A stretch of 64,000 nucleotides of DNA, from contig CAVVJT010000007.1 of the NCBI GenBank assembly GCA_963748625.1, forward strand, positions 1,152,001-1,216,000, given 5' to 3'. The position numbers and the translations under genes are program-made. This DNA is from an uncultured Chloroflexia bacterium (lineage in GTDB: Bacteria > Chloroflexota > Limnocylindria > Limnocylindrales > CSP1-4). The notes below the pieces were generated by a model. The model was not told where the DNA came from. It made no database searches and worked only from the letters and a program-made list of their open reading frames with translations. Of the stretch, positions 1-64,000 are shown piece after piece (the first letter of the stretch is position 1; the number at the start of each line of letters is the position of its first letter).

Positions 1-126
1 CCATCCCCCTCGGCCCTTCGTGGTAGTGCCTGTGATGGCGCGTGGCGCGCCGACACGATAGCCCAAACGGCTGCGCACCCAGACGCTCGGGCCGCCCGGG
101 ATGTTGCGTCCGTCCATCGCTCTACC

Positions 127-158
127 ACTTGCGCAACAACGCAAGTACGAGGTAGGCT
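127..158 (+). promoter_or_regulatory. Putative sigma70-type promoter with inverted-repeat operator over the -35
   Basis: TTGCGC(129-134)-18 nt-TAGGCT(153-158); perfect inverted repeat ACTTGCG-N6-CGCAAGT at 127-146. Confidence 0.5.
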
Positions 159-221
159 GCCTGCCATGACAACCAATCTCGACCTCGATCGCGCGCGACC
201 CGACGCACAGGCGGTGCAGGC

Positions 222-740
222 ATGAAGGCCTGTCTTGCAGCGATGGCCGATCGGCGGCTGCTTGCCTGGGCCGTCCTGCTGACCGTGGTGTCGGGTCTGG
301 CGTTCGGGCTCGTGAGCGCCATCATCCCCAACCCGGTCTTCGGTCGTTCGGTCGCGCCGGAGCCCTTTGCCTACTGGGTCTGGCTGCTCTCGGCGCCGCT
401 GATGGGCCTGGTGATGGCCACCTACATCGTTCCGGCAGGGTCCGCACCGACCACCGCGGCTATGCCCCTGGTCATCGCGCTTCCTACCGGTGACGTCGAC
501 GCTGCCACCCTCGACCGACGGTCGACGCGCCTGGGCGGCATGGCGGGCTTCGCCGCCTTCCTCGCCATCGGGTGTCCGGTGTGCAACAAGGTCGCGCTGG
601 TGCTGCTTGGCGCGTCGGGCGCGATGTCGATCTGGGCGCCGCTGCAGCCGATCATCGGCGCGGCATCACTGGGCCTGCTGATGGTGACGGCGGTCTGGCG
701 GATGCGGCTGCGCGCGAACGGAGGCGCCTGCCCGGTCTGA
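222..740 (+). CDS. Integral membrane protein (about 4 TM) with CPVC motif; possible metal/thiol-binding protein
   Basis: Hydrophobic 172-aa ORF, AIGCPVCNK motif, C-terminal GACPV; true start may be ATG166 via a frameshift or coupled leader. Confidence 0.7.
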   Translation: MKACLAAMADRRLLAWAVLLTVVSGLAFGLVSAIIPNPVFGRSVAPEPFAYWVWLLSAPLMGLVMATYIVPAGSAPTTAAMPLVIALPTGDVDAATLDRRSTRLGGMAGFAAFLAIGCPVCNKVALVLLGASGAMSIWAPLQPIIGAASLGLLMVTAVWRMRLRANGGACPV

Positions 741-772
741 CGCGGCGCGTGGGACGGGGCGGACGCGCGTGG

Positions 773-3121
773 TCAGGCCGCCCGGGCCACGATCTCGGCC
801 GCCGCGGGGTGCTCGTCGCCGAGCGCCAGGTAGAGCTCCTCCTCCTGGGCCATGTGCAGGCGCAGGATGGCATCGAGGCCGTAGAGGACGCGCCGGAGGT
901 CGGTCAGGTCCTCCACGCCGGGACCCTCCTCGGGGATCTCCTTGACCAGCCGGTCAACGAACCGGATCAGGTGGAAGATCTCGGTGTGGGTGCGGTGGAG
1001 TGCAGCGGTGACGTCGTCGTTGCCCACGACGTGGCTCAGGTACGGGTAGACCTCGCGGTCCTCCTGCTCCTCGTGCGGGATGAGGACCTCGAGCAGGAAG
1101 GTGCGCGTCTTCTCCAGCTCGACCTTCGCGTCCGCGGGCGGGATCGTGCCCAGCCGGTCGGCCAGCGGACGGATGCGCGCGATGGACGGGGCGAGGTCGC
1201 GGTGCTCCTCGCGCAGGCGCGCGGACAGCTCGGTCCAGCCGGGCACCTTCACCTGCTTCTCGAGACCGCCGCCCAGCGCCCGCAGCGCGTTGAGGATGAC
1301 GATGACGTCGATCACCTCCTGGATGATCGCGCCGTAGACGGGCGGCAGGACCCCCGTTGTCGCGACCAGCATCGCCACGATCGACAGGCCCATGCCGACG
1401 ATGACGCTCTGGAGCGCGATCGTCCGTGAACGCCGGGCGATGCGGATGGCCTCCGGCAGCCGGTCGAGGCGGTCCACGGTGATCACGATGTCCGCGGCCT
1501 CGGAGCTCGCGGTCGCGCCGCGGGCACCCATGGCCACGCCGACGTCGGCTGTCGCCAGGGCGGGGGCGTCGTTGATGCCGTCGCCAACCATGACCAGCGT
1601 GCCCTCGGCCTCGGCCTTCTCCTCGGCCACCGCATCGACCTTGTCCGCGGGCGTGCGCTCGGCCAGGACCGCATCCACGCCGATGGCGGCGGCCACCATG
1701 TCCGCCACGCCGTAGTGATCGCCGGTGACCATGACGATGCGCCGGATCCCTGCCCGGCGTAGCGCGCGGATCACGCGCGGCGTCTCGGGGCGGATCGGGT
1801 CGTCGAGGACCAGGGCGCCCACGAGCACGCCATCCGCTCCGACGTAGACGCCGGTCGCCCCCTCGAGATTGACCCGGCGCCGCACATCACGGGCCCACGG
1901 CGGCAGGCCGGCGCCGCCGGTTGCGAAGTCGACCGTGCCCACCAGCACCGCACGCCCGTCCACACGGCCGGTGATGCCCGCGCCCGGGACCTCCTCCGCA
2001 CCATCGGGGAGTGCCAGGGCCACGGAGCGCTCACGGGCACCGCTGACGATGGAGGCGGCGAGGACGTGCGGTGAGACCTGCTCCAGGGATGCGGCGAGGC
2101 GCAGGACCTCCTCGGCCGTGCTGTCGGGTGCCGCGACCACGTCGGCCAGGTGCGGGCGACCGGCGGTGAGCGTGCCGGTCTTGTCGAACAGGAGCACCCG
2201 GGCGCGGGCGATGGCCTCGAGCGCGCCCCCACCCTTGACGATGATCCCGCGCTTCGCCGAGCGGCTGATGCCCGCCACGATCGCGATCGGCGCAGCGAGG
2301 AGCAGGGGACACGGCGTCGCCACCACGAGCACGGACAGGGCGCGCACGGGATCCCCGGACACGATCCAGGCGAAGCCCGCGATGCCGAGCGCGAGCGGCA
2401 CGAAGAGAAGGGCATACCGGTCGGCGAGGCGGACGAACGGCGCCTTCGAGGACTGGGCCTCCTCGACCAGGCGCACGATGCCGGCATAGGTCGAGTGCTC
2501 CGCGGTGGCCGTCGCAACCAGGTCGAAGGGCGGGCCGGCGTTCACGGTGCCGGAGTTGACGGGGTCGCCGGCCTCGCGGGTCATCAGGCGTGACTCGCCG
2601 GTCAGGGCTGACTCGTCGAGGGTGGACGGGGTCCCCACCAGGGAGCCGTCCACGGGCACCACCTCGCCCGGCTTGACAAGGATCCGGTCGCCAACGGCCA
2701 CCTCGCCCACGGGCCGGTCCACGATGCCACCGTCCTCGTGGCGGTGCACGACCCGCGGCGCGCGCGAGATCAGGGCCGAGAGCTCGCGATGCGCGCGCCC
2801 CTCGGCGTACCGCTCGAGCCAGTCACCCGTGGCGAGCATCACCGCGATCACCGCTGCGGTGAGCGCCTCACCCAGGGCGAGCGCACCGCCGATCGCCAGC
2901 ACCGCGATCACGTCCACGCCGGCCTCCTTCTTGAGGAGGTCCGCGATGATGTTGCCCAGGAGCCACACGCCCACGATCGCCGCTGGGATCGTCCACACCC
3001 AGTACGCCAGCGCGTCCTGGCCGGCGGCCATGGCGATCAGGCCCAGCACGAGCCCAGCCAGGGTCAGCGGGAGGAGGACGCGCTCGGCGAGCGCATTGAG
3101 CGGGGCGAGGATGGTGCGCAT
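773..3121 (-). CDS. Heavy-metal P1B-5-type ATPase with C-terminal hemerythrin domain
   Basis: TGES, TPCP, DKTGTLT, GDGINDAP and QEVID motifs; C-terminal H / HxxxE / H / HxxxE (EEH, PHEEQE, RTH, LHMAQEE). Confidence 0.93.
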   Translation of the reverse strand: MRTILAPLNALAERVLLPLTLAGLVLGLIAMAAGQDALAYWVWTIPAAIVGVWLLGNIIADLLKKEAGVDVIAVLAIGGALALGEALTAAVIAVMLATGDWLERYAEGRAHRELSALISRAPRVVHRHEDGGIVDRPVGEVAVGDRILVKPGEVVPVDGSLVGTPSTLDESALTGESRLMTREAGDPVNSGTVNAGPPFDLVATATAEHSTYAGIVRLVEEAQSSKAPFVRLADRYALLFVPLALGIAGFAWIVSGDPVRALSVLVVATPCPLLLAAPIAIVAGISRSAKRGIIVKGGGALEAIARARVLLFDKTGTLTAGRPHLADVVAAPDSTAEEVLRLAASLEQVSPHVLAASIVSGARERSVALALPDGAEEVPGAGITGRVDGRAVLVGTVDFATGGAGLPPWARDVRRRVNLEGATGVYVGADGVLVGALVLDDPIRPETPRVIRALRRAGIRRIVMVTGDHYGVADMVAAAIGVDAVLAERTPADKVDAVAEEKAEAEGTLVMVGDGINDAPALATADVGVAMGARGATASSEAADIVITVDRLDRLPEAIRIARRSRTIALQSVIVGMGLSIVAMLVATTGVLPPVYGAIIQEVIDVIVILNALRALGGGLEKQVKVPGWTELSARLREEHRDLAPSIARIRPLADRLGTIPPADAKVELEKTRTFLLEVLIPHEEQEDREVYPYLSHVVGNDDVTAALHRTHTEIFHLIRFVDRLVKEIPEEGPGVEDLTDLRRVLYGLDAILRLHMAQEEELYLALGDEHPAAAEIVARAA

Positions 3122-3239
3122 CCCCCGATGCTACGGGTGGTGGTGGCTCGTGCGCGCGGGTCCTCTGGACCGGTTGGCGAGGCGTTCGGGCCTCAGGTCT
3201 CGGGCATCTCGCACCCCAGCTCGGGGGCCGCCTCGGATC

Positions 3240-3923
3240 TCAGGCCGGGGGCGCCGCGCGCCGCCGGCGAGGTTCCGGTGCGCCGAGCAGGTCGTCCGCC
3301 CACGCCCCGACGTCGCTCCACACCCGGTCCACGCCTGCCTCGTGGAACCTGGCCGCCTCCATCGTCCCGCTCACGGCCGCGAACCGCGCCCCGGCTGCCA
3401 CCGCCATCTCCATGTCGACGAGCGTGTCGCCCACGTACACGGTGTCCCGCGCCGCGACGCCCAGCTCGTCCAGCGCCCGCAGAAGGCCTTCCGGATGCGG
3501 CTTGGAATGCTCGACCGTGTCCGCGAAGAACGCCGTCTCAAACACGTCGTGCATGTTCAGCCTTGAAAGGTTCGGCTCCACGACCCCACGCGTGGACGCG
3601 GTGACCAGCCCGATCCGGACGCCGTTGCGGCGCAGGCGGCGGAGCGCCCCGCGGGCCCATGGCATCGCCCGCGGCCGCATGCGCGACATCTCCAGCGCCC
3701 ATCGGCCCGCCATCTCGTCCCAGAGGTGCTCGGGGATGCCCAGGTCGCGGTAGCCCTTGCGCCAGTCCGGCGTGTACTGCTCACGAAACCACTCCGGGCT
3801 CATGGTGATGCCGTAGTGCGAGAGGGCGGCGACGTTGGCGCGGTAGATCATCGCCATCGTGTCGACCAGGGTGCCGTCCCAGTCGAAGACGGCGGCGGCG
3901 GGGAGGGATCGGTCGTGAGGCAC
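3240..3923 (-). CDS. HAD-superfamily hydrolase (Gph/PGPase-like)
   Basis: FDWDGTLVD, VTAS, KPHP, VGDT motifs; GTG start 6 nt after a TACGAT -10. Confidence 0.9.
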   Translation of the reverse strand: MPHDRSLPAAAVFDWDGTLVDTMAMIYRANVAALSHYGITMSPEWFREQYTPDWRKGYRDLGIPEHLWDEMAGRWALEMSRMRPRAMPWARGALRRLRRNGVRIGLVTASTRGVVEPNLSRLNMHDVFETAFFADTVEHSKPHPEGLLRALDELGVAARDTVYVGDTLVDMEMAVAAGARFAAVSGTMEAARFHEAGVDRVWSDVGAWADDLLGAPEPRRRRAAPPA

Positions 3924-3936
3924 GGGTGGATCGTAC

Positions 3937-4590
3937 CTAGCCCAGGATCCCGAAGCCGATCGCGAGCACACCGAACCCGCCGATCAACACCGCCGACACG
4001 ATGTTGAGGCCGCGCACGATGCGGGGCGTCAGCCGTGCCCGGAGGCCTGCGACCAGCCCCGTCAGCAGCGCCCACCACGCGATCGACCCGGTGAACACGC
4101 CAGCCACCACGGCGAGCGCGCCGCCCGCGCCGCCCGTCCCGGCCCCGATGCTCGCGAACAGGGCGGCGAACGAGAGGATCGTGGCTGGATTGGTGAGGGT
4201 GAGGGCGTACATCGATGCGAAGCCGCCCGCAGGGCTTCCGACCTTCGAGCCTGCCGGGCTGCCGGTGGCCGCGTCGATGCTGGACTCAGCTCCGGATCCG
4301 CCCCGAAGGGCGTCGCGCAGGGAGCGCACCGCGAGGAACACGAGGATCGCGCCGCCCGCGATGCCCAGCGGCCGGTCGATCCCAACGAGAAGCCCGATGA
4401 CCGCTGTGAGGCCGAAGGCCGCGATCGCGCCGTAGGTGGCGTCGGCCGCGGCGACGCCGGTCCCTGAGACAAAGCCGTAGAACCAGCCCCGGTCGATGGT
4501 CCGCCGGATGACGATGAGCCCGATGGGCCCCAGGGCGAACGCGATCGCGAAGCCGATGACGAGGCCGCGCAGGAAGAGCTCGGCGGTCAC
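3937..4590 (-). CDS. LysE/RhtB-family exporter
   Basis: GFAIAFALGPIG N-terminus, LTLTNP motif, about 6 TM. Confidence 0.88.
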   Translation of the reverse strand: MTAELFLRGLVIGFAIAFALGPIGLIVIRRTIDRGWFYGFVSGTGVAAADATYGAIAAFGLTAVIGLLVGIDRPLGIAGGAILVFLAVRSLRDALRGGSGAESSIDAATGSPAGSKVGSPAGGFASMYALTLTNPATILSFAALFASIGAGTGGAGGALAVVAGVFTGSIAWWALLTGLVAGLRARLTPRIVRGLNIVSAVLIGGFGVLAIGFGILG

Positions 4591-4626
4591 GACCGCATCA
4601 GGCGGTCCACGAGGCGTCCGGTCGCG

Positions 4627-6495
4627 TCAGGGGATGACGTACGGGGATCGCGGAGCGCTGGCCTTGCCGATCAGCACGACGCCGTCAACCGCCTTGTAGC
4701 GGGTGAAGTACGTCTTCTCGCGCAGGAGCTTGCCGCGCTCGTAGACCCGGATCGTGCGCCACACGTCGAGCCCGTTGACGGGGTACTCGACGCGCATGCT
4801 GGCACCGGGCTTGAGGCTGCTCGTGTAGTCGACCGTGTCGCCCGCCTGCGTCCGGTTGCGGATGGTGGGGGCACTGATCTGGACTGTTCGGCCGTTCGGC
4901 ACGCTATAGAGCTGGAAGGTCACGTAGCCGAGGCTTCCCTTCCGGGTGTTGATGCCGCGGATGAGGACCGGGTACTTCGTGTCGTTCGTCCAGGTCATGT
5001 CCTGGACCGACCCTCCCCCGGACTTGAACACGGTTGCGTCGAGGCCCACCGGGTAGCGGTCGATGTAGTAGTAGTGGTTGCGTCGTGCGCCCATCTTGTA
5101 GCCCGCCCGCAGCGCCGCGTTGAACAGCGTGGTGGAGCAGGAGCAGATGCCGCCGCCGATCGCGCCGAGCGGGTCGCTACGGCCGTTGATGATCGCGTTG
5201 CCGGCCTTGAACCCACGCTCATAGGAGACCTCGCCGACGGCGCCCCAGAAGCTGAACTTCTCACCCGGGGCGACGACATAGCCGTTGATGAGCTTGGCCG
5301 GGACCCAGATGTTGGCGCCGTAGCCGTTCTTGACGTAGATGTGGAACATGGTGGTCCACTTGCCACTCTTGAGCGCACGCATCTTGGGCGCCCAGGCCTC
5401 GGCCTGCTCGGTGGTGATCTTCGGGTCGGTCGCCTTGATCGCCAGGGCGAGCTCGGCCGTGCTGCTGATGCCCGACTGGCGCGCCATGAGCTCGTCCAGG
5501 ACGACCTGGCGCGTGCGCCCGACATCGAGCTTGCGGCCATCGCGCGCCTTGGAGGTCACGACGACGCGACTGCCCTGGAGCGTGAGGCCGGCGTCGGCGG
5601 CTGTCTGGTTGACCGCCTTCGCGATGGGCTTCATGAGCGGGTCGATGCCGTCCTCGTCCACCACCGGCACCACGCCGTCGCCCGTGGGCATGAACGTGAT
5701 GAGTCTCCGGATCTTCTCGCCGGGGATGGTGTAGGTCTTCTCACCGCGGGTGAGCACCAGGTCCGCGCTCATGCGGTCGGCGGTGGCGACCACCTCCTCG
5801 ACGTCCGCGGTCTCGATCGTCGGCGTTGTGGTCGCGAACGGGATGTCGAACTCGAGCTCAGCGGGGGCCTCGAGCCTGGCCACCTCGGCATCGATGGCCG
5901 CCAGCAGGGCGGCGGTGTCGACCACGCGTCCCTCGACCGACGGCGTCGTCTTGTAGCTCCCGTCCTTCTTGATCGCCAGGGTCGCGTTGACCGCCGGCCG
6001 TTCCACGGTCCTGGCCGCAGCCGCGACCGCGGCTTCGAGCGAGGTGGAGACGTAGGTGACGGCGGGACCGACGGAGACGCCGCGGATGACGGTCTGGGGG
6101 ACGCCGATCAGGTCGGCGACGGGGTGGCCCTTGCGCCCGGCGGCCAGGGCGGCGGCCAGCACCGCGTCCGTGTCGACGCGGCGGCCGATCTCTGCGTAAC
6201 CCACGACCAGGGGACCGTCGGGGCCGGTGAGCGTGATGGAGCCGGAGCCGAAACCGGCATAGGCCGCCTCGATCGCCTGCCTCGCCTGGTCCGGCGTGAG
6301 GCCGGAGAGATCCGTGTCGTCCACCTTCACGCCGGGAAGGATGCGGCCGTCGTACTGCTGCCCGTAGGCATACAGGCCGGCACTGCCGACACCGACCACG
6401 AGCACGATGCCCACCAGGAACGCGATGGCGAACTTGAGGGCGAGACGCGAGCCCCTGTGGGAGGACGAGGGCGAGGGGACGTTTTCGGTGGTCAT
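4627..6495 (-). CDS. Membrane-anchored VanW-domain protein with putative peptidoglycan-binding region and G5-like tail
   Basis: N-terminal TM, ILPGVKVDDTDLSGL, PGEKFSF, GGGICSCSTTLFNAAL, RRNH, GLDATV. Confidence 0.85.
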   Translation of the reverse strand: MTTENVPSPSSSHRGSRLALKFAIAFLVGIVLVVGVGSAGLYAYGQQYDGRILPGVKVDDTDLSGLTPDQARQAIEAAYAGFGSGSITLTGPDGPLVVGYAEIGRRVDTDAVLAAALAAGRKGHPVADLIGVPQTVIRGVSVGPAVTYVSTSLEAAVAAAARTVERPAVNATLAIKKDGSYKTTPSVEGRVVDTAALLAAIDAEVARLEAPAELEFDIPFATTTPTIETADVEEVVATADRMSADLVLTRGEKTYTIPGEKIRRLITFMPTGDGVVPVVDEDGIDPLMKPIAKAVNQTAADAGLTLQGSRVVVTSKARDGRKLDVGRTRQVVLDELMARQSGISSTAELALAIKATDPKITTEQAEAWAPKMRALKSGKWTTMFHIYVKNGYGANIWVPAKLINGYVVAPGEKFSFWGAVGEVSYERGFKAGNAIINGRSDPLGAIGGGICSCSTTLFNAALRAGYKMGARRNHYYYIDRYPVGLDATVFKSGGGSVQDMTWTNDTKYPVLIRGINTRKGSLGYVTFQLYSVPNGRTVQISAPTIRNRTQAGDTVDYTSSLKPGASMRVEYPVNGLDVWRTIRVYERGKLLREKTYFTRYKAVDGVVLIGKASAPRSPYVIP

Positions 6496-6553
6496 TGTGA
6501 CGAAATCTCGGGTGCGACGGGCCGGGATCGTAACAGGACAGCCCGATCAGGGC

Positions 6554-6577
6554 CAGAGGGCCCCGGGGGGCCCTCTG
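6554..6577 (-). terminator. GC-rich hairpin downstream of jag
   Basis: CAGAGGGCCC-CGGG-GGGCCCTCTG 10-bp stem, about 25 nt after the jag stop; no clear U tract. Confidence 0.5.
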
Positions 6578-6601
6578 CTGTGACGCCCGGCGGAGGGGAC
6601 G

Positions 6602-7633
6602 CTATTGGTTGCGGGGCAGCAGCACCACGCGCCGGTTCGGCTCCTCGCCGATGGACTGTGTGGCGACACCGGGGTTGTCGCGGAGGGCGAGGTGGATCCA
6701 GCGGCGCTCGAGGGCCGGCATCGGCTCGAGCTGGAGCATCTTGCCCGTCTCGACGACGCGGTCGCCCGCGCGGGTTGCGAGGTCCACGAGCTGGCGCTCG
6801 CGGCGGCCACGGTAGTCCTCGACGTCCACCAGGACCCGGGTCCACTGGCCGGTGTGGCGCGACAGCATCAGGTTCACGAGGTGCTGGAGCGCCGACAGCC
6901 GCTCGCCCTTGCGCCCGATGAGGGCACCGAGGGCCTCGCGGTCCGCGCCCTCGCCAACGACGTTGAGGCGGCTTGTCTCGCCCTCGCGGATCTCGACGAG
7001 CACACCCTCGAACCCGAGGTGGCCCATCAGGGTCTCAAGGATCTCCTTGCCCGCGGCGAGTGCCTCGGGTGTCGCCTCGGCGGCCTCGAGCTCGGCGCGC
7101 TCCATGGCGAGTGAGCCGCGAGCCGTCGCGACGGCGGCGACTTCGGCAGCGGAGAGTTCCGAGCCGCCGGGCGCCGGGCGGGCGCCGGGGCGGGCGCGGT
7201 CATCACGGCGCGGGGGCCGGTCATCGCCGCGCGGGGGGCGGTCATCACGGCGCGGGGGGCGGTCATCACGCGCGGGCCGGTCGCCGTAGCCCCCACGGTC
7301 GTCCCGGCGCGGGGGGCGGTCGCCGTAGCCACCCTGGCCGCGGTCACCGCCACGATCCCGGTCGCCGTACTCGCGTCGCGGCCGGTCCTCGCGCGGAGGC
7401 GGGGCGGGCAGTGGCTTCGACTCGGCGGCCTCACGCTTGGGTGCGGCACCGCCGAGGGCGCTGCGGGGTGCAGCCACGATCCGCGCGGGCTCGGCGCCCA
7501 TGCCCAGGACGCCGCGGCTGCCTGGGGTGAGGATCTCGAAATCGAGGTCGGCAAGGCCGACGGAGAAGCTGTCGCAGGCGACCTTGATGGCCTCTTCGAC
7601 GGACTTCCCGGTGAATTCCTGGTATTCGCTCAT
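6602..7633 (-). CDS. jag: RNA-binding protein Jag/KhpB/EloR (Jag_N, KH, R3H)
   Basis: EFTGKSVEEAI Jag_N; LIGRKGERLSALQ KH; ERRWIH R3H; canonical position after yidC. Confidence 0.95.
   Translation of the reverse strand: MSEYQEFTGKSVEEAIKVACDSFSVGLADLDFEILTPGSRGVLGMGAEPARIVAAPRSALGGAAPKREAAESKPLPAPPPREDRPRREYGDRDRGGDRGQGGYGDRPPRRDDRGGYGDRPARDDRPPRRDDRPPRGDDRPPRRDDRARPGARPAPGGSELSAAEVAAVATARGSLAMERAELEAAEATPEALAAGKEILETLMGHLGFEGVLVEIREGETSRLNVVGEGADREALGALIGRKGERLSALQHLVNLMLSRHTGQWTRVLVDVEDYRGRRERQLVDLATRAGDRVVETGKMLQLEPMPALERRWIHLALRDNPGVATQSIGEEPNRRVVLLPRNQ
7197..7330. repeat. Imperfect 21-bp tandem repeat encoding PPRRDDR/GGYGDR linker in Jag
   Basis: Units like CGGTCATCACGGCGCGGGGGG starting at 7197, 7218, 7239, 7260. 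Confidence 0.8.
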
Positions 7634-7634
7634 G

Positions 7635-8819
7635 TCAGCGGCGTCTCCCTCGTCGGGCGTTCTGCTTGCTTCGATTGGGTCTGATGGTCCCCTGGGCCGA
7701 GAGGTCCCGGTCGAGGGCTGCTGAGCGCTCCGCCGCGCTCTTGGCATCGCTGGAGTCCGTGAACTTGGGCTCCGGCATGGTGACGTGGTAGCGCGGCCGG
7801 TACTCCGCCGCGCGCCTGGGGTACCAGCCGAACAGCGGGAAGGTCCCGCCGAAGCCCACCACCAGGAACTGCTGGAAGACCTGGATCACGGACGAGAAGA
7901 TCCAGTAGAGGAAGAGGCCGGCCGGCAGCATGCCGCCGTAGATCAGCGAGATGAAGGGCAGGAAGTAGGCCATCTGCCGCTGCACCTTGACGTTGGGGTC
8001 ATCCGCGGTGCGGGGATCAAGCGGCGCGAGCGCCTGGCGCGAAGCGACCAGCTGCACGAGCGCCGACATGATCGCGAGGATGCTGATCCCGAACCCGAGG
8101 ATCGAGAGGCCCGTGGTCTGCGGCTCCGGGATGCTCCAGTTGATGCCGAAGGCCCACGGGTCGAGGCATGGGTTGATCACGTGTCCGGCGGCGTTGTAGA
8201 TGGGCGCCGCATCGCACGTGATGCCGAAGATCTCGGCGAAGTTGATGCCGAAGACCTGCAGCATCGGCGTGATGTCGTAGTTGCTCAGGCCCTGGCTGAT
8301 GACCGAGTACATCGGGATCAGGAGGCCCATCGTGAGCAGGGCGGGGAGGCAGCCGCCGGCCTGGTTGATGCCGCGCTGCTTGTAGAACTCCGACACCGCC
8401 TGCTGCGACTTGACCCGGTCGCCCTTGTACTTGGCCTGGATGGCCTTCACCTCGGGCAGGAGCAGCTGCGTCCTGCGCGTGGACACCAGCTGCTTGGTCG
8501 TGATGGGCGTGGTCAGCAGCTTGATGACGACGGTCAGCAGGATGATCGCGATCGCGATGTTCCCGGTCAACGTGTCGAAGCCCACCAGGACGATGAACAG
8601 CGTCTGGAAGACCGGCGTGAACAGCCACGCGATCGTGTCGATCGGGTTGGCGCCTGGGGTCGCCGGGGCCAGCGGCAGCTGCGGGGTGGGGGTGGGCGCC
8701 GGTGGCTGCGTGGCGCCGGGCGCGAGGGCCTGGCCGCAGGCCGAGACGACCAGCGCGATCACCAGCACGAACAGCAGGGGCGCCAGCCGGACCAGGGTTT
8801 CCTTGAGGCGGGTCGTCAC
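7635..8819 (-). CDS. yidC: Membrane protein insertase YidC/Oxa1 (lipoprotein-type N-terminus)
   Basis: AIILLTVVIKLL, PEVKAIQAKYK, GGCLP, PAGLFLYW; LVVSAC lipobox-like; synteny. Confidence 0.95.
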   Translation of the reverse strand: MTTRLKETLVRLAPLLFVLVIALVVSACGQALAPGATQPPAPTPTPQLPLAPATPGANPIDTIAWLFTPVFQTLFIVLVGFDTLTGNIAIAIILLTVVIKLLTTPITTKQLVSTRRTQLLLPEVKAIQAKYKGDRVKSQQAVSEFYKQRGINQAGGCLPALLTMGLLIPMYSVISQGLSNYDITPMLQVFGINFAEIFGITCDAAPIYNAAGHVINPCLDPWAFGINWSIPEPQTTGLSILGFGISILAIMSALVQLVASRQALAPLDPRTADDPNVKVQRQMAYFLPFISLIYGGMLPAGLFLYWIFSSVIQVFQQFLVVGFGGTFPLFGWYPRRAAEYRPRYHVTMPEPKFTDSSDAKSAAERSAALDRDLSAQGTIRPNRSKQNARRGRRR

Positions 8820-8836
8820 GCGCGTCTTCTATCCAT

Positions 8837-9055
8837 TCACGGAACCGGGTCGTAGCCGCCCGGGTTCCAGGGGTGGCACCGGCCGATGCGCTTGGCTCCC
8901 ATCCAGCTGCCGCGCAACAGGCCGTATTTCTGGATCGCCTGCTCGGTGTAGCGGCTGCACGACGGCTCGAAGCGGCACGATGACGGGACGAACGCGAACA
9001 CGAGGCGGTAGAGGCGGATGAGCCTCACCCCGATCCAGACGCCGATCCCCTTCAC
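8837..9055 (-). CDS. yidD: Membrane protein insertion efficiency factor YidD
   Basis: [10 protein letters not shown]...[14 protein letters not shown]. Confidence 0.96.
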
Positions 9056-9426
9056 GTTTCGCTCGAGCCTCCGAGCACACCTCCCGAACGGAGGATCCGT
9101 CGGATTGCGCCAGCCAGTGCGTCCTGGTCGGCTTCGACAAGCGCCGGCCGGGCGATGATGAGGACGTCCCAGCCTGGCTGGAACGAGGGCGCCATCACCC
9201 TGAGCACCTCACGGATCCGGCGCCGGGCTCGGTTCCGGACCACGGCTCCTCCGAGCCGCTTGCCGGTCGCCAGCCCGAACCGGGTCTGGTCAAGGTCTGT
9301 CCGGACGAAACGTCCGACCAGCAGGGGGTGGCTTCTCGCGATGCCGCCCTCCGCCAGCCTGGCGAAATCGCCTGGGCGGGAGAGCATGACGAGCCGCAGC
9401 GGGTTGTGACTGCGCTCGCCGGTCAG
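9052..9426 (-). CDS. rnpA: Ribonuclease P protein component; start uncertain (ATG 9387 or CTG 9426)
   Basis: [24 protein letters not shown] motif; between rpmH and yidD. Confidence 0.92.
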
Positions 9427-9560
9427 ATGGTCAGCTTCTGCCGGCCCTTGATGCGGCGCGCTGCGAGAATGCGGCGACCGCCCGTGGTCTTCATACGGGC
9501 GCGAAACCCGTGTTCCTTCGCGCGGTGGCGCTTCTTGGGCTGAAACGTCGGCTTGCCCAT
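9423..9560 (-). CDS. rpmH: 50S ribosomal protein L34 (45 aa, not in the ORF track)
   Basis: Translated by hand: [45 protein letters not shown]. Confidence 0.97.
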
Positions 9561-9672
9561 CGGGACTGTCCGTGATCCTCTCCATCAGCCTTGGGACCCG
9601 GGAACTCCGACCCCTAGAGGCACGCAACGCGCCGGGCGCCCGAGAGCGCGACGGCGCGTGTTCGTCGGCCGG

Positions 9673-9702
9673 ATCATATGGCCGCCTTCACAGGGGTGTC
9701 AA
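9673..9702 (-). promoter_or_regulatory. Sigma70-type promoter of the rpmH operon
   Basis: Minus strand TTGACA-18 nt-TATGAT. Confidence 0.75.
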
Positions 9703-9820
9703 ACCTCGCGCGCGAGGGCACGTGCGCCGCCTGTCAGGCTGCGGCGCTCCAGCGCTGGGCGCCGCACCCGCCAGAGAGGCTTGGGCCACCCCGCGGGACG
9801 CTGTCCCTGGCTCCTTCGTA

Positions 9821-9837
9821 ATACCCCCTGGGGGTAT
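9821..9837. promoter_or_regulatory. CsoR/RcnR-type operator palindrome
   Basis: Perfect ATACCCCC-T-GGGGGTAT palindrome with AT flanks and G/C tracts. Confidence 0.6.
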
Positions 9838-9849
9838 ATCGGATTCGCC

Positions 9850-9879
9850 TTGCAGGGCCGGTCAGCCGGGGTGTATTGT
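9850..9879 (+). promoter_or_regulatory. Putative dnaA promoter
   Basis: TTGCAG-18 nt-TATTGT. Confidence 0.45.
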
Positions 9880-10043
9880 TCGGCGGCCCTGAGGCGCCGG
9901 GACCGCCGGGAACCCCCGTCGGGGGACACGAAACGGCTCGGCAAGGCGTCGGCAACACGCCCGTCTCGCGGTTCCCCTGGAACCAGGTCCGCGGTCGGCC
10001 GTACCCATCGAGAACCCGATTAGATCAGGACCCGATCGAACGA

Positions 10044-11408
10044 ATGGACGCGAAGCAGGTCTGGCGCGCGGCCCTTGGGGAGCTGCAGGTTTCCCTATCG
10101 CCCGCCAACTATGAGACCTGGCTTCGTGACACCCATCTGGTCGAGGTGGATGACCAGCGGTTCAAGATCGCCGTTCCCAACGGGTTCGCCAAGGACTGGC
10201 TCGAGACCCGCTACCGCTCCCTGATCTCCCAGACGCTGGCCCGCGTCGTCGGCTACAGCGTCCAGGTCGAGTTCATCGTGGCGGCAGCCACGGATGCCCA
10301 GGAGCAGGCGGCGGCTGTCGCTGCCCAGCCCGTGCGCCTGGAGCCCACGCGGGTCGGCGCGCCCGAGGGCCCCGCCGCCGGCGCCACGTACCTCAATGCG
10401 CGGTACACCTTCTCCAACTTCATCGTCGGGTCGGCCAACCGCCTCGCGCACGCGGCGTCGCTATCGGTCGCCGAGCGGCCCGGCCACGCCTACAACCCGC
10501 TGTTCCTCTACGGCGGCGTGGGCCTCGGCAAGACCCACCTGATGCACGCCATCGGCAACGCGGTCGCGGCCAAGTTCCCGCGCAAGCGAGTGGTCTACGC
10601 GACGTCCGAGAAGTTCACCAACGAGTTCATCACCTCCATCCAGCAGGGCCGGATCGACGAGTTCCGGGCCCGATACCGCCGGATCGACATCCTGCTCATC
10701 GATGACATCCAGTTCATCGCGGACAAGGAGCGGACGCAGGAGGAGTTCTTCCACACGTTCAACGCGATCCACGAGGACGGCAAGCAGATCGTCCTCTCCT
10801 CGGACCGGCCGCCGAAGGCGATCCTCACCCTGGAGGAGCGGCTCCGGTCGCGCTTCGAGTGGGGCCTCATCGCAGACCTGACGGCGCCCGACCTCGAGAC
10901 CCGGATCGCGATCCTGCGCGCCAAGGCAGAGGACCAGGCGACCCCGATCGGGGCGGACGTGGTCGAGTTCATTGCCCGCAAGGTGGTCTCCAACATCCGG
11001 GAGCTCGAGGGCGCCCTCAACCGGATCATGGCCTACGCGAACATGAACGCGAGCCCGGTCACCATCGAGCTGGCCCAGGCGGTCCTCTCGAACGTCCTCT
11101 ACAACCCCAAGAAGCGGCAGGTCACCCCGGAACGCATCGCGCAGACGGTGTCCGAGTACTACGGCGTGGGCCTCGATGCCCTGCGCGGCCAGAAGCGCGA
11201 GAGGACGATCGTGATGCCGCGCCAGATCGCGATGTTCCTGATGCGCGAGGAGACGGACGTCTCGCTGCTCCGCATCGGCGCGGAGCTGGGCGGTCGGGAC
11301 CACTCGACGGTGCTGCACGCCTGCGACAAGATCAACCGGGAGATGCAGGTCAACGACGAGCTGCGCCGCGAGGTCGCCGCCGTCCGGGAGCTCATCTACA
11401 CCGAGTGA
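10044..11408 (+). CDS. dnaA: Chromosomal replication initiator DnaA
   Basis: YNPLFLYGGVGLGKTHL, LLIDDIQF, TQEEFFHTFN, RLRSRFEWG, RDHSTVLHA. Confidence 0.99.
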   Translation: MDAKQVWRAALGELQVSLSPANYETWLRDTHLVEVDDQRFKIAVPNGFAKDWLETRYRSLISQTLARVVGYSVQVEFIVAAATDAQEQAAAVAAQPVRLEPTRVGAPEGPAAGATYLNARYTFSNFIVGSANRLAHAASLSVAERPGHAYNPLFLYGGVGLGKTHLMHAIGNAVAAKFPRKRVVYATSEKFTNEFITSIQQGRIDEFRARYRRIDILLIDDIQFIADKERTQEEFFHTFNAIHEDGKQIVLSSDRPPKAILTLEERLRSRFEWGLIADLTAPDLETRIAILRAKAEDQATPIGADVVEFIARKVVSNIRELEGALNRIMAYANMNASPVTIELAQAVLSNVLYNPKKRQVTPERIAQTVSEYYGVGLDALRGQKRERTIVMPRQIAMFLMREETDVSLLRIGAELGGRDHSTVLHACDKINREMQVNDELRREVAAVRELIYTE

Positions 11409-11414
11409 TGCTGC

Positions 11415-11434
11415 ACCCGGCGGCAGTGCCGGGT
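11415..11434 (+). terminator. Hairpin right after the dnaA stop
   Basis: ACCCGGC-GGCAGT-GCCGGGT; no U tract. Confidence 0.4.
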
Positions 11435-11679
11435 CGCGCCCTCCGTGCTTCGTCATCCGGGTCTGGTATCCGGTTTGGCGTTCACCCGCGCCCCTTCTGC
11501 GCCTTGCAGATGCCGCCGGGCGATCCCGGGCCGTCCCGAGCCAGACGCCTCTCGCCGGGCCGTGCGGCACGCCATGAGCCACTTGGTGTGGCAGACAGTC
11601 CCCGGACTGGGAGGTGGCGCGCCGGCGGGTGAAGACTCGGCTGGGGGTCAAGGGAGCCAGGGGTGTGCGGCGGGTGTAC

Positions 11680-12080
11680 AGACAACCCGGGGATGGCTGC
11701 ACGAGAGGAGTTGGACGGGTTCGCTGGTGACTCCCGGTGGGGTCAGGGCGGCCCAAGACGGCACGGCGGCCATGCGCTCCGGCACCGTGCCCGTGGAGAG
11801 ACCGCCGAATCCGGTGGACAAGCCGGGCCCGACCGTGGATGGATCGCGCCCGCCTCCGGGGGTGGAATCGTTGGCGGATGAGCCCTGGTTGAGCCTCATG
11901 GTGGACACTGCTCCCGGCACCCCCGATCCATCCACGCTTTCGTCCCCGGCCCATCCCCGGGTTGTCCCCGTTCGTCCACGGAGGGATGGCGGTCGCCCAC
12001 ACCGGTTTCCCGCACGATCAAGCGCGACGATCCACGCAATCCACGGCAATATGACGGTGATGACGGAATGAGAAGATAGG
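11680..12080. other. Replication origin oriC (dnaA-dnaN intergenic)
   Basis: More than 10 degenerate DnaA-box-like 9-mers with TCC(A/C)C core; tandem pair CGATCCACG-CAATCCACG (12028-12045) followed by GAT/GAC trinucleotide repeats. Confidence 0.85.
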
Positions 12081-12194
12081 TACCTCCCACAGAGAACCAA
12101 CAGCGTGGGGCACCGCGCGATCGTCCGGGCCCGGGACCCGCACGACACCAGCCGTCCCGACGAACCGTCCACCCCAGATGGAGACCAACCCGAC

Positions 12195-13310
12195 GTGAAG
12201 CTCTCGGTCATGCAGGAGAACCTGGCGCGCGGCCTCTCGGTCGTCTCGCGAGCCGTCTCCAGTCGCAGCACCCTGCCCGTGCTGGCCAACGTCCTCCTTC
12301 GCACCGAGGATGCGGGCCTCAAGCTGACCGCGACCAACCTCGAGATCGGCATCACGTACTGGGTGCCCGGCAAGATCGAGGTCGACGGCGCCACCACGGT
12401 CCCCGCCCGGCTCCTCACCGACCTCGTCAGCAGCCTGCCCGCGTCCGAGAAGGTGGACCTCGAGCTCCAGGGCCCCGACACGCTGCACATCCGCGCCGGC
12501 CGTTTCGCGACCCACGTGAAGGGCATCGACGCCGAGGACTTCCCGACGATCCAGACCGCCGGCGAGCGGCCGACGACGCGCGTCAGCCAGAAGGTCCTCA
12601 AGAAGGCGCTCGCGGAGACGGTCTTCGCGGCCGCAAGCGACGAGGCCCGCCCGATCCTGACCGGCGTCCTCGCCAAGTTCGACGGCAGCCGCCTGACGCT
12701 GGCCGCGGCCGACAACTACCGGATCGCCGTGCGCACCATCGACATCATCGACCCGGTGGAGGCCGTGTCCGTGGTGATCCCGGCCCGAGCCCTCAGCGAG
12801 CTGAGCCGGATCATGTCGGACACCGACGATCCCGTGGAGCTCGTCCTCGCCCAGGCCCGCAACCAGGCCCTCTTCCACCTCGACGGCATCGACCTGGTCA
12901 GCCGCCTGATCGACGGCCAGTTCCCGAACTACCAGCAGGTCATCCCCGCCAGCCATGCGACGCGCGCGGAGTTCGATCGCGAGGAGCTCCTGCGGGCGGT
13001 GCGGCCGGCGGCGCTGATCGCCTCGTCATCCGCGAACATCGTCAAGATCCAGGTGGGTGGCGACGGGGCCGGCATCACGGTCACGGCGACGGCCGAGGTT
13101 GGCGACTACACCGGAGAGGTCGAAGCGACGGTGGAGGGGGACGCGACCACGATCGCGTTCAATGCCCGCTACCTCAACGACGTGCTGGGCAACGTGCCGG
13201 CGGACCGCTTCTCACTCGAGCTCAACGGGCCCCTCTCGCCGGGCGTCTTCCGGCCGGTGGGCGACGGGGACTACATCCACGTCGTGATGCCCGTCCGGAC
13301 GACCTCCTGA
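12195..13310 (+). CDS. dnaN: DNA polymerase III beta clamp
   Basis: STLPVLANVLL, ATNLEIGI, RPILTGV, SRLIDGQFPNYQQVIP, VVMPVR; GGAG RBS before GTG. Confidence 0.98.
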   Translation: MKLSVMQENLARGLSVVSRAVSSRSTLPVLANVLLRTEDAGLKLTATNLEIGITYWVPGKIEVDGATTVPARLLTDLVSSLPASEKVDLELQGPDTLHIRAGRFATHVKGIDAEDFPTIQTAGERPTTRVSQKVLKKALAETVFAAASDEARPILTGVLAKFDGSRLTLAAADNYRIAVRTIDIIDPVEAVSVVIPARALSELSRIMSDTDDPVELVLAQARNQALFHLDGIDLVSRLIDGQFPNYQQVIPASHATRAEFDREELLRAVRPAALIASSSANIVKIQVGGDGAGITVTATAEVGDYTGEVEATVEGDATTIAFNARYLNDVLGNVPADRFSLELNGPLSPGVFRPVGDGDYIHVVMPVRTTS

Positions 13311-14509
13311 CGAACCCGCTGCTCCTCCCTCTGGACGGGCCCGACACCCCGATCCTGCGAGGTCTCGCGGTCCGCGACCTCCGGGGCTACGCGGCGCTCG
13401 ACGCCGTCTTCGAGCAGGGCCCGCAGCTGGTCTGGGGCGCCAATGCGGCCGGCAAGACCAGCCTGCTCGAGGCGATCGTCCTGCTCGCGTGGGGCCGCAG
13501 TCACCGCACGAGCGCCGAGGGCGAGATCGTCCGGTGGGGCCAGGAGCTGGCGCGGGTCGAGGCGAGGGTCGGCCGGAGGGATGTGCTGCCGGACCAGCGC
13601 GACGCGATCGAGGTGGCGCTCGTGCGCACGGCCAGTGGCGGCGCCCGCAAGCGGATCCGCGTGAACGGCGTCCCGCGGCGGGCGGGCGCGCTCCACGGCG
13701 TCCTGCGGACGGTGATGTTCGCCCCCGAGGACATGCTGCTGGTCTCGGGGTCGCCCTCCCTGCGGCGGGAGGCCCTGGACCGTCTCGCGGGCGAGCGATC
13801 GGCGCACTACACCCGCGACCTGGGCACGTACGGGCGGGCGCTCCAGCAGCGCAACGGGCTCCTGCGGGCGATCCGCGAGGAGCAGGCGACGCGCGCGGAA
13901 CTCCGCTTCTGGGACCAGACGCTGCTGGAGGCCGGCACGGCCGTTCGTGAGGAGCGGATGCGCCTCCTGCGCGACCTCGCGGGGCCACTCGCCGCCGCAC
14001 ATGCGGAGATCGCACCCGACGAGGCCGCCGACGCCGCGCTGCACGTCGAGTACACGACCAATGCCCCGCAGCACCACGGCGAGTCCATCCGCGACGCGCT
14101 CGCCCGGCGCCTGGCCGAGACCGCCGACAAGGAGGTCTGGAACGGCACCACCCTGGTCGGCCCGCATCGCGACGACATCGTCTTCGAGATGGGGGGCCGG
14201 TCACTGGCGACGTTTGCGAGCCGAGGCCAGCAGCGCACGGCGATCCTCGCCTTCAAGCTCGCCGAGGTGGACCTCCTCACCGCCATGGATGGCCGGCCGC
14301 CGCTCCTCCTGCTCGACGATGTGTTCTCCGAGCTCGACCCGGAGCGACGGACCCACCTCGTGCGCCGGATCTCGGAGCTGCCGCAGGCCTTCGTGACCAC
14401 CACGACGCTCGAGGACATCGACCCGGCACTGCGCTCGGTGGGCACGGCCTGGGCCGTCACGACGAGCGACGACGGGTTGGCCTGTGTCACCCGCGACGAG
14501 CACCCATGA
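13307..14509 (+). CDS. recF: DNA replication/repair protein RecF; start inferred at CTG 13307
   Basis: In-frame extension upstream of the 13583 ORF contains VRDLRGY, WGANAAGKTSLLEAI and GRSHR; also GPHRDD, ASRGQQR, LLLDDVFSELD. Confidence 0.93.
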   Translation: MTNPLLLPLDGPDTPILRGLAVRDLRGYAALDAVFEQGPQLVWGANAAGKTSLLEAIVLLAWGRSHRTSAEGEIVRWGQELARVEARVGRRDVLPDQRDAIEVALVRTASGGARKRIRVNGVPRRAGALHGVLRTVMFAPEDMLLVSGSPSLRREALDRLAGERSAHYTRDLGTYGRALQQRNGLLRAIREEQATRAELRFWDQTLLEAGTAVREERMRLLRDLAGPLAAAHAEIAPDEAADAALHVEYTTNAPQHHGESIRDALARRLAETADKEVWNGTTLVGPHRDDIVFEMGGRSLATFASRGQQRTAILAFKLAEVDLLTAMDGRPPLLLLDDVFSELDPERRTHLVRRISELPQAFVTTTTLEDIDPALRSVGTAWAVTTSDDGLACVTRDEHP

Positions 14510-14886
14510 CCGGCCGCGAACGCTCCCGCGATCCCGAGGCGCCCGGCCGCCGCCGCCGTCCCGACCGGATAGGCGATCTCCTGCCCGAGGCGGCACGGGC
14601 CCTGGGGCTGGAACGGGAGCTGCGGCTCGCCCGGGCCGTCACCACCTGGGATGCGTTGATCGCCGAGCGGGTCCCTCCTGCCGCAGGCGCCTGCCGGCTT
14701 GTCCGTCTCGACGACGACGCGATCGTGGTGGCTGCTGACGAGCCCATCGTCGCGTCCGAGCTGCGGATGCGCGCCACCGAGCTGCTTGAAGCCTTCGGGC
14801 GCGCACCGGGTGGTGCGCGCGTCCGGTTCCTGCGCCTCACGGGCGAGTCAGGGGTTGATCGCGGGCTGCAGCGGCCACCCGTATAA
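14506..14886 (+). CDS. dciA: DciA/DUF721-family protein
   Basis: RIGDLLP...W...ELRMRATELL pattern; ATGA-coupled to recF at the usual DUF721 position. Confidence 0.75.
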   Translation: MTGRERSRDPEAPGRRRRPDRIGDLLPEAARALGLERELRLARAVTTWDALIAERVPPAAGACRLVRLDDDAIVVAADEPIVASELRMRATELLEAFGRAPGGARVRFLRLTGESGVDRGLQRPPV

Positions 14887-14974
14887 TCCACGTCCCGCTA
14901 CTCCGTCTCCCGGCGGGCATCGCGCGTCACGCCAGCACCTCGGCGCGCGTCGGTCACCGCATGAGGCATCCGTC

Positions 14975-17260
14975 TTGGCCGTCCGTCTCCAGCTGAAGCT
15001 CGGTGCTGTCACCGAGCAGGACCGGCTCCCCGACTCGCCTGACACGATCGTGGTCGTCGAGCCGTCCGTTGGTTCCGTGGGCCGCACGAAGGGCAACCTG
15101 TACCTGCTCGTCACCTCCAAGGTGACGACTGCGAAGGCGCGCGAGGCGACCCGGATGGTCGCGGACACCATCCGCAATGAGTACTACTACGATGAGTCGG
15201 CCGGCATCCGCCAGTGCCTGACCAAGGTGCTCGCCACCGCCAACAAGCGGGTCGCCCACCAGCGCGACAAGTTCAGCCTGGGCCACCAGAGCGACGGGGC
15301 GGGACCCATCGGGGTTGCGGTCGCGGTGGTGCGCGGGCGCGAGCTGTACGTCGCCACCGTCGGCCCGGCCGAGGCCTATCTCATCCGCCAGGCACGCCTG
15401 TCGACCCTTCCTGATCCGAACGGCGAACGGGGCATGCCGTCCGAGGGCCTCGAGCCTGAGGTCTGGCGCGGCGAGCTCAACGTGGGCGATTCGTTGTGCC
15501 TGGTCGCGCGCAACGTCGTGGGCCGGATCGGCACGGACGCCCTCAAGGACGCGCTGGTCACCCTCCACCCGCAGTCGGCGATCGAGCACATCCACGCCCG
15601 GTTCACCGCGGCCGGCGGCGCAGGGTCAGACGGCGCCTTCGCCTTCGAGGCAGCCGAGGTTGGGGCGACCTTCAAACAGAAGACCCTGGTGCCGGTCCGC
15701 CCCGCAGAGCCCCTGGCGGGCGCCCCCGACAAGTCCCCGATCCCCCTGGCAGACGGTGTCACGGCCGGCGCCGCCGCCGTCACGGCCACGGCCGGCAAGG
15801 CGAAGGCCAGCGCCGGAAGCTCGGTGGAGCGCGTGGTCGGGAAGATCCAGGACATGCTGCCCCGGCGCAGGTCGGCGTCACCCAAGGTCACCGCGGCCAC
15901 CAGCCGCATGGAGACCCAGCGCCGCGCCGCCGTGGCGTTGCTGGCGTTCATCGGCATCGCGGGCGCCCTCGTCCTGTCCATCTACGCCTTCGGTGGCCAG
16001 GGCACAACCCCCGGTGCGATCGAGTCGCTCAACGCGGCGGAGGTCGCCTTCACCGAGGCCGAGGAGGCCGCCGGCGGGGTGAGCGGCCCGGGGATCGACC
16101 TCATCGCGAACGACCCGAGCAGGGCGCTCGAGCTGCTCACCCTCGCCTACGCCAAGCTCGACGAGGCCCAGCAGGCCGGCTACCCGTCCGACCAGGTGGA
16201 CGAGCTCCGTGCGACCGTCCTCGAAGGCCTCGACCGCCTCTACGGCGTCGTCCCGGTGGCCACCGAGCCGCTGTTCACCTTCCCGGCCGAGAAGCCCGTC
16301 CAGCTGGCCGGCCTGGTCCGGGGCTCCGACGGCGCCCCGTATGTGCTCGACACCGCCAACAAGACGGTCTGGCGGATCGACCTCGCCAAGCGCACGGCTG
16401 CCCCCATTCTCGCGAGCGGTGACAAGGCGACGGGAGGCCGTGTGGCCGACCCCGCCTTCATCACCACCGGTGGCCCGGACGTCCTGGTCCTCGACAGCAA
16501 GAACCAGCTGTGGCGGTGGCGACCGGCGTTGAACAAGGGCCGGGGGTCCCTCATGAAGATCAACGTGGCGGACTCCGCGTCGTGGGGCAACGACATCAAG
16601 GCGATCGACACGTTCGTCGCCAACTTCGACGCCGCCTTCTACAAGCTCTACGTCGTGGACGCGTCCGAGCAGAACATCATGGTCCTCTCGCCCGCCAACG
16701 ATGGCTCCGGCTACCCGGTCAAGCCCACGGGCCGCCTGCCAACCAACCGCCCTGTGGACGGGATCACGGACCTCATGCTCGACGGCGACATCTACGTCGC
16801 TGAGGACGGGGAGGTGGCGCGCGTCATCCCGGCCAACTCCTGGGATGCCGAGCCGCCCGAGGACACCCAGGTCCGCCCCGACTCCTACTACACGCTCCTT
16901 GCCTCGCCCGACAAGCCGGGCAACGAGTCCAGCCGGCGCGACGGGCCCATCTACGCCTACGATCGCGTCAACGCCCGCGTCGTCGCGTTCTCCAAGGCGA
17001 CCGGCGACTACATGTCGCAGTACCACCTCGTCGGGGACGACCCGGGCTGGGACGACCTCCAGGGCATGGTCATCATGCCGGGCGCTGACGCCGAGGCCCC
17101 CGCGACGATGTGGTGGATCGACAGCACCGGGCTCCACAGCGCTGTGCTGATGGAGGCCGCCGGGCCCACGCCAACTGCCGCACCGTCGCCCAGCGCGACC
17201 GCTGAGCCCGCGGCCACCCCCAAACCCACCAAGAAGCCGAAGAAGACGCCCAAGCCGTGA
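14975..17260 (+). CDS. Bitopic membrane protein: degenerate PP2C-like domain, TM helix, extracellular beta-propeller-like region
   Basis: LYVATVGPAEAYLIR and GELNVGDSLCLV resemble the PP2C fold without its Asp residues; TM AAVALLAFIGIAGALVLSIYAF; repeated YVLD/LVLD/YVVD/YAYD strands; TTG start after GAGG. Confidence 0.7.
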   Translation: MAVRLQLKLGAVTEQDRLPDSPDTIVVVEPSVGSVGRTKGNLYLLVTSKVTTAKAREATRMVADTIRNEYYYDESAGIRQCLTKVLATANKRVAHQRDKFSLGHQSDGAGPIGVAVAVVRGRELYVATVGPAEAYLIRQARLSTLPDPNGERGMPSEGLEPEVWRGELNVGDSLCLVARNVVGRIGTDALKDALVTLHPQSAIEHIHARFTAAGGAGSDGAFAFEAAEVGATFKQKTLVPVRPAEPLAGAPDKSPIPLADGVTAGAAAVTATAGKAKASAGSSVERVVGKIQDMLPRRRSASPKVTAATSRMETQRRAAVALLAFIGIAGALVLSIYAFGGQGTTPGAIESLNAAEVAFTEAEEAAGGVSGPGIDLIANDPSRALELLTLAYAKLDEAQQAGYPSDQVDELRATVLEGLDRLYGVVPVATEPLFTFPAEKPVQLAGLVRGSDGAPYVLDTANKTVWRIDLAKRTAAPILASGDKATGGRVADPAFITTGGPDVLVLDSKNQLWRWRPALNKGRGSLMKINVADSASWGNDIKAIDTFVANFDAAFYKLYVVDASEQNIMVLSPANDGSGYPVKPTGRLPTNRPVDGITDLMLDGDIYVAEDGEVARVIPANSWDAEPPEDTQVRPDSYYTLLASPDKPGNESSRRDGPIYAYDRVNARVVAFSKATGDYMSQYHLVGDDPGWDDLQGMVIMPGADAEAPATMWWIDSTGLHSAVLMEAAGPTPTAAPSPSATAEPAATPKPTKKPKKTPKP

Positions 17261-17276
17261 CGGCGGCGGGGCGCCC

Positions 17277-17984
17277 GTGATCCCCCTCCGTGACGCCGTC
17301 CCTCCGCGACGCACCCCGTACGTCACGCTGGCGATCGTCGCCCTCTGCACGCTGGCGTTCGGTGCGGAGCTCGCCGTCGAGGCGACCGGCGGCGAAATCG
17401 CGCTCGAGGAGTTCCTCTACGCGTGGGGCTTCATCCCGGCCGACTTCTGGGCCGCGGTCGCGGCCGGTGACTGGCTCAGCCCGCCCGTGCTCCACATCGT
17501 CTCGTCGATGTTCCTCCACGGCGGCTGGCTCCACCTGCTGGGGAACATGCTCTACCTGTGGATCTTCGCGAACCGGCTCGAGGACGGGATCGGGCATGTC
17601 CCATTTGCGGTCCTTTACGCGGTGGGCGGCATCGTGGCCGCCGTCGGCCACGCGTTGGCCGATCCAGCGTCCGACATCCCCGCGATCGGGGCGTCGGGTG
17701 CGATCTCCGCGGTCCTGGGCGCATACCTCGTCCTGTATCCGCGGGCACGGATCCAGTCCCTCGTGTTCCTCGGGTTCTTCTACCAGCTCATCGCCGTGCC
17801 ATCGGTGCTGGTGCTGACCTTCTGGTTCGTGCTGCAGCTCATCGACGGGGTCGCCGCCCTCAACGCCACCGACGTGGCGACCGGCGGGGTCGCGGTCTGG
17901 GCCCACATCGGCGGGTTCGCCGCGGGAATGCTGATGGCGCTGCCCATCCGCATCCTCCGGCGGTTGGCGCGGAAGGTGGGATAA
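17277..17984 (+). CDS. Rhomboid-family intramembrane serine protease
   Basis: SMFLHGGWLHLLGNMLYLWIF, GASG, WAHIGGF. Confidence 0.95.
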   Translation: MIPLRDAVPPRRTPYVTLAIVALCTLAFGAELAVEATGGEIALEEFLYAWGFIPADFWAAVAAGDWLSPPVLHIVSSMFLHGGWLHLLGNMLYLWIFANRLEDGIGHVPFAVLYAVGGIVAAVGHALADPASDIPAIGASGAISAVLGAYLVLYPRARIQSLVFLGFFYQLIAVPSVLVLTFWFVLQLIDGVAALNATDVATGGVAVWAHIGGFAAGMLMALPIRILRRLARKVG

Positions 17985-17991
17985 TCCAGGC

Positions 17992-18618
17992 ATGGCTGGC
18001 AACCGCGCGCACGACATCGAGATGGTGGTTGAGAGCGTCCGGGTCCACATGCGGACCGGGCGCCACGTGCTCCTGCTCAAGGAGGTCGGCCTCGGGCGGA
18101 TCCTGCCCGTCTGGATCGGGCAGTGGGAGGCCCAGGCGATCGCGATGAAGCTCCAGGGCATCGCGACCGAGCGGCCCCTCACACACGACCTGTTCCTGGC
18201 CACGCTGGCGGAGCTTGGGGTGCACCTCGACCGGGTCGTGATCACCACCCTCGCTGACGACACGTTCCACGCCACCCTGGTGCTCGAAGGTGGTGACGGC
18301 GCCCACGAGGTGGATGCCCGCCCGTCAGACGCGATCGCGCTGGCCGTCCGGGTGGAGTGCCCGATCTACGCTGCCTCAGGCGTCCTGGACCTTGCCGCGG
18401 CCCTGCCCGACCCCGACGATGACGCGGAGGGCGACGATGCGGGCGATGGGGACGACGAGGCGGCGGCGACCGCCCGGGGTGAGCGCGACGCACGCCGGGC
18501 ACGTCTTGCGGCGGGGTCGCTCGAGGCGACCGGCGAGCGCCTCGATCCCACGAAGCTGACCGTGTTCCGCGACTTCGTGAACTCGCTCGAGATCGAGGGC
18601 GACCAGCGCGGATCCTGA
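17992..18618 (+). CDS. Bifunctional nuclease (BFN/DUF151) family protein
   Basis: LPVWIGQWEAQAI, RPLTHDL, DARPSDAIALA. Confidence 0.93.
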   Translation: MAGNRAHDIEMVVESVRVHMRTGRHVLLLKEVGLGRILPVWIGQWEAQAIAMKLQGIATERPLTHDLFLATLAELGVHLDRVVITTLADDTFHATLVLEGGDGAHEVDARPSDAIALAVRVECPIYAASGVLDLAAALPDPDDDAEGDDAGDGDDEAAATARGERDARRARLAAGSLEATGERLDPTKLTVFRDFVNSLEIEGDQRGS

Positions 18619-18654
18619 AGGCCTGCGCCCGGCCGGCGTTCCGGGGCCGGGTTC

Positions 18655-18823
18655 GCGCTCCGGGGCCCCGACGGGCCCTTGAACCCGCTGGGAGTCAGGG
18701 AGCGGTCCTCCGTGCACGGGACGTGCCGCGAACTCGACCTGGCTGCACACCTGCCGCTCGGAGCATTCCCCGGTGACTCCGGGTTGAGTCAACTGGCGAG
18801 TCAAACGACGAGGCACCGGGCGC
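18655..18823 (-). ncRNA. ssrS: Probable 6S RNA (strand less certain)
   Basis: About 170-nt rod: the ends pair, TTTGACTCGC pairs with GCGGGTTCAAG, then a central bubble and a GGAG/CTCC internal stem; GCGGGTTCAA resembles the Bacillus 6S-1 3' strand. Confidence 0.6.
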
Positions 18824-18886
18824 CGCACGGCCGCCGCACGGCCGCCGGTCCTGGACGCAGCGCGGGACGCGTCCGCCCGGGACGCT

Positions 18887-19672
18887 CTACTCGCCCAGGA
18901 TCGGCCGGCCGCGGCGCATCGCCAGCTCGTGGTTCGCCCAGAGGCGCAGGCGCGTCATCCAGAAGTCCTTGACCGCCCGCCAGATGACCGACGGCTTGGC
19001 GCCCGTGGGCGAGCCCGCGGTCCGCGCGTAGTGCGGGACGCCGACCTCCGCGATCGTCCGCCCACGCTGCAGGGTCTTGATCAGGAGCTCGGCGGAGAAG
19101 AACGCGCCGCCGGATTCCACGCGCACACCCTCGAGCGCCTCGCGGCGGAACAGCTTGGCGGCACAGTCCACGTCGCGGACCTTGAGGCCGTAGAAGATCC
19201 GGTTCGCCAGCTTGTACGTGCGGGCGTACGCGATGCGGATGAAGGGGTCTGCGCGCTTGATCCGGTAGCCGACGACGACGTCGGGGTGGTCCGCCTCCGC
19301 CAGGCGGGCTGTGAGCCGGGCAAGGTCCGCGATCCTGAACTGCAGGTCGCCGTCGGTGAAGGCCAGCAGCTCGTAGCGCGAGGTCTCGAAGCCGGATCGC
19401 AGGGCGCCCCCGTAGCCTCGGTTCGGGTTGTGGTGGACGACCCGCACGATGTCAGGGTGCGCGGCCGCCAGGCGGTCCGCGATCTCGCCCGTGCGGTCCT
19501 TCGACCCGTCGTTCACCGCGATGATCTCGAACGTCTCCGCGATGGCGGGCAGCGCCTCGAGCGCCTCGGCCACGAGCGCCTCGATGTTGGCCTCCTCGTT
19601 GTGGGCCGGGAAGAAGTAGGACAGCCGGGCGACCCGGGCCGGGGCCGGAGCGTCGGCGGCGGGATCGGTCAT
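18887..19672 (-). CDS. GT2 glycosyltransferase (polyprenol-phosphate sugar synthase, Ppm1/DPM1-like)
   Basis: FPAHNEE, VNDGSKD, NRGYGGAL, FTDGDLQF, RDVDCAAKLFRR. Confidence 0.88.
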   Translation of the reverse strand: MTDPAADAPAPARVARLSYFFPAHNEEANIEALVAEALEALPAIAETFEIIAVNDGSKDRTGEIADRLAAAHPDIVRVVHHNPNRGYGGALRSGFETSRYELLAFTDGDLQFRIADLARLTARLAEADHPDVVVGYRIKRADPFIRIAYARTYKLANRIFYGLKVRDVDCAAKLFRREALEGVRVESGGAFFSAELLIKTLQRGRTIAEVGVPHYARTAGSPTGAKPSVIWRAVKDFWMTRLRLWANHELAMRRGRPILGE

Positions 19673-19774
19673 CGGGTGGTCTCCAGGCGGCCCGTGGGGC
19701 GGGATGGCGTGAGCGCGTTGCGGACAGCTCCGATCGTATGGCGTCCCGCGACGACGTGTGTCGCCACCACCGCC

Positions 19775-21229
19775 CTACCAGCCAAGGATCTGGCCCCAGA
19801 TCACGCCCCAGGCATTGATGAGGATGCCCGCCACCACCAGGATCCACGCGAGGATGCGGGGCCGGCCGTCCACGCGCGCCGCCCCCAGTGCGACCATCGG
19901 CAGCAGGAAGGGGATGAAGTCCAGCGAGAAGCGATAGCCCCACTGGACCCAGCCCTGCGAGAAATGCGCGAGATTGAACAAGGCGATGATCAGGACCGCA
20001 CCCCCGCTGCCGACCGCGAGCCGCGCGAACCCCCGCTGCATGAACGCGAAGACCGCGAGCAGCAGGCCCGGCGCTGAGAGCAGGATGCTGGTCCCGATGT
20101 CGATCGGCATCGCCCACGGGCAGTCGATGTCGAACAGGGAGCGGGTCGCCCCGGGCGCCGTGCACAGGTAGACCGTGTCCCCGAAACCGAGCGTGTTCGG
20201 CTTGATGTCGGGCAGGATGACCGGCAGGGCGCCGAACATGATCGCGATGTTCTGGGGGATGTAGCGCAGGTCCTCCACGGACCAGTCCGGGTTGTAGCCC
20301 AGCGTCCCGTACCCGTTGGCCTCGAGCTGGTACTGGTACTCGTAGCCCGGGTGCATGACCGAGCCGGTGGTGGCGTACGTGTAGAGCAGCAGGGCGGCCA
20401 CCGGGACGAAGCCGCCCACGCCCGCTGAGACGAGGCGCCTGGTCCGCGAGCCGCCACCACCCACGAAGATGAAGAACGGCGCGGCGAAGATCAGCGGCAG
20501 GCGCGCGGTGACGCCCAGGCCCAGCAGGAAGCCGACCAGCACCTGCGAGCGGTCCAGGGGCCAGGCCCGGGCACGAAGGCGCTGCAGCCTCGAGTCGGGG
20601 ACACCGGCCGCTTCCATCCGTTCGGCATCGCGGTCGTCCTCGTCCCATGGATCCTCGTCGGCCGCGAGCGGATCGTGGCGCAGCGCGATGCCCACCGCCA
20701 GGAGCCCCAGGTTCACCGCCACCAGGTGGGCGAGGTACCAGGTGCTGCCCACGGCGCTGGCCCACCACCACACCGTGCCGGTGGCGAAGATGACCGTCGT
20801 CAGCGCCCGGACCGCTGTCCGGATGCGGAGCCCGCCCAGCATCCACCAGGTGGCCACCACGCCGAGGCCGCCCAGGGCGATCGCGACGGCCTCCTGGTCG
20901 GCGGTGAGGCCCCAGATCGCCACGAACGGCAGCAGCACGATCGCGGGCAGCGGAGGGAACGGAAGGAGGGCGCGGCCCGTCTGGTTGCCGTCGGCGTCGA
21001 GCACGGGGAAGACGTCGTTGAAGTAGCTGTTGCCGGGCTGGCCGTCGACGCCTTCGACGGGATACGGGATCCAGCCTCGTCCCTGCAGGAAGGCGTCGGC
21101 CTGCCACACGAAGTGGTTGTAGGAGTTCCAGTGCTCGGGGTTCGAGAGCCAGTAGGCGCCCAGCGCGGCGAGCGCGATAAGCACGCCGATCACCCACGCG
21201 CTGGCGCGCGCGCCGGGCGTGGCGTCCAC
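19775..21229 (-). CDS. Polytopic membrane protein, probable GT-C-fold glycosyltransferase; start 21229 or 21280
   Basis: About 11 TM; early loop YNHFVWQADAFL...PFPPLP; C-terminal GWVQWGYRFSLD. Confidence 0.6.
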   Translation of the reverse strand: MDATPGARASAWVIGVLIALAALGAYWLSNPEHWNSYNHFVWQADAFLQGRGWIPYPVEGVDGQPGNSYFNDVFPVLDADGNQTGRALLPFPPLPAIVLLPFVAIWGLTADQEAVAIALGGLGVVATWWMLGGLRIRTAVRALTTVIFATGTVWWWASAVGSTWYLAHLVAVNLGLLAVGIALRHDPLAADEDPWDEDDRDAERMEAAGVPDSRLQRLRARAWPLDRSQVLVGFLLGLGVTARLPLIFAAPFFIFVGGGGSRTRRLVSAGVGGFVPVAALLLYTYATTGSVMHPGYEYQYQLEANGYGTLGYNPDWSVEDLRYIPQNIAIMFGALPVILPDIKPNTLGFGDTVYLCTAPGATRSLFDIDCPWAMPIDIGTSILLSAPGLLLAVFAFMQRGFARLAVGSGGAVLIIALFNLAHFSQGWVQWGYRFSLDFIPFLLPMVALGAARVDGRPRILAWILVVAGILINAWGVIWGQILGW

Positions 21230-21305
21230 GGAGGAGGTCGGGGCGGGTGAGGGGGACCCCTCGGCTATACTCGGCGGCACCTTCAACGCTGCGTAGGAGG
21301 CTCCC

Positions 21306-24300
21306 GTGACCGCTCTGGGTTCGGGTGTGCCCGACCGGGAGACGATTTCGGACGAAGCCCCCCGGCGAGGCCTCGGCCGTGACATCGTGGCCGTCCTCGC
21401 GATCGGCCTGCTGTTCCGGCTGATTCTGGCATATGGCATCCCGGGCCTGCGAGGCTCCGGGTTCGACACGGACTTGAACCTGTTCCGCTATTGGGCGGAC
21501 ACCCTGGCAACCCATGGTCCGTGGGGCTTCTACGCGAACGCATCGTACGCGGACTACACCCCGGGCTACCTCTACGCCTTGTGGCTCGTCGGGCTCGTCG
21601 GCCAGCTGTTCGGCGGCGTGGGCGACCTCATCAAGATCCCCGCGATCCTCACCGACATCGTGATGGGCTACCTCGTGTGGTCGATGGCGCTGGAGCTGGG
21701 CGTCACCCGCAAGCGCGCGGTGATCGCGGCGGCGATCGTCCTGTTCAATCCCGTGACCTGGTTCGACTCGGTCATCTGGGGCCAGGTGGACAGCTTCGGC
21801 ACGGTGTTCCTGCTGCTGGCGATCCGCGAGCTGTGGCGCGGCCGGAGCGAGCGGTCCGCCGTGTTCGCCGTGATGGCCGCGATCACCAAGCCGCAGCTGG
21901 CGATCCTGATCCCGATCGTGGCGCTGGTGGTGATCCGGCGCTCGCTGTGGCCGAAGGGCGCCTGGGGCGACGAGATCGCACCTCGGATCAGGGGCTTCGC
22001 GTGGGAGCGGAACCTCACCGGCTGGGTGCGCATCCTGACCACCGGCGTGGCCGGCTTCGTGACCGCTGTCCTGCTGGCCCTCCCGTTCGGCCTGACGGTC
22101 CTGGTCCCGACCACCACGGCCCCGTTCCTGGACTCCTCGCTGCTGCGGCTGATCCTGTCCACCGCCGGGGTCTACCCGTACCTCACGGTCAACGCCTACA
22201 ACATCTGGGCACTGTTTCCCGTGGACGGGGTGAGCATGGCCACGGGCGGTGGCTGGCTGTTCGACTCGGCGGCTCCTGATGCGACGGTCTGGGGCCAGAT
22301 CGGACCGCTGGCCGCCGCCACCGTGGGCGCCATCCTGCTGCTGGCGGTCGCGGGGCTGGTGGCCATCGCCGTGGCGCGCCGGCCCGACCGGCTCACGATC
22401 CTGGTTGGCACCTGCGTCATCGCCTTCGCGTTCTTCGCCGTCCCCACCAGGGTCCACGAGCGGTACCTGTTCCCCTTGTTCGGGATGGCCGGAATCCTCA
22501 TCGCCTTCTCCTGGCGCTGGCGGGTGGCGTACCTCGTGGCGTCGATCGCGACGTTCCTGAACATGTACGTGGTCCTGACCACGCTCTACGGCGACATGAA
22601 CCCCAACGTGTCGGACTGGCTGGGCATCGGGGAGTGGATCCGCTCGCCATTCGGCGTGACGGTGGTGGCCGTGCTCCACACGGCGGCGTTCCTGTGGGCG
22701 CTGGCACAGCTGCGGCCGAAGGCCCGTCGGACGCTCGCGGCCGAGCTGGCGACGGGCGGGATCGAGGAGCGGGTGCTCGACGCGGCAGAGGACGCGGCGC
22801 GCGCGCCGGTCCCGCATGCGCTGCCCGAGGGTGTGACGGTGACGGCGGGCTCGACCGTGGCGGGGGTGCCCGTGGCGGGCTCGCCCGTGGCGGCGGCTGC
22901 CCGTGGCAGGCGACCGCCGTGGCGGCAACCGCACCGGGCGCTCGCGCGGCAGGGCGGGCGGAGCCTCCGGCCCTCGTCCCGGCCTGGTACGACCGGCCCT
23001 CCTGGACGGTGCTCGGGCCGATCGCCTGGTTCCGCGCGCGCCTTGGTGAGACGCCGATCCGCCCGGACCGCTCGGCCGAGCTGGACCGGGAGCGGCACGG
23101 CCGGATCGACAGGCTCGACGTGTTCCTCGTCGTGCTCTTCGTGGTGGCCACGCTGCTCCTGCGCGGCTACCGCCTGGCCGAGCCCGCCCGGATGCATTTC
23201 GACGAGGTCTACCACGCCCGGACCGCCACCGAGTTCCTCCAGTTCTGGCGCTACGGGATCTCCCACAACATCTACGAGTGGACCCACCCGCACCTCGCGA
23301 AGTACGTGATGGCGGGCGGCATCGCCGCCTTCTCCGGTCACGACGTGGCGTCCTCGTCCAGCCTGGGGGTCAACGTCCGCGACGCGGTCGTGGAGCCTCG
23401 CCGCGACGATCCCACGGGGTCCGGCGCCCGCTCCGGCGACCGCGTCTGGGTGGCCACTGGATCCCAGCTGGTCGCCTACGACCTCGAGACCCGCGCGCTC
23501 GCCTGGCAGTTCGAGCTGCCGGGCGCCTCGGCGGTGGCGTTCGATGACGCCACACTGGAGCTCATGGTGGGCACCGACGGCGGGTCCGTCCTGACGCTGG
23601 ACACGACGCAGCTCGATGGGGCGACCGGTGACCCGGCCGTGCCGCCTGCGGAGCTGTTCCCTGTTGCCACGCTGGATGCCGCCGTCCACCGCCTGGCGCC
23701 CTTCGCCGACGGCGAGCATGCAGCGGCGCTGATCGCCGGCGACATGGTGGCGGTGGTGGACCTGGGCACGAGCGAGGTGACCGGGTCCACGGTGGTGGAG
23801 GGTGCCGCCGACCTGGTCCCGGTGAGCGGCATCGACGGGATCATCGTGCGCCCGTCCGAGGTCACGGATCCATCGACCGCCGCCGCCGAGCTCGTGGCCG
23901 CGTTGGGTGGCGTGATGGCGGACATTGAGGCGCAGCTCACCCGCACCGACGTCGAGATGCTGGTGCTGGACGCCGTGCTGTCCGACGACGGTCGTACCGC
24001 GCTCCAGGCCGCGATCGAGGAGGGCCGCCTGACCGGCGTGGAGATCGGGCCGGTGGGCACCGTGGCGGTCGCCGGGGCCGAGGGCATCACGATGGTGGCG
24101 GTCTCGGGCGGCATCACCGGCACCGTCGATCTCGACGGGCCGGCCAAGGGTCTCGCGCTGGTGGACGGCGTGGACGATGGGACCCAGCTGTATGCGACCA
24201 CCACCGCGGCCGACGGCACGCCGCAGGTCGCGGTCATCGCCGTGACCGGGGACTCGGCCGCCGACGGTCCCGTCACCACGAGCACGTTCGAACTGCCGGG

Positions 24301-26917
24301 CCCCGGGTCACGCGTGATCTTCGACGCGGCGGCCGAGATGGTCCACGTGCAGGGCGAGGCCCCCGAGGGCGACGGGCTGGTGGTCTACGTCGTGGAGCCG
24401 CACGGCAAGAGCGTCTTCGCCGATCACGACCTGCCCTTCACCCCGACGGCGGTGGCGCTCGACCACAACGCGCAGTTCCCCAGCTCCACGCGCGGTGCCC
24501 TGCTGGCCTTCTCGGCCGATGGCCAGGCCGCGAGCCTGGACATCGCGCAGTACGTGTTCGCCTGGCGCGTGCCCGGCGTCATCTTCGGGGCGCTCACCGC
24601 GGCGGTGATCTACCTGCTCACCCGGGTGCTCTTCCGGCGCCGCGACGTGGCCCTCCTCGCCGGGCTGTTCGTGCTCGTGGACGGGATGTTCTTCGTCCAG
24701 AGCCGCATCGCCATGAACGACGTCTACACGGGCTTCTTCATCCTGGCCGCGTACCTGGGCTTCGCCTGGCTCTACGTCACCCCAGAGCGGCCACGCTGGG
24801 CCTTCTGGGCCGTGCTGCCGGCGATCGGTGTGATGCTGGGCCTGGCGTTGGCCTCGAAGTGGGTGGCGGCATACGCGATCGGTGCGCTGGGGATCCTGTA
24901 CCTGATGCGGTCCGCGCTGGGCCGGCTGATCCTGATCGCCGGGATGGTGGCCGTCACCGCGGTCCTGGGCTGGATGGCGCTCGCCGTGCCCGAGGGGACC
25001 GACGGCGCCGGCAACCTGCCCTTCGTGCTGATCATGATCGGCCTGACCCTGGCCACGGTGGCGCTCACCGTCTACCGGCCGGTCGCCTGGTCCGACGACG
25101 AGGCGCGCTTCGCGTTCGTGGGACCCGCGGCCGTCGGCATCCTGGTCGCCCTGACCTCCATCGCGCTCGGCAAGGCCGACAGCTCGTTCGCGATCGGCCC
25201 ATTTGCGCTCACGCCACTGCTGCTGGGCTTCGGCCTGGTGGTGCTGGGGCTCGTGGCCTACGGGGCATTTGCGCTAGCCGCGCGGTTCGGCGTCGGTCCG
25301 TTCGCGCCGAACCACGACCGGCCCGGAGGGCCACCACCCGCCACCCCCGCGCCCGAGGGCTGGCTGCGCATGGGCTGGGGCCTGGGCTTTCCCGTGGTCT
25401 GGCTCGCAGCCTCGCTGCTGGTGCTGCCGATCGTCGTCTACGTGGCCCTCTACCTCCCGTGGGCGTTCATCGACAACCACCAGCTCGTCGAGGGCTGGCC
25501 CGTTGGCCACACCGGCCAGACGCTGGTCGAGCTGACCGGCGAGATGTACCGCTACCACAACAACCTCACCGCAGCGCACGCCGCCTCCTCGCCGTGGTGG
25601 GCGTGGCCGGCGAACCTCAAGCCGGTCTGGTTCTACCAGGGCAGCTTCGCGGGTGGCACGGCGGCCGCGATCTACGACGCGGGCAGCATCGTCCTGTGGT
25701 GGATGAGCATCCCTGCGATGGTCTTCGTGGCGTTCCAGGCGTACCGGCGCCGCAGCGTCGCGCTGGCGCTGATCGTGGTGGCGTTCCTGGCCCAGTGGGT
25801 GTCGTGGGCACGGATCGACCGGGCCGCGTTCCAGTACCACTACTACACGAGCCTGCCGTTCGTGATGATGGCCCTCGCCTACTTCGTGGCCGAGGTCTGG
25901 CACGGGGCATCACGCCGCACGTGGCTGCTGGCCCGGGTGGCCGCGGCAACGTCGCGTTGATGGGGCCGGTGATCATGTGGGTGCTGCGCTACCCGCTGTG
26001 CTCCATCGCCGGCGTGGAGTCGGTCAATGCGGGCTCCCAGGCCTGCAACGGGAACCCGGGCAACCTGGTGGTGACGCCGGCAACGGCCGGCCTCGTGGTG
26101 GTCATCGCGGTCACGCGTGATCGTGATGGTCAAGCTGCTCTACGACCTCGGGCGGCCGCGGGTGGGTGATCGTGCCCTGTCCGCGCGGGACCTGGCGCCG
26201 CTGCTGCTGACCGCGGCGATCGGCGTGGTGGCGCTGCTCATCTCGCGGGCGCTGCCGGATGAGGAGCCGCTGTTCTCCTTCAACGGCGTGATCCCGGAGG
26301 TCATCGCGCTGATCGCGGCCATCCCGCTTGGGCTGGTGGCCATCCAGGTCGCGACGGCACGCGATGCACGGCGGTTCGTGGCGGGCCTCGTGGCGACCGC
26401 GGTGATCTGGTTCGCGGTGCTCTACCCGAACATCTCGGCCCTGCCGCTGCCGTCCGCGGTGGTCAACGCCTACCAGGGCCTGCTGCCGACCTACCTGTAC
26501 GCCTTCCAGTTCAACGTGAACACGATCGACCGGAGCGGCGCGATCTCGTTCGCGGATCCGCGGTTCGCGATCCTGCTGGTCGTGCTGGTGGTGGCGGCCG
26601 CGGTGGTGGCCTACTCGGCGTGGGCGTGGCGCCAGGCGCTGGCCGAGCCGGTTGACGATGGCCCAGGCGAGGACGGGCCCGTAACAGGCGACGGCGCGGG
26701 CGGCGGTGCGGGCGGCGAGCGCGATGGCGGGCCCGTGGGCGAGGCCCGGAGCGGCGTAGGGCCGAGGGCGTCGCCCTCGCTGGCGTGGGTGCGGGTTGGC
26801 TCCAGGCTCAACGGCAGCGGCAGCGGCTGGCCGACGCGCGGCGACGGCGGCACCGGTGCGTGGAAGTGCGGCGGCAGCTGGCCAGCCGCCGCAAGCCTCC
26901 GGATGACGAAGCCGTAG
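21306..26917 (+). CDS. Giant GT-C fusion: GT87/ALG6-like domain plus PMT/ArnT-like domain with inserted propeller-like region; three apparent frameshifts, 3' end uncertain (about 26760-26917)
   Basis: ADYTPGYLY, DSVIWGQVDS, RVHERYLFP (domain 1); HFDEVYHAR, EWTHPHLAK, QSRIAMND, ASKW, HAASSPWWAWP, FQYHY (PMT-like); joins at about 22900, 25950 and 26115; AGGAGG RBS and TATACT -10. Confidence 0.8.
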
Positions 26918-28006
26918 TAGTCGTCCACCTTGGCGGTCACGCGCGGCCAGGAGAACTCCTCGGCGCGCACGATGCCGTTCTGCCGCATCCGCTCCGCCAT
27001 CGCCTTGTCGCGCAGCAGCGTGCCGATCGCCTCGGCGATCGCGTCGCTGTCCTTCGGCGGGACCAGCAGCGCCTCGCGGCCGCGCCGGACGACGCCCTTG
27101 TAGCCGTGGATGTCGGACGCCACGATCGGGCGCTCCGGCTGCCATCGCCTCGAGCAGCACGATGCCGAACGACTCGCGTCCCGTGGCGGGGGTCACGTAG
27201 ACGTCGCAGGTGCGGAAGAGCTGGTTGCGCTCGTCATCCGACACGCGGCCCAGGAAGTGCACGCCCTGGAGGCGGCGGGTGGCGACGTAGCGACGCGCCT
27301 CGCGCTCCTGGGGGCCGCCGCCCACGAGCAGGAGGCGCGACGTCCTCGCACGCCCGACTTGCGCAGGGTGCCGATACCCCTTGAGCAGGTCCAGCACGCC
27401 CTTGCGGGGCTCGAAGCGGCCGACGAACAGGATGTTCCGTGTTCCGTCCTGCCAGCGGGTCAACGGCACGGCGCGCTGGAACCGGGTGGGGTCCACGCCG
27501 TTGGGGATGACCTTGTAGTCACCGGGGAAGTAGCGGTCGATGAAATGGCGGGCCGCCGCGCTCACCGCGATGCGGCCGTGCAGGCGCTCCGCGTAGCGGC
27601 GCATCGCCCATTTGCCGAACTCGTACGCCGGTGACCAGCCGCCATACGCATGGAACGTGCCGATGTTGACCGACTGGCTCTCCTGGAGCACGACGAGCGA
27701 GAGGAACGGCACGAAGGGCTCGTGGAAGTGGAGGACGTCGAAGCGCTCCTCATCGAGGAGGGCACGGGCCTGGGAGATGTAGCGCGGCGACAGGGTGATC
27801 GTCCCGACCGAGCCGTTGGCCGGCATCGAGAAGCCCTTGCCGAGCCGGATGACGTCGCCCTCGGATGAGCGCTGGAGGCCGTGCGACGACGAGATGATCC
27901 GGACGTCGTGGCCGCGGAGGCGCAGGTTCTCGTAGAGGAACCGGACGTGCTGGGTCACCCCGCCGGGGAGCGGGTAGACGTACGGGGAGACCAGCCCGAT
28001 CTTCAC
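26611..28006 (-). CDS. pimA: Phosphatidylinositol alpha-mannosyltransferase PimA-like (GT4); frameshift at about 27130, 3' end uncertain
   Basis: KIGLVSPYVYPLPGGVTQHV, FDVLHFHEP, GRIAVS, IPNGVD, GRFEPRKG, ESFGIVLLEAMAAG, ASDIHGY parallel mycobacterial PimA motifs. Confidence 0.85.
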
Positions 28007-28865
28007 CCGGCCGACTCGTCGTGCAGGCGCTCGTCGTGCAGGCGGCGGGCCAGGTCGCGGTCGAACACGGCCGGGCGCTGCATGCCCCCGGGATAGCCGA
28101 GATCCCGGCCGGTGCTGTCGCGCCGGACGAACCCGGTCGCCGTGGCCCGCCAGCCCCGGGCGTACTTCGCCAACTGCCCGCCGTAGACCCCGAGCTGCTC
28201 GAACGACCCGTGGAAGCCGCCGTGGCTGGTCGTGGTGCCAGCGGTGATGGCGGCCCGCACATCGTCCGGGCGTGCGCCCCGGGAACGTCGTCCAGCACGC
28301 TGCCGATCGCAGCGAGCGCGTGCGCGTCGCTGTTGCCGACGGCGGGCAGGCCCACCTCATCGGCGAACCGGACAACCGCATCGTGGCGGTACTTGCCCAG
28401 CGCCGTGGGATTCCAGGTCTCGAGCGCGTCGGGGTGCACGGAAGGATTGTCGTCGTTCAGGAGGCGCCGGATCGCGCTTCCCTGCGCGCACATGGGGAAC
28501 GGCACGAGCGGGTGGGCGGGGATGGCGAGGCCACCCTGGTCGTGGATGGCCTCGATCGACCAGCGCAGGCTCTTCATGGACGGGACCGGCCGCTCCAGGA
28601 AGAGGGCGAGCAGGTGTCCGCCACGGGTGCTGACCTCCTCGCCCACGATCACCTGGACCCGCAGGCCCTGGTCCTGCGCCATCTGGCGGGCGGCCAGGCC
28701 GGAGTCCACCCGCTCGTGGTCGGCGATCGCGATCACGTCCAGGACACCCTCGGCCTCCACGTGGTCGAGCACGGCCTGGACCGGCGCCGTCCCGTCCGAA
28801 GCCCAGGTGTGGATGTGCAGGTCGGCGCGGCCCCGGCGGACGGTCGGGTCGAGGTGCTCGCTCAC
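28003..28865 (-). CDS. PHP-family metal-dependent phosphoesterase; frameshift at about 28285
   Basis: DLHIHTWASDG, IADHE, GEEVST.GGHLL, PAHP, GNSDAH. Confidence 0.88.
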
Positions 28866-29896
28866 TCGGCCTCCCGCCTGGAACCGGCCTCATCGCTGGG
28901 GCCGGCCTCGCCCGCGGAACCCACGACCAGGTCGGGCCAGATCGGGTGGAAGGCACCCCACCACTGCTCGGGCGCATCGGCGAGGATCGTCTCGAACTCC
29001 TCGGTGATCCTCCGCGTCAGCTCCATGACGCGCTCCCGGCGCGTCCCCTCGACCGGGGTGGGCACCAGCCAGAGCTTGCCGCCGTACCGGCCGTGCTTGA
29101 GGCGTCGCGCGCTGCCGACGTAGACCGGCGCACCCCCTTCGATGGCGAGCAGGGCGGGCGCCGGCGACATGGGGGCGTCGTGGCCGAAGAACGGCATCGG
29201 CATGCCCGTCCCCGTGAGATCACGATCGCCGACCATGCCGATCGACCGGCCCTCCTTGAGCGCACGGATCAGGGGACGGCGGGCGTCCTTGAGCGGGATG
29301 ACGTTCACGCCCACCCGACTGCGGCTCTCGACGAACCACCGCTGGAGCGCCGGGTCGGCGACGGTCTCCATGGGCGCCGTCACGTGGTGTCCGAGCTGCT
29401 GGGAGATGTACACGACCGGCATCTCGATGGCCCCGAAGTGCATTCCGATGATCACGATCGGCCGCCCGGACTGGAGCGCCTCGCGGACGTCGTCGGGCGT
29501 CTCCACGTCCATCCTCGCGAGGCTGGAGGCTGCGTCGTACGCGCCAGTTCGCGCCACCTCGAGGTAGTAGCGGGTCGCATGACGGAAGCAGGCCCTGACC
29601 AGCCGCTCGAGCGCCTCGGGGTCCGTGGCAGCGCGCCGGGCGCGGGCAGGTCCCCGCCCCTGGGCGGCGAGGCCCTCGCACACGCGCCGCAGGTTGGCAC
29701 GCGCCTGGGCAGCCTTGTCCGGCGCGATGCGGTACCAGAGCTCGCCGACGGACTCGGCCGCCGCCACCAGCGGCGCCTCCGGGAGTGCTGCGAGCACGCG
29801 GGCGCCGCCCAACAGGAGCATCGCGCGGAACGAGCGCCCGGGTGCGCGGCCCGCGAGCGGTGAACCCGTCCCGTCAGAGCCCGCCGCGACGCTCAC
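28862..29896 (-). CDS. PatA/LpxL-family acyltransferase (paralog 2)
   Basis: HFGAIE (HxxxxE), GDRDLTGTGMPMPFFG, APEQWW; GTGA overlap with the upstream gene. Confidence 0.85.
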   Translation of the reverse strand: MSVAAGSDGTGSPLAGRAPGRSFRAMLLLGGARVLAALPEAPLVAAAESVGELWYRIAPDKAAQARANLRRVCEGLAAQGRGPARARRAATDPEALERLVRACFRHATRYYLEVARTGAYDAASSLARMDVETPDDVREALQSGRPIVIIGMHFGAIEMPVVYISQQLGHHVTAPMETVADPALQRWFVESRSRVGVNVIPLKDARRPLIRALKEGRSIGMVGDRDLTGTGMPMPFFGHDAPMSPAPALLAIEGGAPVYVGSARRLKHGRYGGKLWLVPTPVEGTRRERVMELTRRITEEFETILADAPEQWWGAFHPIWPDLVVGSAGEAGPSDEAGSRREAE

Positions 29897-30972
29897 GTCG
29901 ATGCGCCGCCCCCGCCCCCGGCGCCCTCGGACGCAGCAGCGGCCGGTCGCGCCGCGCCCCCGGCGCCCTCGGGCGCAGAAGCGGCAGACAGCGCTACGCC
30001 CTCCAGCATCGCCGCCGCGCGCCGCTCGAGCTCGGCTGCTTCGGCCGGATCGTCCGGCCAGATCGGCTTGAAGCTGTACCACTGCTCCGGCGCCGCCCGG
30101 ACCGCCATCTCCAGGAAGTCCGCGATGCGCTGCGTGGCACGCTGGAGCGTCGCCGGGTCGCTCGCGTCCACGCTGAACATGCCGTGGCTCACGACGTGGA
30201 ACTTGCCCTCGGGCGTGCGGCGGATCGCGAGCGGTGCGATCAGGGCCCCCGTCTTGGCGGCAAGCGTGGCCGGACCGGCCGGCAGGGTCGTCCAGGCGTC
30301 GAAGACCTTCACTGGAATCCCGTCGGGCCGGTAGCCCCAGTCAACCACGAGGGCCACGATCTCCTTCCTGCGCAGCACAGTGAACAGCTCGCGCAGGTTC
30401 CGCCAGGGGATGACGTGGACGCCGAAGGACTCGCGCTCCTCGCGCAGGATCTCGAAGATCTCCGGGTAGGCCGAGTCGTCCGCGACCACGTTGGCCGGTA
30501 CGCCGCGGTGCGCGATGGCGGCGGCCACGGCCTCGTTGTTGCCGATGTGCCCGGCGACCACGATCACCGGGCGCCCGCTGGATGCCCAAGTGTCCAGGAT
30601 CTCGTCCATACCAGTGCCGACGAGCGCTGCGGCCCGCTCCGACTCCGGTCGAGACGGCAGGCGCATGAGCTCCACGATGTAGGACGCGTACGCCTTGTAG
30701 GCGCGCAGGGCCAGCCGGTGCACGCGCGGGTGGTTCGGCGGCAGGTGCAGGACGTGCGCGAAGTTGGCGCTGGAGAAGCGCCGCTTCGCCGGCCAGGCGA
30801 GATACGAGAGCTGCGACACGCCCGCGATCGCCGCCCGCGAGATGGCGGGCGGCACGAACCGCAGGACGGCAGCCGTCGTGCGATAGCCGACGACCGCCGT
30901 CTTCTCGACGATCCGCGGAGGGGTGTCCTCGAGGCGCCGGTGGGGCGCCTCGAGCTTGCGCTTCTGGGTCAC
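29893..30972 (-). CDS. PatA/LpxL-family acyltransferase (paralog 1)
   Basis: [32 protein letters not shown]. Confidence 0.85.
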
Positions 30973-32160
30973 TCGGTGGCGGTTGCCCGGCTCCCTGCTT
31001 CGGTGGCCAGCGCCTTGGCGTCCTTGCGGGACTCCTCGGTGCCGGTGAGCGTCTCGTTGTCCTCGCCCCGGATGAAGGCCTCGACCCGCTCGCGGGCCAC
31101 GTCGTCGTGGACCTGGAGCGGCGGACTCTTCATGAAGTAGGACGAGGGTGCCACGAGGGTACCCGACAGGCCGCGATCAAGCCCGATCTTGAGGCACCGG
31201 ATGGCGTCGATGATGACGCCCGCGCTGTTGGGGCTGTCCCAGACCTCGAGCTTGAGCTCGGCCTTGAGCGGCACGTCGCCGAAGGTGGTGCCCTCCATGA
31301 CGATGTGGCAGTACTTGCGGTCCTTGAGCCACGGCACGTAGTCCGACGGGCCGACATGGACGTTGTCCGGGTCCATGTCGTAGTCGAGCATGGAGGTGAC
31401 AGCGTTGGTCTTGGAGATCTTCTTGGACTCCAGGCGCTCGCGCTCGAGCATGTTCATGAAGTCCGTGTTGCCGCCGAAGTTGAGCTGGTACGTGCGGTCG
31501 AGGCGCACGCCGCGGTCCATGAACAGGCGGGTCATCACGCGGTGCGTGATGGTCGCGCCCACCTGGCTCTTGATGTCGTCACCGATGACCGGCAGGCCGG
31601 CGGCGGCGAAGCGGCGCTGCCAGTACGGCTCACGGCCGATGAACACGGGGATCGCGTTCACGAAGCCGACGCCCGCCTGGATCGCCTGCTCGGCGTACCA
31701 CTTGGTCGCCTCCTCGCTGCCGACCGGGCAGGTAGGAGACCATCACGTCCACCTTGCGGTCGCGCAGGATGCCGATCACGTCGGCCGTGGGGCCGGGCGC
31801 GGGCTCGATCACCTGGGACAGGTACTTGCCCAGACCGTCGTGGGTCATGCCGCGATCCACGGTCACGCCCATGTGGGGCACGTCCATGAACTTGATGGTG
31901 TTGTTCTGGCCGGCGTAGATGGCCTCGGACAGGTCACGGCCGACCTTGGTCTTGTCGACGTCGAAGGCCGCAACGAAGTCGATGTCCGAGATGTGGTACT
32001 CGCCGAGCTGGACGTGCATCAGGCCCGGCACCGAGTCGGTGGGCTTGGCGTTCTCGTAGTAGTAGCGGCCCTGGATGAGGCTGCTGGCGCAGTTGCCGAC
32101 GCCGACGACGGCAACGCGAACCTTGCGCCCCTTGCCGGGGGCGCGATCGGTCGTGCTCAT
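30969..32160 (-). CDS. ino1: myo-inositol-1-phosphate synthase; one-base frameshift at about 31727
   Basis: [57 protein letters not shown]; removing one C restores [13 protein letters not shown]. Confidence 0.95.
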
Positions 32161-32181
32161 GGGTACTCCGCGAGGGCAGGA

Positions 32182-32811
32182 TCAGCCCTGTTGCTGGGCC
32201 GCCTGCTTGAGGGTCACGACGACGCGCTGCACGGTGGTGATCGCGGCGAGCACCGCGATCAGGCCGAGGGTGAACCCGAGGATGCCGATGTTCACGCCGG
32301 CGAGGCAGACGCCGATGGTGAGGATCACGAGACGGACCTCGCGGGGGGCGAGGCCCACGGCGGCCATGCCGGTACCCGGGGCGAACCCCAGGCTCTCAGC
32401 ACGGGCGCGGGTGTAGCTGACCATGAAGGCCATCGACATCGCTGCGGCCGACAGGATCGCGCCGATGTCGTAGCCGGCGAAGAGGCACCCGGCCGTGAGG
32501 CCGATGTACACGACGCCCTCGCCCCACCGGTCGAAGGTGGAGTCCATGAAGGCGCCGGCTTTGGAGGTGGAGTTGGTGGCGCGGGCGACCATCCCGTCGA
32601 ACATGTCGAAGATGCCGCCGAAGATGATCAGCAGGCCGGCCGGAAGCCAGGCCTGCAAGCCTGCGACGACGGCAGCCACGACGGCGATGCCGAAGCCGAT
32701 GATCGTGATCGCGTTGGGGGAGAGGCCCAGGCGGACGAACAGCCGTCCGATGGGCTCTGCCAGGGCGCGGACCTTGGCCCGCATGTCGGGCGAGACGAAC
32801 GAGCCGCTCAC
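32182..32811 (-). CDS. pgsA: CDP-alcohol phosphatidyltransferase, phosphatidylinositol-phosphate synthase-like
   Basis: SPNAIT, DMFDGMVAR...GAFMDSTFDR, VSYTRARAESLG, TTVQR; adjacent to ino1. Confidence 0.88.
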   Translation of the reverse strand: MSGSFVSPDMRAKVRALAEPIGRLFVRLGLSPNAITIIGFGIAVVAAVVAGLQAWLPAGLLIIFGGIFDMFDGMVARATNSTSKAGAFMDSTFDRWGEGVVYIGLTAGCLFAGYDIGAILSAAAMSMAFMVSYTRARAESLGFAPGTGMAAVGLAPREVRLVILTIGVCLAGVNIGILGFTLGLIAVLAAITTVQRVVVTLKQAAQQQG

Positions 32812-33173
32812 GATGCGTCCTCCGCCGTTCCCCGGCCGCTCGGTTCCAGCCCTAGCGCCCGTGCCTGCCGGGTGGCGAACATCGTGAAGGCCTCCGTCTC
32901 GAGGGAATGGATCGTCTCCCGGCCGTTCCGTCGCGCGGAGACCAGCCCGACCTCACGCAGTTTAGAGAGATGCCAGGAGACGAGGGGCTGCGAAAGGCCG
33001 ACCTGGTCGACGAGCTCGGTGACCGTGGCCGGATGATCCGCAAGCACCCGGATGATCCGCAGCCGGTTGACGTCGGCCAGCACCTTGTGGACACGTCGCA
33101 GCTCGCGCAGGTCGTCGGGCTGGACGACGGCTGCGGCGAGCGTGCTCCGGATCCGTGCGGGTGTGGGGGACAT
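32808..33173 (-). CDS. ArsR/SmtB-family transcriptional regulator
   Basis: KVLADVNRLRII, LSQPLVSWHLSKLREVGLV, RRNGR. Confidence 0.92.
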   Translation of the reverse strand: MSPTPARIRSTLAAAVVQPDDLRELRRVHKVLADVNRLRIIRVLADHPATVTELVDQVGLSQPLVSWHLSKLREVGLVSARRNGRETIHSLETEAFTMFATRQARALGLEPSGRGTAEDAS

Positions 33174-33217
33174 CGAACGACCGGTTCCTCCGGGAGCGTC
33201 GACACCGCCGTGGTACT

Positions 33218-33277
33218 CATCAACGACGGTTTATATCAACGGTCGTTGATGCTAGGCGCGCGGCGTGGACCTGTCAA
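33218..33277 (-). promoter_or_regulatory. Promoter and double ArsR-type operator of the inositol-lipid operon
   Basis: TTGACA-17 nt-TAGCAT; 34-bp near-palindrome 33218-33251 made of two ATCAAC-N4-GTT(G/T)AT units over the -10 and start site. Confidence 0.8.
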
Positions 33278-33355
33278 CCCCCTCTGACGCGCTTGTCGTG
33301 AATGGCTCTCCCGCCTCTGGAACGGCTCGCGGTGGATGCGCCCTACACTCGCGCG

Positions 33356-35095
33356 GTGGATCGACTCTCGCGGCGTGACTCGCTCGTCCTGCTCGGCGTC
33401 CTGGGGACCGGGGTGTTCCTGGCCGGCCTGGAGCTGATGATCACGGCCGTCGCGCTGCCGGCCATCGTGACGGACCTCGCGGACTGGACCCGCCTGCGCG
33501 AGGCGTCCTGGATCATCAACGGCTACCTGCTGGTCTATGTCGTGACGATGCCCCTTGCCGGCCGTCTCGCCGACCTGTGGGGCAACCGCCGGCTGTTCCT
33601 GGCGGCGCTGGTCATCTTCACCGCGGGCTCGCTGCTGGCAGGCGCCGCCCAGTCACTCGAGCAGCTCATCGTGGCCCGCCTTGTCCAGGCGGTGGGCGGT
33701 GGCGCCCTGGTACCCGTGGCCACGTCGGCAGCGTCCCACCTCTTCCCCGGCGCCGCGCGGCCGCGGGCCCTGGGCGTCATCGCCTCGCTGACCTTCCTGG
33801 GCATGGCGGCGGGTCCGTTCCTGGGGGCCGCGATCCTGGGCGCGCTCAACCCGGCGGCTGCCCTCTCGCGCATCGGTGCGGACCCGGGCACCCCGCTCGC
33901 TGCGCTCCTCGCCCCCGCCTGGCGCTGGGTGTTCTACGTCAACGTGCCAGTCGGGATCGTCGCGCTGGTGATCGCGTGGGCCGCCAGCTCGGACTGGGAG
34001 ACACCACGGCGGCAGGGTCGCGTCGATGTCGTCGGCGCGCTGCTGTTCTCGGCGTTCCTGGTGGGCATGCTCGGGGCACTCACGCTCCTGGGCAGCCGTG
34101 CCGGCCCGGACGGCGGGCTCGATCCGCAGACGGTGTCGCTGGTGCTTGCCGGGGTGGCCGTCGTGGGGCTCGTGGTCACGATCGGGCGCGGGTTGCGTGT
34201 CCCTGACCCATTCCTGGACCCGCGCCTGTTCCGCTCGCTGCCGTTCTCGTCGGCAGCGCTGGTGTCGCTGCTCACGGGATACGGGCTCGCGACCGCGATC
34301 GTGGGGGCGGCGGTCTTCGTGGACCGCGTCCTGTACGGCGGACCGGACGAGCAGCGCATCGCCCTGGGTGCGCTGGCCGGCGCGACGGCCGTCGGCGCCC
34401 TGGTGTCGGGGTTCGCGGTCCGCGTGCTCTCACTGCGCCTGGTGACGCTCGCGGGTCTGGTCGCGTCGGTCGCCGCCCTGTGGTGGATGGCCGGCTGGAC
34501 GCCCGCCACGTCGGTGGAGCAGGCAGCGCTGGCGCTGGCGGTCTTCGGCTTCGGCTTCGGCATCACCGTCACGCCCCGATCCACCGCCGCGGTCGAGGCG
34601 GTGGCCCCGAGCGCCTACGGCATCGCGTCATCCACGGTCACCGTGGCACGCATGGTCGGGATGGCCGTCGGCCTCGCGATCCTGACCGCCTACGGATCCA
34701 CGACCATCGACCGCCTCTACGACCAGGTCTACGCGTCACCGGACGCGTACAAGCAGTTCGTTCCGGACAGCCTCACCGACCGTCCGCTCAAGGACGGCCA
34801 GGTGGTCGAGGCGCTCGAGCAGTGGGCGGCAGGCGAGGCGGCCCGGATCATGGTCGGCATCTTCATGGTGGCGGCCGTCGTGACCGCCGTGGCCATCCCG
34901 CCCGCGCTGTTGCTCGACCGCCGGAAGCGTATGCTCGGCGACGCCGGGAGCGACCCGGTGCCAACGGGAGCCCCCAAGGCCGATGCCGGATCCCAGCCAG
35001 CCGACGCCGCACCCCAGCCAGCCGACGCCGCACCCCAGCCAGCCGACGCCGCACCCCAGCCAGCCGACACCGCACCCCAGCCAGCCGACGCCTGA
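33356..35095 (+). CDS. MFS transporter, DHA2/EmrB-like
   Basis: WIINGYLL, GRLADLWGNRR, ARLVQAVGGG, WRWVFYVNVPVG, DPFLDPRLF; GTG 6 nt after TACACT. Confidence 0.9.
   Translation: MDRLSRRDSLVLLGVLGTGVFLAGLELMITAVALPAIVTDLADWTRLREASWIINGYLLVYVVTMPLAGRLADLWGNRRLFLAALVIFTAGSLLAGAAQSLEQLIVARLVQAVGGGALVPVATSAASHLFPGAARPRALGVIASLTFLGMAAGPFLGAAILGALNPAAALSRIGADPGTPLAALLAPAWRWVFYVNVPVGIVALVIAWAASSDWETPRRQGRVDVVGALLFSAFLVGMLGALTLLGSRAGPDGGLDPQTVSLVLAGVAVVGLVVTIGRGLRVPDPFLDPRLFRSLPFSSAALVSLLTGYGLATAIVGAAVFVDRVLYGGPDEQRIALGALAGATAVGALVSGFAVRVLSLRLVTLAGLVASVAALWWMAGWTPATSVEQAALALAVFGFGFGITVTPRSTAAVEAVAPSAYGIASSTVTVARMVGMAVGLAILTAYGSTTIDRLYDQVYASPDAYKQFVPDSLTDRPLKDGQVVEALEQWAAGEAARIMVGIFMVAAVVTAVAIPPALLLDRRKRMLGDAGSDPVPTGAPKADAGSQPADAAPQPADAAPQPADAAPQPADTAPQPADA
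34992..35092. repeat. 21-bp tandem repeat, about 4.8 copies
   Basis: CCCAGCCAGCCGACGCCGCAC units; encodes PQPADAA in the MFS C-terminus. Confidence 0.92.
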
Positions 35096-35105
35096 CGACC
35101 ACCTC

Positions 35106-36071
35106 GTGTGGCCGCGCATCCGGGGCGTGGCGTGGACCCCGTCCGGGCATCGCGAGATCGCGGGCAGGTCCGGGCTTGCGGCGGCGCTCGCCGATCCCGA
35201 GGCCCGGGTCTGGGTCGATGTCACGGCGCCCGCCCACGTCGCGGTGCACGACATCGCCGAGCTGCTCACGCTCCACCCGCTGATCATCGAGGACATCGCG
35301 GAGCGCAACCAGCGCGCGAAGATCGAGGAGATCGACGGGACGCTGCACGTGGTCCTGTTCGCGATCCTGTTCGAGGGCGAGGTGGCGGAGATCGAGATCG
35401 ACATCGTGCTGAACCACCGCTCGCTGCTCACGGTCCATGAGCCGGGCTGGGACCCGTTCGCCCTGCCCCAGCTGCGCGGAGGTGCCGCTCCCCACCTCAA
35501 GCGGGGCGTGGACTTCCTCCTGTACGCCCTGTCTGACGGCATCGTGGACGCCTACTTCCCGGTGCTCGACCGGATCGAGGACGAGATCGATGCGCTCCAG
35601 GACGACGTGGTCCGCAAGCCGACGACCTGGACGCTCGAGCGGCTGTTCGCGCTCAAGCGCGAGCTGATCGGGCTGCGCCGGGCGATCACGCCGGCACGCG
35701 AGGTCTTCAACCAGCTCACCAACCGCGACCAGGGGCTGGTCGCAGACGACCACCTCATCTACTTCCGCGACGTCTACGACCACCTCATCCGTGTGACCGA
35801 TGAGCTCGACAACGACCGCGAGCTCGTGAGTGGAACGCTCGAGGTCTACCTGTCCACGATCAACAACAACCTGTCCACGATCATGAAGCGGTTGACCGGG
35901 GTCACGGTGATCCTGGCGGGTATCGGGGCGGTGGCGGGGATCTTCGGCATGAGCGAGGCGGCGCTGGCCCTGGGGAGCGGCGAGGGCGCGGGGTTCTGGG
36001 TGATCGCGGGCTTCATCGTCGGGGGTGCCTCGCTGACCGCGTTCGTCCTGCGCCGGATCGACTGGATCTAG
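35106..36071 (+). CDS. corA: CorA-family divalent cation transporter; start 35106 or 34983
   Basis: LHPLIIEDI...QRAKIEE, YFRDVYDHL, MKRLT, two C-terminal TM; GMS in place of GMN. Confidence 0.88.
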   Translation: MWPRIRGVAWTPSGHREIAGRSGLAAALADPEARVWVDVTAPAHVAVHDIAELLTLHPLIIEDIAERNQRAKIEEIDGTLHVVLFAILFEGEVAEIEIDIVLNHRSLLTVHEPGWDPFALPQLRGGAAPHLKRGVDFLLYALSDGIVDAYFPVLDRIEDEIDALQDDVVRKPTTWTLERLFALKRELIGLRRAITPAREVFNQLTNRDQGLVADDHLIYFRDVYDHLIRVTDELDNDRELVSGTLEVYLSTINNNLSTIMKRLTGVTVILAGIGAVAGIFGMSEAALALGSGEGAGFWVIAGFIVGGASLTAFVLRRIDWI

Positions 36072-36330
36072 GCAGCCCGGCGCGGCGAGGCGATCGCCGG
36101 GTCCTCGTGCGCGAGCAGCAATACTCCGGTACCGGACTGTCGCGCTGATGCCCCCCAAGCACTACGAAGGCCATACTGGGGGCGCCAACGGGGCCAGGAC
36201 GGTCGTCTTGGTGTCCACCGGGCAATGCCACGACATCGCGAGCCGGGTCTATTGCCTGAAACGCATCCGCCACGCCGGCGCGACGCCGGACGCCGGACGC
36301 CGAGGTCGGGGGTTGCGCGCGGACTGAGCC

Positions 36331-37167
36331 TCAGCCGCAGGCGACCGGCTTCGGCTTGGGGTGCGATTCCTTGTAGCCGGCGTCGTCCACCGAGATCGGC
36401 AGGGCCCGGACCTGGGTCTTGCCGGGTGTCCCCTTCGGGCCCTCCGAGGTCTGGAGCCAGAGCTCCTGCCTTGTCGCGCTGACGGCATCGTCGAGCGACG
36501 TCTGGTGGAGGCGGACCTCGCGGATCTCGTAGAGGTAGACCTTCGCGTCGTCGGTGTAGACCTGCACCACCATCCCCAGCATCTTGCGCGGCGTGCCCTT
36601 CTCGATCGCCAGCCGGTAGATGGGGCCGAACATGCCGTCACGGGCGTGCGAGTAGATGTAGGTGGCGCCGGCCCGGCCGGGCCGCCCGAGGTCCCTGAGG
36701 GGCTTGCCCAGGTTGTCCATGTACATCGCGACGTTGCACAGCGGGTAGCCGTTGTTGCCCGGGATCACGGGAATGTCGATGTTGAGCGCCGGGACGACTA
36801 CGCGCGTCGCGTGCCCGTTGCCCAGCTTCGGGGTGGCCGTTGGCTTGGGCTTTGTGGTCGGCTCCGTCGACGGCGAGGTCGACGGCGATACGTCCGGCGA
36901 TGCATCCGGCGAAGCCGGGACTGCGGCGGTGGGGTCGGGCGAGACCGCAGTCGAGGGCTCGTCGGTGGGCGAGGCGAGGGCGATCTCCGGCGTGGGCGAC
37001 TCCCCGGCCGGCTCCATCGTGACGATCACGTCCGACTGCTCGGGCCGGGTGCCGGCCTGGCTCGGGTTCGCGTACGAGAGCAGGCCCGCGGTGATCAGCA
37101 CGACACCGGCCGCCGTCAGCAGCGCGGGCACGATGCGGGTGCCGAAGGCGGACGCAAGCTTCCTCAT
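36331..37167 (-). CDS. Sortase-fold protein lacking the canonical catalytic Cys
   Basis: N-terminal TM, P/S/T linker, RVVVPALNIDIPV, YIYSHAR, YLYEI, LWLQTS instead of LxTC. Confidence 0.75.
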   Translation of the reverse strand: MRKLASAFGTRIVPALLTAAGVVLITAGLLSYANPSQAGTRPEQSDVIVTMEPAGESPTPEIALASPTDEPSTAVSPDPTAAVPASPDASPDVSPSTSPSTEPTTKPKPTATPKLGNGHATRVVVPALNIDIPVIPGNNGYPLCNVAMYMDNLGKPLRDLGRPGRAGATYIYSHARDGMFGPIYRLAIEKGTPRKMLGMVVQVYTDDAKVYLYEIREVRLHQTSLDDAVSATRQELWLQTSEGPKGTPGKTQVRALPISVDDAGYKESHPKPKPVACG

Positions 37168-37237
37168 GACGCCTGCATGCTAGTCGAGGTGGGCGAATGA
37201 CGCCGATCCCCCGTTGGTGCTGGTACGCTCCCGCACG

Positions 37238-37963
37238 ATGGGTGGGAAGCTCGCAGTCACATTGGGTCTCGTGGCGGGGGTCGTCGCGGGTGGGATGCTG
37301 GTTGCCGGCGCCATCGCGCTGGTGCCGGGGCCGGCTGCGTCACCGGTGCTCCCAGCCGCCCCGTCTGTCGTTCCGGTGACCATGCCGCCTGACGCTCCGG
37401 GCCCAGGGACCACACCCGGTCCGAGCATGGTCCCTGCCAGCCAGTCGCCGGCAGCTCAGTCGGCGGCTCCGTCTGCCTCGCCATCGGCGGCTGGAGCGTC
37501 CGCCTCGCCATCGGCGGCTGGAGCGTTCAACATCGGCCAACCCGCACCACCGCTGCAGCTGCCGGCCGTGGGTGGCGGCACCGTTGATCTCGCCTCCCTG
37601 CGCGGCAAGCCCGTGTGGGTGAACTTCATGGCCACGTGGTGCCTGCCCTGCCGCGATGAACTGCCGCTCATGCAGGGGTACGCCGCCCGCTACGAGGACG
37701 AGGGGCTCGTGACCCTGCTGGTGGACGTCGGAGAGGACGAGGCTGCCGTCAAGGCGTTTCTTGACGAGCTCAACGTCTACCTGCCGGCGGCCCTCGACGC
37801 CGATGGCTCCACCCAGGGCGCGTGGGGCGCGGCTGCGCTCCCGGTCCACTTCTGGATCGACGCGGACGGGATCGTGCGCGAGTGGGCGCTGGGCGGCCTG
37901 GGCCCGGACCTGATGACCGTCGGCCTGCAGGCGATCATGCCGGGCGTGGAGGTCACGCCGTAA
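37238..37963 (+). CDS. TlpA/ResA-family membrane-anchored thiol-disulfide oxidoreductase
   Basis: LRGKPVWVNFMATWCLPCRDELP, LPVHFWIDADG. Confidence 0.92.
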   Translation: MGGKLAVTLGLVAGVVAGGMLVAGAIALVPGPAASPVLPAAPSVVPVTMPPDAPGPGTTPGPSMVPASQSPAAQSAAPSASPSAAGASASPSAAGAFNIGQPAPPLQLPAVGGGTVDLASLRGKPVWVNFMATWCLPCRDELPLMQGYAARYEDEGLVTLLVDVGEDEAAVKAFLDELNVYLPAALDADGSTQGAWGAAALPVHFWIDADGIVREWALGGLGPDLMTVGLQAIMPGVEVTP

Positions 37964-38027
37964 CGGCGCGCTGGAGGACCCGTCGCCCAGGGTTCTGCGA
38001 CGCGCCCGTCCTTCCCGCCTGGGGCGA

Positions 38028-38812
38028 TCAGGCGCCCAGGAGCAGGCCGATCCCCTCGTTGACGAGTCCAACGGCGAACACGGCGAGGAGCAGCGCAAGT
38101 GCGCGCATGACCCTGGTGTAGCCTCGGCCGCTGATCCGTCCCCGGGCGCGTCCCGTGGCTGCAGCGACCACCACCTTCGATCCCACCAGGCAGGTGTAGA
38201 AGCCGGCCAGGAACGCCACCGCTGCCGGGAGTCCACCCACGGCGAAGGCCGCCAGCATGGTCGGGGAGCCGACGGCGATCCAGAACAGCCACGGGTGCGG
38301 GCTGAGGGCGTTCACGACCGCCCCACGGGTCCAGGAGCGCGGGGTGGGAGTGCCGGGAGTCCTAGGCGTGCCGCCCGTGTCCTCGGCCGGCGCCGCCTGC
38401 GTGACCGGCGCCGCCTGCGTGACCGGCGCCGCCTGTGTGAGCGGCGCCGCCTGCGCTGGGCCGCGCTGGCCGGCGCCGCCTGCGTGACCGGCGCCGCCTG
38501 CGTGGCTGGGGCACCAGGCGGCCGGGCACGCCACGTGTCCCAGGCGAGCCACGCAACGACCAGGGCGCCCACCAGGGCGATGACGCCAAGTGCAACGTCG
38601 GACCCCGCCAGCACGCCCACCAGCAGCGTGCAGGCGGCCACGATCGGCACGTCGGTCAGCAGGGGGGCCATCGCGATGCGGGCGCCTTCGACGGGTCCGT
38701 GGCGCAGCGTCTGGGTGATCACGAGCGCCAGGAGCGGTCCCGGTGACAGCCCGGCAGACAGCCCGAACAGGGCTCCGGTCGCGAGGGCTGCCAGGACAGG
38801 CGCGGCGTCCAT
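38028..38812 (-). CDS. LysE-family exporter; frameshift inside an internal repeat at about 38460
   Basis: GLSAGLSPGPL N-half (ORF 38312-38812) plus NALSPHPWLFW C-half (frame ending at 38028). Confidence 0.8.
38386..38506. repeat. 18-bp tandem repeat, about 6 copies, interrupted
   Basis: ACCGGCGCCGCCTGCGTG units encoding TQAAPV on the minus strand. Confidence 0.85.
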
Positions 38813-38861
38813 CTGTGCGCGAGGCGGACCGCCGGATCACGGCGGTCCCCGTGCGTGCCGC

Positions 38862-40334
38862 CTAGCTGATCGCCGCGGCGGCGGTCCCGACGATCGTGAG
38901 GAGGATCTCCGGGAAGAGGCCGAACACGATCGTGAGCACCGTGGCAACCGTCAGGCCGGCCCAGACCAGCCGACCGTGGCGCATGACCACCGGTTCGCCC
39001 TCCGCGTCGCGCATCCACATGTAGACCACGACACGAAGGTAGTAGAACGCGGCAACCGCGGCATTGAGCATCGTCACCACGGCGAGGACGGTCATCCAGC
39101 CGCCGGCGTTGACCGCGGCCAGGATCACGTAGAACTTGCCGAAGAAGCCGGCCGTCGGCGGGATGCCGGTGAGGCTCAGCAGGAACAAGGTCATCAGGAT
39201 CGCGAGCTTGGGCTCGCGGCGGATGAGGCCGGCGAACGTCGAGAGGTTGGAGGTCACACCCTGGCGGCGCTGGATGGCCGCGATGACCGCGAAGGCGCCC
39301 AGGTTCATGAACGCGTACGCCGCGCCGTAGAACAGCAGCCCCTCCAGGCCCAGGATCTCGCCCTGTGCGAACGCCGCCAGGCCCACGAGCATGTAGCCGG
39401 TGTGCGCGATGGACGAGTACGCCAGCATGCGCTTGACGTTGTCCTGCGTGAGCGCGACCAGGTTGCCCAGGGTCATCGTGAGGACCGCGAGCACCATGAC
39501 GACGGCACTCCAGTAGTCGGCGGAGAGCGGCCCGAGGGCCTCGCCGAACAGGCGGAGGATCAGGGCGAAGGCACCCACCTTCGGGCCGACCGACAGGTAG
39601 CCGGTGACCGGCGTCGGGGAGCCCTGGTACGCGTCGGGCGTCCAGTAGTGGAACGGGACGGCCGCGATCTTGAACGCGACACCCGTCATCAGGAAGGCAA
39701 GCCCGAGGCCCAGGCCCGGTGTCATGGCGACGGCGCCGCTGGCCATCTGGGTCATGACGGCCGCGACGCCCGAGATGCTCGTGGTGCCCGTGAGACCCCA
39801 GACGAACGCGAGGCCGAACAGGAAGATCGCGGACGAGAAGGAGCCCAGGAGGAAGTACTTGATCGCACCCTCGGTGCTGTAGCCGTCGGTCTTGTGGTAC
39901 CCCGCGAGGATGTAGCCCGGCAGGACCATGAGCTCGAGGCCCAGGAACAGCACCAGCAGGTCCGCGGATGCCGCGATGAGCATCGCGCCCGACATTGCGA
40001 ACGCGAGAATCGCAGCGAACTCGGGCACCGGCAGGCCCCGTGCCTCGAGGTAGTCCGGCGCGAACATCATCGTGAGCGCGACGATCGCGATGAACAGGAT
40101 GTCCAGGAAGGTCGTCAGCGGGTCGACGATGTAGACCCCGTTGAAGGCCGTGGAAGTGGCGCCGTCTGCGCCGACCATCAGGGTCAGGGCCGCGGTCAGC
40201 CCCAGGCCCAGGAACGTGGTCAGCAGCGCCGGGACCTTGCGGCCCGGGAAGATGAAGTCGACGATCAGGACCGCCGCCGCGACGAGGACCGCCGCGATGA
40301 AGGGCGCGATGACGATGACGTCGGAGAAGCTCAC
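38862..40334 (-). CDS. nuoN: NADH-quinone oxidoreductase subunit N
   Basis: EGAIKYFLLGS, FKIAAVPFHYWTPDAYQGSP, KRMLAYSSIAHTGY, GIPPTAGFFGK. Confidence 0.96.
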   Translation of the reverse strand: MSFSDVIVIAPFIAAVLVAAAVLIVDFIFPGRKVPALLTTFLGLGLTAALTLMVGADGATSTAFNGVYIVDPLTTFLDILFIAIVALTMMFAPDYLEARGLPVPEFAAILAFAMSGAMLIAASADLLVLFLGLELMVLPGYILAGYHKTDGYSTEGAIKYFLLGSFSSAIFLFGLAFVWGLTGTTSISGVAAVMTQMASGAVAMTPGLGLGLAFLMTGVAFKIAAVPFHYWTPDAYQGSPTPVTGYLSVGPKVGAFALILRLFGEALGPLSADYWSAVVMVLAVLTMTLGNLVALTQDNVKRMLAYSSIAHTGYMLVGLAAFAQGEILGLEGLLFYGAAYAFMNLGAFAVIAAIQRRQGVTSNLSTFAGLIRREPKLAILMTLFLLSLTGIPPTAGFFGKFYVILAAVNAGGWMTVLAVVTMLNAAVAAFYYLRVVVYMWMRDAEGEPVVMRHGRLVWAGLTVATVLTIVFGLFPEILLTIVGTAAAAIS

Positions 40335-40344
40335 CGTGGTCCTC

Positions 40345-41895
40345 CTACCGCCACAGGGACTGGGCGACGGGGGCGGCCTGTTGGACGAATTCGAGCGTCG
40401 TCTCGACCGAGCCTTGGATCAAGTCCAGGATGAGACCCGGCCAGAGGCCGAAGATCACGACGAGGGCTCCGAGCGGGACCAGGGTCAACGCCTCGACCGG
40501 CCGCATGTCGGTGAGGTGGGACCCCAAGCCCTTGAGGAAGTCCGATAGTTCGCCGAATGCCACGCGCTGGAACATCCAGAGCAGGTAGCCCGCGGCGAAG
40601 ATCATCACGAAGGTGGCAATCAGAGCCGCCAACTGGTTGGCCTCGAAGGTGCCGACCAGGGTCAGGAACTCGCCGACGAACCCGGACAGGCCCGGCAGGC
40701 CGACCGAGGCGAAGACGAAGAACCCGAACGCCGCGGCGAACACTGGGGTCTTCGACCCGAGGCCACCCATCTTGGCGATGGTGCGGTCATGCGTGCGCTC
40801 GTAGATCACGCCCACGAGGAGGAACAGGGCGCCGGTGATGAGACCGTGGTTGACCATCTGCAGGATCGCGCCCTGGAGGCCCTGTTCCGTGAAGACGAAG
40901 ATGCCCAGCGTCACGAAGCCCATGTGGGACACGGACGAGTAGGCGACCAGCTTCTTGAGGTCCGGCTGGACCAGTGCCACGATCGCGCCGTAGATGATGC
41001 CGATCAGCGAGAGGACGATGATGACCGGCGCCCAGCTGTGGGCGGCCTCGGGGAACAGCGGCAGCGCGAAGCGGATGAAGCCGTAGCCGCCCAGCTTGAG
41101 CAGGACACCGGCCAGGATCACCGAGCCCGCCGTGGGCGCCTCGACGTGGGCGTCGGGCAGCCAGGTGTGGAACGGGAACATCGGGACCTTGATCGCGAAG
41201 GCGAGGAAGAACGCGCCGAAGGCGACCAGGCCGAAGGTGCCGCCGAAGGCGCCGGTCTGTGCGAACGAGGTCAGGTTGGTGACGCTGAAGGCGCCGTCCC
41301 AGGTCCCCGTCGTCGCCTGGTAGGTGTAGGCGCAGGCCAGGATCGCGACCAGCATCAGCAGCGAGCCGACGAGGGTGTACAGGACGAACTTGATCGTGGC
41401 GTAGATGCGGTTCTTGCCGCCCCAGATGCCGATGAGCAGGTACATCGGGACCAGGACCAGCTCCCAGAAGATGTAGAACAGGAACAGGTCCAGGGCGACG
41501 AACACGCCGATCATGCCCACCTCGAGGACCAGGAAGGAGACCATGTACTCCTTGACCCGGTTCTGGATGGGACCGAACGACGCAAGGATGCTGATCCAGG
41601 TGAGGGTCGTCGTCAGGACGACGAGCACGATCGACAGCCCGTCAACGCCCACGGCGTAGTTGATCCCGAACATCGGGATCCACGGGATGCTCTCCATGAA
41701 CTGGTAGCCGGGTGTGCCCGCCACGAAGGCGGCGAGCATCAGGAGCGAGGCGACCCAGGCCGCCAGCGCGAAGCCGAGGGCCGTGTAGCGCGCTGCGTTG
41801 GGCCGGCTCGAGGGCGTGAACGCGACAACGAGCGCGCCCAGGAGCGGCAGGAACGTGACGAGGGTCACGAGCGGGAGCGAGGTCAGCGCGCTCAT
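40345..41895 (-). CDS. nuoM: NADH-quinone oxidoreductase subunit M
   Basis: FYIFWELVLVPMY, AIKVPMFPFHTWLPDAHVEAPTAGS, GLPGLSGFVGEF. Confidence 0.96.
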   Translation of the reverse strand: MSALTSLPLVTLVTFLPLLGALVVAFTPSSRPNAARYTALGFALAAWVASLLMLAAFVAGTPGYQFMESIPWIPMFGINYAVGVDGLSIVLVVLTTTLTWISILASFGPIQNRVKEYMVSFLVLEVGMIGVFVALDLFLFYIFWELVLVPMYLLIGIWGGKNRIYATIKFVLYTLVGSLLMLVAILACAYTYQATTGTWDGAFSVTNLTSFAQTGAFGGTFGLVAFGAFFLAFAIKVPMFPFHTWLPDAHVEAPTAGSVILAGVLLKLGGYGFIRFALPLFPEAAHSWAPVIIVLSLIGIIYGAIVALVQPDLKKLVAYSSVSHMGFVTLGIFVFTEQGLQGAILQMVNHGLITGALFLLVGVIYERTHDRTIAKMGGLGSKTPVFAAAFGFFVFASVGLPGLSGFVGEFLTLVGTFEANQLAALIATFVMIFAAGYLLWMFQRVAFGELSDFLKGLGSHLTDMRPVEALTLVPLGALVVIFGLWPGLILDLIQGSVETTLEFVQQAAPVAQSLWR

Positions 41896-43952
41896 CGGGG
41901 CTGCCCCACGATCCACAGGAAGGAGACCGCCATCACGATCAGGCCGACCGCGATGCCCAGGGCGTAGTTCTGCACCCGCCCCGTCTGGATCCTCCGCAAG
42001 CCTCCGCCTGCGTCCCTGGTCACGCTGCCCACGCCGTTGACGGTGCCGTCCACGATCGCGCGGTCGAACCACCAGAGGAACGCGGCGACGCGGCCGCCGA
42101 TCCGGATGAAGAGCAGGTCATTGAGCTCGTCGAACCACCACTTGTTGAGGGAGGCGCGGTAGAGGAAGCGGGTGCCGCTGTTGCGGGCCACGATCGCGTC
42201 GACCTTCGCCTGCTTCACTGGCCGCTTGAAGATGCCGAACAGGTAGATGCCGACGGAGATGCCGAGGGCCGCCGCGGCGACCGAGATCAGCACGAGAACG
42301 CCGTCGATGCCCATCAGCGCGAACGCCTCGGGCGTGCCGTGGAGGTACTCCTCGGCCTCGTGGAACACCGGCTCGAGCCAGCCGACGATCGTGCTCTCCT
42401 GGCCCAGGAACAGCGCGCCGCCGAGGACCAGGCCCAGGAGCATCGAGGGGATGGCGAGCAGGATCAGCGGGACGGTCATCCACTTGCTGCTCTCATGGAT
42501 GTGCGGTTCGACCGCCGGATCCACGCGGGACTCGCCGTAGAAGGTCTTGCCCATGAGGCGCCACATGTAGAACGCGGTCATGACCGCGACCGTCACGCCG
42601 ATGGCCCAGACCCACTGGAAGCCGAACTTGAACGCCTCGCCCAGGATCTCGTCCTTCGAGAAGAAGCCCGCGAAGGGCGGGATGCCGGCGATCGCGATCG
42701 TGCCGATCAGCATCGTCCAGTGGGTGATCGGGATCTTCCTCCACAGGCCGCCCATCCGGTTCATGTCCTGCTCGTCGTGGACCGCGTGGATCACGGAGCC
42801 GGACCCGAGGAACAGCAGGCCCTTGAAGAAGCCATGGGTCATCAGGTGGAAGATCGCCGGGATGAACGCGCCCACGCCGAGCCCGGAGAACATCAGGCCC
42901 AGCTGGGACAGCGTGGAGTACGCGAGCACGCGCTTGATGTCCGTCTGGGTGAAGGCGATCGACGCAGCGAGGATCGCGGTGAAGATGCCGATCGCGGCCA
43001 CCACCACCATGGCGTCCTGCGCGTGGGCGAACAGCAGGTTGGAGCGGGCGACGAGATAGACGCCCGCGTTGACCATCGTTGCGGCGTGGATCAGGGCAGA
43101 GACCGGGGTGGGACCCTCCATCGCGTCCGGCAGCCAGACGTGGAGCGGGAACTGGGCCGACTTGCCCATCGCGCCCGCGAAGACCAGCAGCGCCACGATC
43201 GTGAGCGGCACCACGTTCTCCGCGCCCGTCTCGGTCATGAGCTTGATGCTGTCCTGGATGTTCAGCGTGCCGGTGTTCACGAAGATCGCCATGATCCCAA
43301 GCGCGAACCCGACGTCACCGACGCGGTTGACGATGAAGGCTTTCTTCGCGGCAAGGGCCGCAGACCGCTTGTGGTACCAGAACCCGATCAGGGAGTAGCT
43401 CGACAGGCCCACCAGCTCCCAGCCCGCGAAGACCAGCACCCAGTTGTTGGCCAGGGTGAGCACGAGCATCGAGAACATGAACAGGTTCAGGTAGGCGAAG
43501 AAGCGCCAGGCCGCCTTGTCGTGCGCCATGTACCCGACCGAGTAGATGTGCACGAGCATGCCGATCGTGGTGACCACGATCAGGAGGGCGGCGGTGAGGG
43601 CGTCGACATGGAAGCCGAGCTCGACCTGGAACGAGCCCGCCGGGATCCATGTCCAGAGCATCACGTCGAGACCCTGCTCGCCGAAGGGCTCCATGTGGTT
43701 CAGGGCGGGCCAGACCACGGCCATCGTGATCAGCCACACGGCGATCACGACCAGGACCGGGACGGCCTCAGCCGCGCCGCGCCCCCACTTCGCCTGCAGC
43801 CGGCGCCCGAACAGCGCGGTGAAGGCGAAGCCGAGGATCGGCAGCAGCGCGATGAGCGGGATCAGGATCCCGTAGATGCCGGGATCGGCGGATGCGCCGC
43901 CTTCGACGGCGGTCTCCGTGGAGGCGAGGATGAGGCTCGGGAGGAAGTGCAT
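41892..43952 (-). CDS. nuoL: NADH-quinone oxidoreductase subunit L
   Basis: KAFIVNRVGD, GKSAQFPLHVWLPDAMEGPTPVSALIHAATMV, QTGRVQNY. Confidence 0.97.
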   Translation of the reverse strand: MHFLPSLILASTETAVEGGASADPGIYGILIPLIALLPILGFAFTALFGRRLQAKWGRGAAEAVPVLVVIAVWLITMAVVWPALNHMEPFGEQGLDVMLWTWIPAGSFQVELGFHVDALTAALLIVVTTIGMLVHIYSVGYMAHDKAAWRFFAYLNLFMFSMLVLTLANNWVLVFAGWELVGLSSYSLIGFWYHKRSAALAAKKAFIVNRVGDVGFALGIMAIFVNTGTLNIQDSIKLMTETGAENVVPLTIVALLVFAGAMGKSAQFPLHVWLPDAMEGPTPVSALIHAATMVNAGVYLVARSNLLFAHAQDAMVVVAAIGIFTAILAASIAFTQTDIKRVLAYSTLSQLGLMFSGLGVGAFIPAIFHLMTHGFFKGLLFLGSGSVIHAVHDEQDMNRMGGLWRKIPITHWTMLIGTIAIAGIPPFAGFFSKDEILGEAFKFGFQWVWAIGVTVAVMTAFYMWRLMGKTFYGESRVDPAVEPHIHESSKWMTVPLILLAIPSMLLGLVLGGALFLGQESTIVGWLEPVFHEAEEYLHGTPEAFALMGIDGVLVLISVAAAALGISVGIYLFGIFKRPVKQAKVDAIVARNSGTRFLYRASLNKWWFDELNDLLFIRIGGRVAAFLWWFDRAIVDGTVNGVGSVTRDAGGGLRRIQTGRVQNYALGIAVGLIVMAVSFLWIVGQPR

Positions 43953-43964
43953 CTCGATCCCCGC

Positions 43965-44297
43965 CTACTGCCGCATCGCGTCGTACTCGTCGACGAGCGG
44001 CGTCTTCTTGTTGCGGTAGATCGCGATCACGATGGCCAGGCCCACCGTCGCCTCGGCGGCTGCGGCCGCCATCACGACGAGGGCGATGACCGAGGCGTCC
44101 ACGTTCAGCGACAGGCTGAAGGCGCCGAAGGCGATGATCGCGAGGTTGACGGCGTTGAGCATCAGCTCGATCGACATCAGCATGCTGATCGCGTTGCGCC
44201 GCGCCAGGAAGCCGAAGGTGCCGATCGCGAACAGGAGGCCCGCGAGGACCAGGTACGCGTCGAGGCTCTGGCTGATCCCGTCGAGGAAGGAGAGCAT
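43965..44297 (-). CDS. nuoK: NADH-quinone oxidoreductase subunit K
   Basis: RRNAISMLMSIELMLNAVN, AAAEATVGLAI. Confidence 0.96.
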   Translation of the reverse strand: MLSFLDGISQSLDAYLVLAGLLFAIGTFGFLARRNAISMLMSIELMLNAVNLAIIAFGAFSLSLNVDASVIALVVMAAAAAEATVGLAIVIAIYRNKKTPLVDEYDAMRQ

Positions 44298-44833
44298 CAG
44301 TCGGTGCCCCCCTTCTCGCGCTTGGCGATGAAGATCCCGCCGATCACGGCCGAGAGGAGCAGGACGCTCACGACCTCGAACGGGAGGACGTAGCCGTCGA
44401 AGAGGCGGGTCGCGAGCTCCACGGTGTTCGTCCAGATCCGGGCGCCGGACTCCGGCCACTCGGTGGAGGCGACCACCACCGCGATGAGGATCGCGAGCAC
44501 CGCGGATGCGATCGCGGCCGGGAACCACTGGGTCTGGAAGACCAGCTCCCTGGGGCCGGCCTTGGACTGGGTCAGCATGATCGCGAACAGGACCAGCACG
44601 CTGATGGCGCCGATGTAGACGAGCACCTGCGTCGCGGCCACCACGGGGGCCCCCGCCAGCACGTAGAGCCCGGCCAGCGCGGCGAAGCAGATGATCATCG
44701 CCAGGCCGCAGCGGATGATGTCGCGCATGGCGACAACCAGGATGGCCGAGCCGACCATGATGGCCGCCAAGGTCATGAACAGGAGGTCATCCCAAGCGAA
44801 CCCCAGCAGCGGGATCGTCTCCGGCAGCGTCAC
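44297..44833 (-). CDS. nuoJ: NADH-quinone oxidoreductase subunit J
   Basis: QVLVYIGAISVLVLFAIML, YVLPFEVVSVLLL. Confidence 0.95.
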   Translation of the reverse strand: MTLPETIPLLGFAWDDLLFMTLAAIMVGSAILVVAMRDIIRCGLAMIICFAALAGLYVLAGAPVVAATQVLVYIGAISVLVLFAIMLTQSKAGPRELVFQTQWFPAAIASAVLAILIAVVVASTEWPESGARIWTNTVELATRLFDGYVLPFEVVSVLLLSAVIGGIFIAKREKGGTD

Positions 44834-44842
44834 GCGTCCCTC

Positions 44843-47471
44843 TCAGCGTTCGTGGGCGTGGCTCGACCCGTTGCCGGAGTCGTGGCCATTGCCGTTCCCG
44901 AGCGAGGCAGGCAGGACGGGGAGCAGCCGGGCCTGGTCGATGGTTCGACCCTCGGCCCGGGCACGCTCGGCCCAGTCGCGCTCGCGGCGGATGTAGCTCA
45001 TCTCTGTCTCGCGCTCCACCGAGGCCAGGGCGAGCAGGTCGATCATCGGCTCCTCGCGGCTGACGTGGGCAAGCTCGAACTGGTCCGAATCGCGGACGGC
45101 GTCGTACGGGCAGGCGTCGACGCAGATGCCGCACAGGATGCAGCGGCTCTCGTCGACGTCGTACTTCTGCAGCACCCGGGGCTTGGGCATCAGCGCCCCC
45201 GTGGGGCACGTCTCGGCACAGCGGCCGCAGGACACGCACGGCGTGTCGTTGAGGCTCATGTCGAGCGGCGTCGTCACCAGGGTGTCGAAGCCGATCCGCA
45301 TGAAGTCGTAGCAGGCGGCGCCCACCACCTCTGCGCAGACGTTGGCGCAGCGGCCGCAGTCGATGCAGCGCGAGGGCTCGCGGAGGATGAAGGCGTGGGA
45401 GTCGTCGCGGACGTAGTCGTGGTTGACGCCGGTGAAGCGGTTCTCGGTGACCGAGCGGTACCCGGCGCCCTGGTGGTAGCCCTTCTCCAGGGACTTGAGC
45501 GTGGTCCCGTACTCGATGCCCAGGCGGCGCAGGTCGCAGAAGCCAATCGCCTCGCAGGTGCACTGCAGGCAGCGGGTGGACTCCTTGATGGCCTCGTCGC
45601 GGGTGTACGGAATCTCGTACTCGACGTACGTGGTCTTGACCTCTTCGAGGTCCAGGGCCTTGAGGCGGTAGCGCGGCTCCTTCGGCTCGCCGGTGAACGG
45701 CACGATCGAGAGGAACTCCGGCTGCGGCTCGGCCAGCGTCTGGCGGGTCCGGATGGCGGCGAGGTCGTTGCCCTTGAGGTAGGCGTCCACCGCGTAGGCG
45801 GCACGCCGACCCTCGGCGATGGCCTGGACCACGGTCGCGGCGCCGATTCGCACGTCGCCGGCGCCGAAGACGCCGGGGCGGCCGGTCTCGAAGGTGACCG
45901 CGTCGGCCTGGAGCCGGCGGTTCTTCGTGGCCGCGATCCCGCCGGACCCGTTGCCGAGCCAGCGCAGGTCGGGGCCCTGGCCGATCGCGAGCATGACGCG
46001 GTCGCAGGGGATGGTGAACTCGGTGCCGGCGGCGGGCTCGGGGCGGCGGCGACCGGACGCGTCGGGCTCGCCCAGCTGCATCCGGATGAACTCGATGCCC
46101 TCCACCTTGCCGCTCTCGCCCACGATCACGCGGGTGGGGCCGGCCTGGAAGATGGCGACGACGCCCTCATCGAGCGCCTCGTGGACCTCGGAGGCCGCCG
46201 GCATGTCCTTCATGTCGCGCCGGTAGACCAGCGTGACCTCGGGGCTGCCCTGGCGGATGGAGGTGCGCACGGTGTCCATCGCGGAGAAGCCACCGCCGAC
46301 CACCACGACGCGGGCCTTGTCATGGCCCGGGTACGGGAGGCCCAGGGTGGCGGTGCGCAGGTAGTCGAGGGCGTCGATGACGCCGTCCGCGTCCTCGCCC
46401 GGGATGCCGAGCTTGTTCGTGTCGTAGCAGCCGATGGCGACCACGACCGCGTCGAAGCCCTGGTGCTGCAGGTCCTCGACCGTGAAGTCCTTGCCCAGCT
46501 CCTGGTTGCAGCGCATCTTCCCACCGAGGCGGGTGACGGACTCGTACTCAGCCTCGAGGACCTCGACCTTGGGCAGGCGGTACTGCGGGATGCCGTACCG
46601 GAGCATGCCGCCCGGCGCAGGGTCACGCTCGAAGACGGTCACTTCGTGGCCCGAGAGCAGGAGGTAGAAGGCGGCCGACATGCCGGCGGGTCCGGAGCCG
46701 ATGACGGCGGCGCGGCGGCCGGACGGGGCCTGCTTCTCGAAGGGGAGCGGGGGATCGACGTTCTCGTCGTGCATGGCGCGCAGGACCTGGTCGCCGGCGT
46801 ACCGGTGGCTGTCGCGGATCGCGATCGCCTCGTCGACCTCGTCGCGCCGGCAGTGCTCCTCGCACGGGGCGGGACAGACGCGGCCGAGCACGCTGGGGAA
46901 CGGGATGGTGCGCTTGAAGATCCGCACCGACTCGCGCCAGTTCGCCTCGGCGTTCGCCTTGAGGAAGCCCGGGATGTCGATGTGGCTGGGGCACTTGTTC
47001 TGGCAGGGCGGCAGGCAGTACGCGTTGTGGTCCGAGAAGATCAGCTCGAGGTTGGTCTTGCGGATCCGGCGCAGCTCGTCGGTCTGGGTCTGGACCTTCA
47101 TCTCGGGCTCGGCCAGGCGCGAGCAGGAGATCGGCGGCTGGTCCTCGCCCTCCACCTCGACCACGCACATCCGGCAGGCACCGAAGCCCGGCAGCTTGGG
47201 CTCGTAGCAGAGGGTGGGGATCTCGATGCCGTTGTCACGGCAGACCTCGAGGATCGTCTGGCCCTCGAAGCCCTCGATCAGGCGGCCGTCCACCTCGAGG
47301 CGGATGCGCGGCGTGCTCTGGGGCCGCTGCGGGCTCTGCGTGGTGATGAACCGCTCCGCGAGGGAGTCCTCGCTGCGGCGTGATGGTGTCCAGGGTGGCC
47401 GGCTGGTCGGGCCGGACCTCCTTGTTGCGGGTCGCGGGGACGTCCTGGGGACGAACGATGAGGTCGGCCAT
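44843..47471 (-). CDS. Fusion: NuoG-like FeS N-terminus, GltD/NfnB-like FAD/NADPH oxidoreductase, 2x4Fe-4S domain, NuoI C-terminal half; frameshift at about 47375
   Basis: IPTLC..GACRMC..ISC (2Fe-2S); PCQNKCP, GRVCPAPCEEHC; GSGPAG; GGGFSAMD..VYRR; RCLQCTC; CIDCGRCANVC; CVSCGRCAETCP; YDVDESRCILCGICVDACPYDAV..FELA; TGATG-coupled to nuoF. Confidence 0.88.
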
Positions 47472-48809
47472 CAGCGGGCTCCTGCTGCCGTCGCACCGGC
47501 GCCCATCGCGATCGGCGTACAGACGCCGGCCGGGCAGGTGGAGCGAACAAGGTGGTCGTCGAGCTCGGAGCGGAAGTGGCGCATGGCGCTGGTGAACGCC
47601 AGGGTGGCCTTGCGCTCGTGGTCGCAGAGCGCGGAGGCCGAGATGTCGTGGGCGAGGTCCTCGAGCAGGACCGCGTCGTTGGCGCGCGGGGTGCCCGCCG
47701 CGATCCGGTCGCCGATCTCCGAGAGACGGCGCAGGCCGATGCGGCACGGGATGCTCTTCCCGCAGGCGTTGTCGGCGGAGAAGCGGGTCAGGAGCCGGGC
47801 GAGGTCGACGACACAGGCCCGGTCGTCCGCGATCACCACGGAGCCGGAGCCGACGTGCGCGCCGGCGGCCTCGAGCGAGGCGTAGTCGTAGGGGGTGTCC
47901 AGGAGGTCGGCCGGGAGGAGCCCGCCCGTGGAGCCGCCGACCAGGACCGCCTTGAGCGGGCGCCCGCCGGTGCCGCCCGGCAGCGGCCACGAGGTCACGT
48001 AGCGGGGTGCCCAGGGCCACCTCGACGATGCCGCCGCCCTGCGGGCCACGGACCGCGACGAGCGTGGTGCCCGGCGAGCCAGGGATGCCGATGGCCGAGT
48101 ACGCCTCACCGCCCAGCCGCACGATCCAGGGGACCGCGGCGAGCGTGAGGATGTTGTGGACAAGGGTGGGCTTGTCGAACAGGCCGCGCTCGGTGGGGTA
48201 GGGCGGCTTCTGCTCGGGCTGGCCGCGCTTGCCCTCGAGGGCCTTGAGCAGGACCGTCTCCTCGCCCAGCATGTAGGCCCCCTGGAGGCCGCGGACCGTC
48301 ACGTTGACCGTGTGCCCGGAACCCAGGATGTCCTCGCCCAGGAGGTTCGCCTCCTCGGCCGCCTGGACCGCGCCCTCGAGCATGGCCACAAGCCCCGCGT
48401 CCTCGCCGCGGACGACGAGGATCGCCTCCGTGGCGCCGACGGCGTAGGCCGCGATCACGAGGCCCTCGATGACGAGGTACGGGTCGGCGGTGAGCAGCGC
48501 CTGGTCGATGCGGACCGACGGGTCGGCGCCGTAGCCGTTGGCGACCACGTAGCGCTGGACGGGGCCGGACTCGGCGACCGCGCGCCACTTGTCGGCGGCG
48601 GGGTAGCCGGCGCCGCCGCGGCCGCGCAGCCCGGCGGCCCGGATGGTCGCCATCGTGGTGGTGCCGCCATCGCGGACGGCCTTGCGCAGGCCCTCGAACG
48701 CGCCCGCCTTGACGGCGGCGTCCAGGTCGGCCGGGTTGGCCTTGAGCGTCTCCATGCGGCCGGTGAGGACCGCGGGCGTGCCGGCCTTGGCGGGGAGGAA
48801 GGTGGTCAT
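47471..48809 (-). CDS. nuoF: Divergent NuoF/HydB-like subunit; frameshift at about 47977
   Basis: GLRGRGGAGYP..KW, GAYMLGEETVLL..LEGKRGQP, GSGSV, ACGKSIPCRIG, LC, CPAGVC. Confidence 0.85.
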
Positions 48810-49471
48810 CAGCTCGCCTTGCCCCCGTAGCCGAGCGACGCGTCGAGCGCCGAGCGGAAGCGGTCCTCGGCCACGACCTGCGCGGTGCCGGCCGCGGGTG
48901 CGGTCGCGACGGCCGGCGGCTCGAAGCGGAGGTGCCGGTAGTAGGTCGCGGTGCCGTAGATCATCGCGTACCAGGCGCCCGTGGCGCGGGAGATGTGCTT
49001 GAGCGCGGCCACCGGCAGGTAGCCGTACTCGGCCTGCGTCTCGTCGAGGATCGCGAGCATCTCCTTGGGGTCCCAGTCATGGGCCTCGAGGATCGCGTCG
49101 AGCGGGGCGATGTCGATGCCGTCGAAGCGGGTGTACGCCATGTCGGCAACCGGGCGGCCGGAGCGGCGCAGCGCGGACTCCTCGCGGCGCTCGCCGTAGG
49201 TCTCGGATGCGCCCCAGTGGACGTGGAACCGGCCCTTGGTGTCCACGCCGCCCATGTCGATGCACTCGATCGGACAGGCCTGGGCGCACTGGAAGCAGGT
49301 CTCGCACTTGAGCGAGCCGTACTCGTCGTACAGGAGCTGCAGGCGGCCGCGGAACTTGGGCGCGACGTCCGCCTTCTCCTCGGGCCACTTGATGGTCGCC
49401 TTCGGCTGGAAGAAGCGGCGCAGCGTCAGGCTCATGCCGCGGACGAGACCGATGCCGGGGATCGTGTTCAT
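48809..49471 (-). CDS. Fusion of NuoI N-terminal half (one CxxCxxCxxxCP) with NuoE N-terminal helical domain (no 2Fe-2S domain)
   Basis: GMSLTLRRFF..T..WPEE..FRGR..CETCFQCAQACP, then LAILDETQAEYGYLP..IYGTATYY..LRFEP. Confidence 0.88.
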   Translation of the reverse strand: MNTIPGIGLVRGMSLTLRRFFQPKATIKWPEEKADVAPKFRGRLQLLYDEYGSLKCETCFQCAQACPIECIDMGGVDTKGRFHVHWGASETYGERREESALRRSGRPVADMAYTRFDGIDIAPLDAILEAHDWDPKEMLAILDETQAEYGYLPVAALKHISRATGAWYAMIYGTATYYRHLRFEPPAVATAPAAGTAQVVAEDRFRSALDASLGYGGKAS

Positions 49472-49474
49472 CGG

Positions 49475-50872
49475 TCAGCCACCCTGGATGGTCTTGACCA
49501 CGATGATCGCCGTGGCCGTGAGGAACAGGTTGAGCAGAGCAGCGGGCAGGAGCCACTTCCAGGCGAAGCCCATGAGGTGGTCGATCCGCACGCGCGGGAA
49601 CGTGGCGCGCATCCAGACGAAGACGAAGACGAAGGCGAAGCTCTTGATGAAGAACCAGAGCATGCCCGCGACCCAGTCCCAGCTGATGAACGCGAACAGG
49701 AACGCTGCGCCGATCGCCACCACGTTGAACAGCAGGAAGCCCGCCACCAGCGCCTTCCAGGCGGGAGCGCCGCGCTTGGCGAGGTAGTACGGCAGGGCGA
49801 ACAGCAGCGTCAGGACCACCGGCACGACCAGCAGGAGCACCAGCAGGCCCATGCCCAGGCTGCCCGGGTCGAGGCTGATGGTGATCGGCTGGAGGCTGGT
49901 GCCGGCCCAGGAGTTGATCCACGCGAGGGTGGCGTTGAGGTCGACCGGCGCGTTCCAGGCCCCGAAGAAGAAGGTCGTCAGCAGCGCCGACACGATGAAC
50001 ACGTTCACGTACTCGGCGAAGAACAGGAAGCCGAACCGCATGCCCGAGTACTCGGTGGCGAAGCCGGCGACGATCTCCGAGTCCGCCTCGGTGAGGTCGA
50101 ACGGCGTCCGGTTGGCCTCCGCGATGGAGGCGATGAAGAAGATCAGCGCGCCCAGCGGCTGGCGGAAGACGAACCAGTCGGTGAACCAGCCCGCCTGCTG
50201 GTTGGCCAGCTCGTAGACCGACAACGAGCCCGCGAGCAGGATCAGGCCCACGACCGAGAGGGTCAGCGGGATCTCGTACGAGACCATCTGCGCCGCGGAG
50301 CGCAGGCCGCCCAGCAGCGAGTACTTGTTGCTTGACGACCAGCCGGCGAGCAGCAGGCCCACCACCGTCATGCCGCCCACCGCGAACAGGTAGAGCACGC
50401 CGATGTTGAGGTCCTGGCCGACGAGGCCCGGGCCGAACGGGATGACCAGGAACGTCATCACCGCGGTCAGGAACACGAGGACGGGCGCCCACGTGAACAC
50501 GAGCACGTCGGCGTTGCCGGGGGTGAAGTCCTCCTTGGTCAGCACCTTGAGACCTGCGACCACGGAGTGGGCGGCGCCCTTGGGGCCGACCCGGTCCGGG
50601 CCCACGCGGAGGTTCATGAAGGCGATGACCTTCAGCTCCATGTAGATGATGAGGAACGCGGCCGGGATGCTGAACAGCAGGACGCCGGTGATGGCGACCA
50701 GGAACCGGACGATCCCCATGTTCGAGCTGAGCACGTCCGCCAGCCACGGGCCCAGGACTGTCAGCGCGAAGATCGCCAGGAGCGGCCCGACCACCAGGAC
50801 TAGGACCAGCAGCGGGATGACGATCTTGCCGAGGACCGTCATGTTGTTCCAGGTGCGGGTGAGTGTCGTCAT
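49475..50872 (-). CDS. nuoH: NADH-quinone oxidoreductase subunit H (extended)
   Basis: RVGPDRVGP, NKYSLLGGLRSAAQMVSYEIP, NRTPFDLTEADSEIVAGFATEYSG, RATFPRVRID. Confidence 0.96.
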   Translation of the reverse strand: MTTLTRTWNNMTVLGKIVIPLLVLVLVVGPLLAIFALTVLGPWLADVLSSNMGIVRFLVAITGVLLFSIPAAFLIIYMELKVIAFMNLRVGPDRVGPKGAAHSVVAGLKVLTKEDFTPGNADVLVFTWAPVLVFLTAVMTFLVIPFGPGLVGQDLNIGVLYLFAVGGMTVVGLLLAGWSSSNKYSLLGGLRSAAQMVSYEIPLTLSVVGLILLAGSLSVYELANQQAGWFTDWFVFRQPLGALIFFIASIAEANRTPFDLTEADSEIVAGFATEYSGMRFGFLFFAEYVNVFIVSALLTTFFFGAWNAPVDLNATLAWINSWAGTSLQPITISLDPGSLGMGLLVLLLVVPVVLTLLFALPYYLAKRGAPAWKALVAGFLLFNVVAIGAAFLFAFISWDWVAGMLWFFIKSFAFVFVFVWMRATFPRVRIDHLMGFAWKWLLPAALLNLFLTATAIIVVKTIQGG

Positions 50873-50880
50873 CGTCCGGC

Positions 50881-52125
50881 CTACTTGTCGATGCCGCCCA
50901 TGATCGGGTCGAGCGATGACATCACTGCCATCGTGTCCGCGATCAGGTTGCCCTTCACCAGCAGGCCGACCAGCTGCAGGTTCACAAACGACGGGTCGTG
51001 GATCTTGAGCCGGAACGGCTGGTCGGTGCCGTCGGAGATGGCGTAGGTTCCGAACAGGCCGCGCGGGCCTTCGACAGCCGCCCAGGCGCGCCCGGGCCGC
51101 GGCCGGACCAGCCGGGGCAGGCGTGCCATGACGGGTCCATCGGGCATGTTGTGGAGGCACTGGTCGATGATCCGCAGGCTCTGCTTGATCTCGTCGAGGC
51201 GCAGCAGGTAGCGGTCCAGGGAGTCACCGCCCTCCGGGCCGGTGCCGCGGACGGGGATGTCGAACTCGAGCTCCGGGTACACGGAGTAGGGATGGTCGCG
51301 GCGGAGGTCGAACTTGACCCCGGCGGCCCGCAGGTTGGGGCCGGTGACACCCATCCGGAACGCGAGGTCGGGGTCCACCCGGCCGATGTCGCGCATGCGG
51401 CGGACGAAGATCTCGTTCTCGTTGAGCAGGCCGGCGTTGGCCTCGATCTGGGTCAGCGCGCGGCTCATCCAGTCGCCCAGGCGGGACATGAACTCGTGGT
51501 TGACGTCGCCGTTCACGCCGCCGATGCGGAAGTAGTTGAACAGCATCCGCTGGCCGGTGATGGAGGCCAGCATCTCCACGATCTCGTCGCGCTCGATGAA
51601 CGCGTAGAGGATGGGCGTGAGGCCGCCGAGGTCGAGCGCCATGAACCCCTGGAAGAGGCCGTGGCTCGAGATGCGCAGCAGCTCGCCGGTCAGCACGCGG
51701 ATGTACTCGGCGCGCCTGGGGACCTCGACGTCGAGCAGCTGCTCGAACGCCATCACCGGCGCCCACTCGCAGAACAGCGAGCTCACGTACTCGAGCGGGT
51801 CCATCTGGGTGATGACGTGGTGGTAGTCCGAGTTCTCGGCGATCTTCTCCACGCCCCGGTGGAGGTATCCGAGGACCGGGTCCAGGTCCACGACCTGCTC
51901 GCCGTTGATCTTGAGGACGACGCGCAGCACGCCGTGCGTGGACGGGTGGTGCGGACCCATGTTGATGAGCATCTCGCCGTCGGCCACGGAGTAGAACTCG
52001 GCCTCGCGCTCGGTGCGCGGCGGATACGGCGGGATGGACTCGAACTGCCCGATCTGGTCGTCGAGCATGATCCGCGGGTCGTCCAGGGAGGGGTGCTGGC
52101 CCGGGCGGGCCTGGGAGGTCGTCAT
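50881..52125 (-). CDS. nuoD: NADH-quinone oxidoreductase subunit D
   Basis: NMGPHHPSTHGVLR, GYLHRGVEK, EGPRG, DPIMGGIDK. Confidence 0.97.
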   Translation of the reverse strand: MTTSQARPGQHPSLDDPRIMLDDQIGQFESIPPYPPRTEREAEFYSVADGEMLINMGPHHPSTHGVLRVVLKINGEQVVDLDPVLGYLHRGVEKIAENSDYHHVITQMDPLEYVSSLFCEWAPVMAFEQLLDVEVPRRAEYIRVLTGELLRISSHGLFQGFMALDLGGLTPILYAFIERDEIVEMLASITGQRMLFNYFRIGGVNGDVNHEFMSRLGDWMSRALTQIEANAGLLNENEIFVRRMRDIGRVDPDLAFRMGVTGPNLRAAGVKFDLRRDHPYSVYPELEFDIPVRGTGPEGGDSLDRYLLRLDEIKQSLRIIDQCLHNMPDGPVMARLPRLVRPRPGRAWAAVEGPRGLFGTYAISDGTDQPFRLKIHDPSFVNLQLVGLLVKGNLIADTMAVMSSLDPIMGGIDK

Positions 52126-52127
52126 GG

Positions 52128-52676
52128 TCAGGCCTTCACCGTGCGGCGCACGACACGCTCCGTCGCCTGGACGGGCACGTGGGACCGCTCCATCTGGCGC
52201 ACGCCGGCGCCGGGGGAGCGGGCGGCGTCGTCGGGGAGATAGAAGTCCTTGCGGAGCGGAAAGCTGACGTAGTCCGGCGGCATGTAGATGCGCCGCAGGT
52301 CCCGGTTCCCCTCGAAGACGATCCCGAACATGTCGTACGTCTCGCGCTCCATCCACTCGGCACCGGGCCACAGGCCGGTCAGCGTGGGTACGCGCGGGTT
52401 GTCACGCGGGAGCGGTTCGCAGATCACGCGCAGCCAGTCCGGCGTCGTGGCCGCCCAGACGTGGTAGGTCACGTTCATGTGCTCGCCGGTGTCCACGCCG
52501 GCAAGGTCCGCCAGCATGACGAAGGCGAAGTCCGGCTCGTCGTGGAGCGCGGTCAGGACCTCGATGACGTCCGCCGGGCCGACGCGGATCTCGGTCTGGT
52601 CGTGCCGCTGGCGGACGGGTCCCACGAGCCTGTCCGCGAACCGTGCCTCGAGGCGCTTGCGCAGCTGACGGTCCAC
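52128..52676 (-). CDS. nuoC: NADH-quinone oxidoreductase subunit C
   Basis: DLAGVD, WPGAEWMERETYDMFGIVFEG, PLRKDF. Confidence 0.95.
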   Translation of the reverse strand: MDRQLRKRLEARFADRLVGPVRQRHDQTEIRVGPADVIEVLTALHDEPDFAFVMLADLAGVDTGEHMNVTYHVWAATTPDWLRVICEPLPRDNPRVPTLTGLWPGAEWMERETYDMFGIVFEGNRDLRRIYMPPDYVSFPLRKDFYLPDDAARSPGAGVRQMERSHVPVQATERVVRRTVKA

Positions 52677-52678
52677 GG

Positions 52679-53428
52679 CTAGACGTCCTTCGGCACGGTG
52701 GGGCCGACGCGGTGCTCGTCCCAGTGGCCGCGCCGCTCCTTCACGAGCTGGCCCAGCTTCATCATCCCGTAGATGAGACCCTCGGGACGCGGCGGGCACC
52801 CGGGGACGTACACGTCCACCGGCATCAGGCGGTCGATGCCCTCAACCGTGGCGTACGAGCGCTTGTAGCGGCCGCCCGAGCAGGTGCAGTCACCCATCGC
52901 CACGCACCACTTGGGCTCCGGCATCTGCTCCCACAGGCGGACGAGCGGACCGGCCATCTTGGTGGTGAGCGTGCCCGCGACGATCAGCACGTCCGCCTGG
53001 CGGGGGCTGGCGCGGAACGGGAACATGCCCCAGCGGTCCATGTCGTTCTTGGACGTGGCGCTGGACATCATCTCGAACGCGCAGCAGGCGAGGCCCGACA
53101 GCAGCGGCCAGAGGCTGTTCATCCGGATCAGGTCGACGATGTAGTCGGCCTTGGTGGGGATCACCTCGAGCTGGCCCCAGCGCGCGGTGTCGGACACCTG
53201 GCCGTCCGTGCCCTCGAGGGCCGCGAGGTGGTAGTAGGGCGCGGGGGCCGGGTAGGCGGCGGGGTTGTTCGAGGCCCAGAGGGAGTTCGGCACGATCAGC
53301 GGGGCCGCCACGCCGGACGGCTGTGCCGAGACCAGCGCGCCGGGCAGGCTCCCGGGCTGGTCAGCGCCAATGGGTGAGGCATCACCCGCCGCGGCAGCGG
53401 CCTCGGGACCTTCGGGGTTCAGCGCCAC
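52679..53428 (-). CDS. nuoB: NADH-quinone oxidoreductase subunit B
   Basis: GLACCAFEMM, RASPRQAD, MPEPKWCVAMGDC, PVDVYVPGCPPRPE. Confidence 0.97.
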   Translation of the reverse strand: MALNPEGPEAAAAAGDASPIGADQPGSLPGALVSAQPSGVAAPLIVPNSLWASNNPAAYPAPAPYYHLAALEGTDGQVSDTARWGQLEVIPTKADYIVDLIRMNSLWPLLSGLACCAFEMMSSATSKNDMDRWGMFPFRASPRQADVLIVAGTLTTKMAGPLVRLWEQMPEPKWCVAMGDCTCSGGRYKRSYATVEGIDRLMPVDVYVPGCPPRPEGLIYGMMKLGQLVKERRGHWDEHRVGPTVPKDV

Positions 53429-53775
53429 GACAGCACTCCCTTGCGCCAGGCATAGGCGAGGCCGAGCAGGAGGACGCCGACGAAGATCAGCATGCTCACG
53501 AGGCCGCCCAGCAACAGGTCCTGGAAGACCAGGGCCCAGAGGTAGATGAACACGACCTCGATGTCGAAGGCCACGAACATCAGCGCGTAGATGTAGAAGC
53601 TGATGCCGAACCGGGCGTGGGTGTCGCCGTAGGTGTCGATGCCCGACTCGTAGGGGTAGCCCTTGTGCTCGTCACCGCGGGTGCGGTGGGAGATCAGCCA
53701 GGCCAGGCCGATCGTGCCGAAGACGAACAGGGTGCCGGCGATGGCGAACCCGACGACATACCAGATCCCGGTCAC
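53419..53775 (-). CDS. nuoA: NADH-quinone oxidoreductase subunit A
   Basis: YESGID, FVAFDIEVVFIYLWA, YAWRKGVLSW; GAGG RBS before GTG. Confidence 0.95.
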   Translation of the reverse strand: MTGIWYVVGFAIAGTLFVFGTIGLAWLISHRTRGDEHKGYPYESGIDTYGDTHARFGISFYIYALMFVAFDIEVVFIYLWALVFQDLLLGGLVSMLIFVGVLLLGLAYAWRKGVLSWR

Positions 53776-53885
53776 GTGATCCTCGAGGTCGAATGGGACC
53801 GCGTGTGCACTGCGCGGTCCGCGTTCGAGGTGTGATGGTTTGTTGCGTGTGCACCGGACCTCACTGGGCGAGGCACGGCGCGGAC

Positions 53886-53894
53886 ATTCTAGCA
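53886..53894 (-). promoter_or_regulatory. Extended -10 promoter of the nuo operon
   Basis: Minus strand TGcTAGAAT about 110 nt upstream of nuoA. Confidence 0.6.
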
Positions 53895-54017
53895 AGGCAG
53901 GTGCTGGAGGAATCACCTTCCGGCCCAGTCATGGCGGCCCATCCGGCTCTCAACGTGGGGGCCGGTGGCGCCCTCCGGGTGGCACGCGGTCGTGACCGGC
54001 GCCGGCTCGATCGCCAC

Positions 54018-54194
54018 TCAGATCTGCGGCACGACCATCCCGACGAGCAGCAGCACGATGGCCGCCACGAACGCGATCACGCCGGCCTGCATCGGCAGGA
54101 CCGTGCCGGTCGCCCCGAGCAGCCCGACCACCATCAGCACCAGGGCCACGATGACCGTTCGGGCGGTGGGCGCGAAGTTGGTGCGCTTGCCCAT
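54018..54194 (-). CDS. Small two-TM membrane protein (58 aa, not in the ORF track)
   Basis: Translated by hand: MGKRTNFAPTARTVIVALVLMVVGLLGATGTVLPMQAGVIAFVAAIVLLLVGMVVPQI; high GC3; starts 3 nt after the upstream stop. Confidence 0.75.
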   Translation of the reverse strand: MGKRTNFAPTARTVIVALVLMVVGLLGATGTVLPMQAGVIAFVAAIVLLLVGMVVPQI

Positions 54195-54197
54195 CGT

Positions 54198-54428
54198 CTA
54201 GATCCCCGGCAGCAGGGAGCCCGCGACCAGCAGGCCGGACGAGCCGAGCAGGCAGAGGAAGCCCGTCGTCTGGTCCATGGCGAGCCCGAAGCTCCGGAAC
54301 GTGTCCGTGACCGGTGCCAGCAGGCCGAGCGCGGGCTCGACCGGCCAGGCGAGGGCCACACCGATGAGCGCAAGCGCCACGGCCGCGATCACGGTGACCA
54401 TGCGCGGCGGATTGGGGTGGAGTCGCAT
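54198..54428 (-). CDS. Small two-TM membrane protein (76 aa)
   Basis: MRLHPNPPRMVTVIAAVALALIG...LLVAGSLLPGI; resembles its downstream neighbour. Confidence 0.75.
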   Translation of the reverse strand: MRLHPNPPRMVTVIAAVALALIGVALAWPVEPALGLLAPVTDTFRSFGLAMDQTTGFLCLLGSSGLLVAGSLLPGI

Positions 54429-54540
54429 GGGGCGATGATCGCCTGTCGAGCAGGCCCGCGTGCGGGCAATTCGCGCGGCGGTCTCACGCGGCCGTCTCAC
54501 GCCCGGGCACTCCCGGTTGGTCGCCGGGGGCTGGCCCGGT

Positions 54541-55773
54541 TCAGCGACCCGGTGCGGTCACTCGCTCCAGCGCCGGGAGCCTGGTGCCGGGCGGCAGGCC
54601 GCGGCCGAAGGCCAGGACCCGGAAGCCGCCCATGCCGCGCGGGTCGAGGAGGCGGGCGAGGGCCGAGCGCAGGTCGAGCGCATCCTGGAGCGAGGCGCTC
54701 GGACGCCCCAGGTAGGCGTTCACGAGATCGGAGGTGCCCGCGCGCGCGAGGAGCTCGGCCTGGGTGGTCTCCCCGAGCGGGTCGAGGCCGGCGGCGGCTG
54801 CGGCCGAGCGAACCGAGGCCAGGTCCACGGTGGCAGTGAGGTCCTGGCGGCCGATATGCCCGAACGGATCCCCGCCCACGGCATGGCGGGCGAAGACGCG
54901 CAGCGTGCCGTCGGACCGGGCGGGGCTGTGCAGGTCCTCGGGTTCCAGGGCGTAGTCCACCAGGACGACGATCCCCCGCTCGAGGTGGGCGGTTGCGCCG
55001 GCAAGCCACGTGTCGACCCCGAGGCAGACCTCCGTGATCTGGCCGTCGGCGAGGTGCACATCCTCGGCCGCGAGACGGGCAGCCAGGGCCGGGGTGGTCG
55101 GATCGGCCTCGAGCCAGCCGAACGCACCATCGTCATCCACGGTGACCAGGAGCTCGCGCAGGCCGTCGGGACGGCCGACGACCCGGTGGACCGGGAGGGC
55201 ATCGAGCACCTCGTTGGCCACGACGGCGCCGGTCTCGCCCGTGAGCGGGGGCCCATCGACCAGTAGCTCTGCGAGGCCGACGGCAGCGAGACGGCCCCGG
55301 AGCGCATCGACACGCGCGGGCTCCACCTCCATCGGCCGGTAGCGGATCGCTTCGAACAGCGGTGACCCGAGGTCCTGCAGGCCGCCCAACAGCCCTGCCG
55401 CCAGGGCGCCGTTCCCCGACCCAGGCTCGGTCACCGTGAACTGCGCGGGCCGGCCAGTCGTCTCCCACGCCTGCTCGAGCAGGCGGCCGATCGCGGCGCC
55501 GAAGATCGGGTGCGCCTCGGGTGCCGTCAGGAAGTCGGCCCCGGCCATGCCCGGACCGGCCTCGGCCTGGCGGTAGTAGCCGTGACCAGGCTCGTACAGG
55601 GCACGTTCCATGAAACGGGCGAAGGTGATGGGTCCGCGCGCGGTGATCTCGTCGCGGATCGCCGAGGCGAGCTCGTGGTCCTGGCCGACGGACGATGGGT
55701 CAGGGAGGGGTTCGCGGCGATAGCCGGGGACGGCCAACGGCTGCGTCGGGTCGCTCATCCGCGGGTCGCTCAT
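54541..55773 (-). CDS. MidA/NDUFAF7-family SAM-dependent methyltransferase
   Basis: GPITFARFMERALY..GYY, DFLTAPE, EPGSGNG, ANEVLDALP, VDY, GRQDLTATVD, GMGGFRVL. Confidence 0.9.
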   Translation of the reverse strand: MSDPRMSDPTQPLAVPGYRREPLPDPSSVGQDHELASAIRDEITARGPITFARFMERALYEPGHGYYRQAEAGPGMAGADFLTAPEAHPIFGAAIGRLLEQAWETTGRPAQFTVTEPGSGNGALAAGLLGGLQDLGSPLFEAIRYRPMEVEPARVDALRGRLAAVGLAELLVDGPPLTGETGAVVANEVLDALPVHRVVGRPDGLRELLVTVDDDGAFGWLEADPTTPALAARLAAEDVHLADGQITEVCLGVDTWLAGATAHLERGIVVLVDYALEPEDLHSPARSDGTLRVFARHAVGGDPFGHIGRQDLTATVDLASVRSAAAAAGLDPLGETTQAELLARAGTSDLVNAYLGRPSASLQDALDLRSALARLLDPRGMGGFRVLAFGRGLPPGTRLPALERVTAPGR

Positions 55774-56858
55774 CCGCGGCCTCCGCGCAGGACCCACCGG
55801 ATGCCCGGGCCCACCAGGCCATGTCCGCCCAGCAGGACCGGGACGGGTGCCGCTGCGGCCGATGCCGTGAGCTCGGCGAGCCAGGGATCGCGGACGCGGT
55901 CGAACAGGAGGAGGTCCGATGCGAAGCGGTCCTCCGCGGGAGGCCAGCCGCGCTCGTCGGCGCCGAGACGGTGGGCGAGCAGGACGCGCGAATCCACGAC
56001 GGCACCGTCCGACAGGGAGGCGGCCAGGGCACCGAGGCTGCCGGGCCCGTCGCGATCGAGGAGCAAGCCCAGGACGGATCGGGCCGGGCGGCGGTTCGGC
56101 CTCCCGACCAGCGCGCCGGCTGCCGCCGTCTTCAGGCCGCGCTCCTCGACCAGGGCGCGCGTCCGGGAGCGGGTGTGGGTCTCCACCCAGCGCAGGTCGC
56201 TCGAAGCCAGGCGTCCGGCGACCAGCAGTTCCGCGCCGGGATCGGTGGCAACGGCACGCAGGGCGGCCAGGCGGGTTCGGACCGGTTCGGCATCGGCATC
56301 GGCAGGTGCGGGAAGCGGCGGGGCGGACGGCGCGCCCGCCAGGACCAGGGCATCGACCGGGCTGTCGATGTCGGCGGCGAGACGGCGCCGGGCTCGGAGA
56401 TCGCGGACTGGAACACCGGCGACCTCGGCCAGCCAACGCGGGAGGGCGTTGTCGGAGGTGAGGTCCGCCGGCAGGTTGCGCAGAGCGTCGGCGGCGCACG
56501 CGATCGCGGTGCAGTCCGCGCTGTAGCGGTGGTTCGCGAGTGCGCCGGGCTCCCCGGCCGCGGCCGCCTCCACGAACGCGCGCAGGTCCGAGGCGTTCGC
56601 GAGTGGCATCGAACCCGCCCCCAGCACCACCAGCCCGGCGGGTCGCAGCTCGTCGGCCAGGCGGCGGAGGCGGGCACCGAATGGGGTATCGTCGGGCGGC
56701 TCCCGCCGGATCACGACCTCGGCCGCACCTGCGGCCAGGAACCCCGCCCGGTGGTGCGCTGCAAGGGCGGCGCGGGCGTCGTCGAGCAGGCGCTCGAGCG
56801 GGCCGGCCGCAGGGTCGGGCAGGGGGGCGAGGATCAGGACGGTGACGGGCGCGGGCAT
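55770..56858 (-). CDS. Hypothetical protein, possible CofC/nucleotidyltransferase-like fold
   Basis: FGARL, GAGSMPL, ANHRYSAD, SDNALP, DIDSPVD; ATGA-coupled to the methyltransferase. Confidence 0.55.
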   Translation of the reverse strand: MPAPVTVLILAPLPDPAAGPLERLLDDARAALAAHHRAGFLAAGAAEVVIRREPPDDTPFGARLRRLADELRPAGLVVLGAGSMPLANASDLRAFVEAAAAGEPGALANHRYSADCTAIACAADALRNLPADLTSDNALPRWLAEVAGVPVRDLRARRRLAADIDSPVDALVLAGAPSAPPLPAPADADAEPVRTRLAALRAVATDPGAELLVAGRLASSDLRWVETHTRSRTRALVEERGLKTAAAGALVGRPNRRPARSVLGLLLDRDGPGSLGALAASLSDGAVVDSRVLLAHRLGADERGWPPAEDRFASDLLLFDRVRDPWLAELTASAAAAPVPVLLGGHGLVGPGIRWVLRGGRG

Positions 56859-56894
56859 CGGACCCCGAGTCTAGCGATCAGGAGGCGGCGGACT

Positions 56895-57519
56895 GTGGCG
56901 CGGGTGCGGGCGTACATCGGCCTGGGGGCGAACGTTGGCGACCCGGTCGCGACGCTTGCGGCGGCGGTCCACGCGCTGGCGCGGGCTCCCCGGCTGCCGT
57001 CTCCGCGGCGTCTCCCGGCTCTATGCGACCGATCCCGTGGGTGTGCTCGACCAGCCGGAGTTCCGGAATGCGTGCGTCGCGCTGGACGTGCCGGCCGGCC
57101 AGTCGCCGGAGGCCGGGGCATCGGCGCTCCTGGTCGCGCTCAAGGGCCTGGAGCGGGAGTTCGGCCGTCAGCAGCGCGAGCGCTGGGGGCCGCGCGAGGT
57201 CGACCTGGACCTGCTGGTCTTCGGGCGGCACCGGGTCAACGTTCCGCGGCCGGAGGCGGGCCGGTCCGAGGATCCCGCCAAGGCGGCGATGCCGCTGGTC
57301 GTGCCGCACGTCGAGGCGCAGCGGCGCCTGTTCGTGCTGGCGCCGCTGGCGGACCTGGCGCCCGGGCTGGTGCCGCCAGGCTGGGGCGAGACCGTGGCGA
57401 CCGCGGCGGCCCGGCAGCGCTCCGTTGAGGGGGCCGACGCTGCCCGGCCGATCGCCTCCTGGGACGGCGAGGGCTGGCGGCCAGCGGTGACGGGCGAGGC
57501 CGACACCCAGTCGCTCTAG
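56895..57519 (+). CDS. folK: HPPK (2-amino-4-hydroxy-6-hydroxymethyldihydropteridine pyrophosphokinase); frameshift at about 56983
   Basis: AYIGLGANVGD, SRLYATDPVG..QPEFRN, RWGPREVDLDLL, VPH..RLFVLAPL; AGGAGG RBS. Confidence 0.92.
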
Positions 57520-57754
57520 CGGAAGATCACGATCCCCGTCCACGGGCCCTGTGCCACGCCAACCCACTGACAGTGCGCGCTACTGCGATCAATTCGTTGG
57601 GATCGCGTCCGCCATCCATCCGCGGGTGCGGTTGGCGCGAAGAAAGGACGACACCAAGACGTCAGGTGTCGGGCACGAGCCACTTTGGCCACTCGCGAAC
57701 GCCACCGTCCGGTGGCGGGCTGCACCCACCCCCGTCGACCTGGAGAAACCACCA

Positions 57755-58279
57755 ATGCGCCACCGTCTCTTCGCTGCCCTCACCGGCGCCTCGCTCGCCA
57801 TCGGCATCATCGCTGCGCCTGTCGCCGCAGCGCCGCCCACGGACAACAGCATCGTGGACGTCGCCCTCGCGGCCAACGCCGAGACCGGCGAGTTCTCCAT
57901 CCTCATCGCCGCGCTCAAGGCTGCCGATCCGTCCATCATCAAGGCGCTCGACAGCAAGGGCCAGTACACCGTCTTCGCCCCGACGGACGCGGCCTTCGTC
58001 TCGCTGCTCAACGAGCTCGACCTCACCGCCGGCGAGGTGCTCGGCAACCAGGCCCTGCTCAACAAGGTCCTGACCTACCACGTCGCCCGTGGCGAGCGGA
58101 TGGCCGAGGACGTTCTCGACTCGAGCCGCATCCGCACGCTGAACCGGGGCTTCGTGTTCCAGATGGGTGGCGTCCTGACCGACGTGAACGGCCGCAACGC
58201 GAACATCATTGCCACCGACATCGACGCGTCGAACGGCGTCATCCACGTCATCGACCGGGTCATCCTCCCCAAGATGTGA
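57755..58279 (+). CDS. Secreted fasciclin (FAS1, MPB70-like) protein
   Basis: Signal peptide ending APVAA; YTVFAPTDAAF, LTYHV, SNGVIHVIDRVILP. Confidence 0.93.
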   Translation: MRHRLFAALTGASLAIGIIAAPVAAAPPTDNSIVDVALAANAETGEFSILIAALKAADPSIIKALDSKGQYTVFAPTDAAFVSLLNELDLTAGEVLGNQALLNKVLTYHVARGERMAEDVLDSSRIRTLNRGFVFQMGGVLTDVNGRNANIIATDIDASNGVIHVIDRVILPKM

Positions 58280-58313
58280 CGGCTCGGCGGACCACCGCCG
58301 CAGACATCTCGAG

Positions 58314-58339
58314 AACGCCCGGCCCCACGGCCGGGCGTT
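58314..58339. terminator. Hairpin terminator between convergent fasciclin and glpX genes
   Basis: AACGCCCGGCC-CCAC-GGCCGGGCGTT 11-bp stem. Confidence 0.7.
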
Positions 58340-58376
58340 TCCCGTCCCCGGCCCGGTTGACGAGCCGCCCGGCTGC

Positions 58377-59366
58377 CTAGAGCCGAACAGCCGGCGGCCG
58401 GTCCCGGTCGAACATGTGGACCGTGTCCACGAACCGGACCTGCTTCGCCTGGTAGGCCATGACCAGCGAGTGGGTTCGCGCGCCGCCGCCGAAGAAGCGC
58501 ACCGGCTGGAGCAGGTCGCCACCGGTCACCCCGGTGGCCGCGAACACCAAGTTGTCCCCCGACGCGAGGTCCTCCGTCCGGTAGACCTTGGTCTCATCGG
58601 CGTGGCCCAGCATCTTCGACGACCGCGCGCGCTCCCGCTCCTCCTCGCTGCGGAACCGGAACCGGGCCTGGATCTCTCCGCCGAGGCAGCGCAGCGCCGC
58701 CGCCGTGATGACGCCTTCTGGCGCGCCGCCGATCCCCATCACCGCGTGGACGCCGGTGCCCTGGACCGCGCACGAGATCGCTGCCGACACGTCGCCGTCG
58801 GAGATGAGCTTGATCCGGGCGCCTGTTCCGCGGACCTCGGCGATGAGATCTGCATGGCGCGGCCGGTCAAGGATGACCACCGTGATGTCGGAGACCTTGC
58901 GGCGCAGCGCCTCCGCGATCCGCTGGCAGTTCTCGGCCGGTGGCAGGGTGATGTCCACGCACCCGGCAGCCACCGGTCCGACCGCCAGCTTCTCGAGGTA
59001 GGTGTCGGGCGCATGCGTGAGCCCGCCCCGCTCGGACGCCGCCAGCACGGTGAGCGCGCCGGCCTGGCCCGTGGCGACCAGGTTCGTCCCCTCGAGCGGA
59101 TCCACGGCGATGTCCACCGCTTGGGCGACCTCGTGGCGCTCGAGCCGGCCGACCTCCTCGCCGATGTAGAGCATCGGCGCCTCGTCCCGCTCCCCCTCAC
59201 CGATGACGATGGTGCCGGCGATATCCGCCTCGTCCATCGTGCGGCGCATCGCCTCGGTCGCGGCCTGGTCGGCCTCGTCGCGCATGCCGCGGCCCATGAA
59301 GCGGGCGGATGCGATCGCGGCCGCCTCGGTCACGCGGACCATCTCGAGGGCGAGGAACTGTTCCAT
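58377..59366 (-). CDS. glpX: Class II fructose-1,6-bisphosphatase
   Basis: [51 protein letters not shown]. Confidence 0.96.
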
Positions 59367-59428
59367 CGGTGCCTCCGTCGGTGGTCCGGGCTCCGCGCCC
59401 GGCAGGATCGTGGAGCGGCCCCGGGAGC

Positions 59429-59476
59429 TCAGCCCCGCAAGAGCCGGGGATCAGCCCCGCAAGAGCCGGGGATCAG
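59429..59476. repeat. 22-bp direct duplication of a small hairpin
   Basis: TCAGCCCCGCAAGAGCCGGGGA x2 next to the purH stop. Confidence 0.85.
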
Positions 59477-61020
59477 TGCCGGAAGTGCCGCCGGCCGGTG
59501 AAGACCATGGCGAGGTGGTGCCGGTCGGCGACCTCGATCGCCATCTCGTCGCGGATGGAGCCGCCGGGCTGGATGATCGCGGTGACCCCGGCGTTGGCGG
59601 CCACCTGGATGCCGTCAGGGAATGGGAAGTAGGCGTCGGACGCCATCACCGACAGCTTCGCGCGGTCGCCCGCCCGCCGGAGGGCGATGTCCACGGACAC
59701 GTTCCGCGACGCCTGCGCCGCCCCGATGCCCACGGTCGCCGCATTCCGGGCCAGCACGATGGCGTTCGACCGCACGTGGCGCACGGCGCGCCAGGCGAAC
59801 AGGAGGTCCGTGAGCTCGCCCAGCGTGGGGTGGCGACGGGTCACCACCTGGAGCTGGCCGCGGTCGAGATCGACGGCATCGAGGCCCTCGACCAGGAGCC
59901 CGCCGCCAACGCGCTTGAAGTCCAGGTTCGCGATGCCGTAGTCGCGCATGCCGGAGGTGGGGTCGGCCGGCACCGACAGCAGCTCCAGGCCGGGCTTGGC
60001 ACGCAGGATGCCCAGCGCCGACTGGCTGAAGCCCGGGGCGATGACGGCCTCGAAGGAGTTGGCCGCGATCTCGCGGGCGGTGGCGCCGTCGACCTCCCGG
60101 TTCACGCCGATGATCCCGCCGAACGATGACACGGGGTCCGTCTCCAGCGCGCGCCGGTAGGCCTCGACCAGCTCTTCCGCGGAGGCGATGCCCACAGGAT
60201 CGGTGTGCTTGGTGACCACGACCGTGGGCGCCATGTAGTCGCGCGCGATCTGGAAGGCGGCATCGAGGTCCAGCAGGTTGTTGAAGGTGGGCGCCTCACC
60301 GTGCAGCTGCTCCGCGTCGGCCAGGCCGCCCGTGCGATGGGTGGTCTCGCGGTAGAAGGCGGCGCGCTGGTGAGGGTTCTCGCCGTACGGCAGGTCCGCC
60401 ACCTTCTCGAGGACGATGGCCATGCGCTGCGGATAGATGTTGTTCGAGATCTGGTTGAGGTAGGCCGCGATCTCCGCGTGGTAGGCGGCGACCGTGCTGA
60501 AGGCGTCCGCAGCGAGGCGGTAGCGGGTGTCGGCGCTGACCTGGCCGAGGGTCTTGAGCTCCTCGAGCACCGGGCCGTAGCGGGTGGGCGAGGCGATCGC
60601 GACCACGCCGGCGGCATTGCGGGCGGCGGAGCCCAGGAGCGCGGCTCCGGCGACATCGATGAGCTCGATGGCCTCGTCGATGCCGATGTGGCGCCTGCCG
60701 ACCTCCGGCGCGAACGGCTTCACATTGACCACGACCAGGTCGATCAGGCCGATGCCGTGCTCAGCGAGCTGCTCGAGCTGCTCGGGCCGGTCGCGGCGGG
60801 CGAGGATGCCCGCGTAGATGGCGGGGTGGAAGGTGCGGACCTGGCCTCCGACCAGCGGCGGGACCTCGGTCAGATCCGAGACGGAGGCCACGTCGATCCC
60901 GTCGGCAGCAAGATGCTCGCGGGTGCCGTCGGTCGCATACAGCTCGACGCCCAGCGCCAGCAGCTCACGGGCGAAAGCGGAAATCCCATCGCGGTTGGCG
61001 ACCGACAGCAGCGCACGCAC
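59473..61020 (-). CDS. purH: PurH (AICAR transformylase / IMP cyclohydrolase), divergent
   Basis: [53 protein letters not shown]; GAGGAGG RBS. Confidence 0.92.
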
Positions 61021-61129
61021 CTGCGCAGGTCCTCCTCGGGCGGCTCGCTCAGGCTCGCACCGTGCGTCGGCCGGGGGTTCGAGAGCGGGTCCCTGGGGCC
61101 GTCGCGCGGGCGGGCGCGTTGTGGCGGCG

Positions 61130-61155
61130 AGTATACCCCGCCCTCGTGGCATACT
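61130..61155. promoter_or_regulatory. Back-to-back -10 elements for purH and the divergent gene
   Basis: TATACT on minus (61130-61135); TGgCATACT on plus (61147-61155). Confidence 0.55.
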
Positions 61156-61209
61156 CGGCTCGCCCATCAGCGAGGCCGGGACCTCCGGCGGTTGTGGAGA
61201 ACCACGCGC

Positions 61210-61641
61210 GTGAACCTGCTCCCCTGGGAGTATCTCTTCCAGTCCTTCGACGGCTTGAACTTCCCGGACCTGTACATGCCCATCCTCGTGGCGAGCATCG
61301 CGATGCTCATCGTGACGGTGGTGGTGTACAACGTCCGCACCCGCCAGCTCCACCGGCACGTCATCTACGTGCAGATGTACGAGTGGCTGCTGTGGACCGG
61401 TGTGATCACGTACAGCCTCTTGATCACCGCCTGGATCTTCCGATTCGATTTCATCCTCGTGCTGGCGACGCTGATCGTGGGCCTGGGGACGATGGTCTGG
61501 ATCCGGTTCTTCCGGTTCCCGCCCTACTTCGCCGCATACGAGCGGCAGCTGGCCAAGGCGCGCTACTACTCGCGCGACAAGTTCAGCCACCCGGAGAGCA
61601 CGATCCGCGCCAAGTCATCGCGCCGGCGCCGCCGCCGCTAG
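61210..61641 (+). CDS. Hypothetical membrane protein (3-4 TM, poly-Arg C-terminus)
   Basis: GGAG RBS, GTG start, strong GC3 bias, hydrophobic segments, tail SSRRRRRR. Confidence 0.75.
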   Translation: MNLLPWEYLFQSFDGLNFPDLYMPILVASIAMLIVTVVVYNVRTRQLHRHVIYVQMYEWLLWTGVITYSLLITAWIFRFDFILVLATLIVGLGTMVWIRFFRFPPYFAAYERQLAKARYYSRDKFSHPESTIRAKSSRRRRRR

Positions 61642-61658
61642 AGGCCGGAGCGTCCCCG

Positions 61659-62138
61659 ATGCCGATCGAGATCCGGCGGTTCGGGGTCGGGCACCGGCGT
61701 CCTGACGGTCCGCCGGGAACGGTGGGGATCGAGGGGCAGGTCATCGAGAGCGGCCCGTACGGCGTCGTCGCCGAGCTCGCCTTCGGCCGCAACGCGCGCA
61801 TCACGCCCCACACGAACCCGAACCACGCGTGGTTCGTGGTGATCGAGGGTGGCGGCTGGGTAGGCGTCGGCGATGAGCGGGCGCGGATCCAGGCCGGGGA
61901 CGCCGTGCTGTGGCCGCCTGACGTGCTCCATGCCGCGTGGACCGAGGGGACACAGATGCGGGCGATCGTCGTGGAGCTTCCCGGGCCGACGCTGGCGTTG
62001 CCGCCGGTGGTCGAAGGGGCAGCGGTGGCCGTGGTGGTGCCACCTTCTCGCGCTGGTCGCGGTGAAGGGGCGCTGCGGCCGCGGCCGGCCGATCCGACGG
62101 CGCACCGGTCCGGTGGCGAGGACGGCGAACCCCTCTAG
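61659..62138 (+). CDS. Cupin-domain protein
   Basis: ITPHTNP..FVVIEGGGWV, AGDAVLWPPDVLHAAW. Confidence 0.82.
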   Translation: MPIEIRRFGVGHRRPDGPPGTVGIEGQVIESGPYGVVAELAFGRNARITPHTNPNHAWFVVIEGGGWVGVGDERARIQAGDAVLWPPDVLHAAWTEGTQMRAIVVELPGPTLALPPVVEGAAVAVVVPPSRAGRGEGALRPRPADPTAHRSGGEDGEPL

Positions 62139-62153
62139 GCCCGCTCCGATCTG

Positions 62154-63275
62154 TCAGCCGGCGCCCAGGATCGCCCGCACTTCGTGCGCGATCTCGAGGT
62201 CCTCGCGGGCCCGGATGACCAGCGACCGGACCGGGGCATCCTCCCGCCCGATGGCGGCATCCGGGACAGCGGCGGCGTTCGCTGCCATGTCCAGCCCGAC
62301 GCCCAGGTAGCCCAACTCGCGCGCTGCAAGCTCCCGGATCGCGGCCGAGTTCTCCCCGACCCCGCCCGTGAACAGGAGCACGTCGAGTCCGCCCATCGCG
62401 GCCGTCATCGAGGCGATCGAGCCACGCAGCCGATGGACGTAGACGTCGCGCGCCAGGACGGCCGTGGTGTCGCCGGCATCGGCGGCGTCGAGCACGCTGC
62501 GCATGTCGGCCACGCCGGCCAGTCCCAGCAGGCCCGAGCGGTGTTCCAACGTGGACGCGAGCTCCGCCGGTGGCATCCGCACGTGCTCCAGCAGCCAGAT
62601 GACGAGGCCGGGGTCCACCGTCCCCGACCGGGTCGCCATGACGAGCCCCTCGAGGGGCGTGAAGCCCATGGTGGTGTCCACGGAGCGGCCGCCCGCCACC
62701 GCCGCGAGCGACGCGCCGGCGCCGAGGTGGCAGCTGACGATCCGCAGGTCCTCCACCGGCCGCCCGACCATCTCCGCCGCCCGGCGCGAGGCATAGGCAT
62801 GCGAGAGTCCGTGGAAGCCGTAGCGGCGGAGGTCCCACCGCGTGCGCCACTCGGCCGGCAGCGCGTACGTGGTTGCGGCGGCCGGCATCGACGCATGGAA
62901 GGCGGTGTCGAAGCAGGCGACCGCAGGCACGCCCGGGAGCGCCTCGCTCACGGCCGCGAGCGCCGCGAGGGACTTCGGCTGGTGGAGCGGCGCAAGGTCG
63001 ATCAGCGCCCGCAACCGGTCCTCGACCCGGCCGTCCACGATCACCGGTCCCGAGTAGGTCGTCCCGCCGTGGACGATCCGGTGCCCGACGGCGGCGATGC
63101 TGCCGAACCCGCGCAGCGCATCGGTCAGCGCCGCGGTATCGAGCCGGCCCGCCGGGGCTGCCAGGTCCACGCTCGCGACAACGCCGTCCTGGTCGTCGAG
63201 GACACGCAGCTTGAGGCTGCTCGACCCCGCGTTGACGACGAGGATCGGCCCCAGCGAGGAGGTCAGCCCGGCCAT
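62154..63275 (-). CDS. ackA: Acetate kinase
   Basis: [64 protein letters not shown]. Confidence 0.97.
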
Positions 63276-64000
63276 CGCCAGTCCGCGATCTCGGGCGAGT
63301 CCTCGCCCTCGAGCCGCGTGTACGCGCGCGCCTCGATCCGCTTGTCCACCATCAGCTGGCGGACATGGCCGGCCCGGGGTCCGAGACCCGGGACGCGGTC
63401 GATCACATCGATCACGAGGTGGTACCGGTCGAGGTCGTTGAGCATGACCATGTCGAACGGGGTGGAGGTGGTGCCCTCCTCCTTGTAGCCGCGCACATGG
63501 ATGTTGGGGTGGTTCGTCCGCCGGTAGGTGAGCCGGTGGATGAGCCACGGATAGCCGTGATAGGCGAAGACGACGGGCTTGTCGGTGGTGAACAGCGAGT
63601 CGAACTCGGCGTCCGAGAGCCCGTGCGGATGCTCGGATGCCGGCTGGAGGCGCATCAGGTCCACGACGTTGATGAAGCGGACCTTGACGTCGGGCAGGTG
63701 TCGCCGCAGGAGGTCCACGGCCGCGAGTGCCTCGAGCGTGGGGATGTCACCAGCGGACGCGATCACGACATCGGGCTCGCCGCCCTGGTCGCTGCTCGCC
63801 CAGTCCCAGATGCCGATTCCCCGCGTGCAGTGGAGGATCGCCTGGTCCATCGAGAGCCAGTTGGGCGCGGGCTGCTTGCCGGCCACGATGACGTTCACGT
63901 AGTTCCGGCTGCGGAGGCAGTGATCGGCCACCGAGAGGAGCGTGTTCGCGTCGGGCGGCAGGTAGACGCGGATCACGTCGGACTTCTTGTTGACGACATG
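63263..64000 (-). CDS. xfp: Phosphoketolase (Xfp/XpkA), C-terminal part; runs off the window
   Basis: [51 protein letters not shown]. Confidence 0.96.

Follow-up and report, generated by a model that had tools for sequence, protein, structure and literature searches.

Bacterial synthesis of phosphatidylinositol (PI) passes through a phosphorylated intermediate, phosphatidylinositol phosphate (PIP). The enzyme for the PIP to PI step has been assigned in Bacteroides: BT_1525 of Bacteroides thetaiotaomicron, a PgpA-like protein named 'PIPPh', whose gene clusters with those for PIP synthase and myo-inositol-phosphate synthase. The assignment was made partly from this context, and deletion of the gene accumulates PIP-DAG, which is genetic proof (PMC9246714). 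Outside Bacteroides the step is described as still unassigned (PMC6506517; bioRxiv 10.64898/2026.07.15.738315). The mycobacterial phosphatase was called unidentified in 2019 (PMC6506517) and again in July 2026 (bioRxiv 10.64898/2026.07.15.738315), in agreement with a preliminary description of the locus reported here. The 2026 preprint does propose a candidate, EphE (Rv3670 family). EphE is an alpha/beta-hydrolase, unlinked to the pgsA-patA-pimA operon; mutant lipid profiles back it, and it is proposed to associate physically with PimA. As described in the same preprint, the actinobacterial PIM operon (pgsA1-patA-pimA-Rv2609c) encodes PIP synthase (PIPS), a Lip_A_acyltrans acyltransferase and PimA together, and the mycobacterial version contains no PHP gene.

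The operon that concerns us lies in a window of 64,000 nucleotides from an uncultured Chloroflexota bacterium. It has seven genes, all on the minus strand, in the order ArsR-PIPS-ino1-acyltransferase-acyltransferase-PHP-pimA. A promoter-like site, TTGACA-17-TAGCAT (33249..33277, minus strand), stands 5' of the operon; it is a consensus match only, and the one sigma-70-like match in 26000-33400 (the mean in shuffles was 0.2). The first gene encodes an ArsR-family HTH regulator (32808..33173; HTH_5, 7.5e-15), its stop overlapping the PIPS start by 4 nt. This regulator gave 43 tblastn matches in 42 loci, placed 5' of PIPS or ino1. Then comes the phosphatidylinositol-phosphate synthase itself, a CDP-alcohol phosphatidyltransferase (32182..32811; PF01066, 3.6e-13), followed by myo-inositol-1-phosphate synthase (ino1, 30969..32160), which is split between two frames in the assembly (PF01658, 7.6e-37 for the C-terminal piece). 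Two Lip_A_acyltrans acyltransferases come next: a PatA/HtrB-like protein (29893..30972; PF03279, 3.3e-31) and a second listed as an ORF at 28862..30082 (PF03279, 6.9e-36), whose true start probably falls near 29890-29820, given that residue 87 is the first in the family match. The PHP-family phosphoesterase (28003..28865), recognized from Pfam, gene overlaps and alignment, is spread over three frames by two extra bases. Last is a PimA-like GT4 mannosyltransferase (26611..28006), identified from the ORF list and a profile, in two frames with a break near 27123.

PHP keeps company with true relatives of PIPS and PimA, judged by their best solved matches. Those of PIPS are PIPS entries (5d92/5d91, 6h53 and 6wm5), and the intact PimA-like protein of the orthologous locus L010 matches solved PimA (4n9w/2gej) at 1e-60. 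The locus, in which PIPS and PimA are encoded beside a PatA-like acyltransferase, is a PIM biosynthesis gene cluster. Compared with the actinobacterial operon as published, this one, from another phylum, adds ino1, a second acyltransferase, the ArsR regulator and PHP, and as annotated it contains no Nudix/LemA gene. PHP shares a GTGA with each neighbour: at 28865-28862 its start lies over the stop of the Lip_A_acyltrans gene before it, and at 28006-28003 its stop lies over the GTG with which the pimA-like gene starts. Both overlaps had been pointed out in the preliminary description, which also named PHP as the only phosphatase in the operon, and PHP is indeed the sole hydrolase among the seven genes. 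What had been missed was that the PHP start and stop lie in different frames, with frame breaks between them.

We judged membership of the PHP superfamily by the Pfam gathering cut-offs for PF02811 and PF13263. The window's unbroken N-terminal 198 residues pass both, PHP_C at 31.2 bits (cut-off 21.3) and PHP barely above at 26.9 (cut-off 26.4). Aligned with 20 homologues, the same 198 residues hold all nine expected metal-ligand positions (HxH 15/17, D22, H48, E74, H82, H116 and D178/H180 in the numbering of L010), bearing out the earlier claim of an intact ligand set. Across the 22 rows of this alignment (20 homologues and two pieces from the window) the set (HxH, D, DH, E, H, H, DxH) is nearly invariant; a Solirubrobacterales clade has E at the H82 position. 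The fold was modelled on the L010 orthologue, to which the window's protein is 72% identical, in place of the frame-broken gene. The AF2 model (pLDDT 88.3) has the distorted (beta/alpha)7 barrel, and each of its 13 best Foldseek matches is a PHP protein. Nearest in fold are two structural-genomics PHP proteins, TM0559 (2anu) and BVU_3505 (3e38), with E of 1e-11 to 1e-10 and TM of 0.71-0.73 normalised to 2anu. Both are built on this compact PHP+PHP_C plan but are only ~20% identical to the orthologue, and neither has a known function. The best explanation of all this is that the gene product is a soluble or peripheral PHP-superfamily metallophosphoesterase of ~287 residues, a dedicated member of the PIM operon. 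Its C-terminal tail is basic in 19 of 20 full-length homologues (net +2 to +12; 0 in L059) and moderately amphipathic in a hydrophobic-moment scan, not clearly above the core, features that from sequence hint no more than weakly at membrane binding. A predicted complex between PimA and PHP, both centred on L010, scored 0.00 in two runs made without controls and speaks neither for nor against binding.

Which known PHP enzyme does it resemble? Among solved structures the best sequence matches are RNase AM/YciV (7ug9, 9etk) and Cv1693 (2yb1), at 6.7e-20 to 4.5e-11. As in our protein, their barrel is of the PHP type and their metal ligands are HxH / DH / E / H / H / DxH. They differ in genomic context and in an insertion of ~80 residues between the two matched stretches; in 9etk/7ug9 this inserted domain covers chain residues ~86-168 and has no counterpart in the PHP profile. 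L010 scores 50.8 bits in the RNase AM / RNase RNM family test (NF047791; cut-off 375), over its first ~80 residues only, and 31.3 bits in that for 3',5'-nucleoside bisphosphate (pAp) phosphatases of the Cv1693 type (NF041577; cut-off 400). These scores, together with the missing insertion, rule out an RNase AM or pAp phosphatase equivalog. The CehA/McbA metallohydrolase domain (NF038032, cut-off 80 bits) comes closer: L010 (58.7) and L043 (73.3) fall below the cut-off, and a fusion protein (L049, 82.1) and the out-of-cluster paralogues L119 (87.1) and L116 (91.8) pass it. The best 4 of 30 matches among Atlas cluster sets are all unnamed.

We favour, by a modest margin over even chances, a role for PHP as the PIP phosphatase that feeds PimA, with substrate and reaction inferred from context. 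PIPS would join CDP-diacylglycerol to the inositol phosphate made by Ino1, giving PIP; the PHP enzyme, through its His/Asp/Glu-bound metal cluster, would hydrolyse the headgroup phosphomonoester to give PI; the translationally coupled PimA would mannosylate PI; and the two PatA-like acyltransferases would acylate the mannosylated product. Gene content, ligand conservation, fold, synteny, fusion and co-occurrence are the basis of this proposal. Elimination points the same way, since the genome shows neither PgpA nor PAP2. BT_1525 would catalyse the same reaction with an unrelated fold, that of PgpA (PF04608), which matches neither the PHP protein nor, at E<=0.01, anything in the whole genome; the control for this search matched in 5 of 14 genomes, B. 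thetaiotaomicron included. No PAP2 phosphatase was found in this genome, which is 98.3% complete. BT_1525 is also proven genetically; PHP is a candidate put forward from its genomic context. Three IMPase-family genes lie elsewhere in the genome; they could also dephosphorylate inositol compounds, and this counts against a PIP phosphatase role for PHP. Our literature search, in openly available articles, found no paper linking PHP to PIP phosphatase. The idea that PHP is the natural candidate for this step draws strength from operon content, linkage and fusions, and is tempered by the broken frames in this assembly and by the enzyme already assigned in Bacteroides.

Conserved linkage with PIP synthase and pimA had been set beforehand as the test of this idea, and the linkage is conserved widely. 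In the window's own group, AT2 and/or PimA flank PHP in 42/42 loci, as far as the contigs reach, and the whole gene series is present in 25 of the 42. Gene order may change and the linkage stays: L042 and L043 read PIPS-ino1-AT-PimA-AT-PHP. Outside the window's class the linkage recurs in at least 18 further families of Chloroflexota, and of the best 20 PHP matches from 16 other Chloroflexota families, 13 adjoin PimA and/or PIPS. A sample of 99 genomes from another phylum, one with a patchy distribution of ino1, divides into 42 with both PHP and ino1, nine with PHP and no ino1, 13 with ino1 and no PHP, and 35 with neither. The 21 top-scoring PHPs of that sample all come with ino1, within ~4 kb in 20 of them.

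Fusions to a PimA-like domain reinforce the linkage. A second PHP clade, in Solirubrobacterales, sits C-terminal to a PimA-like GT4 domain in one protein, encoded directly after PIPS-ino1; the fusion is a single ORF in L049, L050, L053, L057 and L059. Both domain sets are present in 120/120 protein clusters listed (NCBI, ENA, JGI), and PimA is the best solved match to the glycosyltransferase part (2.6e-18). Shorter forms of the fusion keep only the N-terminal GT4 domain, which in PimA is the acceptor-side domain. An AF2 model of a natural fusion, built from 27 low-diversity rows, is too poor to judge domain packing (pLDDT 61.3, pTM 0.55). We set aside the singleton AT+PHP (P0121-P0124) and PHP+GT4 (P0125, P0126, P0151) proteins of Limnocylindria-like records as indel read-through; each comes from one contig and is either truncated or collinear with the operon. 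A singleton ino1+PHP protein (P0175, from a record 36% identical to L010) also has a GT4 stretch and looks like read-through.

Linkage has its limits. PHP lies inside 7 of 22 sampled ino1-centred PimA-PIPS clusters of Chloroflexota and is missing from the other 15, so that PIPS does not everywhere require PHP. In the 99-genome phylum, four of four ino1 loci taken from PHP-negative genomes are ino1-PIPS without PHP, and in the Chloroflexota family f51 the cluster is present (L082), with six sampled genomes reaching only ~E 1e-11 to 1e-14. Among 301 sampled Actinomycetota genomes, 227 have no PHP match at E<=1e-15. Because of the 15 Chloroflexota clusters and these 227 genomes, PHP cannot be the general or the mycobacterial PIP phosphatase. 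The mycobacterial role falls on these counts and on the mycobacterial operon as published (bioRxiv 10.64898/2026.07.15.738315); with most Actinomycetota lacking the protein, PHP does not solve the mycobacterial question.

The strongest competitor, though unlikely, is that PHP is a PimA-associated phosphoesterase with another substrate: GDP or GDP-mannose, mannosyl-PIP (with dephosphorylation after mannosylation), or some other phosphorylated lipid or nucleotide by-product. PHP follows PimA more faithfully than it does PIPS, always directly beside PimA or fused to a PimA-like domain with the single exception of L124, and this closer tracking means that a PimA-linked role other than PIP hydrolysis also fits. 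PIPS clusters without PimA are also without PHP (L084, L087 and the four further loci above), and the nearest characterised PHP relatives, the RNase AM enzymes and 2yb1, act on nucleotides or RNA. Against this, our protein scores far under the equivalog cut-offs of those nucleotide enzymes and has no insertion domain, and L124 is a mini-cluster, ArsR-PHP-x-PIPS, that pairs PHP with PIPS without PimA. Nor is GDP hydrolysis needed by any PIM step known from published accounts of the pathway, in which the PIP step is the one without an enzyme (PMC6506517; bioRxiv 10.64898/2026.07.15.738315). Hydrolysis of GDP or GDP-mannose would resemble the role discussed for the Nudix gene adjoining mycobacterial pimA. 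PHP and PimA, adjacent or fused, form a parallel to the physical association with PimA proposed for EphE.

Quite improbable is a soluble inositol-monophosphate phosphatase, which would supply free inositol or trim the Ins-P pool in the manner of IMPase or the PHP-type histidinol-phosphate phosphatases. In its favour are the linkage to ino1 and the fact that PHP enzymes do include small-molecule phosphomonoesterases, with histidinol phosphatases among our weak matches. But PIPS-type enzymes are reported to use inositol phosphate, not inositol (PMC6506517), so that hydrolysing Ins-P in the same operon would be counter-productive, and the genome already has its three IMPase-family genes. When the genes part company, as in family f24, PHP stays with AT-PimA-PIPS (L114) and ino1 is elsewhere in the genome (L092). 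The fusion partner is a lipid-acting PimA-like domain, the sole listed ino1+PHP protein being the read-through-like singleton P0175.

A shade less probable again is a housekeeping PHP phosphoesterase, unrelated to inositol lipids and merely travelling in the operon. Of 401 sampled Chloroflexota genomes, 390 have a homologue at E<=1e-10, among them some without ino1 (found in 365 of the 401). Paralogue clades do live in other contexts: 7 of the 20 best matches from the 16 other families, and 6/6 tier-2 loci, are close paralogues outside an inositol context, to which the nine PHP-positive genomes without ino1 may be added; these cases weigh against the PIP phosphatase role as well. Yet no fewer than 21 families of Chloroflexota keep the place beside PimA, as do a second phylum, whose genes are ordered differently, and, through fusion, a third; overlapping codons couple the gene translationally to its neighbours; and in-cluster PHPs form clades distinct from those outside, although an alignment comparison of the two sets found a single Gly position separating them and no further clade signature.

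Then there are the frame breaks. The ORF that opens at 28865 runs on in the wrong frame to 27750, and the true PHP reading crosses three frames, '..AAIGS', then 'CWTTFPGRTP', then 'DDVRAAI..'. Measured against 8/8 aligned relatives, the extra single bases lie at ~28296-28304 and ~28267-28271. In all three same-genus genomes the PHP profile match runs unbroken from position 3 or 4 to 266, with no stops. No public run spans the whole gene (shares of at most 0.24), and we used two contigs of one run (X1): one, of 167 letters, covers the 169 bases of 28256-28424 with 1 mismatch and 2 gaps, and its neighbour, of 264 letters, is identical to the window. At least four other breaks affect three other genes within the 17 kb compared, with switches at ~22950, ~27125 (pimA) and 31700-31750 (ino1). 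The near-identical contig without the two bases, and the other breaks nearby, make assembly error the most likely cause, so the organism probably makes an intact PHP protein; the pattern suggests errors of the long-read consensus type. That PHP is here a pseudogene inactivated by two real insertions is very improbable: both extra bases do stand in the assembled sequence and the sole paralogue, on contig C8, is frame-broken as well, but the public contig is two bases shorter, the 88 codons past the breaks are open and 67% identical to L010, ino1 and pimA of the same operon are broken too, with at least five frame switches in 17 kb, in the way expected of long-read consensus errors, and other assemblies with the same record-name prefix (L030, L031, L041, L048) are equally fragmented.

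A wider proposal, which we hold tentatively and with less conviction than the PIP phosphatase role itself, is that two separate PHP clades are lipid-headgroup phosphatases recruited into the making of inositol lipids. They would perform the PIP step in a PIPS-PHP-PimA assembly line of Chloroflexota, the L042/L043 phylum and Thermoleophilia; in Solirubrobacterales the enzyme would be welded to a PimA-like domain, of which the N-terminal half, the only part left in the short fusions, may bind PI(P) and the membrane. Three or more unrelated folds would then serve the PIP step in bacteria (PgpA-like, PHP and perhaps EphE), and the out-of-cluster paralogues, almost universal in Chloroflexota, could act on different phospholipid headgroups (PGP, for example) where a genome has no PgpA or PAP2. 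If PHP is the PIP phosphatase, it would be a non-homologous solution to the PIP to PI step for which Bacteroides uses a PgpA-like enzyme. A large set of 'hypothetical' PHP proteins would gain a function, and the GT4-PHP fusions that abound in soil Solirubrobacterales an explanation. It would also matter for the Chloroflexota, a phylum with a poorly understood envelope, in which ino1 and this lipid cluster are nearly universal.

The PHP gene (28003-28865, minus strand) belongs to a seven-gene minus-strand unit running from ~33173 to 26611, in a window of ~71% G+C from a Chloroflexota genome, as opposed to an actinobacterial one. Its order is ArsR, PIPS, ino1, two acyltransferases, PHP and pimA. 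An ArsR-type regulator with an ArsR-family HTH (32808-33173, minus strand) comes first, sharing a 4-nt overlap with the start of PIPS, a CDP-alcohol phosphatidyltransferase whose top solved relatives are the PIP synthases 5d92/5d91, 6h53 and 6wm5. Third is ino1, for myo-inositol-1-phosphate synthase, and two Lip_A_acyltrans acyltransferases separate it from PHP. The GT4 glycosyltransferase gene pimA closes the unit; for its intact orthologue the best solved match is PimA, at 1e-60, ahead of a second family at 1e-19. A single promoter-like site (33277-33249, minus strand) lies upstream, and no terminator-like site was found within the seven genes. The overlaps noticed from the outset are there, with GTGA at 28865-28862 (acyltransferase stop) and again at 28006-28003 (pimA start). 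ArsR-family matches upstream of PIPS or ino1 (43 tblastn hits across 42 loci) extend to other Chloroflexota families and to a mini-cluster, L124. The window's ArsR gene is a candidate for a regulator devoted to inositol-lipid synthesis. Convergent to the operon's end is a protein O-mannosyltransferase-like gene of 1108 residues (PMT, PMT_4TMC, PMT_2; 22634-25960, plus strand), possibly a sign of a larger envelope locus built around mannose.

Assignment to the PHP family held up: PHP_C and PHP both exceed their profile cut-offs, and all metal-ligand positions are found in the window's protein. As the preliminary description had it, 28003-28865 is a PHP coding region, but it is not a single open frame. 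The frame from 28865 continues to 27750, and the conserved protein sequence passes through two +1 shifts. In a DNA-level alignment, 8 of 8 relatives are shorter than the window by a base at each of two places, near 28300 and near 28270. A public contig, otherwise near-identical (1 mismatch), covers 28256-28424 with two fewer bases, and a neighbouring contig of that run agrees with the window at all of its 264 bases. In three same-genus genomes the PHP match is uninterrupted. Within 17 kb there are at least five frame switches (~22950, ~27125, ~28270, ~28300 and ~31700-31750). They break at least four genes, ino1, pimA and another nearby gene among them, and the genome's sole PHP paralogue (G000:C8:108892-109636) is broken too. 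Given the shorter public contig, the unbroken same-genus matches, the other broken genes and the broken paralogue, we read the extra bases as assembly errors. The gene is real, and probably intact in the living organism. The frame switches and the broken paralogue point to frequent indel errors in the assembly, whose reported contamination of 7.74% may also be inflated by split genes.

The proposal of the preliminary description passes the refutation test that it set on conserved linkage with PIP synthase and pimA. PHP peptide patterns retrieved 65 loci, of which the window's own group accounts for 42. In every one of these, up to the limits of the contigs, PHP neighbours the acyltransferase AT2, PimA or both, and 25 hold the complete PIPS-to-PimA series. 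Two loci from another phylum (L042, L043) have the order PIPS-ino1-AT-PimA-AT-PHP. In 12 Solirubrobacterales/Thermoleophilia loci PHP adjoins GT4, with PIPS and ino1 also present in 10, and nine distant PHP relatives among the 65 showed no linkage. Beyond the window's class, 16 families supplied 20 best PHP matches; 13 of these directly adjoin PimA and/or PIPS (7 do not), and the AT-PHP-PimA-PIPS arrangement occurs in at least 18 families outside that class. Simple co-occurrence tells us little in Chloroflexota, since PHP homologues (390 of 401 sampled genomes) and ino1 (365 of 401) are both near-universal; six unpublished genomes count in the Chloroflexota tallies only.

An unbiased sample centred on ino1, covering 40 Chloroflexota genomes of 38 families, placed PimA and PIPS within ~9 kb of ino1 at 22 loci, PIPS only at 2, and neither at 16. 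PHP lies inside 7 of the 22 clusters; 15 have none inside, one of them with a type-2 PHP 4.8 kb off. Chloroflexota as a whole may make PIM-type lipids; among the papers searched, none combined at least three of the topics Chloroflexi, phosphatidylinositol, PimA and inositol-phosphate synthase. The L124 mini-cluster (8279-11341, genome G147) is a minimal ArsR-PHP-174-aa ORF-PIPS set beside a Mutator-family transposase, without PimA or acyltransferases. Six genomes of one genus in family f31 (G048, G060, G099, G144, G189, G223; all complete and large at ~6 Mb) have ino1 and no PHP match at E<=1e-10, and would be useful negative cases when seeking an alternative phosphatase.

The PHP and ino1 searches were repeated over 99 genomes from the phylum-level group of L042 and L043, with a PHP threshold of E<=1e-25. 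PHP and ino1 occur together in 42, PHP alone in 9, ino1 alone in 13 and neither in 35, counts that are descriptive rather than a statistical test because the genomes share kinship. Among top-scoring PHPs (E<=1e-72), ino1 is present in 21 of 21 and on the same contig within ~4 kb in 20. The middle tier (E ~1e-54 to 1e-59; ino1 in 20 of 22) is a paralogue, all six loci fetched sitting outside any PIM context, and none of the six genomes in the lowest full-length tier (E ~1e-46 to 1e-49) has ino1. Four ino1 loci from PHP-less genomes carry ino1-PIPS, sometimes an acyltransferase, and neither PimA nor PHP.

In Solirubrobacterales the PHP domain extends the ORF of the GT4 protein itself. GT4 and PHP Pfam domains occur together in 120 of the 120 best protein clusters, drawn from three independent annotation sources, and the GT part has PimA as its top solved match (full length, 2.6e-18; runner-up 3.6e-6). 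The fusions fall into two length classes (L049, L050, L053, L057, ORF ends ~8702-8762; P0128-P0199). The long class (~630-650 residues) has a full GT-B; the short (~490-530 residues) has only the N-terminal GT4 domain ahead of PHP, and its GT half may be non-catalytic because the mannosyl donor domain is missing.

A quick maximum-likelihood tree, with 10 of the 42 own-group loci kept to curb redundancy, resolved two starred (99) groups. Type 1 holds every in-cluster PHP, in three starred sub-clades, together with out-of-cluster paralogues, whose clades stand apart and are either starred or well supported; the genome G026 carries both an in-cluster and an out-of-cluster PHP. On the unresolved backbone, the in-cluster PHPs may have one origin or several. 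Type 2 takes in the fusions of Solirubrobacterales and, from Chloroflexota, the PHPs of L073 and L096, each at a distance of 5-6 kb from an ino1 cluster. It also has the best PHP of G105, G168, G177 and G100, whose PIM clusters have none inside.

RNase RNM and pAp phosphatase were rejected as identities, with scores far under NCBIfam equivalog levels and the inserted domain absent. The model of the intact orthologue from L010 (pLDDT 88.3, confident) resembles 3e38 and 2anu, PHP proteins without assigned function, the RNase AM PHP core and PsfC, and has a long C-terminal helix and basic tail after the barrel. PgpA and PAP2 had no match across the window's genome, which carries three IMPase-family genes elsewhere.

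What, then, does the enzyme do? The context evidence is strong and of several independent kinds: gene order is conserved, a second phylum keeps the linkage in a different order, a third fuses the domains, and PHP and ino1 tend to occur together in a group with a patchy pathway. It shows that PHP belongs to inositol-lipid synthesis. PMC6506517 assigns the PIP step to 'a yet-unidentified phosphatase'. Likewise, a preprint (bioRxiv 10.64898/2026.07.15.738315) calls the PIP phosphatase 'as-yet unidentified', proposes EphE and predicts that it binds PimA via the Rv2609c-like ML0451c. In Bacteroides the PIP phosphatase is BT_1525 according to PMC9246714, a paper in which the word PHP does not occur. 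Among the papers searched in full text, none ties a PHP protein to PIP dephosphorylation. The suggestion that PHP might fill the mycobacterial gap fell away, with no match at E<=1e-15 in 227 of 301 sampled Actinomycetota genomes (one unpublished). It is possible that PHP performs another PimA-linked hydrolysis, as it tracks PimA more closely than PIPS, and many clusters manage without PHP, a reservation about PIP as substrate. Nevertheless, the sole enzyme-less step of the pathway matches both the position of PHP and its fusion partner, and from this genomic context we lean toward PHP as the candidate enzyme for PIP dephosphorylation, a reaction that would directly precede the PimA step. PHP is a new functional candidate inside a known superfamily, and one open to direct test.

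Follow-up and report, generated by a model that had tools for sequence, protein, structure and literature searches.

The sole complex I of the genome analysed here has a NuoI subunit that is split between two fusion proteins, encoded on either side of a nuoF-like gene in the window (the whole stretch of 64,000 nucleotides that was analysed). We think it probable that this is a lineage-wide variant of complex I, in which a Stn/Nfn (BfuC-BfuB-BfuA) cassette sits in frame inside nuoI, and in which the two halves of NuoI would pair again and feed electrons to quinone. The gene anatomy, the homologies and the conservation are directly visible in the sequences and are set out first. The layout is conserved and, as far as the literature that we found goes, undescribed.

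A split nuoI in a complete complex I operon

The operon lies on the minus strand in the order nuoA-B-C-D-H, fusion gene 1, nuoF-like gene, fusion gene 2 and nuoJ-K-L-M-N. The ORFs of nuoA, nuoB, nuoC and nuoD (50881..53916) are found upstream of nuoH (ORF at 49475..50750, the upstream end being approximate), the stop of which is separated by 3 nt from fusion gene 1 (48809..49471). This gene is followed by the nuoF-like gene (47471..48809) and fusion gene 2 (44843..47471), and a gap of 9 nt leads from the stop of the latter to the start of nuoJ at 44833 (44297..44833; PF00499, E 1.4e-32), with the ORFs of nuoK, nuoL, nuoM and nuoN (38862..44300) downstream. Stop and start codons of neighbouring genes overlap by one base among the three cassette genes, which we read as translational coupling. 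Genome searches found one copy each of nuoA, C, H, J, K and M, and nuoH was the sole NuoH-like gene detected with tblastn. When compared to the canonical 14-subunit complex I (NuoA-N; Thermus thermophilus PDB 4hea, Paracoccus 8qby), the Q-module and the membrane subunits are complete here and occur in the usual order.

Fusion gene 1 was delineated by its ORF and by Pfam and NCBIfam matches, and encodes a protein of 220 aa comprising the N-terminal half of NuoI, a linker and a NuoE-like helical domain. The match to the NCBIfam NuoI models is confined to residues about 9-83, with a core at residues 12-78 (49238..49438) that corresponds to positions 1-66 of TIGR01971 (51.9 bits) and includes the single CxxCxxCxxxCP of the protein at residues 56-67. 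The remainder of NuoI was recovered at the end of the fusion gene 2 product, whose residues 706-760 (45014..45178) contain the Y-D-V-D strand, a CxxCxxCxxxCP motif that is the third of the large ORF (residues 718-729) and the F-E-L-A tail, with residues 706-751 matching TIGR01971 positions 71-116 (43.3 bits). The first-pass annotation, which had placed the end of the NuoI N-half just after its first Cys motif, with NuoE-like sequence beyond, and the C-half in the tail of the large oxidoreductase directly before nuoJ, was right on both counts, and the observation of a NuoI split over two fusions is confirmed. All eight NuoI cysteines and both CP prolines are invariant, beyond what chance would give: C56, C59, C62, C66 and P67 of fusion protein 1 in 10/10 sequences of an alignment reaching down to 30% identity, and C718, C721, C724, C728 and P729 of the large protein in 16/16 sequences down to 45% identity.

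The two halves cover the NuoI model in the complementary, non-overlapping manner that had been anticipated for them. When the whole genome was searched in six frames with TIGR01971 (121 positions), positions 1-66 were matched at 49238-49438 and positions 71-116 at 45041-45178, with no overlap between the two. The same division is seen on solved NuoI chains, with the N-half and C-half aligning respectively with residues 16-87 and 99-148 of 7ar7_I (169 residues), and with residues 17-81 and 93-147 of 8qby_I (163 residues). None of the 34 TIGR01971 matches in this genome exceeds the curated cut-off of 113.05 bits, which is set for one polypeptide, and the intact nuoI that might have served this operon from elsewhere, a possibility raised earlier, was not found above that cut-off. 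The only other NuoI-like gene encodes a HycF-like protein of 114 aa (contig C7, 69027-69314) and lies about 1.13 Mb away in a group-4-hydrogenase-type cluster.

The fusion is present in 40 of 41 relatives and in 188 of the 201 genomes of the class (Chloroflexota, Limnocylindria), bearing out the expectation that relatives would share the split. An intact NuoI scoring above the cut-off was detected in six of the 201 class genomes, and in none of the 67 genomes of the window's order or the 60 of its family. The gene order is identical in 8/8 related loci from two families. The first NuoI Cys motif was found at 80/80 loci and the C-half at 64 of the 65 loci having at least 4.8 kb downstream; at 63 of these loci a motif search located it 4.1-4.25 kb downstream on the same strand. 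The exception, L107, has fusion 1 and the F subunit, with no large gene within 6.5 kb downstream. The layout also extends beyond the operon form seen in the window: one family has its genes divided between a membrane-arm locus of the order C-H-J-K-L-M-N, where nuoI is missing between H and J, and a second locus, B-D-fusion1-F-fusion2, which contains the NuoI halves.

Nature of the inserted cassette

The insert had initially been described as a whole electron-input module. An inserted module is indeed present, but, judged by its homologies, it is a cut-down cassette of the Stn/Nfn (Bfu) type and not a whole NuoEFG, as it combines a Bfu-type FMN core with a BfuA of the Nfn/Stn type that bears a GltD domain. 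In fusion protein 1, residues 125-187 (48911..49099) match positions 2-64 of PF01257 (2Fe-2S_thioredx, NuoE; E 1e-08), and thus only the N-terminal 64 of its 145 positions. The profile match and the alignments indicate that the thioredoxin-like cluster-binding part of the NuoE domain is absent from the window's family. Families that keep the whole domain have the second Cys pair replaced, so that a complete 2Fe-2S site was found in the NuoE part of no family seen in the alignments. The ligand site of the BfuC [2Fe-2S] cluster C1 was likewise not found in the NuoE-like part.

The product of fusion gene 2 is an Fe-S flavoprotein that resembles StnC/NfnA (BfuA) and has the C-half of NuoI at its end. 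In the 816-aa ORF that is open in this assembly (44843-47293), residues 2-71 (47081..47290) form a NuoG/HydA-type N-terminal [2Fe-2S] domain (PF13510 Fer2_4, E 3e-17), residues 93-495 (45809..47017) a GltD/NfnB-type domain with a Fer4_20 two-cluster region and FAD/NADPH Rossmann folds (PF14691, PF07992), and residues 636-701 (45191..45388) a HydA/NuoG-type ferredoxin-like domain with two Cys motifs (PF22117 Fer4_Nqo3, PF12838). In the same 16-sequence alignment down to 45% identity, C29, C40, C43 and C57 of the [2Fe-2S] domain are invariant, as are C643, C646, C649, C653, C686, C689, C692, C696 and P697, and the FAD and NADPH motifs of the GltD domain, including Y357-R358-R359. In comparisons with structures, the GltD/NfnB-type domain retrieved 4ylf_B (7e-78) and 5jca_L (8e-74), and residues 2-730 matched 9bov_A (1e-154), StnC 8oh5_C (7e-139) and NfnA 9n5u_A (4e-138), aligning with residues 10-701 of StnC and 9-700 of 9bov_A. 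The best stretch for the NuoG model TIGR01973 is restricted to residues 2-97, and no molybdopterin family corresponding to the molybdopterin-oxidoreductase-like NuoG C-domain appeared among the Pfam matches.

The nuoF-like gene encodes a BfuB/HydB-type core with an FMN domain and an N3-type cluster region. It is frameshifted in this assembly (see below), with Complex1_51K in one frame and NADH_4Fe-4S in another according to Pfam, and it matches positions 9-266 and 268-409 of TIGR01959. These are the only two domains of the intact 446-aa F subunit from a relative, which aligns with residues 160-573 of the 630 of HydB. It matches HydB (8a6t_B, 4e-102), NfnB (9n5u_B, 3e-100) and StnB (8oh5_B, 3.5e-95) more closely than it does the NuoF of complex I (7e-76 at best). 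The C-terminal ferredoxin domain of BfuB, with clusters B3/B4, is not present in it.

The cassette shares with the bifurcating transhydrogenases StnABC/NfnABC (8oh5, 9bov, 9n5u; PMC10482914, PMC11829005) the order of an E-like, an F-like and a large GltD/NuoG-like component, and its F core aligns with both StnB and NfnB. It differs from them in having half of NuoI in place of the formate-dehydrogenase-like (Fdh-like) C-domain, which in StnC spans residues 683-1172 (PMC10482914), in the absence of the BfuC cluster and of the extra BfuB domains, and in being embedded in a nuo operon. As in canonical complex I, all the NuoI sequence elements are found here, and the NuoG N-terminal [2Fe-2S] and ferredoxin-like domains and the NuoF FMN domain are recognisable. 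However, NuoI is on two polypeptides, NuoE is devoid of cluster ligands, the NuoG-like protein lacks the molybdopterin-like C-domain and has an inserted GltD-type FAD/NADPH domain, and the F subunit belongs to the Bfu lineage and has a changed N3 motif.

Proposed enzyme and alternative explanations

In 2[4Fe-4S] ferredoxin folds, three Cys ligands of each cluster come from one motif and one from the other. Given this rule, and a single Cys motif in each half, neither half would complete a cluster alone; the rule and the eight invariant Cys together suggest that two polypeptides contribute ligands to each of N6a and N6b. The N-terminal region and first Cys motif of NuoI are carried by a NuoE/BfuC-like protein that has lost its [2Fe-2S] ligands, the middle gene encodes a core-only NuoF/BfuB-like FMN protein, and the third a StnC/NfnA-like protein in which a [2Fe-2S] domain and further [4Fe-4S] motifs accompany the GltD-type FAD/NADPH domain, and the NuoI C-half replaces the formate-dehydrogenase-like C-domain. 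How the halves re-assemble, which donors serve the enzyme and which way the electrons run we infer as follows. In the assembled enzyme the NuoI halves would pair to rebuild the 2[4Fe-4S] domain, with N6a and N6b at the interface of the two polypeptides, and the input module would thereby be clamped onto NuoB/NuoD. NADPH would reduce FAD in the GltD domain and NADH would probably reduce FMN in the NuoF-like subunit; both inputs would enter the Fe-S chain of the large subunit and pass through N6a/N6b to N2 in NuoB and on to quinone, with NuoH and NuoJ-N pumping protons. The interpretation in the first-pass annotation is, overall, supported.

The FMN branch of this scheme may be altered or inactive, because the NuoE site is incomplete in all families seen, the N3 motif is changed at its second Cys and the D-E of the canonical 'N-x-D-E' flavin/NADH-site stretch is replaced by Y-G, Y-D or M-G. 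At all 65 close loci this second Cys is replaced by S (33) or T (32), and in a locus of another family (L109) by A, so that the close loci do not show the canonical N3 arrangement of four Cys with the first three as CxxCxxC. Together with the invariant FAD and NADPH motifs of the GltD domain, these changes lend some weight to an unlikely alternative, in which the NuoF-like and NuoE-like parts would be structural relics and NADPH, oxidised at the GltD-type FAD, the sole donor of an NADPH:quinone complex I. On the other hand, the F subunit is kept at every locus seen and preserves its GRGGAGFP and GEE(T/S) stretches as well as three N3 Cys out of four. A complete N3 motif is seen in family f3 and at the Ktedonobacteria-type loci, L112 and L114 being among the loci that have it. 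Moreover, catabolism produces chiefly NADH, and by our reasoning a strictly NADPH-dependent enzyme would fit poorly with this being the sole complex I found in Limnocylindria.

Bfu modules in nuo-like operons have been predicted before, and the closest matches of the cassette subunits are Bfu enzymes of solved structure. Both points could speak for a confurcating enzyme that would oxidise NAD(P)H and reduced ferredoxin together and reduce menaquinone, as predicted for Geobacter-type operons; we consider this improbable. The Nuo-Bfu enzymes, complex I-like and predicted in Geobacter, Deferribacteres, Planctomycetes and Nitrospirae (Schut et al. 2022, PMC9304861), likewise carry a Bfu-type module where NuoEFG would otherwise be encoded, midway through a nuo-like operon. 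In the main text of that paper they are described as having 14 subunits, A-N, the terms 'NuoI' and 'GltD' occur nowhere, and neither a split NuoI nor a GltD domain is reported. The predicted complex is taken to have its module beside a separate NuoI, whereas here NuoI is split and fused to the module; its BfuB proteins were chosen by a 4Fe-4S ferredoxin-type domain that is absent from the F subunit here. Another study reports that bifurcation requires the BfuC C1 [2Fe-2S] cluster and the C-terminal B3/B4 clusters of BfuB, with the site formed by B1-FMN-C1 (PMC11829005). These clusters are missing here, as no complete cluster site is present in the E part and the F subunit, in the relative where it is intact, consists of Complex1_51K and NADH_4Fe-4S only. 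A further point of comparison is offered by Mbx-like operons, in which, according to Degli Esposti (2015, PMC4758237), a GltD-related NAD(P)H flavoprotein replaces NuoI in a complex-I-related cluster. There NuoI is substituted, whereas here neither half is lost and each is joined to one of the module's outer proteins.

In Ktedonobacteria-type genomes the module adjoins nuoB only, outside a full nuo operon, and coexists with a canonical complex I that has an intact NuoI. This context counts against our preferred explanation. It would fit a reading, to which we give slightly less credence still, in which the halves stay apart, the cassette gives rise to a separate, soluble enzyme oxidising NAD(P)H, and the complex in the membrane either does without NuoI or borrows the HycF-like ferredoxin of the hydrogenase-type cluster of this genome. 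However, each half has one Cys motif and all eight Cys are invariant, both halves always co-occur, NuoB, which accepts the electrons of NuoI, is the sole subunit always adjoining the module, and the HycF-like gene has NuoB-, NuoC/D- and antiporter-like neighbours of its own.

Frameshifts in the window

Both fusions had been read as continuous ORFs, which holds at the two junctions. Two frameshifts were overlooked in that reading, one extra base lying in the nuoF-like gene and another close to the start of the large gene. The former, near 47976-47988, is missing from 10/10 relatives' loci. The latter, near 47374, cuts off the first 58 codons of the large gene, whose true start is the ATG at 47471. 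Contigs of 3/4 runs (DNA contigs of relatives) are without the extra base at either site, those of runs X1, X2 and X4 omitting one base at 47374. By these comparisons the two single-base frameshifts are private to this assembly and probably errors of it; were they real, the module would be broken in this strain. Two such frameshifts within about 600 nt, and a contamination estimate of 7.7% for the genome, might suggest an assembly artefact or a decaying pseudogene cluster, but this is hardly credible, since dozens of independent assemblies, single-contig genomes among them, show the architecture with intact frames. An identical gene order in so many assemblies excludes the misassembly that had been named as a possible objection, and refutes the architecture as an artefact.

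The lineages carrying the split-NuoI layout presumably include aerobic heterotrophs, a point on which they differ from the StnABC/NfnABC systems. The carrier lineage is found in soil and freshwater.

Division of NuoI between two fusion proteins

A single nuo operon lies on the minus strand of the window, in a region of about 70% G+C. Read along that strand, it consists of ORFs for nuoA (53419-53916), nuoB (52679-53428), nuoC (52128-52799) and nuoD (50881-52371, with its true start further in), followed by nuoH (49475 to about 50750), a 220-aa ORF encoding fusion protein 1 (48809-49471), a nuoF-like gene (47471-48809), a large ORF encoding fusion protein 2 (44843-47293, 816 aa as called), nuoJ (44297-44833), and nuoK, L, M and N down to 38862. 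The first-pass annotation had placed a split nuoI, enclosing a complete electron-input module, at 44843-49471, and these bounds agree exactly with the ORFs.

Fusion protein 1 contains a single CxxCxxCxxxCP motif at residues 56-67. The NCBIfam NuoI models cover only its residues ~9-83, and the Pfam NuoE family (PF01257) matches residues 125-187 with positions 2-64 of its 145-position profile. In a six-frame search of the whole genome the NuoI model TIGR01971 matched with its positions 1-66 at 49238-49438 (51.9 bits) and with positions 71-116 at 45041-45178 (43.3 bits), the latter corresponding to residues 706-751 of the large ORF; the two halves thus cover NuoI in the complementary, non-overlapping manner that had been predicted. 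Against solved NuoI chains the N-half aligns with residues 16-87 of 169 in Arabidopsis (7ar7_I), 17-81 in Paracoccus (8qby_I) and 8-89 in Mycolicibacterium (8e9g_I), and the C-half with residues 99-148, 93-147 and 84-129 of the same chains. Polyferredoxins outrank NuoI in the search with the C-half only through summed weak repeats, with no single stretch of theirs above threshold. The break falls within the loop that joins the two cluster motifs, and all candidate Cys ligands are invariant in alignments of relatives. Misassembly as the source of the split, a doubt that the first-pass annotation had left to long reads, is ruled out by the gene order, which is kept across independent assemblies.

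We did observe two single extra bases in this assembly against all relatives compared, one near 47976-47988 and one at about 47374. The former breaks the frame of the nuoF-like gene; ten of ten related loci have one base fewer there, as do contigs of the sequencing runs X1, X2 and X4, and none of the depth in run X3 (0 of 7.24) carries the difference. The large gene of relatives begins about 58 codons earlier (M-A-D-L-I...), with one base common to the stop of the F gene. The window retains the same start, an ATG at 47471, and the frame is lost near 47374, so that the initial 58 codons drop out of the ORF; contigs of X1, X2 and X4 are one base short here too, these contigs coming from relatives about 95% alike and not from this strain, with at most 0.33 of the sampled words found. 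Both extra bases are likely assembly errors.

Search for an intact NuoI in the genome

A tblastn search with the 14 proteins of the window located nuoA, C, H, J, K and M in the window only, within a genome of 4.63 Mb. None of 34 TIGR01971 matches in this genome reached the cut-off of 113.05 bits for an intact NuoI. The top match elsewhere, a 114-aa protein on contig C7 (69027-69314, 53.7 bits), has the formate hydrogenlyase iron-sulfur subunit as its best family (80 bits). This HycF/NuoI-like gene is flanked by a NuoB-like gene and a fused NuoC/D-like gene, the latter also matching NiFe-hydrogenase large-subunit models, and two antiporter-like genes adjoin. The cluster (68581-75974 of contig C7), about 1.13 Mb from the operon, is of the group-4-hydrogenase type. 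We rejected the 114-aa protein as a probable NuoI partner of the operon, given that its hydrogenlyase-type family and its own NuoB-, NuoC/D- and antiporter-like neighbours argue against such a role. With no match at the cut-off and a hydrogenlyase-like best candidate, the earlier proposal that no intact nuoI serves this operon was supported.

Affinities of the inserted cassette

The large protein (fusion protein 2) combines a NuoG/HydA-type [2Fe-2S] domain (residues 2-71), a Fer4_20 domain (93-171), a Pyr_redox_2 domain (195-495), a NuoG-type ferredoxin-like domain (636-701) and the NuoI C-half (706-760). Its best solved relatives include 9bov_A (1e-154, residues 2-729 against 9-700 of 1178), StnC (8oh5_C, 7e-139, residues 3-730 against 10-701 of 1172) and NfnA (9n5u_A). 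StnC is described as a NuoG-like protein with an inserted GltD domain (residues 102-565), and its residues 683-1172 as an inactive formate-dehydrogenase-like domain (PMC10482914); by comparison, the large protein has this last domain swapped for half of NuoI.

The product of the nuoF-like gene, hereafter the F subunit, is unbroken in relatives (446 aa in locus L021). In this intact form it is nearer to HydB, NfnB and StnB (4e-102 to 3.5e-95) than to NuoF of complex I (7e-76 and weaker), aligns solely with the core of HydB (residues 160-573 of 630), and has the Pfam domains Complex1_51K and NADH_4Fe-4S and no others. The NuoE-like part comprises only the helical N-domain in the window's family; two other families retain the thioredoxin-like domain in full, with its second Cys pair replaced. 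By sequence affinity, we identify the cassette as a cut-down BfuC-BfuB-BfuA set of the Stn/Nfn type, with the gene order of stnABC. Cluster C1 and clusters B3/B4, reported as required for bifurcation (PMC11829005), are missing from it. Elsewhere in the genome, tblastn matches alone delineate a paralogous, apparently soluble Nfn/Stn-like cluster on contig C5 (85282-89559), with NuoE-like, NuoF-like, GltD-like, [2Fe-2S] and ferredoxin-like pieces in an order differing from that of the cassette, and this cluster is possibly a relative of the cassette's source.

Conservation within Limnocylindria

The closest public records are titled Chloroflexota or Candidatus Limnocylindrales; in the same scan a relative is encoded in 551 of 567 candidate stretches, the best 80 of which made up our locus set. 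Fusion protein 1 occurs in 40 of 41 close genomes, the window's own genome counted (23/24 in the window's family, f1, and 16/16 in f2), and in 188 of 201 genomes of the class (f1 59/60, f2 7/7, f3 56/66, f4 65/66, f5 0/1), a tally that takes in eight unpublished genomes (G102, G122, G126, G131, G145, G156, G183 and G190). In the sole f5 genome the NuoI model detects both halves. All of the best 80 loci carry the N-half's Cys motif (the first of NuoI), and the C-half was found in 64 of the 65 loci having at least 4.8 kb downstream, 63 by motif search at 4.1-4.25 kb and one (L050) by tblastn. Relatives therefore share the split, as had been anticipated. An intact NuoI scored above the cut-off in six of the 201 class genomes (five f3, one f4; this tally likely takes in some or all of the same eight unpublished genomes) and in none of the 67 genomes of f1 and f2.

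The gene order is the same in 8/8 fetched loci of f1 and f2, and also in 2/2 loci of f4, with one extra gene before nuoJ. The genes of f3 lie at two loci, one with nuoB-D-fusion1-F-fusion2 and the other with nuoC-H-J-K-L-M-N and nothing between H and J. One locus from Limnocylindrales (L107) reads nuoA-B-C-D-H-fusion1-F, with no large gene in the following 6.5 kb, which may reflect misassembly, rearrangement or a move of the gene elsewhere.

The open frame around fusion protein 1 extends to about 690-730 aa in several genomes of the family (G015, G021, G170, G210, G042 and others), which suggests that it is joined in frame to nuoH or to the F gene, or that indel errors are present; at L026, from G015, it continues from nuoH. 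The extra gene of f4, seen at 10963-12348 of locus L110 between the large gene and nuoJ, encodes a 461-aa protein with an SRPBCC/polyketide-cyclase-like N-domain and an NmrA/epimerase-type NAD(P)-binding domain; this protein may be similar to the SDR-type accessory subunit found in mitochondrial complex I.

Occurrence in Ktedonobacteria-type genomes

Outside the class, the fusion-1 profile matched across both parts (from model position 4-7 to 163-197) in 31 genomes among the matches listed, drawn from five other families of the phylum and taking in six unpublished genomes (G266, G362, G387, G435, G474 and G537). Unpublished genomes contribute solely to such counts, and none of the claims depends on them alone. 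Identical fusion-1 proteins are recorded for Thermogemmatispora carboxidivorans, other Thermogemmatispora, Dictyobacter vulcani, Reticulibacter mediterranei and Ktedonobacterales MAGs. No Pfam family was detected in the Ktedonobacteria-type fusion protein 1 at E <= 0.001. The order nuoB-fusion1-F-fusion2 is present in seven fetched loci, among them L117, which reads nuoA-B-C-D-H-fusion1-F-fusion2. In one Ktedonobacteria-type genome (L120, 2950-7727) the large gene follows the F gene in two tandem copies, and the start region of the first-listed copy is spread over two frames.

A canonical operon with an intact NuoI (135-158 bits) is also present in 5/5 such genomes, one of which has a second nuoA-C-D-H locus. 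NuoA, C and D of this second locus and the module-side NuoB share 38, 35, 44 and 60% identity with the window's proteins, and NuoA, C, D and B of the same genome's canonical operon a lower 31, 33, 35 and 48%. Given that the former are closer to the window's proteins than the canonical ones, this comparison suggests that the module-linked Nuo subunits represent a distinct complex I lineage.

Predicted cluster sharing and electron donors

In the 2[4Fe-4S] ferredoxin fold each cluster is bound by three Cys of one motif and a fourth Cys of the other motif. Because of this arrangement, neither NuoI half would complete a cluster alone; the halves would have to pair, and N6a and N6b, the two [4Fe-4S] clusters of NuoI, would be common to two polypeptides. 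Such pairing would fasten the module to NuoB, whose gene, alone among those of the Q module, adjoins the module in every layout seen.

The FAD and NADPH stretches of the GltD domain are invariant, including Y357-R358-R359, and therefore NADPH is a likely donor. We are less sure of donor entry through the FMN branch. In N3, the cluster of NuoF (window about 47560-47590, approximate, minus strand), the CxxCxxC stretch has lost its second Cys in all 65 close loci, with Ser in 33 of them and Thr in 32. A comparison that took in L021, L023, L109, L112 and L114 shows Ala at this position in f4, and Cys in f3 and the Ktedonobacteria-type loci. None of the compared sequences retains the D-E of the canonical flavin-site stretch. 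Absence of the second Cys is typical of [3Fe-4S] ferredoxins, and as a lead, the change could signify that the cluster is of a three-Cys or [3Fe-4S] kind, or that it has been lost. A more far-reaching model, somewhat less likely than not, is a proton-pumping complex I receiving NADPH at a GltD-type FAD and NADH at FMN, in which N6a and N6b would lie between two polypeptides, such that Fe-S insertion would itself tie the input and quinone modules together.

Few enzymes have been studied as thoroughly as complex I, and a central two-cluster subunit built from two polypeptides, together with a wired-in NADPH-type flavoprotein, would be unexpected for it. With both of its ends in frame, a three-gene cassette inserted within a gene provides a natural experiment on module joining in complex I evolution. 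The arrangement also suggests a respiratory entry point for NADPH. If the model is true, Limnocylindria, a class abundant in soil and freshwater, would have this as their sole complex I, and Ktedonobacteria would possess it as a specialised second one. Electrons from NADPH would then pass straight into the respiratory chain, and an enzyme running backwards could use the proton-motive force to reduce NADP+.

Precedents and annotation

Full-text searches of openly available papers turned up neither a split NuoI nor a complex I input module that bears a GltD domain and is fused to NuoI. The nearest published ideas are the predicted 'Nuo-Bfu' of Geobacter and others (PMC9304861) and a GltD-related flavoprotein said to replace NuoI in Mbx-like operons (PMC4758237); a NuoI that is divided and joined to the module is reported in neither paper.

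Fusion protein 1 bears the public names 'ferredoxin', 'hypothetical protein', 'NAD(P)H-dependent oxidoreductase subunit E', 'NADH:ubiquinone oxidoreductase subunit E' and 'HndA', and never NuoI among the annotation rows seen. As a result of this misnaming, metabolic reconstructions of Limnocylindria and Ktedonobacteria will score complex I as being without NuoI. The identical proteins recorded under Thermogemmatispora, Dictyobacter and Reticulibacter are named 'hypothetical protein' or 'ferredoxin'; since the species concerned are cultured, the enzyme can be purified.

Follow-up and report, generated by a model that had tools for sequence, protein, structure and literature searches.

A predicted NAD(P)H-oxidising complex I with an Nfn/Stn-type input module encoded inside a split nuoI gene of Chloroflexota

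The window analysed here, a stretch of 64,000 nucleotides from an uncultured Chloroflexia bacterium, carries a complex I operon in which a three-gene cassette separates the two halves of NuoI. We consider it moderately probable that this complex, the only complex I of the genome, takes up electrons through a cut-down version of the soluble NfnABC/Stn (Bfu) transhydrogenases set inside nuoI, and that it works as a proton-pumping NAD(P)H:quinone oxidoreductase that does not bifurcate electrons. By its sequence it has an NADH-type and an NADPH-type site, and NADPH may fuel it alongside NADH. The initial annotation had proposed a proton-pumping NADPH:quinone oxidoreductase. 'NADPH:quinone' is not established over 'NAD(P)H:quinone', because a NuoF-like FMN subunit is also kept.

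Operon layout and the two halves of NuoI

The minus-strand operon runs in the order nuoA-B-C-D-H-IE-F-G'-J-K-L-M-N, where IE joins the first half of NuoI to a NuoE-like N-domain, F is a NuoF-like subunit and G' is an NfnA/StnC-like subunit ending in the C-terminal half of NuoI (Table 1). All subunits of the 11-subunit core (NuoA, B, C, D, H, I, J, K, L, M and N) are encoded in this one operon, NuoI as two halves only; B, C, D and H were assigned by Pfam, and A, J, K, L, M and N from open reading frames and orthologues. The true start of nuoA is probably further downstream than its listed extent, and the profile match of nuoD comes in two pieces (positions 1-173 and 199-271). Because the N-terminal half of NuoI is found in IE, 5' of nuoF, and the C-terminal half at the end of G', the cassette lies inside nuoI.

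Table 1. Features of the operon, with positions in the window and the basis of each assignment
Feature	Position	Strand	Basis
nuoA	53419..53916	-	ORF extent; orthologues first in operon of related loci (tblastn)
nuoB	52679..53428	-	Pfam Oxidored_q6, E 3.4e-26
nuoC	52128..52799	-	Pfam Complex1_30kDa, E 4e-37
nuoD	50881..52371	-	ORF extent; Pfam Complex1_49kDa, E 1.1e-80
nuoH	49475..51160	-	ORF extent; Pfam NADHdh, E 2.7e-101
IE fusion gene, 220 aa	48809..49471	-	TIGR01971, Pfam 2Fe-2S_thioredx, PDB alignments
NuoI N-half within IE, single motif CETCFQCAQACP	49223..49447	-	TIGR01971 and PDB alignment
NuoE/NfnC-like N-domain within IE	48914..49123	-	Residues 117-186 align with 9bov_C, E 6.9e-11
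nuoF-like FMN subunit F (Bfu B-type core)	47471..48809	-	Pfam Complex1_51K and NADH_4Fe-4S, two frames
G' (NfnA/StnC-type; ends in NuoI C-half)	44843..47471	-	Pfam, NCBIfam and PDB matches
G' 2Fe-2S domain (cluster A1, N1b-like)	47081..47290	-	Pfam Fer2_4
G' His-ligated cluster motif, first half, DHNAYC	47015..47032	-	Motif read in translation
G' inserted GltD/NfnB-type domain	45764..47017	-	Pfam Fer4_20 and Pyr_redox_2
G' FAD site GSGPAG	46682..46699	-	Within GltD-type insert
G' NADPH-type site GGG...YRR	46217..46297	-	Within GltD-type insert
G' CLQCTCEAIGFC: last two GltD-type cluster ligands, then second half of His-cluster motif	45536..45571	-	
G' ferredoxin-like domain, two complete Cys motifs (A2, A4, Bfu nomenclature)	45203..45367	-	Pfam Fer4_Nqo3; 9bov_A alignment
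NuoI C-half at G' end, CILCGICVDACP...FELA	45041..45178	-	TIGR01971 and Paracoccus NuoI alignment
nuoJ	44297..44833	-	ORF; orthologues directly after G' in related loci
nuoK	43965..44270	-	ORF and orthologues
nuoL	41892..43952	-	ORF and orthologues
nuoM	40345..41901	-	ORF and orthologues
nuoN	38862..40334	-	ORF and orthologues

The NuoI model TIGR01971 matches IE over positions 1-66 of 121 (51.2 bits, E 8.5e-14) and the C-terminus of G' over positions 71-116 (44.4 bits, E 1e-11). Correspondingly, the NuoI part of IE aligns with residues 22-87 of TYKY, and the end of G' with residues 93-147 of Paracoccus NuoI. Neither protein carries both CxxCxxCxxxCP motifs in one polypeptide or exceeds the 113-bit cut-off of the model. 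The motif in IE (C56, C59, C62, C66 and P67) was invariant in 36 of 36 sequences. The remainder of IE corresponds to the helical domain at the N-terminus of NuoE/NfnC/StnA-type subunits. It aligns with residues 19-88 of 9bov_C and 16-85 of 8oh5_A, the C-type N-domain being the best match, and covers only positions 2-64 of 145 in Pfam 2Fe-2S_thioredx. The thioredoxin-like 2Fe-2S domain is absent from IE, which has no cysteine beyond residue 66. The idea of the initial annotation that the module is joined to complex I is borne out by the complete nuo operon around it and by the covalent tie through the two NuoI halves.

The order IE-F-G' was found in all 56 loci with at least 2.3 kb of upstream sequence, G'-J in all 67 loci with at least 0.8 kb downstream, and B-C-D-H-IE-F-G'-J-K-L in each of the 40 related loci that had long flanks. 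Carriers belong to the Limnocylindrales and related Chloroflexota, with related sequences from freshwater, sediment and soil metagenomes, and genomes of the same order of only 1.1-1.4 Mb (family f2) retain the IE fusion gene. In Ktedonobacterales genomes the genes are divided between two loci, one with B-IE-F-G' and the other with A-C-D-H but neither B nor I. Since the same B-IE-F-G' set is carried by cultured Ktedonobacteria (Thermogemmatispora, Ktedonobacter, Dictyobacter and Tengunoibacter), a bench test is possible.

The window operon is the sole complex I of the genome, because no NuoI match above the TIGR01971 cut-off was found in the whole genome and the only other NuoB/D/H/I set belongs to a cluster resembling group-4 hydrogenases. 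This cluster (contig C7, 66-76 kb) was considered as a second complex I and rejected, as its genes resemble those of a group-4 [NiFe]-hydrogenase; the last residues of its NuoCD-like fusion are ...CYACTDR, which we take to be a sign of that group. PntB was found in the genome. The NDH-2 model PF22366 gave 23.4 bits against a cut-off of 27.7, a model that matched only 3 of 14 control genomes. A 513-aa Pyr_redox_2 protein (contig C10, 83287-84828) is an NDH-2 candidate only.

Subunits G' and F and the frameshifts of the window copy

G' shows the following motifs in order on the minus strand: SDHNAYCLPPCQNKCP; VIGSGPAGMSAA; VVVGGGFSAMD...EVTLVYRRD; RCLQCTCEAIGFC; CIDCGRCANVC; CVSCGRCAETCP; CILCGICVDACP. 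The Pfam domains, numbered in the 816-aa ORF 44843-47293, are Fer2_4 (residues 2-71, E 3e-17), NADH-G_4Fe-4S_3 (78-94, profile positions 1-17 only), Fer4_20 (93-171, E 6.7e-17), Pyr_redox_2 (195-495, E 8.8e-29), Fer4_Nqo3 (636-701) and Fer4 (712-733). This match of motifs and domains is far beyond chance. No molybdopterin family was among the best 25 of 32 Pfam families for G', and there is no room for such a domain because intact homologues are 875 aa long. Thus the 2Fe-2S domain, the His-cluster motif split by a GltD domain with GSGPAG and GGG...YRR, and the absence of a molybdopterin domain were all as first described. After the GltD insert there are three CxxCxxCxxxC motifs rather than the two ferredoxin motifs originally counted, the third being the C-terminal half of NuoI. 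The proposal that the module replaces NuoG holds in that the molybdopterin-like domain is gone and the second half of NuoI stands in its place; the NuoG-type N-terminal Fe-S domain is kept. The extent first given for the gene was right, with the correction that it lies on the minus strand. An 843-aa ORF on the plus strand (44852-47383) was rejected as antisense to G': the minus-strand frame is the gene because it matches protein families, solved chains and thousands of database homologues.

The affinities of G', F and the NuoE-like part were judged from bit scores against solved PDB chains. The Bfu-family references were the Caldicellulosiruptor saccharolyticus NfnABC (9BOV), the Sporomusa ovata StnABC (8OH5) and an archaeal Nfn-Bfu (9N5U). 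The intact G' homologue P0003, which is 93% identical to the window G' over 816 aa, matched the NfnA chain 9bov_A with 527 bits (E 6e-157), continuously from 56-788 against 4-700, and StnC (8oh5_C) with 463 bits (E 1e-137; 55-789 against 3-701). By contrast, complex I NuoG chains matched G' with E-values of 1e-14 to 1e-19, mostly over the first ~100 residues only, and Thermus Nqo3 gave 62 bits. G' is not NuoG by TIGR01973: it scores 91 bits against a cut-off of 470, over profile positions 2-98 only, and is without the molybdopterin-like C-terminal domain. NF009454 (PRK12814), named 'putative NADPH-dependent glutamate synthase small subunit', gave 552.7 bits over positions 4-631 of 657 against a curated cut-off of 916 bits; the architecture of G' is related to this model, but G' is a different equivalog. 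F, in turn, matched NfnB (9bov_B) with 343 bits (E 2e-101), StnB with 333 bits and Thermus Nqo1 with 240 bits (E 3e-70). Together with the NfnC/StnA match of the E part, these scores uphold the likening of the E-F-G' trio to Stn-type transhydrogenases in the initial annotation. On this sequence evidence F, G' and the NuoE-like N-domain are closest to the soluble NfnABC/Stn transhydrogenases, not to NuoEFG.

Indeed, G' has the features of an Nfn-Bfu/Stn A subunit, namely the 2Fe-2S domain, the GltD-split His-cluster motif and the two-cluster ferredoxin domain, as well as those of GltD/NfnB-type proteins (an FAD GxGxxG, a GGG followed by YRR, and two [4Fe-4S] sites). The FdhF-like C-terminal domain with cluster A5 is absent, G' ending ~90 residues after its last Cys motif, as compared with 1172-1178 aa for the solved A-type chains NfnA and StnC. 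The YRR, GxGxxG and Cys patterns of G' are common to StnC, both NfnA chains, Thermotoga NfnB and Pyrococcus NfnL, so that the YRR and FAD motifs emphasised at the outset are found in every NADPH-using solved relative compared. YRR by itself would be expected to dictate NADPH preference. In a set of 39 sequences with 43-91% identity (P0003 numbering), the FAD and NADPH (YRR) motifs were invariant in all 39, as was every Fe-S ligand, including C88, C99, C102 and C116 of the 2Fe-2S domain, H148 and C152 of the His-cluster motif, C634, C637, C639 and C645, the eight Cys of the two-cluster ferredoxin domain, and C777, C780, C783 and C787 of the NuoI half; P788 of this half was also invariant.

The match of F to 9bov_B, a chain of 584 residues, is confined to residues 113-526; F lacks both the thioredoxin-like domain at the N-terminus of the B subunit and the two-cluster domain at its C-terminus. 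Relative to canonical NuoF and BfuB, the NADE loop of F reads NGYGADP, GAGAY.CGEE reads VQGAYMLGEE and NNVET reads N(N/S)(V/I)QT, and in this class S, T or A replaces the second Cys of the [4Fe-4S] motif, so that F cannot be assumed to oxidise NADH. These changes, the loss of the NuoE-type 2Fe-2S domain in the window's lineage and the invariance of every NADPH/FAD motif in G' would suit an NADPH-only complex I, the reading contained in the title of the initial annotation, in which F is a scaffold without NADH/FMN function and the GltD-type FAD is the sole entry. We think this unlikely. The FMN phosphate loop GLRGRGGAG, K-W, GEE(T) and PP.P are kept across 63 F orthologues down to ~35% identity, and loss of the Cys goes together with a new LC(D/E)HER or LCH motif next to the fourth Cys, a pattern that suggests an exchange of ligands more than decay. 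Retention of IE in the small f2 genomes also speaks against it, and the sole complex I of a genome would be expected to oxidise NADH.

Relative to three relatives, the window copy contains two +1 frameshifts, 612 bp apart. An extra base near 47976-47986 places the Complex1_51K and NADH_4Fe-4S matches of nuoF in different frames, and nuoF is intact in the relatives L015 and L091 (446 and 442 aa). Another extra base near 47374 affects G'. Intact homologues start at the ATG equivalent to 47471, so the start first proposed is the one that they use, but the extra base puts this ATG out of frame in the window; the longest uninterrupted ORF of the window therefore starts at GTG 47293.

Both frameshifts are most likely long-read assembly errors. 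The correct frame is open and highly conserved downstream of each shift, and both extra bases are absent from the three relatives and from 95-96% identical contigs of sequencing run X1, which represent related populations; one of these contigs has one base fewer at 47976. A crude, strand-aware GC3 frame-switch scan, calibrated on related loci, gave 162 candidates in 4.63 Mb of the genome (35 per Mb), close to the rate in 26 long-contig MFD loci (44 per Mb) and about ten times that in 35 loci from other MAGs (3.3 per Mb). The scan caught the nuoF shift and missed that of G' because there are fewer than 40 codons upstream of it. A search of sequencing runs found none with at least half of the sampled words (best 0.31; RNA runs 0.04-0.05). 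If the frameshifts were real, the operon would be decaying, with an N-terminally truncated G' and nuoF a pseudogene, and therefore broken, in this strain. Two single-base insertions so close together, neither in an obvious homopolymer run in the alignment, would fit such decay, but we judge it improbable in view of the open frames 3' of each shift (including the identity of G' to P0003), the frame-switch rate and the absence of both bases from the 95-96% identical contigs.

Predicted electron paths and alternative functions

In the solved relatives, electrons pass along FAD-A7-A6-A3-A2-A1-B1-FMN, with A4/A5 as an overflow, and the flavobicluster B1-FMN-C1 is the minimal bifurcation site (excerpts of PMC11829005 and PMC10482914). 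The bifurcating BC core, as defined in the excerpted text of PMC11829005, combines this flavobicluster with the ferredoxin-binding B3/B4 domain, and neither of the two is complete in F and IE. All the parts with which the solved Bfu enzymes bifurcate electrons are missing in the window's lineage: in the E/C subunit its 2Fe-2S domain, and in the B subunit the thioredoxin-like and two-cluster domains.

In the reading that we prefer, the two NuoI halves, on two polypeptides, would jointly hold N6a and N6b, thereby anchoring the input module to the quinone module. NADPH would reduce the FAD of G', from which electrons would pass through the two GltD-type clusters and the His-ligated cluster to the G' chain, while NADH would reduce the FMN of F and, through the [4Fe-4S] cluster of F, the 2Fe-2S cluster of G'. 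Both streams would then run over the split NuoI to N2 and on to menaquinone, and so power the antiporter-like arm, which is intact. The A4 motif of G' is followed by the NuoI motif after 21 residues. An exit via cluster A4 is probable, the alternative being the His-ligated cluster as in canonical complex I. Via the cluster chain, the complex could also equilibrate NADPH and NAD+.

The same chain might be used in the opposite direction. The solved Stn and NfnABC enzymes are reversible between NADPH and NAD(H) over it (excerpts of PMC10482914 and PMC11829005), and by ligand conservation the path FMN-B1-A1-A2-A3-A6-A7-FAD is complete. The complex could then oxidise NADH and use the GltD domain as an outlet: some of the electrons from NADH, or from quinol with proton-motive force in reverse flow, would reduce NADP+, and the complex would serve as a membrane-anchored NADPH source. 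We regard this as quite unlikely, since transfer from NADH to NADP+ is uphill at physiological ratios without ferredoxin co-oxidation (excerpts of PMC10482914), the ferredoxin-binding and bifurcation parts are missing, and PntB is already present. Because of PntB, reverse electron flow, as the initial annotation had offered, is not needed for NADPH supply.

We also put forward, as a tentative possibility, a wider scenario: a second, independent invention of a complex I input module, in which an Nfn/Stn-type three-gene cassette landed inside nuoI of an 11-subunit complex and lost its bifurcation parts, and the A4 dead end was rewired into the NuoI clusters. Such an enzyme would pump protons on NADPH and NADH, act as an NADPH:NAD+ equilibrator and serve an abundant class of soil and freshwater bacteria as its main NAD(P)H dehydrogenase. 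It would offer a second route for an 11-subunit complex to gain a pyridine-nucleotide module, and a clean natural case of an operon inserted in a gene, creating two fusion proteins that must re-associate. Complex I is NADH-specific in textbooks, and a natural complex I with a conserved NADPH-type flavin site connected to its one cluster chain would change models of respiration and redox balance for its carriers.

Comparison with known systems

Canonical complex I operons have an E-F-G slot between nuoD and nuoH; here, the genes come after nuoH and within nuoI. F, the N-terminal Fe-S domain of G' and the N-domain of the E subunit have folds homologous to those of NuoEFG and occupy the same place of electron input. 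Unlike NuoEFG, the module has an additional FAD/NADPH domain but neither a molybdopterin-like domain nor N1a.

The soluble NfnABC and StnABC enzymes share with the module their three-subunit logic, the anatomy of the A subunit to residue ~700, the B-type FMN core as best match for F and the C-type N-domain for the second half of IE. They differ in that G' lacks the FdhF/molybdopterin-like domain and A5, with the second half of NuoI following A4 instead, that F is without both accessory cluster domains of the B subunit, and that the C-type subunit, joined to the first half of NuoI, has no 2Fe-2S domain in this lineage. At the fourth ligand position of the FAD-proximal cluster, G' has His, in contrast to the Lys of StnC and of both NfnA chains and the Glu of both NfnB/NfnL chains. 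The module is also encoded inside a nuo operon rather than as a soluble three-gene unit. In Stn, the FdhF-like domain with A5 (C1 in the numbering of the Stn paper) is reported to be needed for assembly (excerpts of PMC10482914).

Our literature searches found no paper on this complex I variant. A Bfu-type ABC module in place of NuoEFG in the middle of a membrane-complex operon was already predicted by Schut et al. 2022 (PMC9304861, excerpts). Their Nuo-Bfu and Mbh-Bfu complexes have the full bifurcating BC core, with ferredoxin and NADH as proposed substrates; Nuo-Bfu is reported from other phyla and Mbh-Bfu is linked to hydrogenase. The words 'NuoI', 'fused' and 'GltD' do not occur in the text of that paper. 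Its BfuB set required a ferredoxin-type domain, of which F has none. Given this precedent in print and the Bfu lineage of the module by sequence, the complex might be an electron-confurcating Nuo-Bfu enzyme in need of reduced ferredoxin and NADH, as predicted for Geobacter-type operons. We hold this to be very improbable: F lacks the N- and C-terminal cluster domains, IE of the window's lineage lacks the C1 2Fe-2S domain, C1 being part of the minimal bifurcating site (excerpts of PMC11829005), and the cassette does not occupy the E-F-G slot.

Spero et al. 2015 (excerpts) counted 13 of the 14 complex I subunits in many Chloroflexi genomes, which they scored as 'lacking NuoG', and the split-nuoI variant may explain such scores. 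Lastly, Degli Esposti 2015 (PMC4758237, excerpts) described Mbx-like operons in which a GltD-related flavoprotein substitutes for NuoI as an NAD(P)+-reducing outlet. These operons likewise place a GltD-type NAD(P)-binding flavoprotein on a membrane complex related to complex I, but in the operon of the window NuoI persists in two halves, with the GltD domain inserted into a subunit of NuoG/NfnA type.

Gene structure of G' and the two halves of NuoI

G', the gene for the NfnA/StnC-type subunit, lies on the minus strand, where its frame is open from the nuoF stop codon (47473-47471) to a stop at 44843-44845. The G+C content of the window is about 70%, and spurious long open reading frames are therefore found on both strands. 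The motifs on which the initial annotation had based its proposal of a GltD-like NADPH module in place of NuoG all fall in this open frame, and the Pfam domain set of the longest uninterrupted reading frame (816 aa; Table), with no molybdopterin family among those listed, confirms the observation. Of 7994 candidates scored in a protein search with G', 7987 were matches. The 120 best (81-100% identity, 816-929 aa) belong to MAGs of Candidatus Limnocylindrales and further Chloroflexota, whose source records call them simply 'FAD-dependent oxidoreductase' or 'formate dehydrogenase major subunit'. G' is longer in its relatives than in the window, where the copy is FRAMESHIFTED. Intact homologues have about 60 residues more, starting with MADL.., and their ATG overlaps the nuoF stop; this ATG is present in the window at 47471, but it is out of frame with the rest of the gene.

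In DNA alignments, the window carries two single extra bases relative to three relatives (Table). Because of the one inside nuoF, the Pfam domains of NuoF, two in number, appear in different frames. Contigs of sequencing run X1, which represent a related population (95-96% identical), have one base fewer at both 47374 and 47976; the same strain was not present in any sequencing run looked at. A strand-aware GC3 scan for frame switches yielded 162 candidates in the 4.63 Mb of the window's genome (35 per Mb), 26 in 0.59 Mb of 26 long-contig 'MFD' MAG loci (44 per Mb), and 2 in 0.60 Mb of 35 loci from other MAGs (3.3 per Mb). In view of these rates, and of the absence of the extra bases from the relatives, the two frameshifts are most likely indel errors of the long-read assembly; a real and very recent disruption of nuoF and G' in the window strain is the less probable, though still conceivable, explanation. 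The same scan marked two further candidates in the window outside the operon.

Positions of features in the window and elsewhere in its genome (C-numbers, contigs). Residues refer to the 816-aa G' reading frame (44843-47293).
Feature	Position	Strand	Basis or content
IE, NuoI/NuoE-like fusion gene	48809-49471	(-)
F, nuoF-like FMN subunit gene	47471-48809	(-)
G', NfnA/StnC-type subunit gene	44843-47471	(-)
Fer2_4	residues 2-71	(-)	Pfam
NuoG His-cluster family, first 17 positions only	residues 78-94	(-)	Pfam
Fer4_20	residues 93-171	(-)	Pfam
Pyr_redox_2	residues 195-495	(-)	Pfam
Fer4_Nqo3	residues 636-701	(-)	Pfam
Fer4	residues 712-733	(-)	Pfam
N-terminal 59 residues of intact G'	47294-47471	(-)	conserved AERL(I/L)TTQSPQRPQ.TP, without family match
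Extra base, G' 5' end	near 47374		DNA alignment with three relatives
Extra base, inside nuoF	near 47976-47986		DNA alignment with three relatives; X1 contigs
F [4Fe-4S] region sites	about 47700-47760 and 47600-47630
Candidate frameshift	28221-28425	(-)	GC3 scan
Candidate frameshift	34923-34989	(+)	GC3 scan
Second NuoB/D/H/I/L-like set	C7:66000-76300		681-aa HyfB-like, NuoH-like, 221-aa, 540-aa, 525-aa NuoC-D-type fusion ending ...CYACTDR, 114-aa NuoI-like and NuoB-like proteins
PntB	C10:1241019-1242392		585 bits
NuoF-GltD fusion with the following HoxU/NuoG-N-like gene	C5:84500-90500		1380-aa open frame

The operon order on the minus strand is nuoA, B, C, D, H, IE (220 aa), nuoF, G', nuoJ, K, L, M and N. 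The N-terminal half of NuoI is matched by residues 9-83 of IE (TIGR01971 positions 1-66 of 121, E 8.5e-14), which align residue by residue with TYKY 22-87, including a single CxxCxxCxxxCP motif. The similarity of residues 117-186 is confined to the N-terminal portion of NuoE-type proteins (Pfam positions 2-64 of 145), with NfnC (9bov_C, residues 19-88) and StnA (8oh5_A) as best matches, and the IE of the window has neither a thioredoxin-like domain nor any cysteine beyond the NuoI-half motif. The second half of NuoI (TIGR01971 positions 71-116, E 1e-11) is found in the last ~110 residues of G', which align with residues 93-147 of Paracoccus NuoI over the motif and the downstream FE.A..REE stretch. 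Since none of 16 NuoI matches in the whole genome exceeds the family cut-off, and the halves reside in IE and G', NuoI is encoded as two halves. The E-like, F and G'-like frames are placed exactly between these halves, a pattern that would be expected from the in-frame insertion of a three-gene cassette into nuoI of an A-B-C-D-H-I-J-K-L-M-N operon, this direction of events being the one that we infer.

Relationship to Nfn/Stn enzymes, and sites kept or lost

P0003, an intact homologue of G' (93% identical), aligns in one piece with the Caldicellulosiruptor NfnA 9bov_A (residues 56-788 on 4-700, E 6e-157), the archaeal Nfn-Bfu A subunit 9n5u_A (E 1e-143) and the Sporomusa StnC 8oh5_C (E 1e-137); the identities of 9BOV and 9N5U are taken from PMC11829005 and PMC12018979. 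With NuoG chains of complex I the E-values lie between 1e-14 and 1e-19 and the aligned region is mostly confined to the first ~100 residues, the Thermus Nqo3 match covering residues 635-844 instead. F gives E-values of about 1e-98 to 1e-101 against NfnB, HydB and StnB, and of about 1e-57 to 1e-73 against NuoF chains. Both subunits are thus closer to Nfn/Stn chains than to NuoG and NuoF, and the earlier description of a StnABC-like trio is right at the sequence level.

Across 39 G' sequences of 43-91% identity (P0003 numbering), the invariant residues comprise the four cysteines of the 2Fe-2S site, H148, C152, C639 and C645 of the His-ligated cluster, the FAD motif G258-G263, G392-G394 with Y416-R417-R418, all eight cysteines of the ferredoxin domain, and C777, C780, C783, C787 and P788 of the NuoI half. 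The ligands of the GltD-type cluster are also invariant with the exception of C156, which is conserved in at least 90%. The YRR is common to StnC, both NfnA chains, Thermotoga NfnB and Pyrococcus NfnL. StnC K170 is functionally essential for the FAD-proximal cluster (PMC10482914); the residue aligned with it is an invariant His in the G' family, Lys in the NfnA chains, and Glu in NfnB and NfnL.

Compared with the solved subunits, G' has lost the FdhF-like domain of A; F, which spans residues 113-526 of 584, has lost both the N- and C-terminal accessory domains of B; and IE of the window's lineage no longer has the 2Fe-2S domain of C. Some relatives of the same order or class have a longer IE (264-282 aa), and most of these, the orthologues of 273-282 aa (L034, L083, L089, L074, L067, L072, L100 and others) carry an extra C-terminal domain with CxCxxC...C. 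This domain, which was lost in the window's lineage, may bind a cluster as a possible remnant of a 2Fe-2S (N1a/C1-like) site. The minimal bifurcating site has been defined as B1-FMN-C1, with ferredoxin docking at the B3/B4 domain (PMC11829005). As C1 and the B accessory domains are lost, bifurcation is not expected, and the complex I input module of the window should be non-bifurcating.

The 63 F orthologues compared share the FMN phosphate loop, K-W, GEE(T) and PP.P. The 'NADE' loop, here N(G/A)(Y/F)(G/D/E)(A/S)DP, and further flavin-site loops are unlike those of solved relatives. Members of the window's class carry S, T or A in place of the second Cys of the [4Fe-4S] motif, and this change co-occurs with LC(D/E)HER or LCH beside the fourth Cys, and distant relatives that retain SCGKC have LCGFG at the LC(D/E)HER position. 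This may reflect a ligand swap from Cys to His/Asp. NADH oxidation by F can only be called putative at the sequence level.

Conservation of the module and the rest of the genome

A scan for G' relatives, with one genome per species, gave 622 stretches, of which the best 80 loci were retained; all but four have Chloroflexota-type record titles. Among these best 80 of 622, IE-F-G' is present in 56/56 loci that have 2.3 kb or more of upstream sequence, G'-J in 67/67 that have 0.8 kb or more downstream, B-C-D-H-IE-F-G'-J-K-L in 40/40 long-flank loci, and the full A..N order in 41 of the 80. At two loci from another family of the class, 1.6-3 kb of DNA lies between G' and nuoJ (L100, 14484-17496; L104, 14413-16053).

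In 62 of 401 genomes sampled from the phylum, a single match covers both IE halves, with its start no later than query residue 10 and its end no earlier than residue 167. These include 24/24 genomes of the window's family (its own included), 4/4 of a second family of the order (genomes of 1.1-1.4 Mb), 16/16 and 2/2 of two further families of the class and, in four families outside the class, 10/11, 4/5, one (family total not tallied) and 1/2. In the other 66 matching genomes of the 401, the match is to a single half, of NuoI type or of NuoE type. Outside the class, B-IE-F-G' stands alone at five loci (L096, L097, L098, L102, L105), B-D-IE-F-G' at one (genome G317), A-B-C-D-H-IE-F-G' at one, and B-IE without F or G' at one (L103, a second site in G066). 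Of five outside-class genomes checked, four also encode NuoI and NuoD of canonical type and full length at another place, and G317 has neither. Two Ktedonobacterales genomes (labelled through a G361 protein 98% identical to a record of that name) have a separate A-C-D-H cluster (L115, L117) missing exactly B and I, as expected if the B-IE-F-G' products join it. In the Ktedonobacterales the IE-F-G' module sits with a nuoB paralogue, and the genomes also hold a canonical complex I. Homologues also occur among cultured bacteria of the genera Thermogemmatispora, Ktedonobacter, Dictyobacter and Tengunoibacter.

The genome encodes no complex I other than that of the window's operon. The second NuoB/D/H/I/L-like set, with Hyf-like membrane subunits, looks like a group-4 [NiFe]-hydrogenase, and we take its ...CYACTDR terminus to be a hydrogenase motif. 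Of the other enzymes named in the initial annotation, PntB is present and the NDH-2 candidate is weak; with PntB, a proton-translocating transhydrogenase coexists with the NADPH-binding complex I. The C5 frame, in which a NuoF-type FMN domain is joined to a GltD-type domain, is followed by a 235-aa HoxU/NuoG-N-like gene and is a second, different and apparently soluble NuoF/GltD combination.

Proposed electron path and comparison with known systems

The anatomy of the module, its conservation and its linkage to nuo genes are direct observations. We take the electron acceptor to be menaquinone, and the energetics presumably allow proton pumping. The two NuoI halves would form one two-cluster domain (N6a, N6b) that anchors the module. 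NADPH would reduce FAD, and its electrons would travel to A2 via A7, A6 and the His-ligated A3, the route known from solved enzymes (PMC10482914, PMC11829005); NADH would reduce FMN, with electrons passing through B1 and A1 into A2. In soluble NfnA, A4 followed by A5 is an 'overflow' side branch (PMC11829005), and in other enzymes of the Bfu flavoprotein family electrons from the catalytic domain enter at A4 (PMC9304861). A4 is kept in G', and the NuoI motif follows 21 residues past the last ferredoxin-domain Cys (C755 to C777), a spacing and pattern that can be aligned with adjacent cluster motifs in the FwdF polyferredoxin. On these grounds we favour an exit via A4, from which electrons would reach N6a/N6b, N2 and finally quinone. 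The route of canonical complex I, out of the His-ligated cluster, is less favoured but still plausible.

Altogether, the sequences point to a conserved complex I variant in which a non-bifurcating Nfn/Stn-type set, placed within nuoI and bearing a conserved NADPH-type site, serves as the input module. To this extent the initial interpretation is supported in part, and the function of the variant is one that we infer. The variant is apparently undescribed: a literature search, supplements aside, found no paper on the arrangement or on the NADH dehydrogenase of these taxa. Spero et al. reported many Chloroflexi genomes with 13 of 14 complex I subunits, NuoG being the missing one. In Mbx-like operons, a GltD-related protein takes the place of NuoI (PMC4758237). 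Another paper (PMC9304861) predicts nuo and mbh operons that contain Bfu modules ('Nuo-Bfu' and 'Mbh-Bfu'); the words 'NuoI', 'fused' and 'GltD' do not appear in its text. The BfuB set of that work required a ferredoxin-type domain, whereas F has no such domain.
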